Below, in pieces: positions 1 to 64,000 of a stretch of 64,000 nt of DNA. This DNA comes from Anaeramoeba ignava BMAN (Eukaryota > Protista > Anaeramoebae). Where the stretch lies: the NCBI GenBank assembly GCA_028826165.1, contig JAPDFW010000102.1, positions 62,001-126,000 on the forward strand. The letters are read 5' to 3'. The notes beneath the pieces were generated by a model, which was not told where the DNA came from, made no database searches, and saw only the letters and a program-made list of their open reading frames with translations. Made by a program: the position numbers and the translations under genes. Position 1 is the first letter of the stretch; each line of letters starts with the position of its first letter.

Positions 1-451
1 TAATTTTATCATGACTCCTTGTGGCATAACTAAAACACAATCTTCTAAGAAAAGCCCTTGCATTAATATCATATAATGTAAAATGATAAGCCTGTATTTT
101 TTGATCAAAACCAAAAAATCAACAAAAAAAAGTTGAAAAAAATTTTTTTTCAATTAAATCAAGTTGGAAAGTATGATTTACAACAAATAAAAAAATCATT
201 GGTTATTGGTTTTTTCATTGACATACATATACATAATAGACTCTATGTTCTATTCTGGATTTTATTACAAAGGAGGCATCTTTTGTAGGCTCTCCTAAAC
301 GTGTTTGTTGATGTTCTGTTGACATGACTTGAATAACTAATTCTTCAAGTTGTGAATTATTTTTTTTTGGATAAGTAAATATAACTGAAGGACCTTTTTT
401 TTGACAAAATTCTGAAAATATAATAAAATCTCCTGTTATTGGATTTGCCAT
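1..451 (-). CDS. SMCR8: SMCR8/folliculin-family longin (uDENN) protein, 5' part; runs off the window
   Basis: Exon 1 (451..~230) DFIIFSEFCQKKGPSVIFTYP..IQVMSTEHQ; exon 2 (91..1, after CAG) AYHFTLYDINARAFLRRLCFSYATRSHDKI. Both match recalled SMCR8 motifs DFILISEFSEQVGPQP and [24 protein letters not shown]. Confidence 0.75.
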
Positions 452-609
452 TATTGAATTATTTTTAATAAATTAAATGAAAAAATGAAAAAATGAAAAA
501 ATGAAAAAATGAAAAATGAAAAATGAAAAAATGAAAAAATGAAAAAATGAAAAATATATTTTTGGATCGTTTCTTGTGTTTATTTCTTTTGTTTATAACT
601 TAAATTTAT

Positions 610-2074
610 TCATTTCTTTCTTTTAATTTCTTCTAAATTTTCATTTTCTTCGTTTTCTTTTTCAATTAAATTTTCAATTATTTTTTCTTGTTCAACAACA
701 TTCCCATCATTTTGATCAACATCAACCTTTCTCTTCCTATTATCTGCAATAGCGACCTCTTCAGGAAGCCTAAAACTAATACAGAGCATATCTTTTTTAG
801 TTGAAACAGAACGAATATTTCGACAAGAAAAATTGCGAATTTGAAAATCCAAAATTTGGTTAATTCTTTGGATTGCATCTTTTTCCTTATCAACCTCCTT
901 CGAAAAACAATAGCAATGAATCATCGGCATCTGAACTTGATGGTACACTGGGGTTGAAGGTAAAAAGCTTAATATACCACGGAAAACATCAAGGAAAAAA
1001 ATGGACAACTTGGGGAGGTTCATTATAAAATGAGAGCAAAACTGAGTCGGATCACAATTATGGTTTGTTTGCCAATCGCTCACATACTTCTTGACAAACT
1101 CTCTGGCGTCGAGATTGAAAGGGATTATATTGCTCTCAACTTGATTTATTTTTGCATTTAATTTTAAATAAAAAAAAGAATCCGGATTCAAATCATTAGC
1201 GTACACTAACGCTCCCCTTTTTGCTGCACGAACCGCAAATGGTCCGATTCCACAAAACATATCGCAGATTATTAATGGAGAATTTTTGGGTGTTTTTGTG
1301 GAGAAATCTGCGAAAAGACTTGTTGTCAACCGTTCATGTTCTGTTTGCAATCTTGAATTCCAATAAACTTTTGAATAATTTAAACGGAATCGAATTGAAT
1401 CACATTTTACTTCCGTTTCGAAATTTTCTTCCCCTGCAAGAATCTCCATTGGAAATACCCGATATTGATTTGAAATCATGTTTGTTTTGTTGACAACAGT
1501 TTTTATTTTTGGATTTTTGTCAAGAATTACTTCCCCAATTATTTTTTTGTATTTAAGTAGGTTTTCTTTTAGATTTAAGTGTGCAATGTGTCCTATTGTT
1601 TCGAAAGATGTTGGTAATTCGAGTTCTTTTGGTAATATTTTTTCGAGAACTTGTTCTTTAAGAAATGAATATAAAAATCAAAAAGAAATTCAAATTCAAA
1701 TTCAAATTCAAATTTTAAAATTAAAATTAAAATTAAAAAGAAAATCAATATCAATTTTTAAAATTCAAACTTGAAGTCAAAGAATCATATCCAATTTTAA
1801 CAGAATATTCAAACGGTTTGATTGATTTTTCTTCAAGTATTTTCTTTTTTTCTTCTTTTAATCCATTCAATTTAATTGGATCTGTTATATTTTCACAAAA
1901 TACAAGTATTCTAACATTTGGATTTTCTGGATTTTTATATAAAAATTTAACTTTTGGAATATCTAAAAAATATTCTTTAAATTCTTTTATATAAAATTTG
2001 GTTTCTTTTGCTGGAATTGAAATTGCTATTAAATTTAAATTTTTTTCAAATTGTGATTTATCAAGAATTTCCAT
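610..2074 (-). CDS. TRM5: tRNA (guanine37-N1)-methyltransferase TRM5, 2 exons (2074-1771, 1655-610)
   Basis: Motifs PTSFETIGHIAHLNL, VYWNSRLQTEHERL, DMFCGIGPFA, ANDLNP, HFIMNLP, IHCYCFS. A GT-AG phase-1 intron joins the two ORFs. Confidence 0.93.
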
Positions 2075-2383
2075 TTAGAAATAAAGAAAGAAAGAAAGAA
2101 AAAAATGATTTTTTTTTAATTTGATTTAATTTGATTTATTTTTTGTTTCTTCTTTCCAAATAATTTTTTTAATTTTGTTTTTAGAAATTTGTTTGCAATT
2201 TCAATTTAAAAATAGATTTGAATATTTTCAAAAATAAAAAGAAAAAAAAATCATTAACAAAAATTCTCTAAAAAAAAAGATAGAATAACCTAAATTAGGG
2301 AAAAATAACGGAAAAAAGCAAAAAAAAAAGAGAAAAGAAAGAAGAACCAAAATGGATGAGAATAAAAACGATTTTAAACAGAA

Positions 2384-5300
2384 TTAATTCTTTGATTTTT
2401 CTTTCTTTTTTGGAAGAGATTTTTTTCTGGGACTTTTTTGAGTTGGAGAAGGATTTCTATGATTCAAATCACCAAATCTTCTTGAGATTATATTTTGGAT
2501 TTTTTTTCCATAAGGAAGATTTCTAATAGCAGATAAATGGGGTCTAATCATTTCACTTAAAGCTTGAGCTTGATCAGGATCAGCGACTCTTAATGAAGTT
2601 TGGACCACATAATTTCCATAAGCATCACAAAGTAATTGTTTCATTTTTGTTGAGTCTTTTGATAATTCTTTGATTATTACATTTCTTAAATGCAAGTTAT
2701 TAATATTTAAACATTTTTCAACTACATTTGATGAGAATTTTTGAGTTGAAAGTTCGAATAAATTTGTCTTCATTTTTTCTTCAAATTCTTCTGGAATGTC
2801 TCCTCTTTCTAAAACATATTGAATCACGTAGTTTGCAAATGGATCTTGCATTAATTCTACTGAATGTTCAACGACTACTTTGATAAGTGCTGTTCTTTGT
2901 GAATCTATTGCTGCATCTAAACATCTTTGCATAACACAACATCCGTGTTTGTGTGTTGCTATTGATGTACAATTTCTTGCGACTTCATCGAAAATGAACT
3001 TTTATTTTTTAAATTTTAATTTTATAAATTAATTTCAATTTTAATTTTTTAAATGAATTTTAATTTTAATTTTAATTTTAATTCTAATTTTGATTTCAAT
3101 TTAAATTTTAATTTTAATTTTAATTTAAATTTTAATTTTAATTTTAATTTTAATTTTAATTTTATAAATGAATTTTAATTATAATTTTAATTTTAATTTT
3201 AATTTTAATTTTAATTTTAATTTTAATTTTAATTTTAATTTTAATTTTAATTTTAATTTTAATTTTAATTTTGATTTTAATTTTAATTTTAATTTTAATT
3301 TTAATTTTAATTTTAATTTTAATTTTGATTTTAATTTTAATTTTATTTTTAATTTTAATTTCAATTATAATTTTATAAATGAATTTTAATTTTAAATAAT
3401 TGGATTTCTTCTTCAAATCATATACTTGAGTTGCTTCAGAAGAAAAACGATTTAAACAACGTTGAATAACATGATTTCCATTTGGACTATTTGAAAGAGT
3501 AACAACAAAAGGACGAATAATACTCAAAAACAAACGAATTTCCTCATCAGTTGACAAAGATTCAATCATTTTTTGAGTTGCTCTTGTTCCATAAGGATTT
3601 AAAGCAATCTGAGAAATTGAAGGTTGAATTGCTGTTATCATTTGAATTCTTTGAGTTGGAGCACAATATTCTAATAATTTTTGACACAAATAATTTCCAT
3701 AAGGATCAATCATTAATTCACTAAAATGATCAATAACTTCTGAAAAAATCATCGAAATAATTTGATCATTTCCTTCTTCAATTTGTTTCTGAAGAAATCT
3801 GCATCCGCTTTGATCGCGGCTTAATGAATATACTTTTCCTTGAATTTGTGAAATATCTGTTATTCCATATTGATTTGTTGGATAATAATTTGGTCCATAT
3901 TGATATGTTGATTGAACTGAGTGACTTCTTTGAATATCTGAATAATATGGATAATCTTGATAATCTTCATAACTCATGTTTTGTCCTGTTGTGTAATTCA
4001 TTTGTTGTTGTGGGATTATATTTCCTTGTTTCTTTTAATTTTAATTTTAATTTTAATTTTATAAATGAATTTTAATTTTGATTTTGATTTTAATTATAAT
4101 TTTAATTTTATAAATGAATTTTAATTTTAATTTTAATTTTATAAATGAATTTTAATTTAAATTATAATTTTAATTTTAATTTTAATTTTGATTTTAATTT
4201 TATAAAATGAATTTTAATTATAATTATAATTTTAATTTTAATTTTGATTTTATAAATGAATTTTAATTTTAATTATAATTTTAATTTTAATTATAATTTT
4301 AATTTTAATTTTAATTTTAATTTTAATTTTATAAATGAATTTTAATTATAATTTTAATTTTATAAATGAATTTTAATTTTAATTTTAATTTTAATTTTAA
4401 TTTTATAAATGAATTTTAATTTTAATTTTGATTTGATTCTAAAAATTTACTTCAAATGAAAAAGATTTTTTATGTCCAAATCGTTTAATTTTTGGAGTAT
4501 TATTTAGATTATTTTCAGGATACATCATTAAATTTTGTTCTTGATAACTTTGATTCCTATTTTCAAAAGCATGATTTGATAAAAGATATTGAGTATTTTC
4601 AGTTGAAATATTTCTATTTTCTTGTGGAATTCTAACTCCCAGTAACTCCCAATAATTGTTTTAATCTTTGAAAAAAATGAATTTTAATTGAAAAAAATTT
4701 AATTGAAAAATTTTAATTGAAAAATTTTAATTGAAAAATTTTAATTGAAAAATTTTAATTGAAAAATTTTAATTGAAAAAATTTATTTACCACTTATATA
4801 TCTTGAAGGTAAAGGTCGAATAAGAGATGGTGATTGTTCTTTTTGTTGAGAAGATGAAAAATAAGGTTGTGGTTGTGTTTGTTGTTGTAATTGAGGATTT
4901 TGATCTGGAATTTTTGTTTCATTTTGAATTAAAGAAGATTCTTTCAATTTACTTTCATTTTCTTGATGATCATCATTTTCACCATCAATTAAATAATCAA
5001 TAGGAGAAGGAGGTTGAAAAATAGCATGTCTTGGAGAATCAACACCATTTCCTTTAATCAAAATTAAAATTATAAATAAAATTAAAATTAATATTAAAAT
5101 TATAATTAAAATTATAAATTAAAATTAATATTAAAATTAAAATTAAAATCAATATTAATATTAATATTAAAATTAAAATTAATATTAAAATTAAAATTAA
5201 AATTAAAATTAAAAATTAAATATTAAAATTAAAATTAAAATTAAAATTAAAATTAAAATTAAAATTAAAATTAAAATTAAAATTATAATTATAAATTAAA

Positions 5301-6150
5301 ATTAAAATTAAAATTAAAATTAAATTCATTTATAAAATTAAAATTAAAATTAAAATTAATTTATAAAATTAAAATTAAAATTATAATTAAAATTAAAATT
5401 AAAATTAAAATTAAAATTAAAATTAAAATTAAAATTAAAATTAAAATTAAAATTAAAATTAATAATTAAAATTATAAATTAAAATTTTTTTCTTTTTAAT
5501 TACCAAATTCATCTTGTGAAATTAATTCCATCCGTTTTTGTTTTAATTCTCTTTCTAAATTTAAATTTTGAAAATTTAAATTTCCAATATCAGAATCACT
5601 TTTTGATAAATAAGAATTTTTATTATTGTTTCCAAAACGGAATTTTGATCCAATTCTTTCATCAAATGATCGAAATAATTCTCTTGTTTCTTTTTCTCTT
5701 TCTTGTGGTATTTTTCTTTTTTGTTTATTCATGAGTTGACTTAAATCACTAAATTGATAATTTGGAATTCTTTTATTTGCTTTTGGATGATTTAACGGAA
5801 TTGAAAATGGTTGAGAATGAAGATTTAATTTTTGGAAATTGATTTGACTTTGATTTGAATTTGCATTTGCGTTTGCATTTTGATTTTGATTTTGATTTTG
5901 ATTTTGATTTTGATTTTGATTTTGATTTTGATTTTGATTTTGATTTTGATTTTGATTTTGATTTTGATTTTGATTTTGATTTTGATTTTGATTTTGATTT
6001 TGATTTTGATTTTGATTTTCAATTTTCTTTTGTTTTTTTTGTTTTTTGTCGCTTTTGATTTTGATTTTGATTTTGATTTTGACTTTGATTTTGTTCTAAA
6101 TTTTGCTTATTTTCAATTTTCTTTTGTTTTTCTTGTTTTTCAATGTAAAA
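2384..6150 (-). CDS. Pumilio/PUF RNA-binding protein with long low-complexity N-terminus (5' end approximate)
   Basis: Puf repeats SRDQSGCRFLQ, DPYGNYLCQKL, NPYGTRATQK, NGNHVIQRCL, HKHGCCVMQRCL, DPFANYVIQ, QKFSSNVVEKCL, DAYGNYVVQ. Several exons separated by (TTTTAA)n-filled introns. 5880-6020 encodes (NQ)n in frame with the 5732 ORF. Confidence 0.9.
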
Positions 6151-6525
6151 ATATATAAAATGTTCTTGATTTAAGGAAATAAATGTGAAAAGAAAAATGA
6201 AATTGAAAAATTAAAAATTAATTAAAAAGGGAAAAATTTTTTTTTGTTTTTGTTTTTAATTAAAAATTTTTATTTTTCATTCAATTTTTCATTTTTCATT
6301 TTTTAATTATTTAAAAATATATAAAATAAAATATTGTTGGGAAAATAAGGAAAAATAAAAAGTTAAAAAATGAAAAGAAAAATGAAAAAAAAGAAAAATT
6401 GGAAAAAATTAAAAATTAAAAAGAATTTGGAAAAAAATTATTTTTCTCCTTTTTGTTTTTAATTAAAAATTAAAATTTTTAATTTTTAAATTTTTCATTT
6501 TTCATTTTTTTAATTTTATAAAATA

Positions 6526-7219
6526 ATGGGAAGAATTTTAAAATTTTAATTTTGTTTTAAAATTTTAATTTTTAATTTTAATTTTAATTTCAATTTTTTA
6601 ATTTTTTTAATTTTGAAAACAAATTAAAAATTGAAATTACACAATTTTAATTTTAATTTTAATTTTAATTTTGAAAAAGAATCTAATTTTAATTTTAATT
6701 TTAATTTTTAATTTTAATTCTAATTTTGCAAATTTTGATTTTAATTTTATTTTTAATTTGGAATTTTTAATTTTAATTTTAATATTAATTTAAATTTTAA
6801 TTTTATAAAATGAATTTTAATTTTAATTTTAATATTAATTTATTTTTAATTTTAATTTTTTAATTTAATTTTAATTTTAATTTTAATTTTAATTTTAATT
6901 TTAATTTTAATTTTAATTTTAATTTTAAATTTAATTTTATAAATGAATTTCAATTTAAATTTTAATTTTAATTTTAATTTTTAATTTTAATTTTAATTTT
7001 AATTTTAATTTTAATTTTAATTTTAATTTTAATTTTAATTTTAATTTTAATTTTAATTTTAATTTTAATTTGAATTTTAATTTTAATTTTAATTTTATAA
7101 ATGAATTTTAATTTTAATTTTAATTTTAATTTTGATTTTATAAATGAATTTTAATTTATAGAACAACATCCGCTATTACAGCAAGAAGTACAATTCGTCG
7201 TCTTCGTGAAACAAATTAG
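6526..7219 (+). CDS. RPL37A: 60S ribosomal protein L37a (eL43); last exon intact, upstream exons garbled
   Basis: Exon 7162-7219 after TAG reads TTSAITARSTIRRLRETN*, matching the eL43 C-terminus (TTSAVTVKSAIRRLKE). Remnants: ATG GGA AGA at 6526 and a KQIK(K)IEITQ-like stretch at ~6617-6645. Confidence 0.7.
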
Positions 7220-7693
7220 ATTTATATCTCAATTTTTTCTCAATACAAAAAAAAATATATCTTCAACCTCTTAAAAATTTAAAAAAAAAAGAAAAGAAAT
7301 CATTTCCTAATTTTCTTTTAAATAATTTTCTTACATTTCTTTCTTTAAAACAATCAAAAAACTCTTTTTTTTTTCCAATTTAAAAAGAAACTTAAAACAT
7401 TTAGAAAATAATAAACAAGTTTTATTGAAAGAAAAAAAAAAGATTATTTTTATCATTTTTTTAAAAAAAAACAAATTTAATCAAAATGAATAGAATTTTA
7501 AAAAAAAAATCCTTTATTAAATGAAAATATTCTTCAAACTCGACAAAAACTAAATTCGAATTTTTTTTTTTGGAATTAAATTTTGAGTTTGTTTTGTTTT
7601 GTTTTGTTTTGTCTTGTCTTGTTTTTGATTAAAAATCCAAAAAATCAAAAAAAAAAAAATTGGAAAGAAAAATTAATGAAAGAAAAAAATTAA

Positions 7694-10544
7694 TTAAAGA
7701 TTATTATATTGTTGTCTTGAAGTTTTATATTTTCTAATGAACCAACCAGCCATAAAAGTAACAGAAGCTCCCATTGTAACAAACAAGAAAACATAACTAC
7801 CTTTAACTCCTGTAGGAGAAGAAGAAGCAGCAAGAGGACAAGGAGAAGATGATGGACATGGTGAATATGAAGGAAATGGTGGACAAGTTGGACAAGGTGT
7901 TGTTGTTGGACAAGGTGAATTTGATGGACAAGGAGAAGATGATGGACATGGTGAATATGAGGGAAATGGTGAGCAACTTGGACAAGGTGAATTTGTTGGA
8001 CAAGGTGATGCTGTTGGACAAGGTGAACAACTTACACATGGTGATATTGTTGGACATGGTGATATTGGATTTAGTGGACATCCTTAATTTTAATAATTTT
8101 AAATAAATTTAATAAATTTCATGTTTTTGAAATAATTTTAATAAATTTAATAAATTTCATGTTTTTGAAATAATTTTAAATAAAGTTAATAAATTTAATG
8201 TTTTTGAAATAATTTTAATTAAATTTATTAAATTTAATGTTTTTGAAATAATTTTAAATAAATTTAATAAATTTCATGTTTTTGAAATAATTTTAAATAA
8301 AGTTAATAAATTTAATGTTTTTATAATAATTTTAAATAAAGTTATTAAATTTCATGTTTTTGAAATAATTTTAAATAAATTTAATAAATTTCATGTTTTT
8401 GAAATAATTTTAAATTAAATTTATTAAATTTCATGTTTTTGAAATAATTTTAAATAAAGTTATTAAATTTCATGTTTTTGAAATAATTTTAATTAAATTT
8501 ATTAAATTTCATGTTTTTGAAATAATTTTAATTAAATTTATTAAATTTAATGTTTTTGAAATAATTTTAAATAAAGTTATTAAATTTAATGTTTTTATAA
8601 TAATTTTAAATAAATTTATTAAATTTCATGTTTTTGAAATGGTTTTAAATAAATTTTTCTTTTTATTTCTTACCATGAGCAGTAACAAAAGTTACTTCTG
8701 TTCTTGGTGGAGTTAAATGATCATTTTCATAAACATCCAATAAAACAGCTAAATTTTTTTTTAATTAAAAAAATCAAATAATAAATAATTAAAAAAATCA
8801 AATAATTAAAAATATTTACGAGTTATTATTGATGGTTCGCAAACAAAATCAATTCTTAAAGAATGTGAAACAGTTTGACCTGATTGAACTTGATAATATA
8901 ATGCAATACCATCACTACTATCATTACTTCCAGGTAAATAGGAATAACTTGAAGTATTAAGTTGACCTAAAGAAGTACAAGATCCACTTTCATTCATCAT
9001 CCAACCAGTAAATTCATTATCAACACAACACTAAAGAAATAAAAATAAAATTAAAATTAAAATTAAAATTAAAATTAATATTAAAATTAATATTAAATAT
9101 TAAATACAGTGCAGTTTGTTGCATTTGTAACATTTTGGCAAACACCAATCCAGAAATTAAGATTTCTAAAACCATCAAAAAAATAATAATTATTTTTCAA
9201 AGTTTGAAGATTATATAAATCATTTGCAAAGATAGTTTTGCAAAGAGAAGGATCAGGAGTAGGAGAAGGTTCAGGAGAAGGTGTTGGTTCTAAACATGCC
9301 ATATCCGATGCTACATTTATATGTATTGATGGTGGTGTTGTTCCAAGTTCAAATGTTGAAATGATTGAAAAATGTTCGCTTTCTTGACAAAATGCATTGT
9401 AAGTCATCACTCGTGATGTTTTGTTGTTTTGCATTATTCGATATGTTAAACTAACTCCCATGTTTGTATTGTTCACATCTTTATATCATTTCAATTTTAT
9501 TAATAAAATTATAAATAAAAATATTAATAAAATTATAAATTAAATTTATAAATTAAATTATAAATAAAAATATTAATAAAATTATAAATAAAATTATAAA
9601 TTAAATTATTATTAAATTTATAAATTAAATTATAAATTAAATTATAAATTAAATTATTATTAAATTATAAATAAAATTATAAATAAAATTATAAAAATAA
9701 ATAAAAATTATAAAAATAAATAAAAATAAAAAATATAAATAAAATTATAAAAAAATTATAAAAAATTATAAAAAATAAAATTATAAAACAAAAATAAAAA
9801 TAAAATTATAAATAAAATTATAAATAAAATAAATAAATAAAATTATAAATAAAATTATTAAAATTATAAATTAAAATTATAAATTAAATTATAAATTAAA
9901 TTATAAAATAAAATTATAAATAAAATTATAAATAAAATTATTAATAAATTTATGGATAAAAATATAAATAAAATTATAAATAAAATTATTAATAAATTTA
10001 TGGATAAAAATATAAATAAAATTATAAATAAAATTATTATTAAAATTATAAATAAAATTATAAATAAAATTATAAATTAAATTATAAATAAAATTATAAA
10101 TAAAATTATAAATAAAATTATAAATAAAATTATAAAATTAAAATTATAAATAAAATTATAAATTAAATTATTATTAAAATTATAAGTAAAATTTATGGAT
10201 AAAAATACCCAAATAATCCCAAGTTTCGTTATAATTAGTAGAACCCCAAGCATCACAACTAGAATTAGTATCCATTGTAAAACCAGTATAATTATCAAGA
10301 TTAGTACAACAAGGACAAATAGTTTGATTGACAGGATTTAAAGGACCACATAAATTGTAAATATAAAGAAGAGATTCTGAAGTGTCAAAATAATAATAAT
10401 TTGTGTCATTTTTTCGTGCAGGGTTAAAGTCATATGTATGTGATGTTGTTTCCCAAATGCATGTTTGTGTTTTGACATTCACAAATAACAAAAAAATGCT
10501 TGAAATTAACAATAAAACACGAAACCTAATTTTTATCGAAACAT
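7694..10544 (-). CDS. Type-I membrane protein with two mannose-6-phosphate-receptor-homology (MRH/ATG27-like) domains, Cys/Pro stalk, TM helix and C-terminal YNNL
   Basis: Signal-like N-terminus; MRH-like TYDFNP..YIYNLCGPL and YNLQTL..NFWIGVCQNV..RIDFVCEP; PTPSPEPSPTP linker. Last exon has (SPCPxx)n then GSYVFLFVTMGASVTFMAGWFIRKYKTSRQQYNNL*. The start needs one homopolymer correction. Confidence 0.65.
8085..8655. repeat. Intronic ~38-bp minisatellite
   Basis: Repeated AAATTTCATGTTTTTGAAATAATTTTAAATAAATTTAAT-like units inside the MRH gene. Confidence 0.85.
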
Positions 10545-10826
10545 CAATTTATTTTGTTTTGTTTTTTTTTATTTAAAAAATTTTTTTTTGTTTTTTTATT
10601 AATAATAAAATTAAAATTAAAATTTAAATTTAAATTTGAATTAAATTCCCAACATTTTTTAAAAAAGAAAGAAAGAAAGAAAGAAAATGAAAAAAATGAT
10701 AAAAATTTTTTTAATTTATTTTTTTTTTATTCTAAAAATTAATAATTATTTTTTTTTCTTAATAATTTATTATTTTTTTTTATTTTATTTTTTTTTCATT
10801 TTTTTTTTCATTTTTTTCCTTTTATT

Positions 10827-13707
10827 ATGTCACAAACTGCAAGAAAAAATTTTGAGTTAGCTAATCAAATCAAAGAAATTTCTGAAGAAGATTTATACAA
10901 ATATGATGCAGATCTCCAAAACACAATAATTACAACTCGTCCTTGGAAAGAAGACCCTCATTATTTTAAAAGAGTTACTATTTCTGGGATTGCTTTACTT
11001 AAAATGGTATAAAACAAATTAAAATTAAAATTCATTGAAGTTCTTATTTTTTCTCTTTTTTTTTAATTTAAAAAAGAAGAAAAAAAATCAAAATAACAAA
11101 ATTTTATTCAATTCCAAATATAAATATAAATATAAATATTAATATAATTATAAATATAAATATAAATATAAATATAAATATAAATATAAATATAAATATA
11201 AATATAAATATAAATATAAATATAAATATAAATATAAATATAAATATAAATATAAATATAAATATAAATATAAATGTAAATATAAATATAAATATAAAAT
11301 AAAATATAAAATATAAATATATAAAATATAAATATAAATATAAATATAAATATAAATATAAATATAAATATAAATATAAATATAAATATAAATATAAATA
11401 TAAATATAAATATAAATATAAATATAAAATAAATAAACATAAACATAAAATAAAAATATAAATATAAAAATATAAAAAATAAACATAAATATAAATATAA
11501 ATATAAATATAAATATAAAAATATAAATAAACATAAATATAAATATAAATATAAATATAAATATAAATATAAATATAAATATAAATATAAATATAAATAT
11601 AAATATAAATATAAATATAAATATAAAATAATATAAAATATAAATATAAATATAAATATAAATATAAATATAAAAATATAAAATATAAAAAAAATAAACC
11701 CAAAAATATAAACATAAAATATAAATATAAAATATAAATATAAATATAAATATAAAAATATAAAAATAAATAAATAAATAAAAAATATTTTAAATAAATA
11801 TAAAATACAAATAAAAATTTAAAAAAAAAATATAAATATAAAATAAAATATAAAATAAATATAAATATAAATATAAATATAAAAATAAAATATAAATATA
11901 AATATAAATTTATTTTATGTATTTTCTCAGGTTATGCATTATAAATATAAAAATGGAGGAAATGAAGAAGTTATGGGGTTAATAAAAGGAAAAAAATATG
12001 GAGATAAATGTTTATAAATTTAAATATGATTATAAATATTTGCAAATATAAATATAAACAGAAATATAAATGTAAAATGCACAATAAAGAAATATAAATA
12101 TAAATATAAATATAAATATATTTAGAAAATATTAAAACATTTTTTGTTTTTTTTTTACAAAAAAAAATTAAAATCAAAATTAAAATTAATGCAAGGAAAA
12201 AATTAAAATTAAAATTCATTTAAAAATAAAAATTAAAATTAAAATTAATGGTTATTTGCAATCAAACAAGTTTGTTTCTTTTAAAATTAAAAAAAATTAA
12301 AAATTAAAATTAAAATTAAAATTAAAATTAAAATTAAAATTAAAATTAAAAAATTTAAAAATTAAAATTTAAATTAAAATTAAAATTAAAATTAAAATTA
12401 AAATTAAAATTAAAATTAAATAAATAATTAAAATTAAAATTAAATTAGGCTGGTCGTTTAGAAAATGCTATTGGATGGTATCATTCACATCCAGGTTATG
12501 GATGTTGGATGTCAGGTGTTGATGTTTCAACACAATTACTTCAACAACAATTTAATGAACCTTGGCTTGCTATTGTTGTAAATATTTATAAAAATGAATT
12601 TAAAAATAAATTTAAAAATGAATTTAAAAATGAATTTAAAAATAAATTTAAAAATGAATTTAAAAATGAATTTAAAAATGAATTTAAAAATGAATTTAAA
12701 AATGAATTTAAAAATGAATTTAAAAATGAATTTAAAAATAAATTTAAAAAAATGAATTTAAAAATGAATTTAAAAATAAATTTAAAAATAAATTTAAAAA
12801 TGAATTTAAAAATAAATTTAAATTTAAAATAAATTTAAAAATAAATTTAAAAATGAATTTAAAAATAAATTTAAATATAAATTTAAAAATAAATTTAAAA
12901 ATGAATTTAAATATAAATTTAAATATAAATTTAAAAATGAATTTAAATATAAATTTAAATATAAATTTAAAAATAAATTTAAAAATAAATTTAAAAATAA
13001 ATTTAAAAATAAATTTAAAAATAAATTTAAATATAAATTTAAAAATGAATTTAAAAATGAATTTAAAAATGAATTTAAAAATAAATTTAAAAATGAATTT
13101 AAAAATGAATTTAAAAATAAATTTAAATTTAGGTTGATCCAAAAAGAACAATTTCATCAGGAAAAGTTGAAATTGGAGCATTTAGAACTTATCCACAAAA
13201 TTATAAACCTCCAGAAACTAAAGAATCGGAATATCAAACAATTCCAATGGATAAAATTGAAGATTTTGGAGTTCATGCAAATACGTAAATATTAAAAAAT
13301 TTATTAAAATTTATTAAATTTCATTAAATTTCATTAAATTTCATTAAATTTCATAAAATTTCAAAAACAGTTATTATTCTTTATCAATTTCATATTTCAA
13401 AAGTTCACAAGACAAGAAAGTTTTAGATTTATTATGGAATCAATATTGGTTAAATACATTATCTTCATCACCATTAATTAGAAACAAAGATTTTGTAAGT
13501 GGACAAGTTTCTGATTTATCAATTAAATTAGAAAATGCAGAACAAAAAATGCATTCAGGAGGTGGAATGCATAGAAGAAAGAAAGAAGAATCACAACTAT
13601 CTAAAATTTCAAAAGATGCTACAAAATCTGCTACTCAACAATTAAATGGTTTAATTTCTCAAGTTATTAAACATAATTTGTTTAATATACTCAATAGCAA
13701 AAAATGA
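10827..13707 (+). CDS. CSN5: COP9 signalosome subunit 5 (JAMM deneddylase), multi-exon; exon 2 garbled
   Basis: [22 protein letters not shown]|VMH; [24 protein letters not shown] (JAMM motif, 12449-); [20 protein letters not shown]; [18 protein letters not shown]; [18 protein letters not shown]. Confidence 0.93.
11117..11910. repeat. Intronic (TAAATA)n microsatellite in CSN5
   Basis: Direct reading. Confidence 0.9.
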
Positions 13708-14010
13708 TTGATTTTCTTTCATTCTTTTTAATCCTTTTATTCTCTTTGATTTTCTCATTCTTTTTCTTTCAAATTTTTGATTCCGTTTTTTTTTTTTTGA
13801 TTTGATTTGATTTGATTTGATTTCTTTTTTTTTTTTCAAAACAATTTCCATTCAAAAAATTTTAATTCAAATGAAAAATCATTAAAAAAATTTCCATTTA
13901 CAAAACATTTCCGAAAATGATTTTAAATTTAAATTTTTTTTTTTTCAAATTTTTATTTTTCATTTTTTTTATTTATCTTTTTCTTTTTTTTTTTTAAAAA
14001 AAAAATTATA

Positions 14011-14523
14011 ATGATTTTTCCACGTTTTCTTTTATTTTTATTTTGTTTTTTTCTGTCAATGACTGCGCAAATAACAAAAGAAGATAAGTCAGCAAATGAC
14101 ATTAGCATAACAACATTGACAACATCAATATTTGCAACTACAATAGCACTCATTGTCATTTTCCAATGTGCAACACAAAGTCCACAGACATCGACAATCG
14201 GAGGAGAAACCTTTTATGAAAAAACATCAACCGCAAATACAACAGAATCACGAGTAACAAACGCGGTAAATTTACGGTATGGAAATCCTGACCAAGATTT
14301 AGGATTTGGAGCGTTAAGTTTTAATACCGGACCTCCAGCTTACAATGCAGGACCACCTGCTTATAATAATCAAGGCTATACAAATCAAGCTTACAATAAT
14401 CAATCATATGCGAATCAACAATATGGAAATCAAAATTATAATTATCCTCCTCAAAATTATGATCCAAATAATACTGGTTATTATGTTCCTAATAATCAAA
14501 ATCAAGGTTTTCAAATGAAGTAA
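14011..14523 (+). CDS. Small membrane protein with signal peptide, TM segment and Y/N/Q/P-rich tail carrying two PPAY motifs
   Basis: 170-aa ORF; hydrophobic N-terminus, TM IFATTIALIVIF, GPPAYNAGPPAY. Confidence 0.6.
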   Translation: MIFPRFLLFLFCFFLSMTAQITKEDKSANDISITTLTTSIFATTIALIVIFQCATQSPQTSTIGGETFYEKTSTANTTESRVTNAVNLRYGNPDQDLGFGALSFNTGPPAYNAGPPAYNNQGYTNQAYNNQSYANQQYGNQNYNYPPQNYDPNNTGYYVPNNQNQGFQMK

Positions 14524-14639
14524 AAGGAAAAAAAGTTTATTATGTTTTTTTTTCTTTTTCTTCATTTTTTTTTATTCATTTTCCAATTTATTTTTTTTTT
14601 CTTTTTTTAAATAAATTTCTCTTTTAAATAAAAAAAAAG

Positions 14640-15654
14640 AATAAAAACAAATTTATCTTCTTTTTTTAGAAGAAGAAAAAATGAAGATCCATTTATTATT
14701 TCATTAGAAGAAAATGAAATTGAAAGAAATTTAATTAGATATATTGAAAAAATTCCAAATCCTCAAAAAGAAATCATTTCAAAAGCAAAATTAATTTATA
14801 ATTCAATTTTGGAAAGAAAACAAAGAATTGATAACAATATAAAAATAAGAGAAAAACAAGAGGAAGAAAACAAAAGAAGAAGAGAAAAAGAAGAAATGAT
14901 TGAGAAAATGAAAATACCACTTTTGGGAAACTTAATTTTCTTATTTATAGCACTTTTTACTTTCATTATTTTAATTAATGTTTATATTGACAAACGTCTT
15001 TCATCAAATATTCTTTATTTTTTTATTCCAATTCTTTTATCAATATTTTCATTTACTCTTCTTTTCTTTATTTGGATAAAATTTTCAATGGATTTGAATA
15101 TTTTATTATCTTCAATTGGAATGATAATTTTATTTATTGAATTATTATTGATTGGATTAAGAATTGAAACAACAATCAAAGGATCTTGGTTATTGATTTT
15201 TATTCCATTTTTCATTTTTATTGGATTTATTATTATTTATTTTATTATCACAATTTCTAAAAATGATGAGTTTTATTTATTTAAAATTGGATTATTAATC
15301 ACTTCCGTTTTATTTTTGATATTTTTCATACTTCTTGGATTAAGATTGGATCAAACAATCAAATCAAATTATGGAATTATTTTTATTCCTTTATTTCTAT
15401 TTGATTTATTACTTTTTTTTGTTATGATTGTGATTCCCTCTAAATTTTTTAATTTATATACTGATGATGATCTTTTTAAATATTTTGGGTTTTTGTTTGC
15501 TTTGGCTCCAATTTTGAGTTTTGAAATAGTTCTTGTTTTATTTATTAATGGTTTATTTAGTTCATTTTTTTATGTTTTCATTCCATTTTATATCGGTTTT
15601 ATTATTGCTCTAATTGTTGTTATTGTTATTTGGTACGAAGATTCCTGGATGTGA
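14640..15654 (+). pseudogene. F-box/multi-TM array copy 1, 5'-truncated (no exon 1, no F-box)
   Basis: Starts abruptly at the ..NLSSFFRRRKNEDPFIISLEENEIE segment shared with copies 2/3/5. TM domain intact. Confidence 0.65.
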
Positions 15655-15819
15655 TCGTTTTTGTGATACTTTTTGTGATTGAATTGATAGACGAAGATTG
15701 AGGAATTTAAATAATTAATTTTTTTGCTTTTTTTTATTCTCTTTTTCAAAAATAAAAAAAGCAACAAAAAAAAGCAAATTTATTTTTTCATTTTTTTCTT
15801 TTCATTTTTAAATTTAAAA

Positions 15820-17432
15820 ATGAATATTTTTGAAACAACAAATTATAAATCAAAACAAGCAATAAAAATTGGAAGAGAACATTTAAATGAATTAAAAAGA
15901 GGAGAATATTGTGAATTTGCAGAACATTTAAAATTACCACCTAAAGAAGAAAATTTAATACTTGAAATGCTTCCAGAAGATAGTAAATTAAAAATAAAAA
16001 TTCTTAATTCTTAATTCTTAATTCTTGATTCTTAATTCAAATTCCCTTTTTAATTAAAAATAATAAAAAAGTTTTTCTTTATATTTTCAAATATTTATCA
16101 CCTGGTGATTTAATAAGAGTTGCTTCAACTTGTACAACATTAAATGAATTATCTCAAGATATAAATACTTGGAGAATTATTACTTATAATTATAATCAAT
16201 TTTTAATTTTAAAAGAAATTGAATTTGAAAAAAGAGATAATGTTTATCAAGAAAATGAAATTCCAATTTATGGAATAATTGAAAAACTTAAATCATTAAC
16301 TAATAATAATATTGATAATGAATTTATTACTGATTCTGGATTTATAACTGAATTTATTACTGATTCTGAATTTGATAAAAAATCAAATCTTATTAATCTA
16401 AATCCAAAACAAAAACTAAGTGAAACAAAACCAAATTTATCTTCTTTTTTTAGAAGAAGAAGAAATGAAGATCCATTTATTATTTCATTAGAAGAAAATG
16501 AAATTGAAAGAAATTTAATTGAATATATTGAAAAAATTCCAAATCCTCAAAAAGAAATCATTTCAAAAGCAAAATTAATTTATAATTCAATTTTGGAAAG
16601 AAAACAACAAATTGATAAGAATATAAAAATAAGAAGAAAACAAGAAAGAAGAAGAAAACAAAAAGAAGCGAGAAGACAATTTCTCAAACAATATAAACAC
16701 CAACTATTATCACTTTTATTTTTTTTATTAATCACAATTTTTGTTTCCATTATTCTAATTAATGTTTATATTGACAATAATCTTTCATCAAATATTCTTT
16801 ATTTTTTCATTCCACTTTTTATATCAATTTTGATTACTGCCTCTTTTTTCTTTTATTTGTACAAAGTTTTACAAGATTCCGAAATTTTAATATATGAAAC
16901 TGGAATGATAATTTTATTTATTGAATTATTATTGATTGGATTAAGAATTGAAACAACAATCAAAGGATCTTGGTTATTGATTTTTATTCCATTTTTCATT
17001 TTTATTGGATTTATTATCATATACTATATCAACTTGATTTTGAAAAAAAATGATTTATTCTATAAATTATTATTATTATCAATTTTCGTTTTATTTTTGA
17101 TATTTTTGATACTTCTTGGATTAAGATTAGATGAAACAATCAAATCAAATTATGGAATTATTTTTATTCCTTTTTTTCTGATCAATTTAGTTACTTTTAT
17201 AATATTATTTTATCTGATTTATGGGAAATATAAAAGGATAATGATTTTTATAATTTTAGCTGGAATTTTGTTATTTGAAATACTTCTTGTTTTGTTTATT
17301 GAAGGTTCAATTAGTCGAATTACTTATGTTTTTATTCCACTTTACTACTTTTTGGTTTTTAACTTTCTTTTCTGTTTTTTTGTTTTGTTTTTAATTTTTA
17401 ATGTGCTTCCCTTTGTTTGTTTTGAAAAATAA
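15820..17432 (+). CDS. F-box + coiled coil + multi-pass TM (Tmemb_185A-like) protein, copy 2
   Basis: Exon 1 ..LILEMLPED, phase-1 intron, exon 2 FLYIFKYLSPGDLIRVASTCTTLNELSQDINTWR. TM repeats KGSWLLIFIPF and NYGIIFIPF. Confidence 0.8.
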
Positions 17433-17570
17433 AATTTTTTCATTCAATAATTCAAATTTTAATTCAAAATTTAATTAAAATTAAAAATTTTTTAAAAAGT
17501 TCCAAAAACATTTTTTAAAACAAAAAGCAAAAATTTTTCATTTTTCATTTTTCATTTTTTTTTTTTAAAA

Positions 17571-19237
17571 ATGAATATTTTTCAAACAATAAATTATAAA
17601 TCAAAACAAGCAATAAAAATTGGAAAGAAACATTTAAATGAATTAAAAAGAGGAGAATATTGTGAATTTGCAGAATATTTAAAATTACCACCTGAAGAAG
17701 AAAATTTAATACTTGAAATGCTTCCAGAAGAAGGTTTTTATTTTAAATTAAAAAAAAAATTCTTAATTCAAATTCCCTTTTATTAATTAAAAATAAATAT
17801 AAAAAAGTTTTTCTTTATATTTTCAAATATTTATCACCTGGTGATTTAATAAGAGTTGCTTCAACTTGTACAACATTAAATGAATTATCTCAAGATACAA
17901 ATGCTTGGAGAATTATTACTTATAATTATAATCAATTTTTAATTTTAAAAGAAATTGAATTTGAAAAAAGAGATAATGTTTATCAAGAAAATGAAATTCC
18001 AATTTATGGAATAATTGAAAAACTTGAATCATTATTAATAACAATATGATAATGAATGATGAATCAAATCTTATTTCATCTGAATTTGATAAAAATCAAA
18101 TCTTATTCATCCAAAACAAAAACTAAGTGAAACAAAACCAAATTTATCTTCTTTTTTTAGAAGAAGAAGAAATGAAGATCCATTTATTATTTCATTAGAA
18201 GAAAATGAAATTGAAAGAAATTTAATTGAATATATTGAAAAAATTCCAAATCCTCAAAAAGAAATCATTTCAAAAGCAAAATTAATTTATAATGCAATTT
18301 TGAAAAACAAAAAAACAACAAATTGAAAATAATACAACAAATTGATAACAATATAAAAATAAGAGAAAAAGAAAAAAAAAAAGAAATGAAGAAGAAAAAA
18401 GAAGGAAATTTCTCAAACAATTTAAAGGAAGATTATTTCTATTTTTATTGTTGTTATTTGCCATAATTACTATTTTCATTATTCTAATTAATGTTTATAT
18501 TGACACTAATCTTTCATCAAATATTCTTTATTTTTTCATTCCACTTTTTATATCAATTTTGATTACTATTCCTTTTTTATTTTATTTGTTCAAATTTTTA
18601 CAAGATTTCAAATTTTCAATTTATGGAATTGGAACAGCAATTTTATTTATTGAAGTATTATTGATTGGATTAAGAATTGAAACAACAATCAAAGGATCTT
18701 GGTTATTGATTTTTATTCCATTTTTCATTTTGGTTGGATTTATTATCATATACTATATCATCTTGATTTTGAAAAAAAATGATTTATTCTATAAATTATT
18801 AGTATTATTATCAATTTTCGTTTTATTTTTGATATTTTTGATACTTCTTGGATTAAGATTAGATGAAACAATCAAATCAAATTATGGAATTATTTTTATT
18901 CCTTTATTTTTGATCAATTTAGTTACTTTTATAATATTATTTTATCTGATTTATCGGGAACCTAAGGATGAAGATGATGCATATTTATTTGATGGTTTGT
19001 TTTGTTTTTATTTTTATAATTTTACTTGTAATTTTGTTATTTGAAATACTTCTTGTTTTGTTTATTGAAGGTTCAATTAATCGAATTAGTTATGCTTTTA
19101 TTCCAATTTACGCTCTTTCTGGTTTGTTAATGTGCTTCCTATTTTGTTGGAATTTATGTTTCTTTTTGTTTGATTTTTTTTGTTGGATATGCATTGGTGG
19201 TTTGAATTTAATTCAAAAATTTAATTCAAAAATTTAA
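17571..19237 (+). CDS. F-box/multi-TM copy 3 (frameshifted)
   Basis: Same exon structure; frame breaks in A/T runs. Confidence 0.7.
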
Positions 19238-19325
19238 TTCAAAAATTTAATTAAAAATTTTTCCAAAACATTTTTTTATTAAAAAGCAAAAATTTAATTT
19301 TTCAAAATTTTTCATTATTTAAAAA

Positions 19326-20790
19326 ATGGAAAAGTTTAAAATAATAAATTATAATTCAAAACCAGCAATAAAAATTGGAAAAGAACATTTAAATGAATTA
19401 AAAAAAGGAGAATATTGTGAATTTGCAGAATATTTAAAATTAGCACCAGAAGAAGAAAATTTAATACTTGAAATGCTTCCAGAAGAAGGTATTTTTTAAT
19501 CTAAAATAAAAATTTAAAATAAAAATTCTTATTCCCCTTTTTTATTAAAAATAAATAAAGTTTTGCTTTATATTTTCCAATTTTTATCTCCTGGTGATTT
19601 AATAAGAGTTGCTTCAACTTGCCAAACATTAAATGAATTATCTGAAGATACAAATACTTGGAGAAATATCTCTTATAATTATAACCAATTCTTCCTTTTA
19701 AATAAAGTTGAAGTCCAAAGAAGACCTTATCGTTATCAAGAAAATCAAATCCCAATTTATGGAATAATTAAAGAAACTCAATTACTAACTGATAACATTG
19801 ATGCTTTGTCATAATGATGATAATGATAAAAATTCAAATCTTATTCATCCCAAAAACTTAAAAACAAAATCAAATTTAACCGCCTTTTTTAGAAGAAGAA
19901 GTCAAAAACAAATTATTTGAATACATTGAAAAAATCCCGAATCCAAAAGAAGAATTAATTTCAAAAGCAAATCTAATTTATAATGGAATAAAAGAAAGAA
20001 AAGAAGAACTTGAAAAGAATTTGAAAAAAAGAGAAGAAGATGTTAAAAAATGGAGAAAAATTGATCGAGTTGAAACTTCTTCAGTTGCAAATTTGATATT
20101 TTTAGCGTTATTGCTTTCTTACTGAATGTCCATATTGACAAAAAACAATCATCAAATGTTATTTATGTTTTCATTCCATTTCTTTTACCAGTTTTTATAT
20201 TCATTATTCTTTTCTTTATTTTGTATAAATATAAATCTCAATTTGAATTTTCAATTTATGGATTTGCAATGTTAATATTATTTATTCAATTGTTACTGAT
20301 TGGATTAAGATCTGATTCAACAATAAAAGGGTCTTGGCTGCTGATTTTTCTTCCATTTTTGATTTTCTTTGTGGTTCTTATAATTGGATCAATTATTTTA
20401 TATCAGAAAGAAAATGCTGATTGCATAGCTACAACACCAATAACTATTTTTATTATGATTTTGTTGTTTTTAATATTTCTTGGATTGAGATTGGATGAAA
20501 AAGTCACATGGAATTATGGAATTGTTTTTATTCCGTTATTTTTCATTAATTTATTTTTTATAATTTTATTTTATCTTTGGATCTTTTGTGAAGATGATGT
20601 ATCTGGAATTTTTTTTTTTTTTTTCTTTTTTTGTTTATTGAAGTTTTCCATTTCACTTTTTATTTGAAATATTTCTTGTTTTATTTCTTGAAGGCAATTC
20701 AAAATTTAATTATATAGCTTATGCTTTTATTCCGCTTTATATTTATTTAGGTTTTTTTTTTTTTTTTTTTGTTGAAATCTTTTTTTAATG
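19326..20790 (+). pseudogene. F-box/multi-TM copy 4 (several frameshifts/deletions)
   Basis: F-box LPEEVLLYIFQFLSPGDLIRVASTC; fragmented TM ORFs. Confidence 0.65.
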
Positions 20791-20892
20791 CTTTCAAATT
20801 TAATTCAAATTTTAATTAAAAATTTAATTAAAAAACAAAAAATTTTTTTTTCATTTTTAAATTCTTTTTTCTTTTCTTTTTTAAATTTAAAA

Positions 20893-22420
20893 ATGAATAT
20901 TTTTGAAACAATAAATTATAAATCAAAACAAGTAATAAAAATTGGAAAAGAACATTTAAATGAATTAAAAAGAGGAGAATATTGTGAATTTGCAGAATAT
21001 TTAAAATTATCACCTTTAAAAGAAAATTTAATACTTGAAATGCTTCCAGAAGAAGGTATTTTTTAAATTTAAAATAAAAATTAATTTCTCTTTTTTTATA
21101 ATAAAAAAAGTTTTGCTTTATATTTTCCAATATTTATCACCTGGTGATTTAATAAGAGTTGCTTCAACTTGTACAACATTAAATGAATTATCTCAAGATA
21201 TAAATACTTGGAGAATTATTACTTATAATTATAATCAATTTTTAATTTTAAAAGAAATTGAATTTGAAAAAGAAATTATGTTTATCAAGAAAATCAAATT
21301 CCAATTTATGGAATAATTGAAAAACTTAAATCATTAACTAATAACAATATTGATAATGAATGACTGAAATTATTGATTCTGTTACTGATTCTGAATTTAT
21401 TAAAATTCTTGATAAATAAAAAATCAAATCTTATTCATCCAAAACAAAAACTAAGTGAAACAAAACCAAATTTATCTTCTTTTTTTAGAAGAAGAAGAAA
21501 TGAAGATCCATTTATTATTTCATTAGAAGAAAATGAAATTGAAAGGAATTTAATTGAATACATTGAAAAAATCCCAAATCCTCAAAAAGAAATCATTTCA
21601 AAAGCAAAATTAATTTATAATGCAATTTTGCAAAGAAAACAACAAGTTGATAACAATATAAAAAGAAGAAAGAAGAGGAAATAAGAAGAATGGAAGAAGA
21701 AGAAAAACAGAAAATAAGAAAAGAACAAGAAAAAGAAAAAATTACTCAAACAATTTAAAGAAAGATTATTTCCATTTTTATTTTTGTTATTTGCCATAAT
21801 TACTACTTTCATTATTCTGATTAATGTTTATATTGACAATAATCTTTCATCAAATATTCTTTATTTTTTCATTCCACTTTTTATAGCAATTTTGATTACT
21901 ATTCCTTTTTTATTTTATTTGTTCAAATTTTTACAAGATTCCAAATTTTCAATTTATGGAATTGGAACAGCAATTTTATTTATTGAAGTATTATTGATTG
22001 GATTAAGAATTGAAACAACAATCAAAGGATCTTGGTTATTGATTTTTATTCCATTTTTCATTTTTATTGGATTTATTATCATATACTATATCAACTTGAT
22101 TTTGAAAAAAAATGATTTATTCTATAAATTATTATTATTATTATCAATTTTCGTTTTATTTTTGATATTTTTGATACTTCTTGGATTAAGATTAGATGAA
22201 ACAATCAAATGGAATTATGGAATTATTTTTATTCCTTTTTTTCTGATCAATTTAGTTCCCCTTGTTTATAACTGGCTATTATTTTTGGTTTGTTTTTTAT
22301 ATTTCCATTGGAATTTTGTTATTTGAAATTCTTCTTGTTTTGTTTCTTGAAGGTTCAAAATTTAATTCCCTTTTGTGTGGGTTTTTTAACTGATATCCCT
22401 GTTTGTTTTGAAAAATGAAA
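20893..22420 (+). pseudogene. F-box/multi-TM copy 5 (frameshifts, shortened 3' end)
   Basis: Near-identical to copies 2/3; broken reading frame. Confidence 0.65.
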
Positions 22421-22551
22421 TCTTTATTCAATAACAATTCAAATTTCAAATTTTTCAAAATTTAAAATTTTAAAAATTTTTTAATTCAAAAATTTCAAAA
22501 CATTTTTTCATTTTTTTCTTTTTCATTTTTTTCATTTCAAAAAAATAAAAA

Positions 22552-24125
22552 ATGGAATCATTTCAAATAACAAATTATAAATCAAAAAAAGCAATAAAAA
22601 TAGGAAGAGAGCATTTAAATGAATTAAAAAGAGGAGAATATTGTGAATTTGGAGAATCTTTAAAGTTGCTTCCTTTAGAAGAAAATTTAATACTTGAAAT
22701 GCTTCCAGAAGAAAGTAAATTAAAAAATTTAAAATAAAAATTTATAATTCAAATTCCCTTTTCAATTTAAAATTTTAAATGAAAAAAGTTTTGCTTTATA
22801 TTTTCCAATTTTTATCACCTGGTGATTTAATAAGAATTGCTTCAACTTGCACAACTTTAAATGAATTATCTGAAGATAAAAATACTTGGAGAAATATTTC
22901 TTATAATTATAATCAATTTTTTATTTTTGATAAAGTTCAAGTTCAACAAAGAGATTATGTTTATCAAGAATATCAAATCCCAATTTATGGAATAATTGAA
23001 AAAACTCAAATTACCAAATGATAATATTGATTCAAATAAACTCAAAAAAACCAAATCAAATTTAACAGGTTTTTTTAGAAGAAGAAATCAAAAATGAAAA
23101 TCAAAAAAAATGAAAATGAACTTAGATCCATTTAAAATTTATTTGATCAAAATGAAATCAAAAATAAATTAATTGAATACATTGAAAAAGTTCCAAATCC
23201 AAAAGAAGAATTAATTTCAAAAGCTAATCTAATTTATAATGGAATAAAAGAAAGAAAAAAGCAAATTGAAGAAAATTCTAAAAGAAGGAAAGAAAATGAT
23301 AAAAAATAAAAAAGAAAAAAAAGAAGAACTGAAAATTTTTTATTTGGAAATTTAGTATTTTTAGCTTTTGGACTTACTTCTTTTCTGATTGCACTTAATA
23401 TTTATATTGACAAAAAACTATCTTCAAATATCATTTATGTTTTCATTCCATTTATTTTACCAGTATTTATATTAATTATTCTTTTCTTTCTTTTGTCTAA
23501 ATATAAATCTGAAGTTGAATTTTCAATTTATGGAATTGGGATGGCAATTTTATTTATTCAATTATTACTGATTGGATTAAGATCTGGTTCAATAATCAAA
23601 GGATCTTGGTTGTTGATTTTTATTCCATTTTTCATTTTGATTGCAATTATTATCATTGGATTTATTATATTTTTTATGAAAGAACATTTTAATTGCATAT
23701 TAAATACATTATTATTATTATCAATTAATTTTTTTTTATATTTTCTTATTTTTAATACTTCTTGGATTAAGATTGGATGATAAAGTCAAATGGAATTATG
23801 AAATTGTTTTTATTCCTTTTTTTATCAATTTTTTTTTTTTTTGGATCATTTTTCTTTGATTTATAAAGAACTAAGGATGAAATGATATGTTTATCATTTT
23901 TTTAATTTTTTATTTTTTCTTTTTTTTTTTTATTTGAATCGTTTCTTCTTGTTTTTTTTATTTGAAATTCAATTATTTTTTTCTTTATTGAAGTTCCAAA
24001 AAAATTTTGGTTTGTTTATAACTTATGCTTTTATTCCACTTTATATTTATTTGTGTTTCCTATTATTTTATGGTTCTGTTTTTGTTTGTGTTTATATTTT
24101 AAAGGATTTGATTAAATTTTTTTAA
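22552..24125 (+). pseudogene. F-box/multi-TM copy 6 (frameshifts)
   Basis: F-box and TM motifs spread over several frames. Confidence 0.65.
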
Positions 24126-24196
24126 TTTTTTTATTTTTTAAATTAAACAAAAAAATTCAAAAATTTTTCATTTTTTATTTTACATTTTTTTCATAA

Positions 24197-25705
24197 ATGG
24201 AATTATTCCAAATAATAAATTACAATTCAAATCCAGCAATAAAAATTGAAAGAGAACATTTAAATGAATTAAAAAAAGGAAAATATTGCGAATTTGCAGA
24301 ATATTTAAAATTAGCTCCAGAAAAAGAAAATTTAATAATTGAAATGCTTCCAGAAGAAAGTAAATTTAAAATAAAAAATTTATAATTCAAATTCTCTTTT
24401 TAATTAATTTAAATTAAAAAAAAAGTTTTGCTTTATATTTTCCAATTTTTATCACCTGGTGATTTAATAAGAATTGCTTTAACTTGTCAAACTTTAAATG
24501 AATTATCTCAAGATAAAAATACTTGGAGAAATGTTTCTTATAATTATAATAAATTTTTATTTTAAATAAAGTCGAATTTGAAAAAAGAATTTATTTTTAT
24601 CAAGAAAATCAAATCCCAATTTATGGAATAATTGAAGAAACTGAATTATCAAATGATAATATTGATTCAAAAAAACTTAAAAAAACAAAATCAAAATTAT
24701 CTTCTTTTTTTAAAAGAAGAAATGAAAATGAAAATGAAAATGAAAATGAAAATGAACTTGAAAATTTATTTGATCAAAATGAAACAAAAGAAAAATTAAT
24801 TGAATACATTGAAAAAGTCCCAAATCCAAAAGAAGAATTAATTTCAAAAGGAAAATTAATTTATAATGGAATAAAAGAAAGAAAAAAACAAATTGAAAAG
24901 AATTTGAAAAGAAAAGAAAAAGATATAAAAAATAGAAGAAAAATTCAACAAATTGTGAAGATTTCATATAGAAATTTACTATTTTTATTGATCGGATTTA
25001 TTGCATTCCTGATTGCACTTAATGTTCATATTGAAAAAAAACTATCATCAAATACTATTTATGTTTTCATTCCAATTCTTTTACCAATATTTATATTCAT
25101 TATTCTTTTCTTTCTTTTGTCTAAATTTGAAAAAGATTTTAATTTTTCAATTTTTGGATTTATAATGACAATCTTATTTATTCAATTATTTTTGATTGGA
25201 TTAAGATCTGATTCAACAATCAAAGGATCTTGGTTAGTGATTTTTATTCCATTTTTCATTTTGATTGGAATCTTTACAGAATCAATAAATACATTTCCCA
25301 TTAATTACTTTTATTATGATATTCTTGTTTTTGATATTTCTTGGATTAAGATTGGATGAAAAAAACAAATGGAATTATGGAATTGTTTTTATTCCTCTAT
25401 TTGTGACTAATTTATTTTCTTGTTGGATCAGTTGTTCTATTTCTAATAGCTTTTTTGATTTTTTTGTGATCATAATTTCAATTCCAATTTTACTATTTGA
25501 AGTACTTATTGTGTTATTTCTTCAAGGAAGTTCAAGCTTAAATCACATAACTTATGCTTTTATTCCAATTTATATTATTTTTAGTGGTTTATCTATTTTT
25601 GGTTTTTCTAAAGATATTTCATTGATTATTTTTTTATTCTCCATTTTAACACAAAAAAAATTTTTTCTTTCATTTTTTTCATTTTTTTCATTTTTTTCAT
25701 TTTAA
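24197..25705 (+). CDS. F-box/multi-TM copy 7 (frameshifts, internal TM deletion)
   Basis: Same motifs; relative to copy 8 it lacks part of a TM helix near 25270. Confidence 0.65.
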
Positions 25706-25714
25706 ATAAAATAA

Positions 25715-27220
25715 ATGGAATCATTTCAAATAATAAATTATAAATCAAATCCAGCAATAAAAATTGAAAGAGAACATTTAAATCAATTAAAAAAAGGAAG
25801 TTATTGTGAATTTGGAGAATCTTTAAAATTAATTCCAAAAGAAGAAAATTTAATAATTGAAATGCTTCCAGAAGAAAGTAAATTAAAAAATAAATAAAAA
25901 TTCTCAATTTAAATCTTAAATTAAATCTTTTAAAAAGTTTTGCTTTATATTTTCCAATTTTTATCACCTGGAGAATTAATAAGAATTGCTTCAACTTGTA
26001 AAACTTTCAATCAATTATCTGAAGATAAAAATACTTGGAGAAATATTTCTTATAATTATAATCAGTTTTTTATTTTTGATCAAATTGAACTTGAAAAAAA
26101 TAATTATGTTTATCAAGAAGATCAAATTCCAATTTATGGAACAATTAAAGAAAATCAACCAAAAAATGAAAATCAAAATGAAAATGAAAATTCATCTTTT
26201 GTTGATTCAAAAACAAAATCAAGTTTGAAAGCTCTTTTATTAAGAAGAGATCAAAATCAAAATCAAATTGAAAATGATGAAGATATATTATTTGAAAATG
26301 AAATCAAAAATAATCTAATCGAACACATTGAAAAAACATCAAATCCAAAACAAGAATTAGTTTCAAAAGCAAATTTGGTTTATAATGGAATGAAAAAAAG
26401 AAAAGAATTAATTGATGAAAATTTGAAAAGAAAAGAAGAAAATGATAAAAAAGCCAAGAAAATCCAAAAAATTGATAAAGTCTCGTTTGTAAATTTGCTA
26501 TTTTTATTGATAGGATTTATTGCATTCCTGATTGCACTTAATGTTCATATTGAAAAAAAACTTTCATCAAATACTATTTATGTTTTCATTCCAATTCTTT
26601 TACCAATATTGATATTCATTATTCTTTTTTTTTATTTGTCAAAAATTGAAACATATTTATTTTCAATATATGGAATTGGAATGATAATGTTATTTATTCA
26701 ATTATTACTGATTGGATTAAGATCTGATTCAACAATCAAAGGATCTTGGTTATTGATTTTTATTCCATTTTTCATTTTGATTGGAATCTTGATTATTATG
26801 TTGATTGTTTTTTATTTTATTGAAGATCATAAGTTCATAAATACATTTCCATCATTTAATTTTATTATGATATTCTTGTTTTTGATATTTCTTGGATTAA
26901 GATTGGATGATGAAATCAAATGGAATTATGGAATTGTTTTTATTCCTCTATTTTTGATTAATTTATTCCCTTTTTGGATCAGTACTTCTTTTTTGGGTGG
27001 ATTAACACTTGATGAACATGGAGAATTCATTTTTGGTGCTTTTTTGTTCCTTTTCTCCTTAATTTCAATTCCAATTTTAATAATTGAAACATTTATTGTT
27101 TTGTTTCTTGAAGTTCCAAAATTTAATAATATAACTTATGCTTTTATTCCACTTTATCTTTTTTTAGGTTTATTATTATGTTTTTTATCTATTTTAGGTT
27201 TTTTTAAAATATTTCGTTGA
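25715..27220 (+). CDS. F-box/multi-TM copy 8 (intact)
   Basis: Exon 1 plus an uninterrupted 426-aa exon-2 ORF. F-box LIIEMLPEE-ILLYIFQFLSPGELIRIASTCKTFNQLSEDKNTWR. Confidence 0.85.
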
Positions 27221-27274
27221 GAAAAAAATTTTTTTTTTTTATTTTTATTTTTTATTTTCTCATTTTTTAAAAAA

Positions 27275-28789
27275 ATGAAAAATTTTCAACTAATAAATTA
27301 TAAATCAAAACCAGTAGTAAAAATTGAAAGAGAACATTTATATTCTTTACAAATAACGGAAAGTTCTAATTTTGGAGAATCGTTAAAAACACCTCCTTTA
27401 GAAGAAAATTTAATACTTGAAATGCTTCCAGAAGAAAGTAAAATTTGAAAATTAAAAAAATTTTTTTTAAATTCAAATTCCCTTTTTTAATTTTAAAATT
27501 TTAAAAAAGTTTTGCTTTATATTTTCCAATATTTATCACCTGGTGAATTAATAAAAGTTGGTTCAACTTGCACAACTTTAAATGAATTATCTGAAGATAA
27601 AAATACTTGGAGAAATATTTCTTATAATTATAATCAGTTTTTCCTTTTTAATAAAGTTGAAGTTCCAAAAAGAAATGAAATTTATGAAGAAAATCGAATT
27701 CCAATTTGTGGAATAATTAAAGAGTCTCAATTGATAACTTATAATATTAATTCAAAACAAAAAAAACCTGAGAAAACAAATTCAGGTTTAACTTCTCTTT
27801 TTAAAAGAAGAGATCAAGATCAAGATCAAAATCAAAATCAATTTGTAAATGAAATTATTTTATTTGATCGAAAAAAAACGGAGAAGAAATTAATTGAATA
27901 CATTGAAAAAATCCCAAATCCAAAAGAAGAATTAATTTCAAAAGGAAAATTAATTTATAATGGAATAAAAGAAAGAAAACAACAAATTGAAAAAAATTTG
28001 AAAAGAAAAGAAGAAAATGCAAAAAAATGGAAAAAAATTGCAAGAATAGATGATTTTTTATTTGGGAATTTAATATTTTTAGGAATAGGATTTGTTGCAT
28101 TTATTATTACACTTAATGTTTATATTGAGAAAAAATTATCATCAAATACTATTTATATTTTCATTCCACTTCTTTTGCCACTATTGGTATACATTGTTCT
28201 GATTTTTTACTCATTAAAACTTGACAGAGAAACAACATTTTTAGTATATGTATTGATGATTACCGTTTTATTTATTCAATTATTATTGATTGGATTAAGA
28301 GCTGATTCAACAATCAAAGGATCTTGGTTATTGATTTTTCTTCCATTTTTCATTTTGATTGGAATTACTATAATTGGAATAATTATTTGGATTTGCAATG
28401 ATCCTGATTCTATAATTGCAACATTATTAATGATTTTTATTATGCTTTTCTTGTTTCTGATGTTTCTTGGATTAAGATTGGATGGAAAAATCAAATGGAA
28501 TTATGGAATTGTTTTTATTCCTTTGTTTTTTATTAATTTATTTCCTTTTTTTATGAGTCTTTCTTTATTTTGTTTGCATCCTCGAACTTATGCTTGTACA
28601 ATTTTCTTTTCTAACATCCTGATTTTCTTATTCATTTCACTTCCAATTTCACTAATTGAAACATTTATTGTTTTGTTTCTTGAAGTTTCAAAATTTAATC
28701 ATATAACTTATGCTTTTGTTCCACTTTATGCTATTTTCAGTTGCTTTCTTTGTTGGTTATTCTATTTTATTCACGATGAATTTTGTTGA
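27275..28789 (+). CDS. F-box/multi-TM copy 9 (intact)
   Basis: Exon 1 from ATG 27275 plus an uninterrupted 425-aa exon-2 ORF. Confidence 0.85.
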
Positions 28790-28931
28790 TTGATTCTTTT
28801 TTTTCCAAATAAAAATAAAATTCAAAAATAATAAAATTCAAAAATTCAAGTAAATTTTGTTTTTTTTTTTTTGAAATCAAATCAAATCAAATCAAAAGAA
28901 AAAAAAATCATGAACCAATTTTTGGAATTGA

Positions 28932-30998
28932 TCAATATAAACTCAATAATTCTTTTTTGTAATGATTCTCAATAAATTTCCTTCTCAATTTCATTGTTGT
29001 TGTCATCATATCATTTTCAACTGAAAAAGGTTCAGTTTCAATGTAAATATTTCTAATAATTTCAAATCCAAATCGACCGGATTCTCTTCCAATTTTTTCC
29101 ATATCTTTGAGAATCAACTGTTTTGTTTTTTCACTTTGAGAAATTCTTTTGAAAAAAGCTTCTGAATCCTCATTCTCTTGTTTCTCGTCCTTAAAATACT
29201 CCAAAACAGTAGTCTTTTCAGGAACAACAACACCAACCAAATAATTTTGGTCTGAATTACCATAAACAAGAATCTGCATAACATATTGAGAGTTTGAATA
29301 AACGCCTTCGAGAACATCAGGAGCGATATATTCTCCTTGTGATAACTTGAAAATATTCTTTTTGCGGTCGATTACTCTGAAATTACCATTTGGAAGAGCT
29401 TCTCCAATATCTCCTGTATGAAACCAACCGTCAACAATGGATTCCTCTGTTGCTTTCTGGTTTTTGTAGTATCCGTTGAACACATTGTATCCTCTCATCA
29501 AAATTTCACCTCTTGGATTTGGTTGGTCATCAACAGTGTAGTTTAATTCGGGAACATTTTCCAGTTTGAGTTCACAACAACAAACAGGAGGTCCAATTTC
29601 TCCATTGGAAAAAACATCTTCAAAAACTTGGACAGTTCCTCCTGCTGCAGTTTCGCTTAGTCCCCATCCTTGGATGAGATGGGGGTTAATCAGGACTTTG
29701 AAGAATTCTTGATGTAAAGGAAGAAGTGCAGCGCTTCCACAAACAATGATATTGATCCTTCCTCCAAGAAGCTGTTTTGTTTTATTGAAAACTAATTTAT
29801 CCCACAAATCATAAGATTCTCCATTTTCAATCGCCTTTTTTTTTGCTTCGTAGGCGACTTGGAAAAGATATCGACTAAAAACACTTTTTTTCTGGAGTCC
29901 TTGTGTGATTTTCTCGTAAACTTTGGAAAGAACACGCGGAACAGTTGTGAATACTGTTGGTTTAACAAGTTGAAGTTCATCAACTAATCTTGTGATATCT
30001 CCAGTGGAAAAACCAATTTTTGAACCATAAGCAATCATAGCATTACAAAGTGTTCTTTCGAAAATATGACTTAGCGGGAGATAACTGTAATAACATTCTT
30101 CATCTGATAAATCATATCCAATATAATAGCATATCGCAACGGCAGCTATCAAGTTCTGATGAGTAGCAAGCACTCCTTTTGGTTGAGAAGTTGTTCCACT
30201 TGTGTAAATGAGAGAACAAAGATCATCCTCTTTCTGGGGTTGATGAGGATGTTCCTTCGTTTTTCCTGATTCGAAAATGTCTTGGAATTTGTAAATCTTG
30301 ATGTCATGTGAAAGCAAAAATTTGATATCCTCATTTTCCTTCAAGAAACGATCGAGATCATCCTCAGGATTATCAAGAACAATGATTGATTCCAAAGATG
30401 TGCATTTTTCGCATATTTGCTTGAGTTTAGGGATGTTGATGGTTTCTGTGATCACTGTTCTGCATTCCGAATGGTTGAGAATATAAAGAATATTCGGGAT
30501 GCCAAAAGTATGATATAACGGAACTAGTAAAAATGAGTAAGCATAAGAAGCATGTTCAGCAAGAACCCATTCATATCTATTTTTAGCAAAAATTCCAATT
30601 TTATCATCTTTTTTAATTCCGTAGTTGATCAATCCACTTCCAAAAAAAGTTCTTTCTTCGCAGAATTTTTTATAAGTTTTCCATTCATAATCTTCATATT
30701 TCTTAGTTTGTTTGTTGTATTTTCTTGTTCCAAAGACTTCATGATCAGAAAAAGTTCTTGTTGTTGTTTCAAGATTTTCATATAAAGTTGAAACTGAGTC
30801 ATTCCATTTACTAATTAGTTCATCTTTGCAAAGATTGGATCGATAAATTGTTTCCCCATCTTTTTGATAGTTCCATGAATAACATCTTTTACCTTCTTTT
30901 ATATCTACTCTTGGGTATTTTTCTACAACATATCCTTGAACTCTATTTCTTTTCGATCTTATTGGTTTTTCTATTTGATTAAATTCATTATTCCCCAT
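28932..30998 (-). CDS. ACSL: Long-chain fatty acyl-CoA synthetase (eukaryotic ACSL/LACS type), intronless
   Basis: YTSGTTSQPKG, YLPLSHIFER, QGWGLSET, PRGEILMRG, GWFHTGDIG, IDRKKNIFKLSQGEYIAP. Confidence 0.95.
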   Translation of the reverse strand: MGNNEFNQIEKPIRSKRNRVQGYVVEKYPRVDIKEGKRCYSWNYQKDGETIYRSNLCKDELISKWNDSVSTLYENLETTTRTFSDHEVFGTRKYNKQTKKYEDYEWKTYKKFCEERTFFGSGLINYGIKKDDKIGIFAKNRYEWVLAEHASYAYSFLLVPLYHTFGIPNILYILNHSECRTVITETINIPKLKQICEKCTSLESIIVLDNPEDDLDRFLKENEDIKFLLSHDIKIYKFQDIFESGKTKEHPHQPQKEDDLCSLIYTSGTTSQPKGVLATHQNLIAAVAICYYIGYDLSDEECYYSYLPLSHIFERTLCNAMIAYGSKIGFSTGDITRLVDELQLVKPTVFTTVPRVLSKVYEKITQGLQKKSVFSRYLFQVAYEAKKKAIENGESYDLWDKLVFNKTKQLLGGRINIIVCGSAALLPLHQEFFKVLINPHLIQGWGLSETAAGGTVQVFEDVFSNGEIGPPVCCCELKLENVPELNYTVDDQPNPRGEILMRGYNVFNGYYKNQKATEESIVDGWFHTGDIGEALPNGNFRVIDRKKNIFKLSQGEYIAPDVLEGVYSNSQYVMQILVYGNSDQNYLVGVVVPEKTTVLEYFKDEKQENEDSEAFFKRISQSEKTKQLILKDMEKIGRESGRFGFEIIRNIYIETEPFSVENDMMTTTMKLRRKFIENHYKKELLSLY

Positions 30999-31075
30999 AA
31001 TAATCGTAAATAAAGCCTAAATCAAACAAAAAAAAAATAAATTTAAGTTTTTTTGTAAATTAAATTTAAATTTTT

Positions 31076-31106
<31 letters not shown>

Positions 31107-31159
31107 TAAATCCATTTTCTTTTACTTTTCATTTTCATTTTTTCTTTCATCAATAAATT

Positions 31160-31268
31160 CCAAATTATAACTTAAAAAATTAAAATTATAACTTAAAAAT
31201 AAAAATTATAACTTAAAAATTTAAAATTATAACTTAAAAATTTAAAAATATAACTTAAAAATTTAAAA
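31160..31268. repeat. ~21-bp tandem repeat (AAATTATAACTTAAAAATTTA-like, ~5 copies) in the divergent promoter between ACSL and ANK-BTB
   Basis: Visible tandem units ending directly at the ANK-BTB ATG. Confidence 0.7.
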
Positions 31269-34200
31269 ATGAGTTATTTTTCAAAAGTAAATTTTTTTCT
31301 TCTTTTTTTTTTCTTCTTTTTTTTTTATTAAAATTCTTTTTAAAAAAGAGAAATCAATTTCCTTTACATCAAGCTTGTCAAAAATCTAATTATAAAGAAG
31401 TTTCAAATTTAATTGAATCTGGAAAAAATGTTAATCAACTTGATGTATAATTTAAATATAAAAAAATAATATTTAAATATAAAAAAATATAAAAAATTAA
31501 TTATAATTTAAATTTAAAATGAATTTTAGAATGTAATTTTAATTAAATTTATAATTATAATTCAATTTATAAATGAAAAATATAAAAAAAATAGAAAGTA
31601 AATTTTTAAATTAAAAAAAATTTTAATAATTTTATAGACTTGTTTTTATCATTATTAAAATAGACAAAATCACCTCTTCATTATGCATGTGAAAATAAAT
31701 CATTTAAAATTATAAAATTATTGATAAATTCAAAATCAAATTTAAACCAAAAAAATGTATTTCTATTTAAAAAAATAAAAACAAAAATAAAATTTAATAT
31801 AAAAAAAATAATAAAAATAATAAATTTATTAATTGATTAGCATGTAAAAAAAAAAGAGAAATAATTTCTAAATTTAAAATTCTTAAAAAGTATAATTCAA
31901 TCTTAATTTCATTTTTTTTAAAAAAATAGGAAGTAAATTTTTGTTTTGTTTTTTTTTAAATGAAAATGTAATTTTTTATAAAAAATTTAAAGGGAGAAAC
32001 ACCATTAATTGTAGCTTGTAAATCACATGCAGATTTTAAAGTTATTGAATTATTAATAAAAAATGGAGCAAGTATAAATATAGCAACAGTTAAATATTCA
32101 AAAAAAATTTTATCATTTTTTATTAAATTTTTAGAATGAAAATAAATAATAAATAATAATAAAAAATATAAAAAAATAGAGAGTATTTTTATTTATTTAA
32201 TTAATTAATTTTTCTAATTATTTTATTTTAATTCTTTTTTTTTTTAGAGTCAAAATGTTTTACATTTTGCTTGTGAAAATAATCAGTCACTAAATGTTAT
32301 AGAATTGCTGTTAAATTCTGGAATAAATCCAAATTCAAAAAATGTAAATTAATATTTTAAATTTAAATATTTATTGAATTTAAATATTTATTAATGTAAA
32401 TTATTGAATTTAAATATTTATTAATGTAAATTATTGAATTTAAATATTTTCGAATTTAAATATTTTTATTAATGTAAATTGAATTGAATTTAAATATTTA
32501 TTGAATTTAAATATTTATTGAATGTAAATTAATATTTTAAATTTAAATATTTATTGAATTAAAATATTTTTGAATTAAAATATTTATTGATTTAAATATT
32601 TTTTTGAATTTAAATATTTATTGATTTAAATATTATTGAATTTAAATATTATTTTGAATTAAATATTATTTGATTTAAATATTATTGAATTTTGATATTA
32701 TTGATTTTTGATTTTTAGTCAGTAAAATATTAATTAATAATCAAATTCATTATTTTCATTCTCATTTTTGTTTTTTGAATTTAGAATGTATAATTTCTTT
32801 TTCAAATTCAAAAATATAAAAAGATTTTTTAAATCAGAAAAAAAAAAATAGCAACAAATCCCACTTCATTTAGCATGTAAAAAAAGAAATGAACCAGAAA
32901 TCATTTCTTTATTAATTAAATCTGGATCAGAAGTTAATTCAACTGATGTAATTAATTTTGATTTTTTTATATTTAATTTTTTATTAAAATTTTTTTTATT
33001 TAGTTTGTAAAAGATTTTTTATTCATTCTTTTGTTTATTTTCTTTTTTGAGATTTAATTTGTTTTTTTTTTAAAAAAATTAAGTTGGTAAATCTTTTTTA
33101 GAAAATGAAAGAGAAAAAAAAAAGATTATTAATTGTATTTAAAATTAGAATCAAACTCCACTTCATATTGCATGTCAATCTCGTGTTGAAAAAAAAGTAA
33201 TTGAACTTCTTATTGAAAATGGAGCTGATGTTGATTGTTTTGATGTTTTTATTAAATCTTCTTTTAATTTTTTTATAATTTAATTTAATCCAAATTATAG
33301 AAAGTAATCCATTTTAAAATTATTTTCTTTCTTTCTTTCTTTCTTTTTTAAAATTATTTTCTTTTTTTATAGAATGTTTGATAAAAGTTTTTTTTTTTTT
33401 TAAGATGATTTTTCTTTTAATTTTTTGATAGAATTTTACTCCATTATTTTATGCTTGTAAATACTCTTTAAATACAGATTCAATTAGATATATTTTGGAA
33501 ACTTATAAAGTTTTTTCGGTTAATATTTTTGATGTAAATTTTTAAAATTTTTTTTTTTTTGGAATTTAAATCAAAAATTTTTATTCCATTTTTTTTTAGG
33601 AAGTAAAAAATTTAATTAATTTTCTTCAAATAAATAATAAATAAATAAAATAAATAAATATAAAAGAAAGTAAAATTTTTATATAAAACTTTTTTTTATA
33701 AATAAAATTCAAAATAAAAAATTTAGGAAAGAACTCCACTTCATTATGCTTGCTTATCTAAAGAAGAAGAACTTATTGAATTATTATTATTTTTTGGAGC
33801 AATTACTGATAAAAAAGATGTGAATAAATAGGAAAATAAGATTTATATATTAAATTAAAAATAAAAAATTTACAAATTAGTTTGTAAAAATTAAAAACAA
33901 GAAAATCATTTGCTTTTTTTATTTAATTGGAATAAAAAATAAAAAATAAAAAATAAAGTTTGTAAAAAACAATTTTAATAATAATTTGAATTGGCAAAAA
34001 AAAAACAAACTAAATTTCTTTTTAAAATTAAAAAAAAAAGCAAAAAAAACCACAAGATTATCTTGATAATACAAATATTGGAAGTGAAGTTTTCAATGTT
34101 TATTCAGGAATAATGAATGATATGGAAAAATTATTTGAAAGAAAAGAATGCACAGATTTTGAAATATTTTGTCAAAATGGGAAAATAGAAGTTCATAAGC

Positions 34201-34745
34201 AAGTTTTAATAGCGAGATATGGAGAAGATGTAGAAAATTTAGCAAAGAATTTACAAAGTTTTACAGTTGAAGAAGTGAAAGAATTTATGAGATTAATTTA
34301 CAGTAGTTTTTTATCACAAAAATCAATATCAACAATCCAAAAAATAAGTTCCCAATTAGGATTTTTTTGGAAAGATAAAGCAAGTATTGCCGGATTAGTT
34401 AGAGATTTAAGTAAATTTTGGGAAGATGAAAAAAGCAAAGATTTCACAATTAGTTTAGAAAATGAAAAGTTTGTTAGAGTTCATAAGTTTATTTTGTTGG
34501 CTCGAAGTGAATTGTTTAGAGGAATGTTTGTTTCTGTTATTGATGATTCTAATTCTGTTCCTGATTATAGTGGAAGATCTTATGAAACAATTAAAGAACT
34601 TATTAGATATTTATATTTTAATGAAATTCAATTTGATTGTCCAGATTTTGTTTTAGAAGAATTAAAAGAAGCTCAAGATTTTTATCAATTAAATGATTAT
34701 TTTCTTTATGAATTAAAAAAAGCAAATAAAAAAAGAAAAATTTAA
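31269..34745 (+). CDS. Ankyrin-repeat (7 repeats + terminal half) + tandem BTB/POZ protein, 23 exons including 14 single-codon microexons
   Basis: Large exons 31269-31286, 31349-31444, 31664-31756, 31993-32088, 32248-32343, 32852-32947, 33149-33244, 33432-33533, 33727-33819, 34041-34745, all phase 0, with TPLH-like motifs. BTB motifs TDFEI..VHKQVLIAR and KDFTI..VHKFILLARSELFRGMF. Confidence 0.88.
31530..33961 (+). other. 14 three-nucleotide microexons (7 pairs) of the ANK-BTB gene
   Basis: AG|NNN|GT at 31530 AAT, 31596 AAA, 31841 CAT, 31930 GAA, 32135 AAT (GA donor), 32180 AGA, 32719 TCA, 32785 AAT, 33004 TTT, 33084 TTG, 33301 AAA, 33373 AAT, 33600 GAA, 33667 AAA, 33881 TTT, 33959 TTT. Note this list gives 16 sites over 8 junctions when the junction to the BTB exon is included. 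Confidence 0.85.
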
Positions 34746-34926
34746 TAAGAAAAAGCAAATAATTTTTTTGTTTTTTTTTTTATTATTTTTTTTAAAAAAA
34801 TTATTATTATTATTATTAAATCTCTGTATAAAATTTTCAAGATAAAAAAAAATAACAAAAACAATTTGATGAAAAGAAAAAAAAATATAGAAATAGAAAT
34901 AGAAATAGAAAATAAATTATATTTGA

Positions 34927-37900
34927 TTATAATTTAGATTTAATATCTTCAATCATTTTCAAAACTTGGTCTATTGTAGGTCTTTTTTTAGGGTCAATTC
35001 TCCAACATTGTTGAATAACGGAATTAAAAATACCGTTTTGAGGAAGATCTAAACGTTTATTTTCAATGGCAACTCTTTTTGTTAAAATTGCAGCACTTAA
35101 TCCTTCAAAAGGAACTTTTCTTGTTTGAATTTCCCACAAAATAATTCCAAGTGAATAAATATCAGCGGGAAAAGAGTAATTATCGCCATACATAATTTCA
35201 GGCGCCATCCAATTAAAAGTTCCAACCATTGAATTTAAATGTGTTCTTGATTTATCGATTGTTCTTGACAATCCAAAATCGGCAATTTTGGCAACGCCGA
35301 ATTCATCTAATAAAATATTTGGTGATTTCAAATCACGATGAATAATCTTATATGCGTGAAGATAATATATTCCTTTTGTGATATCCATTGCAAGTCGAAG
35401 CTGTTTTTGTTTGGGTAATTCTTGCGCTTCGCTTTGCAAATAATCAAATAAATTTCCTTGATGACAAAATTCAACAATAATGCATAAATTGGGTTCTTTA
35501 GTGCATGCTCCAAAAAATTGCACTATGTTTGGATGAGCCAATTGGCTTAGAATTGATAATTCTGTTTTAAAATCGTTCATTTCCAATTCGGACATACTTT
35601 CCGAAAATAAAAGTTTCATCACTGCAACATCAAGTCCAAGCCAAACCCCTTGGAACACTTCCTTGAATGATCCTCTTGCAATGAATTTTTTTAAAATTAA
35701 CGATTCAAAATCAATTTCTTTGTTGATTTGTATTGGTTGATAATTAAAATTTATTGTGGATATTTTGTTCGGTGTTTTGGGTGTTGCATTGATGTTTTCA
35801 ATTGGTTTTGAATTTGTTTGTCCGCTGTCGCTATAATTTGAATGTGAATTTGAATTTGAATTTGAATCCGTGTTTGATGATATTAAATTTATGCTTATAT
35901 TCATTTGAGATTTGGAGTTTGTTCGACTTTCTTGATTTCCAGATTTCGATGGAATATAACTTTTTATAAATTCTACTATTTCTGGACTTGCTAAATCTTC
36001 TGGTTTTTTATGCTAATTATTACATTTATCAATATTTTTTTTTAAAATTAGAAAAAAAGAAAATATAAGACAAAAAATATTAATTTTTTTACATTCTAAA
36101 TCAAAATCAAAATCAAATTTAAAATCAAAATTATTTGAATTTTTTATTTTTTGATTTTTACAGTCTTATTTTTTTTTTATAAAAATAAGATTTCTCTTCT
36201 TCTTCTTCTTTTTTTTTTTTAAATTTGATTTATTTTATTTTACTGTTAATAAAGTTTTATCAGCTCCATAATCTAATAATAATTTGATTTGATTTTGTTG
36301 AAGTTTAAATTTGCAAGCTAAATGAAGTGGTGTATTTCCCTAATTTTAATTTCAAAATGAATTTTAATTTCAAAATGAATTTTAATTTCAAAATGAATTT
36401 TAATTTCAAAATGAATTTTAATTTCAAAATGAATTTTAATTTCAAAATGAATTTTAATTTCAAAATGAATTTTAATTTCAAAATGAATTTTAATTTCAAA
36501 ATGAATTTTAATTTCAAAATGAATTTTAATTTTCAAAATGAATTTTAATTTCAAAATGAATTTTAATTTCAAAATGAATTTTACACTCTAAATAAAAAGA
36601 ATTTATAATAAATCAATTAAAATTGCTTTTCTCTTCTTTTTTTTTTAAATAATAATTACCATCTAAATTATTAAATTTTTTAATTATTTTTTTAATATGA
36701 ATTTTAATTTTTAATTTTTTACATCTTTTTCATTAATTTTAGAATTTTTTTTTAATAATAATTTAAGAACCCTTTCATCACATTCAGCACAAAGACATAA
36801 TATATGAAGAGGTGATTGCTCCTATTTTTTTTTAAAAAAAAATATCAACAAAAATTTATTGAATAAGTTTAAGATCTTTTTTTTAAAAAAAAAAAAACTA
36901 ATTTTATTTTTACATACTTTTGTTTAAATTTTTTGTTTAATATTTTTTTCTTTACAAATAAAAATTTTTAAAATTTGAAGTTACATTCTTTTTATTTTTA
37001 AAAAAAATAAGAATATTTTTAAATAATTAAATTAATAAAATTGATTTTTTTTTAAAAGAAAAAGAAAAAGAAAAAGAAAATATACATTTTTTATATTAAC
37101 ATCACACTCTAAATCTATTAGTTTAGATATTATTGCATAATTTCTAGGATGATATTTGCATGCAATATGAAGAGGTGTATCTTTCTGTTATAATAAAAAT
37201 AAGGAATAAAATTATCATTATTATCATTTACTTTTTTTTTTTAATATAAATTAAATTTAAAATTCATACAAACTAATTTAATTTTTTATTTATAAAAAAA
37301 TTTAAGTTTAAGTTTAAGTTTTCTTTTCTAATAAAAAAATAAAACATACTATTTTTAAAATATAAATTTAAATATAAATATAAATTTAAATATAAATATA
37401 AATTTAAATATAAATATAAATATAAATATAAATATAAATATAAATATAAATTTAAATTTAAATATAAAATAATACCAGAATTTCTTGCATTAAATTGTGC
37501 ATTTGCTTTTGCAAATAAATCAAAAAATTCAGGTTTAACAAAAGAATTTTTGCATAAAAGATGTAATGGGGATTCTTGCTATAAATAATAAAAAGGATTT
37601 AATTAAAAATCAAATTTAAAACTAAAATTAAAATGTATATACATTCTAATTAAAATAAAATGTTTTTTTTTTAAAATTAATTATTCTATTCATTCTTTTT
37701 TCCAATAAAAAAAATATTCATTTTATATATTTTACCCTCTAAATAAAACATAAATTATTATTATTATTAATAAAAATACAATCTCAAATATTAAATTTAC
37801 ATTTTGAGAATTCACATCAGCATCAGCTAATATTAATTTTTGGATTGAATTTATATCAAGTTCATTATAACAAAGTAAATGTAAAGGTGTTTCATCCTGA

Positions 37901-40900
37901 GAAAAAAAAAATAATTTTTTAAATTTTCATTATAATTATAATTATAATTATTATGAAAAAATAGAAAAACAAACATTCTAATTAAAAGAAAAAAAAATTA
38001 TAAAATTATATATAAAACAAAAAACATAAACAAATATTTTTTTTACCATCTAAATAAAATTAAATTTAATTAAATATTTCCAATTTGAATTTCAATTAAA
38101 ATGATAAAAATGCATACATCTTTTAATTTTGTATTTGCAGAGGAAACCAATAAAGTATCTATTAAATCATATTGTTTGGTTTTACAAATATAATGAAGAG
38201 GAGTTGAATTCTAATAAAAAAAAGGAAATTTTTTTTTAAAAAAAAACCTTTGTTAAAAATCTAAAAAAAAATATTTAAATTACATCCTTAAAAAAAAGAA
38301 AAGAAAAATTAATAAAATTAAAATGAAAAATTAAATCAAATTTACTTTCTAAAATGAAATGAAAATAAATAAATTTATGAAATAATTTCCAATTTTTTTT
38401 TCTCTCTTACATTTTGAGCATTTATATCTGCTCCTGAACTTAAAATCAATTCTAATATAGATTTTTCAACTTTATTCATACAAAGAAGATGAAGAGGAGT
38501 AAATTTCTAAATGGATAAAAAATTCAAATTAATAAATTAACAATATTTAATCTAATAAAAATAATATCAAACATCCTAAAATTTAAAAAGAAATTTGATT
38601 AGAATCTAAAAGGAAAATAAATTAAAAATTAAATACATTCTATTAAATCAATTAATAAAATTAAAATTAAGAAAAAAAACTTTCTTTCATTGTTTTTATT
38701 TTATTACATTTTTTATATTTAATTTTGCACCCTTTTTTATTAATAATTTAATAATTTCAGAATTTGGATGATAATATAAGCTTGGATCTGTTAAATTTGC
38801 ATCCTAAAAAAAAATTAAAATGATTAATAATAATTTAATTCAAAATATTTCCAAAAAAAAAGAAAAAAATTTTTTTGTACAATTCTATTTTTAGAAGGAT
38901 CAAAACAACAAATATCTCCATGTTTAGGAAAAAAAGCAGATGCAAAATGAAATGGAGTATTTTCCTAATTTTTTAATAACAAATAAAAATCAAAATAAAA
39001 ATCAAAATCAAAATCAAAATCAAAATCAAAACGATTATTTTTTACACTCTAAAATTAAAAACAGAAATAAATTTTCTTAATGAATATATTCAAAAAAAAA
39101 AGAAAAGGAATGATTATTTAAATATTTACATTCTAAATAATAAAATATAAAATGAATTTTTCTTTTTTTTTTTAAATGATAATAATTTTATTTGAATAAT
39201 TTACATCTTGAATATTTAGATCTGAACCCAAAGTAAGTAAAGATTGAATAACAGAAACATCTACTTTAAATAAGCAAGCGATATGTAATGGAGTACGTCC
39301 CTTAAATTTTTTTATTAAAAACAAGATGAGAATATTTTTAATTTAATTTTTAATTTTTATTTTTATTTACATACTAAAATTATTTAAGGAAATTATATTT
39401 AAATATTTAATTTTATACATAAATTTTAAAGCGTAATATTACGTTCTAAATTAGAAAAATTTTAATTTTAATTTTAATTTTAATTTTAATTTTAAAGAAA
39501 AATAATTGAAAATTATTACATTTTGAGAATTAGGATTTGGACCTGCTTTTTCAATAATTTCGAAAATTTCTTTATTTTGTGAGTATTGAACTGCATAATG
39601 TAATGGTGTATTTCCCTGTATTTTGAAGTATTTCATTTACAATTTTATTAATAATTTTATATATAATTTTATAAATAATTTTATAATTAATTTTATAAAT
39701 AATTATATAAATAATTTTATAAATAATTTAATAAATAATTTTATAAATAATTTTATAAATAATTTTATAAATAATTTTATAAATAATTTAATAAATAATT
39801 TTATAATTAATTATATAAATAATTTTATAAATAATTTTATAATTTATAAATAATTTTATATTTAATTTTATAAATAATTTTATAAATAATTTTATAATTA
39901 ATTTTATAAATAATTTTTATAAATAATTTTATATTTAATTTTATAAATAATTTTATAATTAATTTTATAAATAATTTTATATTTAATTTTATAATTTTTA
40001 TTAATTTTATAAATAATTTTATAAATAATTTTTATATTTAATTTTATAAAAAATTTTATAAATTTTTTATAAATAATTTTTATAAAATAATTTTATAATT
40101 AATTTTATAAGTAATTTTATAAATAATTTTATAAATAATTTTATATATAATTTTATATTTAATTTTATAAATAATTTTATAAATAATTTTATAAATAATT
40201 TTATAAATAATTTTATAAATAATTTTATAAATAATTTTATAAATAATTTTATAAATAATTTTATAAATAATTATAAATAATTTTATAAATAATTTTATAA
40301 ATAATTTAATAAATAATTTTATAAATAATTTAATAAATAATTTTATAAATAATTTAATAATTAATTTAATAATTAATTTTATATTTAATTTTATATTTAA
40401 TTTTTATATTTTATTTTCAATAATTTAATAACTAATTTTATAAATAAATTTTTATAAATAATTTTATAAATAATTTAATAAATAATTTTTTATAAAATAA
40501 TTTTAATTTAATTTTTAATAAATATAATTTTATATTTAAATTTTTTAATTATTTAATTTTATAAATAATTTTATAATTAATTTTATAATTAATTTTATAA
40601 ATAATTTTATAAAATAATTTTATAAATAATTTTATAAATAATTTTTAAATAATTTTATAAAATAATTTTATAAATAATTTTATAAATAATTTTTATAAAT
40701 AATTTTATAAATAATTTTTAAATAATTTTATAAATAATTTTATAAATAATTTTTATAAATAATTTAATAACTAATTTTATAAATAATTTTATATTTAATT
40801 TTATAAATAATTTTATATTTAATTTTATAAATAATTTTATAAATAATTTTATAAATAATTTTATAAAATAATTTTATAAAATAATTTTATATTTAATTTT

Positions 40901-42144
40901 AAATAATTTTATAAATAATTTTATAAATAATTTAATAAATAATTTTATAAATAATTTAATAAATAATTTTTTATTTAATTTAATAATTAATTTAATAATT
41001 AATTTTATAAATAATTTTATAAATAAATAAATTTTATAAATAATTTTATAAATAATTTTATAAATAATTTTATATTTAATTTTATAATTAATTTAATTTT
41101 ATAAATAATTTTATAAATAATTTTATAAATAATTTTATAAATAATTTTATAATTAATTTTATAATTAATTTTATAATTAATTTTATAAATAATTTTATAT
41201 ATAATTTTATTAATAATTTTATTAATAATTTGATAAATAATTTTATTAATAATTTTATAAATAATTTTATAATTAATTTGATAAATAATTTATAATTAAT
41301 TTAATAATTAATTTTATAAATAATTTTATAAATAATTTTATAAATAATTTTATAAATAATTTTATATTTAAATAATTAATTTTATAATTAATTTTATAAT
41401 TAATTTTATAATTAATTTTATAATTAATTTTTAAATAATTTTATATATAATTTTTAATAATTTTATTAATAAATAAATAATTTTATAATAATTTTTTAAA
41501 TAATTTTATAAATAATTTTATAAATAATTTTTATAAATAATTTTATTAATAATTTGATAAATAATTTTATTAATAATTTTATAAAATAATTTTATAAATA
41601 ATTTTATAAATAATTTTATAATTAATTTTATAAATAATTTTATAAATAATTTTATATATAATTTTATAAATAATTTTATAAATAATTTTATAAATAATTT
41701 TATAAATAATTTTATTAATAATTTTATAAATAATTTTATAAATAATTTTATAATTAATTTTATAAATAATTTTATAATTAATTTTATATTTAATTTTATA
41801 ATTAAATTTTGATAGATTTATTTGCTAAAATTTATTTTTTGTTTAAAAAAAAACTGACATTCTAAATTAGAAAGTTGATCAACAATTTTTAAAAAAGAAA
41901 GAAAGAAAAAAAAAAATTAAAATAAAATTAAATTATAAAAAAAAAAGAGGAAATTCGATAAAAATTACTTTCTAAAAAAATTTTTTTTCAATAACAAAAA
42001 TTTAAATAAAAAATAAAAGAAAATTAAAATTTATTTTTTTACATCAACTTTATTAAGTTGCCCTTTTTTTTTCCAAACAGTTGGTTTAAGTCTTTTTTTA
42101 ATTTGTTCGATATCATTTTGTTCGATTGCTCGAAAAATTGACAT
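34927..42144 (-). CDS. Ankyrin-repeat (about 10 repeats) + TKL (Raf/MAP3K-like) protein kinase with 22 single-codon microexons
   Basis: Large exons 42144-42043, 39615-39520, 39300-39205, 38964-38881, 38803-38708, 38506-38411, 38210-38118, 37896-37801, 37578-~37477, 37184-37086, 36821-36723, 36339-36244, 36012-34927. Kinase motifs VAVMKL, HRDLKSPN, DFG, GTFNWMAPE. Confidence 0.88.
36342..36580. repeat. Intronic 18-bp tandem repeat (TTTTAATTTCAAAATGAA)n
   Basis: About 13 near-perfect units between a microexon and an ankyrin exon. Confidence 0.9.
39640..41810. repeat. 2.2-kb intronic (TAAATAATTTTA)n satellite
   Basis: Direct reading; lies between microexon 41859 and exon 39615. Confidence 0.9.
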
Positions 42145-42592
42145 TGTATTAAAATTAAAATTAAAATGAAAATTAAAAAGAAAAAGAAAAAGAAAAAGAA
42201 AAAAATGAAAAAAATGAAAAAAAAAGTTGAAAAAATTTTTTTTTGTTTTTTTTTTTAATTTTCTTTTGAAAGCAAATTTTTAACAAAAAAGATCAAAAGA
42301 AAAATAAAATAAAATCAAATTTAGTTTTAATTTAGTTTAGATCTGTTTGAGATTTCAATTTTTTCATTTAGATCTTTGTTTAAAAAAAAAATAAAAGATC
42401 TTTTATTTAAAATCAAAATTAAAAATTAAAATCAAAATCTAAATCTAAATCAAAATCAAAATCTAAATTAAAATTAAAATCTAAATTAAAATCAATTTAA
42501 TTTAATTTAATCATAAAAATTTATTTGAATTCTTTTTGAGAAAAAAATTCTGGATTCAAAAAAAAAATAAGAAAAAGAAAAATATTTTGGAA

Positions 42593-43342
42593 TTATTGAA
42601 AATTAATCAACCGATAATAAAATAAACTCAAAGCATTTGATAAAACTTGTGGACCAATACGTGGTTGATTAATAGGTGGATTGTCAGGATGTTTTTTATG
42701 ACCATGTTTATGTCCATGTTTATGTCCATGTTTGTGTTTATGTTCATGTCTGTGTTTATGTTTATCTTTGTCTTTGTCTTTGTCTTTGTCTTTGTCTTTG
42801 TGTTTGTGTTTGTGTTTGTGTTTATGTCCATGTTTGTGTTTATGTTCTTTTTCTTGTTCTTTTTCTTGTTCTTGTTCTTTTTCTTGTTCTTTTTCTTGTT
42901 CTTTTTCTTGTTGATGCCTGTGTTTATTTTCCATGTTTATGTTTTTTTTTTTGGTTATCATCTTTTCTTTCCACTTTTTTTTTTTCTTTTTTTTCCACTT
43001 TTTTTTCTTCTTCTTTTTTTTCTTCTTCAATTTTTTTTGCTTTTTCTTCTTTATTTTCTTTTGGATAATTTGGATTCTTTATTTAATTAAAAATTAAAAA
43101 TTAAAAATTAAAAAATTAAAAATTAAAAATTAAAAATTAAAAATTAAAAATTAAATAATAAAATATTTTTAAAAAAATACTTCTTTATGAACACATTTTG
43201 CTGAACAAATTGAACAACTTTTCTTACCGTCTTTTTTATTAACTCCTTTACAATGTGGTCTTCTACAAAAAATGTGTTTGTCGTCTTTTTCACATTGAAA
43301 ATAACCTTTTTTAATAACTTTTTTACAAGAATAACAAATCAT
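42593..43342 (-). CDS. Small RING-like (C3HC4) protein with K/E/H-rich low-complexity tail
   Basis: Exon 1 MICYSC..FQCEKDDKHIFCRRPHC..SCSIC; second exon has (EKEQ)n, (HK)n, (DK)n; frame uncertain in A-runs. Confidence 0.55.
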
Positions 43343-43557
43343 TTTAATTTTAAAAAATAAAAAAAAAAGAAAAAAATGAAAATCCATTTTTTAAAAAATA
43401 AAAAAAATTTTAAATAAAAAAAAGGAAAAAAAAAAAAGGAAAAATAAAAATTTTAAAAAGTTAATTATTTTTATTAAATCAAATTGGAAATCAAAAATTA
43501 AAAAAAGAAATCAAAAAGAAAAAAAATGTTTTGAAAATTTCAAATTATGAACACTTT

Positions 43558-46500
43558 TCAATTAATGTTTTGAGAAACAATTTGAATTGAATCTTCAAAT
43601 GATTTTGAAATGAAAGAAAAATTCTGAAAATAATCATTTTCATTTTCATTTTCATTTTCATTTTCATTTTGTTTTTCATTTTCATTTATCAACATTGGGA
43701 AATGAATTTTTTCAATTTCTTCATTAACATTAATTGAACTAAGTTTTGGATAATAATCTTCATTCTGAAAAACATCAATCTATTTAAAATATAAAATATA
43801 AAATTTTAAATTATATTTTAAATTATATTTTAAATTATATTTTAAATTATATTTACTTCAGGAATAATTGGAGGTTTTGTTTTTGTTGTAAGAAATCGAG
43901 AAAAATTAATTCCTTTAAAAAATGGATGTGATTTAATTTCTTCAAATCCATTTATACCAAGTCTTTCATTTGGATTTTTTTTTAATAAACCACGAATTAA
44001 TGATTTGGAATGTTTTCTTATATAAGAAGGAAATTCAATATTTGACTAATTACATGAAAGGAAATGAAGTTAAAAAAAAATAAATGATAAATTTTCTGTC
44101 TTGTTTTTGGTTTTTTTTTACCTGAATTATTTTTGATTTAATTTCATTTTGATTTGATGAATAAAAAGGTGTTGTTTTTGTCAAAATTTCAAAAAATAAA
44201 ATCCCAAAAGACCACAAATCAACAGCTTTTCCTTCTTTTTCTCCTTGTAAAATTTCAGGTGCAAGATATTGTTCATTTTCATAAAATATTTCTGTTTTTT
44301 CTTCTTGAATTTTTTTATCATCAACCAAATTTACTTTTCTTGATTTTGAAAAATCAATTAACTTTATATGACCTTCTGAATCAAGGAGAATATTTTTTGG
44401 ATTTAAATTTCTATATGTTATATCATTTGAATGAAGATGTTCTAAAGCTAATAATATTTCTGCTAAATAAAATCTTGCTATTGATTCCTTTGCTTTTTGA
44501 GTTTTTTCTTGTTTTGAATTTCTAATTTTTTTTTTAAAAAAAATTTAAAAAAATTGAAGAAAAATTAAAAAAAATAAAAATTCGAATACTTTTCGATATT
44601 ATATATTAATTCTCCTCCTGAAACATAATCAAGAATAAAAAACAACTTTGTTTTATTTTGGAAAGAGGCATGAAGTTTTACGATAAAAGGATGATTAATT
44701 GTGGAAAGTATATCATTTTCTAAAATGGTGTTTGAAATTTCATTATTTTTAATCAAACAACTTTTATCTAGAAATTTCATAGCATAAATTTTTTGATTTA
44801 TTTTATCCTGAACTTGAATCACCTTAAATTTTTAATAATTAAAATGAATAAAACAATTTTTTTTGTTGATTTCTTGTTTTTGGGAATTTTTCTTGTTTGA
44901 ATTTACTTTCCCACATTTTGCTTCTCCAATAACATTAAGTAAATCAAATAAATCTAATTCTAATTCTAATTTTGTATTTGTATTTGTATTTGTATTTATA
45001 TTTGTATTTGATTGTTCATTCTGTTAAAAAAAAAGTATTAGAAAAAAAATTAGAAAATGAATAACTGCTTGAAATATTAAATAAAAATACTTGATTTTTT
45101 TGTGTTTCTATTTGCTCATTTTGATTTTCTTCTTCTTCTTTTTCTTTTTTAAAATTGTTATTTGGAATTTTTGATGATTCAGTTATTTGTGATTCTGGAT
45201 TAAGTAATTTTCCTAGATTTAATAGATTAAAAGCATCAATTATTCGTTCAAATTGGTGTTGATCTTGACATTCAAATTTGATTTTATGCAATGCAGTTAA
45301 AACCAATCCTTCATGGTTTGATTGAATTTTTTGGATACTATAAAAAATTTTTGTTTTGAATTTTTCATGTAAATGGATAAATTCTTTTGTTTTGTTTTTT
45401 TTTTTTTTTTCTGATTCGATTTGATTTGAAAAATACTTATAAATATATTTTGGTTCTAAAAACCAACGTGTTTTATTTCCACTTAAATTACTGCAACCAG
45501 CACGAGATAAATTCATAATTCTAAAAAAAAGAAAAAAAAAAGAATGATAATTTATTAGATTATTTTTTTTTTATTCCTAAAATTTTACCTTTTTTGTTTT
45601 TTTCCATAAGAATTAATTTTAATAACTCGAAATTTTCTTAAATCTCCAGTATGTTTAATGTTTTTTTGTCTGCTTGATTTCCAAAATGATCTTGATTTTG
45701 ATGCTCTTGTTTGATTCCAATTACTTACTGTTTGTTTTTGTTCCTTTTCTTTTTCTTTTTCATTTTCGTTTTCTTTTTCATTTTCTTTTTCTTTTTTCAT
45801 TTTCTTTTTCAATATTTTGTTCTTTTTCAAAATGAACGATTGTTTGTTTATTTTTTGGTCCAGATCTATAATTTTATTAATAATTTTATTTATTTTATAA
45901 TTTAATTTATAATTTAATTTATTTAGAAATTAATAATTTTATTTATAATTTTAATTATTTATAATTTAATTTATAATTTTATTTATAATTTTAATTTATA
46001 ATTTAATTTATAATTTTATTTATAATTTTATTTATAATTTAATTTATTATTTTATTTATAATTTAATTTATAATTTAATTTATAATTTTATTTATAATTT
46101 TATTTATAATTTTATTTATAATTTTATTTATTTTATAATTTAATTTATAATTTTAATTATTTAGAAATTTATAATTTAATTTATAATTTTATTTATAATT
46201 TAATTTATAATTTTATTTATAATTTTATTTATAATTTAATTTATAATTTTATTTTAATATTATTTATAATTTAATTTATAATTTTTATTTATAATTTAAT
46301 TTATAATTTTATTTATAATTTAATTTTATAATTTAATTTTAATTTTATTTATAATTTTAATTTATTATTTAATTTATAATTTTATTTATAATTTTATTTA
46401 TAATTTTTATTTATAATTTTATTTATAATTTTATTTATAATTTTATTTATAATTTAATTTATAATTTTATTTATAATTTTATTTATAATTTAATTTATAA

Positions 46501-47424
46501 TTTAATTTATAATTTTATTTATAATTTTGTTTATAATTTAATTTATAATTTTAATTTATAATTTTATTTATAATTTAATTTATAATTATTTATAATTTTA
46601 TTTAAAATTTAATTTATAATTTTATTTATAATTTAATTTATAATTTAATTTATAATTTTATTTATAATTTTATTTATAATTTAATTTATAATTTATTTAT
46701 AATTTAATTTATAATTTTATTTATAATTTAATTTATAATTTAATTTATAATTTAATTTATAATTTATTTATAATTTTATTTATAATTTTATTTATAATTT
46801 AATTTATAATTTTATTTATAATTTTTATTTATAATTTAATTTATAATTTTATTTATAATTTTATTTATAATTTTTATTTATAATTTAATTTATATTTTTA
46901 TTTATAATTTTATTTATAATTTAATTTATTATTTTAATTATTTATAGAAATTTATAATTTTATTTATAATTTTATTTATAATTTTATTTATAATTTTATT
47001 TATAATTTTAATTTATAATTTTATTTATAATTTAATTTATAATTTTATTTATAATTTTATTTATAATTTTATTTATAATTTATTTATAATTTTATTTATA
47101 ATTTTATTTATAATTTTATTTATAATTTTATTTATAATTTAATTTATAATTTAATTTATAATTTTATTTATAATTTTATTTATAATTTTATTTATAATTT
47201 TATTTATAATTTAATTTAGAATTTAATTAATAATTTGAGTTGGAAAATTGTTGGAAATTTAAATGAAAATTAAGCTGGGAAATTGCTTTTAAAAAAAATT
47301 AATTGTAAAAATTCGAAAATTATTACGTTTGACGTCTAGGTTTATTAGAAATATTTATTTGAGTTTGATTTTGTGGGTGATAAATTGTTTTACTTTTTTG
47401 TTTTCCAATTTTTGAATTATCCAT
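43558..47424 (-). CDS. AGC-family (SGK/PKB/S6K-like) pseudokinase with N-terminal PH-like segment
   Basis: KIYAMKFLDK, HPFIVKLHASFQ, LDYVSGGEL, YLAPEIL, AVDLWSFG, IKSHPFFKGI, hydrophobic motif FQNFSF. Catalytic loop reads YRNLNPKN and DFG reads DFS. 5' exon (ATG 47424) tentative. Confidence 0.8.
45870..47225. repeat. (TTTATAATTTTA)n satellite, probably intronic
   Basis: Direct reading. Confidence 0.85.
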
Positions 47425-47826
47425 TTTATTTTTATTTTAATTTAAAAAAGAAATAAAGAAAGAAGAAAAAAAAAATGAGAAAAAAAAATGAAATTAATTA
47501 ATTTCTCCTTTTTTATTTTTTATTTTTTTTATTTTTTTATTTTTATTTTTCTCCTTTTTTATTTGATTAAAAAAAAGAGATAAAAGAAAAAACCTTAATT
47601 ATGTCATTATTTATAAATAATAGAGAAAAATAACAAATAATTTATATTAATTTTATTTACAATTATAAAAGAACCAAACAAAAAAAAATTTTTTAATTCA
47701 CTTTTTCTTTTTCTTTTTTCTCTTTTTCTTTTTTCTTTTCTCTTTTTTAATAAACTTTTTTTTATTTTTTTACTTTTTTCTTTCTTTCTTTTCAAATTAA
47801 AAAAAAAAATTTTAATAAAAATTAAA

Positions 47827-49174
47827 ATGGATTTATTTACAAATCATTCTAACTTTTTTTCTTTTAATAATTTCGCTTTTGATACAACAAAAGAAGAATC
47901 CATTTTCGAAAATTTATCAACAACAAACACAAATTTTTTTTCAAATTCGCAACAAAATGAAGAAAGTAAATCTGATTCTTATTGTTTAAAAGCATGCCGA
48001 CAAGAAAATCCAAACAAAAAAAATCAAACAGAAAAAAAAAGCAAAAATTTAATTCAAAAGAACCAAATTATAAAAAATTTAAATGAAGATAAAAAGATTT
48101 TTTTTGATGATTTGGAAGATGTTTCTTTGTTTTCAAATCAATCGCCTCATTTCGATAAATTTGACTTCTTTGAAAACCTTTTTGATTTTCACTCACAATT
48201 TAATGATCCTGTTAGAAATGTTTCTGATTTCAATTCCAATTCATTTTTTGTTAATTCTTTTGGATCTGAATTTGAGAAATCAATGAATCAAAATCAAAAT
48301 CAAAATCAAAATCAAAATCAAAATCAAAATCAAAATTTAAATCAAAATCAATTTCAAAATCAAAATCAATTTCAAAATTTAAATCAAAATCAATTTCAAA
48401 ATCAAAATCAATTTCAAAATCAAAATCAATTTCAAAATCAAAATCAATTTCAAAATCAATTTCAAAATCAAAATCAAAATCAAAATCAAAAAAATTCAAA
48501 ATCAAAATCAAAATCAAAATCAAAATCAAAATCATCAAAAAAAGAACAACAAAAAAAGAAAAAAAATGAATCGTTTAAAAAAATTTGAAAAAGAACAAAT
48601 TCAAATCAATCAAAATCCACTTAATCAATTACCAATTCTTGATCAATCAGAAAAACAAACAGTTCATCAAATTTCTTTCCAAACAAGATCACACATTCAA
48701 ACAAGAGGACAATCAAAAGAAAATGAAATGATTTCACTTTCACCAAAAAAACCAAGAAAACAAAAAAAATACAAAACAAAAAAAAATCAAAGAACAGAAG
48801 AAATTTTTATGGATAAAATTGAACATGAATTTGAACTAGTCAACTTTTTTTCTCAAAAACCGAAACCAAGAATTGGAGAAAGACTGGATAAAATTGCCTC
48901 ATTTTACTCAGATCTTCTTGAAGGATGGAATCAATCAACATTTGCGAATTATTTGAGTCATGGAATAATTCCTGATGTTGTTAAAGTTAATAATGAAGTT
49001 TTTTGGATCATGGCTCGTGTTTCTTTTCCAAAAAGAGTTGACACTTCTTTCTACAAAAGAAAAGCTTATAATGCAAGAAGAGGTGTTTCAAAATTTCTCA
49101 AAGTTAATTTCGGTTTGGAAAATACTACTTCTTATCGACACGGTCAATTAGTTTTCGAAAAAAGTCCAAAATGA
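47827..49174 (+). CDS. Unknown QN-repeat protein with compact basic C-terminal domain (one frameshift near 48490)
   Basis: Two overlapping ORFs (47827-48588, 48566-49174) that can be joined across an A-run/NQ repeat. Confidence 0.6.
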
Positions 49175-49635
49175 TTTTTCTTTCTTTTCTTTTCTTTCTT
49201 TTCTTTCTTTTCTTTCTTTTAGCTTTTTGCTCATAATTTTGTTGTTTCCGTTTTTTTTTTTCTTTTCATTCAATCTCTTTTTTTAATATTCCACAAAAAA
49301 AAAAGATTAAAAGAAGACAAAAAAAAAATTTTTGGAATGTTTTTCTTTTAATAAAAAAAAGCAAAAAGAAAGCAAAAGGAAAGTAAAAGGAATTTGTAAT
49401 ATAAATATTTTTTTTGTATTAGAATTTAAAAGTGATGTTCAAACGGACAATTTGCATCATAACATTTTTCATTATATCTACAATCTATTTTTTAAATAAA
49501 ATATTTCAATAAATTTCATATTAATTAATAAAAATATTTCAATAAATTTCATGTTAATTAATAAAGATATCTCAATAAATTTCATGTTAATGAATAAAAT
49601 TATTTCAATAAATTTCATATTAATTAAATTTCATG

Positions 49636-50262
49636 TTAAAAAATATTTGAATAAAAACCTCTTCTTTCTGTTTTCGGTCTTTGATCCAAAAAAAAACTAT
49701 TAATTAATTCTTGTCTTGATTTTTTTCCTCGATAACTTTGTAAACATTTATCTCGATCCTTATTAGCAGGACTTGGATGACGAAAAGGACATCTTGGATC
49801 ATAACAACCTGGATGATTTGGACAAATCAAAATATCAGGAGGATGTTGATTTAAATCACGATTTTTAAGATGAGATTCACAACAACAAAACTTGTATTTC
49901 TTTAAAAAAAAGCAAATGTTTTCTCCATTTTCTAAAGGAGATTCAATTGATATTTTTTCATCTTCTTTTTCTGTTAATAAACTGGGTTTTTTTTTCACTA
50001 GTTGTATACTCTTCTCTAAATCGTCATTATAAATAATTGGTTCATATTTTACTCTACAAACTGGACATGTTGAATTTCTTTGAGTCCATGATTTCCAACA
50101 ATCATAACATAAACTATGTCCGTTTTTGCACATAACTATTTTTCCTTTATAAATTTCTGTGCTATTTTTTTTTAGATACTTTAATTTTCATTTTAATTTT
50201 CATTTTATTTGTTGTTTTGTTTTTTACCATATTTGACATTTAATTGATTCAAGTTTTTCCAT
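49636..50262 (-). CDS. RING-finger (C3HC4, SINA-like) protein with C-terminal CCCH-like zinc finger, 2 exons (50262-50228, 50161-49636)
   Basis: Spliced KCQIC..VMCKNGHSLCYDCW..TCPVCR; C-terminal CPNHPGCYDPRCPFRH. Confidence 0.8.
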
Positions 50263-50339
50263 ATTTTTATTTTTTAAAACAAGAAAAAAAATGAAAAAAA
50301 AAAAATGAAAAAAAAGGAAAAAAAATTTGAAAACAAAAT

Positions 50340-52090
50340 CCACTTTTTATTTATTAAATTTATTCCACAATTTATTTATTAAATTTATTCCACTTTATTT
50401 ATTCCATTTTATTTATTCCATTTTATTTATTCCACAATTTATTTATTAAATTTATTCCACTTTATTTATTCTATTTATTCCATTTTATTTATTAAATTTA
50501 TTCTATTTTATTTATTAATTTTATTTATTAAATTTATTCCATTTTATTTATTCCATTTTATTTATTCTATTTTATTTATTAAATTTATTCCATTTTATTT
50601 ATTAAATTTATTCCATTTTTTATTTATTAAATTTATTCCACAATTTATTTATTAAATTTATTCCATTTTTTATTTATTAAATTTATTGTTCCACAATTTA
50701 TTTATTAAATTTATTCCATTTTTATTTATTCCAATAAATTTATTCCATTTTATTTATTAAATTTATTCCATTTTATTTGTTAATTTATTCTATTTTATTT
50801 TAAATTTATTCTATTTTATTTATTAAATTTATTCTATATTTTATTTATTAAATGAATTCTGAAAATTTAAAATTTTTATTTATTATACAAATTCCACTTT
50901 TTATTTATTAAATTTATTCCATTTTATTTATTCTATTTTTTATTTATTCTATTTTTATTTATTTTATTTATTTTTATTTATTAAATTTATTCCATTTTAT
51001 TTATTAAATTTATCTAATTTTTTATTTATTAAATTTATTCTATTTTATTAAATTTATTTCATTTTTATTTATTAAATTTATTCCATTTTTATTTATTAAA
51101 TTTATTCCCATTTTTATTTATTAAATTTATTCCATTTTATTTATTAAATTTATTTATTAAATTTATTTTTATTTATTAAATTTATTCTATTTTTATTTAT
51201 TAAATTTATTTCATTTTTATTTATTAAATTTATTCCATTTTTATTTATTAAATTTATTCTATATTTTTATTTATTAAATTTATTCCATTTTTATTTATTA
51301 AATTTATTTATTCTATTTATTCCACTTTTTATTTATTAAATTTATTCCATTTTATTTATTAAATTTATTCCATTTTATTTATTAAATTTATTCTATTTTA
51401 TTTATTCCATTTTATTTATTCTATTTTTATTTATTCTATTTTATTTATTAAATTTATTCTATTTTTTTATTTATTAAATTTATTTATTAAATTTATTCCA
51501 TTTTTATTTATTAAATTTATTCCATTTTTATTTATTAAATTTATTCCATTTTATTTATTAAATTTATTCTATTTTATTTATTAAATTTATTCCATTTTTT
51601 ATTTATTAAATTTATTTATTAAATTTATTCCATTTTATTTATTAAATTTATTAAATTTATTCATTTTTATTTATTAAATTTATTCTATTTTATTTATTAA
51701 ATTTATTTATTAAATTTATTCCATTTTTATTTATTCCATTTTATTTATTCTATTTTTATTTATTAAATTTATTCCATTTTTATTTATTAAATTTATTCTA
51801 TTTTTATTTATTAAATTTATTTATTAAATTTATTCCATTTTTATTTATTAAATTTATTCCATTTTATTTATTAAATTTATTCCATTTTTTATTTATTAAA
51901 TTTATTCCATTTTATTTATTAAATTTATTCTATTTTATTTATTAAATTTATTCTATTTTATTTATTAAATTTATTCTATTTTATTTATTAAATTTATTAA
52001 ATTTATTCCATTTTTATTTATTAAATTTATTCCATTTTATTTATTAAATTTATTTCATTTTATTTATTCCATTTTATTTATTAAATTTAT
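50340..52090. repeat. Intergenic ~25-bp satellite (TTTATTTATTAAATTTATTCCATT)n
   Basis: Fills the divergent RING/GAPVD1 intergenic region. Confidence 0.85.
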
Positions 52091-52144
52091 TCTTGGTTTT
52101 TCATTTTTGATTTTTCATTTTTTTCTTTTCATTTTTTTCTTGTA

Positions 52145-55100
52145 ATGAAAAATTTAAATCAATGGATACTTGGAATTCAAAAAGATTTGAAAGGACAAAC
52201 AATAAGACTTTCAACAGGTTTTGTTTATTTTTTATTTTTAATTTTTTTGTTTTATTTATAAAAAAAAAATTTTTTTGAATTAAAAAAAATAAATAGAGGA
52301 AAATACACTTAAAGAATCAAGAAAAAAAAAAGAAGAATTATCACAAAAATATTTAGACAATTTAGTAGAAACTTTAAATATGACAACTTTAATGGAAAAT
52401 TTCAAACCAGAAACGATAATGAATCAAGCAGAAGAAATTAATTCATGGAAAATTGCAAAATTTGGTTTTTTACGATCTCCTTTAACATTTGTTCAACTTC
52501 ATGAATATCAAAAACTATATCAATTTATTCGAGAAAATCCAATTATTTTTTCTTCAGCTATTCTTAATTCTGAACTTTCTAATAATGAAGTTCATGATTT
52601 AGTTTCAACTGGAATTCCTTCAATTTTCTCTCATTTTGGAAGTGATTTTGAAGAATCTTTGTTTCTTATATTTTTAAATGTGAACTATTTTAATTTAATT
52701 TTAATTTAATTTTAATTTAATTATTTTAATTTATTTTAATTTATTTTAATTTATTTTAATTTTAATTTTAATTTTAATTTTAATTTTAGAATTGTTTGAA
52801 AATTCGTGCAAAACAATGTGATTCAAAAAATTTCCATCAATTTCTTATTGGAAATCAATTCATTTTTCAATTATTAACTGTTTATTGCAAAAATTCTAAT
52901 TCTCGAAAATATAAAATTTCTGCTTTAAGAGAACCAATTTTTGAAGTTATTCAATCAACAAATCTTCAATTTGTAATTAAAATTAAAATCAAAATTCATT
53001 TATAAAATTAAAATCAAAATTCATTTATAAAATTAAAAATTATTCGATTTTGTTTTTAAAAGTCTCTTGCTCAAATTACTTCTGATACTCCAACAAAAAG
53101 ATGTAGAATTTCTTGTTTTGGAATTATTTTTTTTTAAAAAATTTTTTTCTTTTTAATTCATTAATTCATTTATTATATACTTTAGTGTCTCGAAAAATTC
53201 TTTCTTTATGTAAAAATTTTGTTACTGGACTCACAAATAAATTAAAAATACTTCCTCAAGGAATTCGTTGGATTGCTTATAAAATTAAAAAGTAATTTAG
53301 AATTGAATCTCCATTTTTTTTTTACTTTAACTTGAAATTTGTTCTTCTTTTTTAATAGAATTTGCCAAAAAAACAATTTTGAACAATATAAATTAATACT
53401 TCGTGATTTTATATTTCATATCTTTTTAAATCCTGCTATAATATTTCCAGGGTTTGATATTAAACTATTAATTTTATAATAATATTATAAATATAATTCT
53501 TAAAAAAATTTTTTTATATCTATTAGTTTGTAATTTAATTTGAAAAAAACTTTATTCCAATTTTTTCACTCATTTTTGATTATTTTTTTTTTTTGAATCT
53601 TTAAAGAAAAATTTTCTATTGTTGAAGAAATTCCAATATCAAAAAAGGAAAGAAAAAATCTTTATCAAGTAAAAATAAAAATAAAATCAAAATCAAAATA
53701 ATCAAAATCAAAATCAAAATTATTTTTCTTTCTAATTTAAATGTAAATTTAAGATTTCAAAATTATTTTGGAAAGGACATAGTTCAGTACAAATTATTGC
53801 ACAAGATTTAGATTTAGATTCATATTTAGAATCATTTGGAAAACCAGATCCTTCATTTATATCAAAATTAAAAGATATTGTAAAAATATAAAATAAAAAA
53901 TAAAAAAATAAAAAGCTGTCTTGTAATTAATAAATTTCTCACACATAAAAAAAATTTAGAAATTAGGAAATGATATCGATGATGAAAAAATCAAACTGTC
54001 ATCTTCTCTTTGTAAATTAAGTGATATCTATCAAAATCATCGAATACTTTTTAGATTCTCAAAGAAAATCAAAAAAGGAAAAATTAAAGATTGTAATCAA
54101 TTTCTCGATAACGAATTAGTCAAATATACTCTAAAACTCGGCAAACCTCAACTTCATTTAACAGAACAAGAAGGAATGAAATATCTTGTTTTTACACGAA
54201 AAGAAAAGGAAAGGAAATCAAAAAGAACAAGTTCAATATCAACAACAGAATCAAATGAACCAATTGAATTTTCAAGTGAAAAAAAAGAAGTTATTCAAAA
54301 TTATCAGGATATCGAAGTTCATTTTGATAATCAAAATTTAAGAGAAAAAGAAGACGAAGACTCAAATTCAATTTCAAACTTAAATTTAAATCAAAACTTA
54401 TCTGAAAATTTATCTGAGAATTCAACTCAAAATTTAAGTGAAAATGAATCCAAATCAAAAAATCTTTTTGATATTAATTTAACTGATCCTTCTGAAAGTG
54501 AACACGATATTTTTAAAGATACAGAACAAACAGTGTTTAATCCTAAACCTTTGCAAAACAACAAGGATGTAAATTTTTTCAAGCATTCTAATAGTTTAAA
54601 TGTTATTAGCAACTGTAAGAAACCAAAAAAAAAAGAAAACATTTTCAATTTTAAATTTTAAATTTTAAATTTAGATAATAAAATTCATGTTAAAGATAAA
54701 AATAAAGAAATAATAAATTTAACAAATGAAGAAGAGAAATTGAAACTTGCTTTGGTTTCAATGCCTGATATTCTTCCTGAAGATGGAGTTACATTAATTG
54801 AAATTTTAAAAACAAAAAGTCAAGTAATTGAAATTATTCATTTAAAAATTTCCATTAACATGAAATTGAAATGAACAATTTTTATTTTCATTATTATTAA
54901 TATTAATAATAAATTATATTTTTTAAAGATTGCTCAATTATCTGGTTCTACAAGTCTTTCATGCTTACTTGAATCAACATTATTAATACTAAGTACTCTT
55001 CCTGAAACTATTCAAAAAGAAGGATTTGAATCTCTTCTTAAAAATCTTCAAATGGTTTGAAATGAACAAAACAAAACAAAAAAAAACAAAACAAAAATAT

Positions 55101-57805
55101 TAAATAGAAAAATTTAAAAATTAAAATTAAAAAGGATTCATCAATAGAAACAAAATTGAAAAAAGTATTACAAGAAAAATATAAAAATATGGAAATGATT
55201 TCAATTTATGAAGAAAGAATGGAAAGAATTTTGCAAAAAAGTCAAGGATATAAAGAATTTCTTTCTTCGATTGTTGCTGAATATTATTTGAAAAAACAAA
55301 GAAAAAAATTTCAAGCAATGAAAGATATAATTCAAAAAAGTGTTTCAGTTAAACATTTAACAGAATTGACTCAAAAATTTTTTGAATCTATTGATCAATT
55401 AGTTTCTCAAGATCAAATTTGTTCTTTGTTTCAAGGAGTTGAAAAGAAAATTACTCATTTTATTGAAAATTATTTACTTTGTCAAATTTATGATGAGTAA
55501 AAACCATTTTCAAAATTAAAATTAAAATCAAAATTAAAATTAAAATCAAAATTAAAATTAAAATTGAAATTAAAATTAAAATTCAATCAAAATTAAAATT
55601 CAATCAAAATTAAAATTAAAATTAAAATTAAAATTAAATTTCAATCAAAATTCAAATTAAAATTCAAATTAAAATTCAAATTAAAATTCAAATTAAAATT
55701 CAAATTAAAATTAAAATTAAAATTCAATCAAAATTAAAAAATTTGAAGATTTTTTTATCCAAAATTTGAAAAGCAATTAATTCAAAAAGATGCAGAATTT
55801 TCAGTTAAAATTATTAAAATGAGAAGATTAATAACTCCTCAATTTTTACATATTCCTCCTGAAATTTGGGATGAATCTTATTGGTATTTACCAATTTTAG
55901 GTATTAAAATATTTCAAAAAAAAAAGAAGAAATGAAAATGAAAATGAAAATGAAAATGAAAATGATTTGAATTAATTTTTTCCAAAATTTAGAATTTTCA
56001 AAAATTATTAAATTTAAACCACCATTGTTAAAAGTAAAAGTTTTAACAAAATGTGCACAATATATTAAGAATATACTTTTATTTAGAGGATGGGATAATG
56101 CTGGAACTGATATTATATTACCAATTATTGTAAATCGATTTAGAATTTAAAAATGAATTTAAAACTACATTTAGAAATGAATTTATAAATAGATTTAGAA
56201 ATGGATTTATAAAAACATTTAGAAATGGATTTAATAATGAATTTAATAATAGATTTAATAATAAATTTATAAATAGATTTAATAATGAATTTAGAAATAA
56301 TTTTAATAATAGATTTAATAATAAATTAAATAATGGATTTATAAATAGATTTAATAATGGATTTATAAAAACATTTAGAAATGGATTTAATAATGAATTT
56401 AATAATAGATTTATAAATAGATTTATAAATAGATTTAATAATAAATTTATAAATAGATTTAATAATAATTTTAATAATAAATTTATAAATAGATTTAATA
56501 ATGAATTTAATAATAATTTTAATAATAAATTTAATAATAATTTTAATAATAATTTTAATAATAAATTTATAAATAGATTTATAAATAGATTTAATAATAG
56601 ATTTAATAATAATTTTAATAATAATTTTAATAATAATTTTAATAATAATTTTAATAATAGATTTAATAATAATTTTAATAATAATTTTAATAATAATTTT
56701 AATAATAATTTTAATAATAAATTTATAAATAGATTTATAAATAAATTTAATAATAATTTTAATAATAAATTTAATAATAGATTTAATAATAAATTTAATA
56801 ATAAATTTATAAATAGATTTATAAATAGATTTATAAATAGATTTATAAATAGATTTAATAATAAATTTATAAATAGATTTAATAATAAATTTATAAATAG
56901 ATTTAATAATGAATTTAGAAATAATTTTAACAATAATTTTAATAATAATTTTAATAATAATTTTAATAATAATTTTAATAATAATTTTAATAATAATTTT
57001 AATAATATATTTTAATAATAATTTTAATAATAAATTTAATAATAGATTTATAAATAATTTTAATAATAAATTTAATAATAAATTTATAAATAGATTTAAT
57101 AATCAATTTAATAATAAATTTAATAATAAATTTAATAATAGATTTAATAATCAATTTAATAATAGATTTAATAATAAATTTATAAATAGATTTAAAAATG
57201 AATTTAAAACTACATTTAGAAATGAATTTATAAAAACATTTAGAAATGAATTTAATAATGAATTTATAAATAGATTTAATAATAAATTTAATAATAGATT
57301 TAATAATAATTTTTAATAATAGATTTTTAATAATAATTTTAATAATAATTTTAATAATAAATTTAATAATAGATTTAATAATAGATTTAATAATAAATTT
57401 AATAATCAATATAATAATAAATTTAATAATAGATTTTTAATAATAATTTTAATAATAATTTTAATAATAATTTTAATAATAAATTTAATAATAAATTTAT
57501 AAATAGATTTAATAATAGATTTAATAATAATTTTAATAATAAATTTAATAATAGATTTTTAATAATAAATTTAATAATAAATTTAATAATGGAAATAGAT
57601 ATATTTGATAATAATTGCGAATCCACCACAATTTCCATCAAATATGAAATTTATTGAAATGTTTATTGATCCTAATTTACTTGATACAACAACTGAATAT
57701 TGGTGGACAAATTTTAAATCTGGTTATTTATATCTTGTTAATCTTGATCTTTCTGATATTCATAATCTTCAAAGTTTTTCTGAAAAAAAAATTTCAAATA
57801 ATTAA
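52145..57805 (+). CDS. GAPVD1: GAPVD1/RME-6-like RasGAP + VPS9 domain protein, many exons
   Basis: RasGAP-like LPQGIRWI, DFIFHIFLNPAIIFP, RKNLYQISK. VPS9 AGTDIILPII, IIANPPQFPSNMKFIEMF, EYWWTNF. Confidence 0.75.
56135..57590. repeat. Intronic 12-bp satellite (AATAATARATTT)n in the VPS9 domain
   Basis: Direct reading. Confidence 0.85.
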
Positions 57806-57955
57806 TTTTTCACCTTTTTTTTTCTTTTAAAAATTTTCTTATACAAAAAAAAAAATTTCTTTTATTCTTTTTTAGTTCATTTCATTTGATTTTTTATTCT
57901 ATTTCTCAAAAAAAAAAAAAACAAAACAAATTTATAATTGAATAAAAAATCTAAA

Positions 57956-58292
57956 TTAATAAAAAAATATTAAATAATAAAAGATCTTTTATTAAATTTA
58001 ATTTTTGGAAAGTATTTAAAAATATTAAACAGAAAAGATCTAAATATTATTTCTAATTAATTTAATTAGATTTTAATAATAAAACTTGATTAAAAATTTG
58101 AGAAAAAAAAAGGAAAAAAATATTTTAATAAAAAAATATTAAATAATAAAAGATCTTTTATTAAATTTAATTTTTGGAAAGTATTTAAAAAATATTAAAT
58201 AGAAAAGATCTAAATATTATTTCTAATTAATTTAATTAGATTTTAAATATAAAACTTGATTAAAAATTTGAGAAAAAAAAGGAAAAAAATAT
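57956..58292. repeat. ~170-bp tandem duplication (2 copies) upstream of eIF4A
   Basis: Near-identical units beginning TAATAAAAAAATATTAAATAATAAAAGATCTTTTTATT. Confidence 0.8.
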
Positions 58293-58539
58293 GTAATTCT
58301 GACTAATAAATTAAAAAAATTAGTAAAAAAATAAAAAAAAAGAAAAAAAAATAAAAAAAATTTTTTTTTCAATTTTGTTTTCATTTTTTTATTTTCAAAT
58401 TAAAAGTTATTAAAACAAAAAGTTAAAAGTAAAAAACAAACAAACAATCAAAAAAAAAAACAAAAACAAAAACAAAAACACACAAAAAATTTGAATCTAA
58501 AGCATTTTTCCAATTCAATTTTAAATTTTTTTTCGTTAA

Positions 58540-59580
<1,041 letters not shown>

Positions 59581-59586
59581 AAATAG

Positions 59587-61400
59587 ATGGCGAATTATCA
59601 AAATCAAAATCGTTATCATCGAAATCGAAATTATGGAAGAAGTCGTGGAAGACAATATAATGATCATAAACAAGAAGAAATTGAATCAAATTGGGATATT
59701 TGTGTTGAAAGTTTTGATAAAATGGGGTTAAAAGAAGAATTATCAAGAGGAATTTATGGATATGGGTATGAAGAACCATCAATTATTCAACAAAAAGGAA
59801 TTCAACCAATTATTGAAGGACGTGATGTAATTGGACAAGCTCAATCTGGAACTGGAAAAACAGCTACATTTGCAATTGGTGTTTTACAAAAAATAGAGAG
59901 AAATTATTTGACTCAAGCTCTTATTCTTGCTCCAACTAGAGAATTAGCTTCTCAAATAGGTCTTGTTGTAGAAGGACTTAGTGAATATATGGATGTGAAA
60001 AGTTATGTTTGTATTGGAGGAACTGATGTTGAAAAAGATAAAGAAATGTTAAGAAAAGGTCAGAATATTATTGTTGGCACTCCTGGAAGAGGTATTTATT
60101 ATTACTAAATTCCATTTAATTTTCTAAATTCCATTTAATTTTCTAAATTCAAATTTAATTTTCTAAATTAAAATAAAAATCAAAAAAGTTATTCATATGA
60201 TAATTGATGAACATTTAAAAACTGAAAATATCAAGATGTTAATTATGGATGAAGCAGATGAATTATTAAGTAGAGGATTTAAAGATCAAATTTATCAAAT
60301 ATTTCAAGAATTACCAAAAGATGTACAAGTATTACTTTTCAGTGCAACAATGCCACGTGATGTACTTGAAGTTACCAAAAAATTTATGAGAGATCCAGCA
60401 AAAATTCTTGTTAAAAAAGAAGAATTAACTTTACAAGGAATTACCCAATTTTATGTTGATGTTAGACAAGCTAATTGGAAATTTGGTACACTTTGTGATC
60501 TTTATAAAACTATTTCAGTTACACAATGTTTGATATTTTGTAATAAAAAAGAAGATGTTGAAGATATTGCTAAACAAATGTTAGAAAAAGATTTTGTTGT
60601 TTATAAAATGGTTTGTGTTTTTTTTTTTGTTTAATATAAAAAAAAAGAATTTTATAATATAAATAATAATAATAATAATAATATTTTAAATTATTAATTA
60701 GAAAAATGATTTTTTTTGAATATTTTCATTTTCATTTATATTCCATTTAAAATTGACTTTGATTATTTAATTTATTTTTGATTTAAAATTGATGATTTAA
60801 TTGATTTAAATTTGATTAATTAATTTATATTCCATTTAAAATTGACTTTGATTAATTAATTTATTAATTTATTTAAAATTGACTTTGATGATTTAATTGA
60901 TTTAAAATTGACTTTGATTAATTAATTTATATTCCATTTAAAATTGACTTTGATGATTTAATTGATTTAAAATTGACTTTGATTAATTAATTTATTAATT
61001 TATTTAAAATTGACTTTGATTATTTAATTTATTTTTGATTATTTTATTTAATTTATTTTTGATTTAAAATTTGATTATTAAATAGCATGGAGAAATGGAA
61101 CCAAGAGAAAGAGAACAAATAATGAGAATGTTTAGAAAAGGAAAAGCAAGAGTTCTTATTACAACAGATTTACTTTCAAGAGGAATTGATGTTCAACAAG
61201 TATCACTTGTAATTAATTATGATTTACCACAAAAAAAAGAAAGTTATATTCACAGAATTGGAAGAAGTGGAAGATTTGGAAGAAAAGGAGTTGCTATTAA
61301 TTTTGTTACTGAAGAAGATTTTTCAATTTTAAAAGATATTCAAACATTTTATTCAACTCAAATTGAAGAAATGCCAGGAAATATTGCAGATTATTTATAA
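59587..61400 (+). CDS. EIF4A: DEAD-box translation initiation factor eIF4A, 3 coding exons
   Basis: [78 protein letters not shown]. Confidence 0.95.
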
Positions 61401-61827
61401 ATTCATCATTTCAATTTCATCTTCTTTTTTTTTTAACTTCATTTTTCAATTCAAAATTCAAAATTCAAAATTCAAAATTCAAAATTCAAAATTCAAAATT
61501 CAAAATTCAAAATTGCTTATTTTGCTCATAAAGATTAATTATGATAATTTAATAATCTTTCCAAAATAAGATTTTATTTTCTTTTCTTTTTCATTTACTT
61601 TCATTTACTTTTTTTTTTCATTTTGTTTTTTTCCTTTTACTTTTTTTTTTTGATTTGAATTTTAATTTGAATTGAATCAATTTCAAATCTAAATCCAAAA
61701 TTCAAATTCAAATTCAAATTCAAATTCAAATTTTTTTTTACAAAAAAAAAAGATAAACTTTTTAGAAAAAATAAAAAAAGAAAGAAAAAAAAATTCATTT
61801 TTATTTTTTATTTTTCTTCTTAATTTT

Positions 61828-64000
61828 ATGGAAAAAAAATTAAATTTGGAAGAATATTCAAATTTAAAAATTGGACAAGTTATTGATTGCACATCACATA
61901 AAGGAATAATTTATAGAGGAAAAATTATCAAAAAGAAAAAAAATCCAGAAGCAATTTACTTAGAAAATGGTTTGTTTTAATTTAAAAAAAAAGGAAAAAA
62001 AAAATTGTCCACTTTCAAATATAAATTAAATTTAATTCAAATTAATTCAATTCAATTTAATATTCAATTTAATATTCAATTTAATATTTAATATTTAATT
62101 CAATTCAATATTTAATATCCAATTCAATATTTAATATCCAATTCAATATTTAATTTAATATTCAATATTTAATATTCAATTCAATATTTAATATTCAATT
62201 CAATATTTAATTCAATATTCAATTCAATTCAATATTCAATTCAATTCAATATTCAATATTTAATTCAATTTAATTCAATATTTAATTCAATTTAATATTC
62301 AATATTCAATATTCAATATTCAATTCAATTTAATATTTAATATTCAATATTTAATTCAATTCAATATTTAATTTAATATTTAATTCAATATTTAATTCAA
62401 TTCAATATTTAATATTTAATTCAATATTTAATTCAATTTAATATTTATTCAATATTTAATTCAATATTTAATTTAATATTCAATTCAATTCAATATTCAA
62501 TATTTAATTCAATATTTAATTCAATATTCAATTCAATATTTAATTTAATATTCAATTCAATATTCAATTCAATATTTAATTTAATATTCAATTCAATTCA
62601 ATATTCAATATTTAATTCAATATTTAATTCAATTTAATATTTAATATTTAATTCAATTTAATATTCAATATTCAATTTAATATTCAATATTCAATTTAAT
62701 ATTCAATATTCAATTTAATATTCAATATTCAATTTAATATTCAATTCAATATTTAATTCAATATTCAATTCAATTCAATTCAATATTCAATTTAATTCAA
62801 TATTCAATTCAATATTCAATATTCAATTTAATATTTAATATTCAATTCAATATTTAATTCAATATTCAATTTAATATTTAATTCAATATTTAATTCAATT
62901 TAATTCAATATTCAATTCAATTTAATATTTAATTTAATTCAATTGAATATTCAATTTAATATTTAACATTTTCTTTTAAAAAATAGTTAAAATTATTGAA
63001 GATAAAGATGGTCTAACTAATAACTCAAAAGTTTATGAAATTGTTTCTTTTCGAAAAGACCAAATATTATCAATTCAAATTATTCAATCACCAACAGAAA
63101 ATCAAAACCAAAAACAATTTGAAGTTGAATTAAATCAAAATCAAAATCAAAATCAAAATGAAAATCAAAATAAAAATCAAAATCAAAATCAAAATCGTTA
63201 TCATCGAAATCGAAATTATGGAAGAAGTCGTGGAAGACAATATAATGATCATAAACAAGAAGAAATTGAATCAAATTGGGATATTTGTGTTGAAAGTTTT
63301 GATAAAATGGGGTTAAAAGAAGGATTATCAAGAGGAATTTATGGATATTGGTATGAAGAACCATCAATTATTCAACAAAAAGGAATTCAACCAATTATTG
63401 AAGGACGTGATGTAATTGGACAAGCTCAACCTGGAACAGGAAAAACAACTACATTTGCAATTGGTGTTTTACAAAAAATAGAGAGAAATTATTTGACTCA
63501 AGCTCTTATTCTTGCTCCAACTAGAGAATTAGCTTCTCAAATAGGTCTTGTTGTAGAAGGACTTAGTGAATATATGGATGTGAAAAGTTATGTTTGTATT
63601 GGAGGAACTGATGTTGAAAAAGATAAAGAAATGTTAAGAAAAGGTCAGAATATTATTGTTGGCACTCCTCGAAGAGGTATTTATTATTACTAAATTCCAT
63701 TTAATTTTCTAAATTCCAATTTAATTTTCTAAATTCAAATTCAATTTTCTAAATTCCAATTTAATTTTCTAAATTCAAATTAATTTTCTAAATTCAATTT
63801 AATTTTCTAAATTCAAATTTAATTTAATTTTCTAAATTAAAATAATCAAAAAAGTTATTCATATGATAATTGATGAACATTTAAAAACTGAAAATATCAA
63901 GATGTTAATTATGGATGAAGCAGATGAATTATTAAGTAGAGGATTTAAAGATCAAATTTATCAAATATTTCAAGAATTACCAAAAGATGTACAAGTATTA
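61828..64000 (+). CDS. Chimeric Lsm14/Scd6-type Lsm domain fused in frame to a duplicated eIF4A (runs off the window)
   Basis: Exon 61828-61969 and exon from 62987 give [49 protein letters not shown], then (NQ)n, then eIF4A residues [14 protein letters not shown].. with no stop. Confidence 0.78.
62040..62965. repeat. Intronic (TCAATAT/TTCAA)n satellite in the Lsm::eIF4A gene
   Basis: Direct reading. Confidence 0.85.

Follow-up and report, generated by a model that had tools for sequence, protein, structure and literature searches.

In an ankyrin-BTB gene of Anaeramoeba ignava, the intervals that follow the ankyrin exons hold isolated single codons flanked by canonical splice sites, nearly always two per interval. 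Each such junction is probably composed of three ordinary short phase-0 spliceosomal introns one codon apart, with both codons normally included in the mRNA. The observations comprise the signals for splicing, the evidence that the codons are under coding constraint, the hairpin length they restore, one inclusion event in a transcript, and the presence of the layout in two species.

The gene lies at 31269-34745 on the forward strand of the window, which here means the whole 64-kb stretch of DNA that was analysed. It opens with an exon of 6 codons, continues with eight ankyrin exons that are each 93-102 nt long, and closes with an exon of 705 nt; every exon boundary is in phase 0. The last exon matches GenBank KAJ5069843.1 (A. 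ignava), which has ankyrin repeats and a BTB domain. Exon 1 (31269-31286, +; MSYFSK) agrees with the start of that protein and is followed by a plain 62-nt intron without a microexon. The ankyrin exons, with one repeat each within 31349-33819 (+), are the same in the GenBank model: 31349-31444, 31664-31756, 31993-32088, 32248-32343, 32852-32947, 33149-33244, 33432-33533, and 33727-33819. The last exon (34041-34745, +) encodes a partial terminal repeat, a segment that is BTB-like by eye, and the BTB domain itself (Pfam PF00651, E = 3.2e-16, residues 125-219 of the exon, 59.9 bits vs. a cut-off of 20.5). Pfam ankyrin families also match KAJ5069843.1. No signal peptide is evident by inspection at the N-terminus, where the six residues of exon 1 run directly into an ankyrin repeat. 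The last exon has 812 relatives at E up to 0.001, and the named ones are all from Anaeramoeba. KAJ5069843.1 most likely belongs to a family with hundreds of members and acts as an Ank-BTB adaptor that binds targets; judging from its BTB match, it is probably a Cullin-3-type substrate adaptor.

Each of the eight ankyrin exons is followed by an interval of 159-508 nt, and together these intervals contain 15 canonical TAG/AAG|NNN|GT units. All eight junctions have the place and reading that a sequence-only reading of this DNA had proposed (bars mark exon boundaries; all +): D|N|K|TKSPLH (N at 31530-31532, K at 31595-31597), N|H|E|GETPL (H at 31841-31843, E at 31930-31932), T|N|R|SQNVLH (N at 32135-32137, R at 32180-32182), N|S|N|QQIPLH (S at 32719-32721, N at 32785-32787, with a repetitive first intron of 375 nt), D|F|L|NQTPLH (F at 33004-33006, L at 33084-33086), D|K|N|NFTPLF (K at 33301-33303, N at 33373-33375), D|E|K|ERTPLH (E at 33600-33602, K at 33667-33669), and, at the link to the last exon, D|F|F|QKKPQDYL (F at 33881-33883, F at 33959-33961). 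Each unit pair splits its interval into three segments, all as long as a typical intron, and the gene carries no surplus units, having exactly two (once, one) per junction. The exception is the third junction, where R is canonical and N is doubtful, being followed by GA rather than GT; its use would need introns of 46 and 42 nt. Either this junction has the single microexon R or the assembly, which was built from Nanopore reads plus Pilon (PMC11550330), has a one-base error there. Thus 15 of the 16 microexons first counted in this gene stand and the sixteenth is doubtful; for this gene and the neighbouring ankyrin-kinase gene together, the 19 junctions stand, with 37 canonical units and one doubtful one in place of the 38 claimed.

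Dinucleotide shuffles of the same intervals gave a mean of 0.74 AG|NNN|GT units and a maximum of 4 in 1000 shuffles, and alternative unit lengths from 0 to 12 nt occur only 0-2 times each. Donors are mostly GTAA and acceptors TAG or AAG at the units, as at the large exons, within introns that are 92% A+T. Across the window, 33 of the 35 strict 3-nt units fall inside the two ankyrin genes in coding orientation; the exonic share is 0.42. A sequencing run (X1) gave a word share of 0.44, near that exonic share, and carries no evidential weight. The introns of the KAJ5069843.1 gene have a mean identity of 0.57, vs. 0.55 when shuffled, and its ankyrin exons are 25-52% identical to each other in protein sequence. 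Since intron identity is at shuffle level and the exons are this divergent, the earlier claim against recent copying stands, as far as this one gene is concerned.

The GenBank protein (496 aa) equals our model minus 16 codons; with the codons it would be 512 aa. Five further GenBank models over simple junctions at the loci we fetched also join the large exons directly, and a check suggested by the sequence-only reading came out positive: repeats are two residues short at the hairpin in all A. ignava models mapped. To express this we used a landmark distance, counted between the N of GAxxN and the T of TPLH. This distance is 8 in 34 of 35 repeats of intronless paralogs and in 78 of 94 outside ankyrin repeats, and a length of 6 is absent from both of these comparison sets. 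It is 6 at 12 of 12 junctions in the GenBank models and becomes 8 at 32 of 35 junctions once the units are added.

The codons themselves are also constrained. None of 175 units is a stop codon, compared to 9.4% of intron triplets, and a separate count over the fetched loci gave 0 of 218. Tryptophan accounts for 5 of 94 units vs. a background of 0.4%. Aromatic residues favour the second slot (34% vs. 4%, p = 4e-4), as they tend to do in other ankyrins, and the observed slot order fits the residue preferences of other ankyrins with a log-likelihood of -249, vs. -272 when swapped. The isolated residues correspond to ankyrin columns 33 and 1, the xx of D-x-x-G-x-TPLH, in the beta-turn between Asp32 and Gly2. 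Columns 1 and 33 are among the positions linked to substrate specificity (PMC8415598), and designed ankyrins built on the DxxGxTPLH scaffold are randomised at positions 2 and 3 (PMC4308713), which are the two residues that the units isolate. Variability in the microexon columns is 3.3 and 3.5 bits, next to 3.0 and 3.4 bits at the two following, exon-borne positions. The lack of stops, the slot-specific residues, and the restored hairpin length show that the units are coding.

Transcript evidence comes from EukProt, whose A. ignava entries were taken as transcript-derived because they carry transcript-assembly names and show some polymorphic differences from the genome models. One EukProt ORF (P0152) differs from GenBank KAJ5069543.1 (P0023) solely by K,S inserted in NYRD|LKRP. 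The KAJ5069543.1 gene maps to contig C93 with a 241-nt gap at this point, and a motif search found, inside the gap, TAG|AAA|GT at 196095-196097 and TAG|AGT|GT at 196160-196162, so that the three introns would measure 67, 62, and 106 nt. Over 85.6 Mb (both strands) this motif occurs 54 times, so a chance match in 241 nt is expected at about 1.5e-4. Nor can K,S be obtained by shifting the outer donor or acceptor, since the first codon would then be GTN or the last NAG. This junction is of the last-link type, the same as D|F|F|QKKP in the KAJ5069843.1 gene. Both codons are therefore spliced in at one junction of one paralog, as represented by an assembled contig, which gives one isoform only. No EukProt ORF was found for KAJ5069843.1, nor were there partners for the multi-junction A. 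ignava models checked, which could reflect low expression or fragmentation by mixed splicing. Two A. ignava ankyrin genes with EukProt transcripts (P0059 and P0107) are intronless. A T,V unit pair guessed for another sequence (P0005) was not found, a result with no weight either way.

The neighbouring ankyrin-kinase gene (34927-42144, −; last exon 36012-34927) has 11 junctions and 22 single-codon units. Its kinase part is transcribed, as seen in a EukProt entry (P0284) that covers the kinase exon only; we infer that the ankyrin array and the kinase are joined in one mRNA. The entry begins at a Met inside the last exon (34927-35904, −), and its Ser/His run is longer by two residues. Several irregularities were observed in this gene. 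A 2.2-kb intron (41858-39616, −) is nearly pure A/T tandem repeat, with a GC content of 1.7% in 40001-42000, and directly follows a microexon with a GTCAGT donor. At junction 8 (~37476, −) there is one extra G ahead of the donor; either the assembly is wrong at this base or the donor is in phase 1 and the acceptor is shifted to match. One repeat (38964-38699, −) is split by an extra intron, with an insertion. Elsewhere in the window, we observed a tandem pair of F-box proteins that match membrane proteins weakly (25940-28789, +), a 688-aa ORF for an AMP-binding enzyme (28932-30998, −) divergent from the ankyrin-BTB gene, and a kinase-like gene with introns (~45700-43560, −) whose catalytic motifs appear altered by eye (YRNLNPKN, DFS), making it a possible pseudokinase.

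The proposal that an ankyrin exon with two microexons is a genome-wide module was supported. A strict pattern of microexon, intron, and xxTPLH exon had 42 matches on 32 contigs and none in controls. Strict 3-nt pairs number 727 genome-wide, vs. 14 for a 4-nt control and 215 for a reversed-pattern control, and strict triples 271 vs. 57; these pair and triple counts take in non-ankyrin arrays. Of 51 simple junctions, taken from 20 fetched loci together with the window, 47 have exactly two units, though the fetched loci, having been selected for at least one unit, give no estimate of the share of ankyrin genes affected. Junction length rises with unit number, from 140 to 209 and 281 nt for 1, 2, and 3 units (n = 1, 31, and 3), and median intron length at the junctions is 65-69 nt. 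Arrays are also attached to different effectors, as had been proposed: among sampled loci, the 3' end is a BTB-like exon in 10 (including KAJ5069843.1), a kinase in three (including the neighbouring gene), or else an unrelated 1053-aa ORF.

Surveying ankyrin genes, as the sequence-only reading had recommended, gave a mixed picture: many have the layout, many others are intronless, including numerous long ankyrin ORFs, and one has a single microexon per junction. This last gene (L028; C73:296000-305900, −) carries a run of four units (FSSK) at its last link; its upstream exon is one codon longer, and the landmark distance is again 8 where counted by eye. It may represent an intermediate state. 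Overall, the layout looks like an intron triad inherited within an expanded ankyrin family rather than a mobile cassette. Elsewhere in the A. ignava genome there are chains of single-codon units ~75 nt apart, up to ~10 in succession, on contigs C1 (409405-413130, 942332-942793, and 1058079-1073174, all −), C2 (7159-9558, −), C61 (324091-334895, −, and 392757-395411, +), and C73 (175173-180902). In the C1:409-413 kb chain the introns are near-identical and the codon alone varies, and in the C1:1058-1073 kb chain the codons are mainly M, I, L, F, and G.

The same layout is found in Anaeramoeba flamelloides, which has a mean amino-acid identity of 37% with A. ignava (PMC11550330). KAJ6234995.1 has it, as does the ortholog of that gene in a second strain; it is absent from three other A. 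flamelloides genes examined (L032, L034, and L038), and L035 is an ambiguous case. All 24 of 24 chained units keep AG and GT across the two separately assembled strains. In KAJ6234995.1 (L031:8379-9446 and 10002-16688) there are runs of five (NSWKG), four (QHNS), and six (SHWTSS) units, and ~14 in one interval, compared to the 2-3 needed per junction; the surplus units could make longer loops or be relics. Some A. flamelloides junctions have a landmark distance of 7, 9, or 10 instead of 8. Apart from one S/Y difference, the second strain keeps these unit runs. Near position 16791 of the KAJ6234995.1 locus lies an ankyrin exon that the annotation lacks.

An ankyrin gene of the sponge Oscarella (P0220/L036) has a phase-0 intron at or beside 33|1 at each of its 6 junctions and lacks the single-codon units. 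Of the three introns, the middle one (33|1) may thus be the old one, with one sponge gene making the case for its ancestry. Given this intron position in the sponge and the retention of the 33|1 and 1|2 introns in the one-microexon gene of A. ignava, the outer introns are probably later gains. The near-identical introns of the C1:409-413 kb array make tandem duplication of an intron-plus-codon unit a plausible source.

These results can be drawn together in a single model. The two 3-nt exons would isolate beta-turn columns 33 and 1 on the binding face of a protein of ~512 aa. Each ~65-nt intron would be recognised across itself through ordinary GTAA and TAG sites and removed in turn; the first splicing step would make the codon part of the upstream exon. 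Because each short intron would be recognised alone and the introns removed sequentially, a 3-nt exon would never have to be defined across its length. The 33|1 intron would descend from an older one-repeat-per-exon arrangement, with the outer two gained next to it, probably when a unit of intron plus codon was duplicated in tandem, and the Ank-BTB product would have diversified mainly through gene duplication and substitution.

The units could instead be used alternatively, so that frame-preserving skipping, or choice among surplus units, would generate hairpin tips combinatorially. KAJ5069843.1 could then have up to 4^8 forms, a splicing-made library of binders on BTB and kinase effectors. 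All units are symmetric and in phase 0, so any subset would stay in frame, and they occupy positions tied to binding specificity (PMC8415598, PMC4308713). The long unit chains in A. ignava and the runs of 4, 5, 6, and ~14 units at two A. flamelloides loci (L031 and L033) also fit. However, the KAJ5069843.1 gene and ~92% of sampled junctions have no spare units to choose from, and skipping could merely shorten a conserved turn to a length that neither the intronless nor the outside repeats show. The microexon columns are also about as variable as the next two exon-borne positions, and the single informative transcript carries both units. We therefore regard alternative use as unlikely. A broader version, that single-codon exons at ankyrin specificity positions serve as a splicing-based diversity generator, supplying BTB (degradation) and kinase (signalling) outputs with a natural repertoire of binders, possibly as a means of dealing with bacterial symbionts and prey, is a speculative and distinctly unlikely proposal.

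That the units are non-coding, either cryptic signals or intermediate steps in recursive splicing, and are removed to leave the 496-aa mRNA product as annotated, seems very improbable. The GenBank models do omit them, and the genome project mapped RNA-seq with HISAT2 (PMC11550330). Yet zero-length AG|GT ratchet points are absent (0 in the eight junctions), and stop avoidance, slot-specific residues, and restored length would be senseless for non-coding bases. Exons of 3 nt are commonly missed by aligners and predictors, and introns of 200 nt should not require recursive steps. The EukProt ORF, moreover, includes the codons, and its K,S cannot come from a shifted outer donor or acceptor. We give almost no credence to chance matches in AT-rich introns or to an assembly artefact: a 92% A+T content, a Nanopore-based assembly (PMC11550330), and two one-base anomalies in the window could invite such a reading, but the shuffle, length, and reversed-pattern controls rule it out, and two A. 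flamelloides strains whose genomes were assembled separately both have the units. The reading we prefer remains that of three ordinary introns with both codons normally included.

The components of this arrangement are known singly. Human RPS24 has a single 3-nt microexon (10.1101/2024.12.24.630263); as in Anaeramoeba, the exon in such cases is one codon long, keeps the frame, and is flanked by canonical splice sites, but they are isolated and often tissue-regulated, whereas the Anaeramoeba units are paired, at a fixed repeat position, at hundreds of sites, and among ~65-nt introns. Schistosome micro-exon genes (MEGs) encode secreted proteins mostly from 3-81 nt exons, with introns of 0.1-5 kb and documented isoforms (10.1101/2023.06.21.545858). 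Their runs of very short exons are likewise missed in automatic annotation, and skipping could diversify either system. The KAJ5069843.1 units differ in being always 3 nt, in making up 48 of 1539 nt of coding sequence (3%), and in lying inside a folded repeat domain; the gene has neither the mostly-microexon coding sequence nor the long introns of MEGs, and no evident signal peptide. The Oscarella gene shares one repeat per phase-0 exon and the hairpin intron at 33|1, with one intron per junction and no microexons, whereas Anaeramoeba has further introns at 32|33 and 1|2. Libraries of designed ankyrins (PMC4308713) randomise the same two residues but are engineered; in this natural gene, diversification of those positions by splicing is only a possibility. 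Dscam-type genes have clusters of mutually exclusive exons. They would be an analogue if surplus units were chosen alternatively, and surplus occurs only at some A. flamelloides junctions. We found no paper on microexons in Anaeramoeba, in a search whose coverage of subscription journals was thin, and two Anaeramoeba genome papers do not mention ankyrins. The arrangement as a whole appears to be new.

For splicing, the hundreds of sites with 3-nt exons in succession are a test of minimal exon size and of the order in which packed introns are removed. For intron origin, the codon-spaced introns, the apparent one-microexon intermediate, and the near-identical unit arrays together provide a system in which to study gain by duplication. 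For annotation, the A. ignava models mapped miss two tip residues per repeat, which corrupts predictions of structure and specificity, and a landmark distance of 6 instead of 8 is a signature that can be screened in any proteome. If inclusion of the units varies, a single-celled eukaryote would have a new way of diversifying its receptors.
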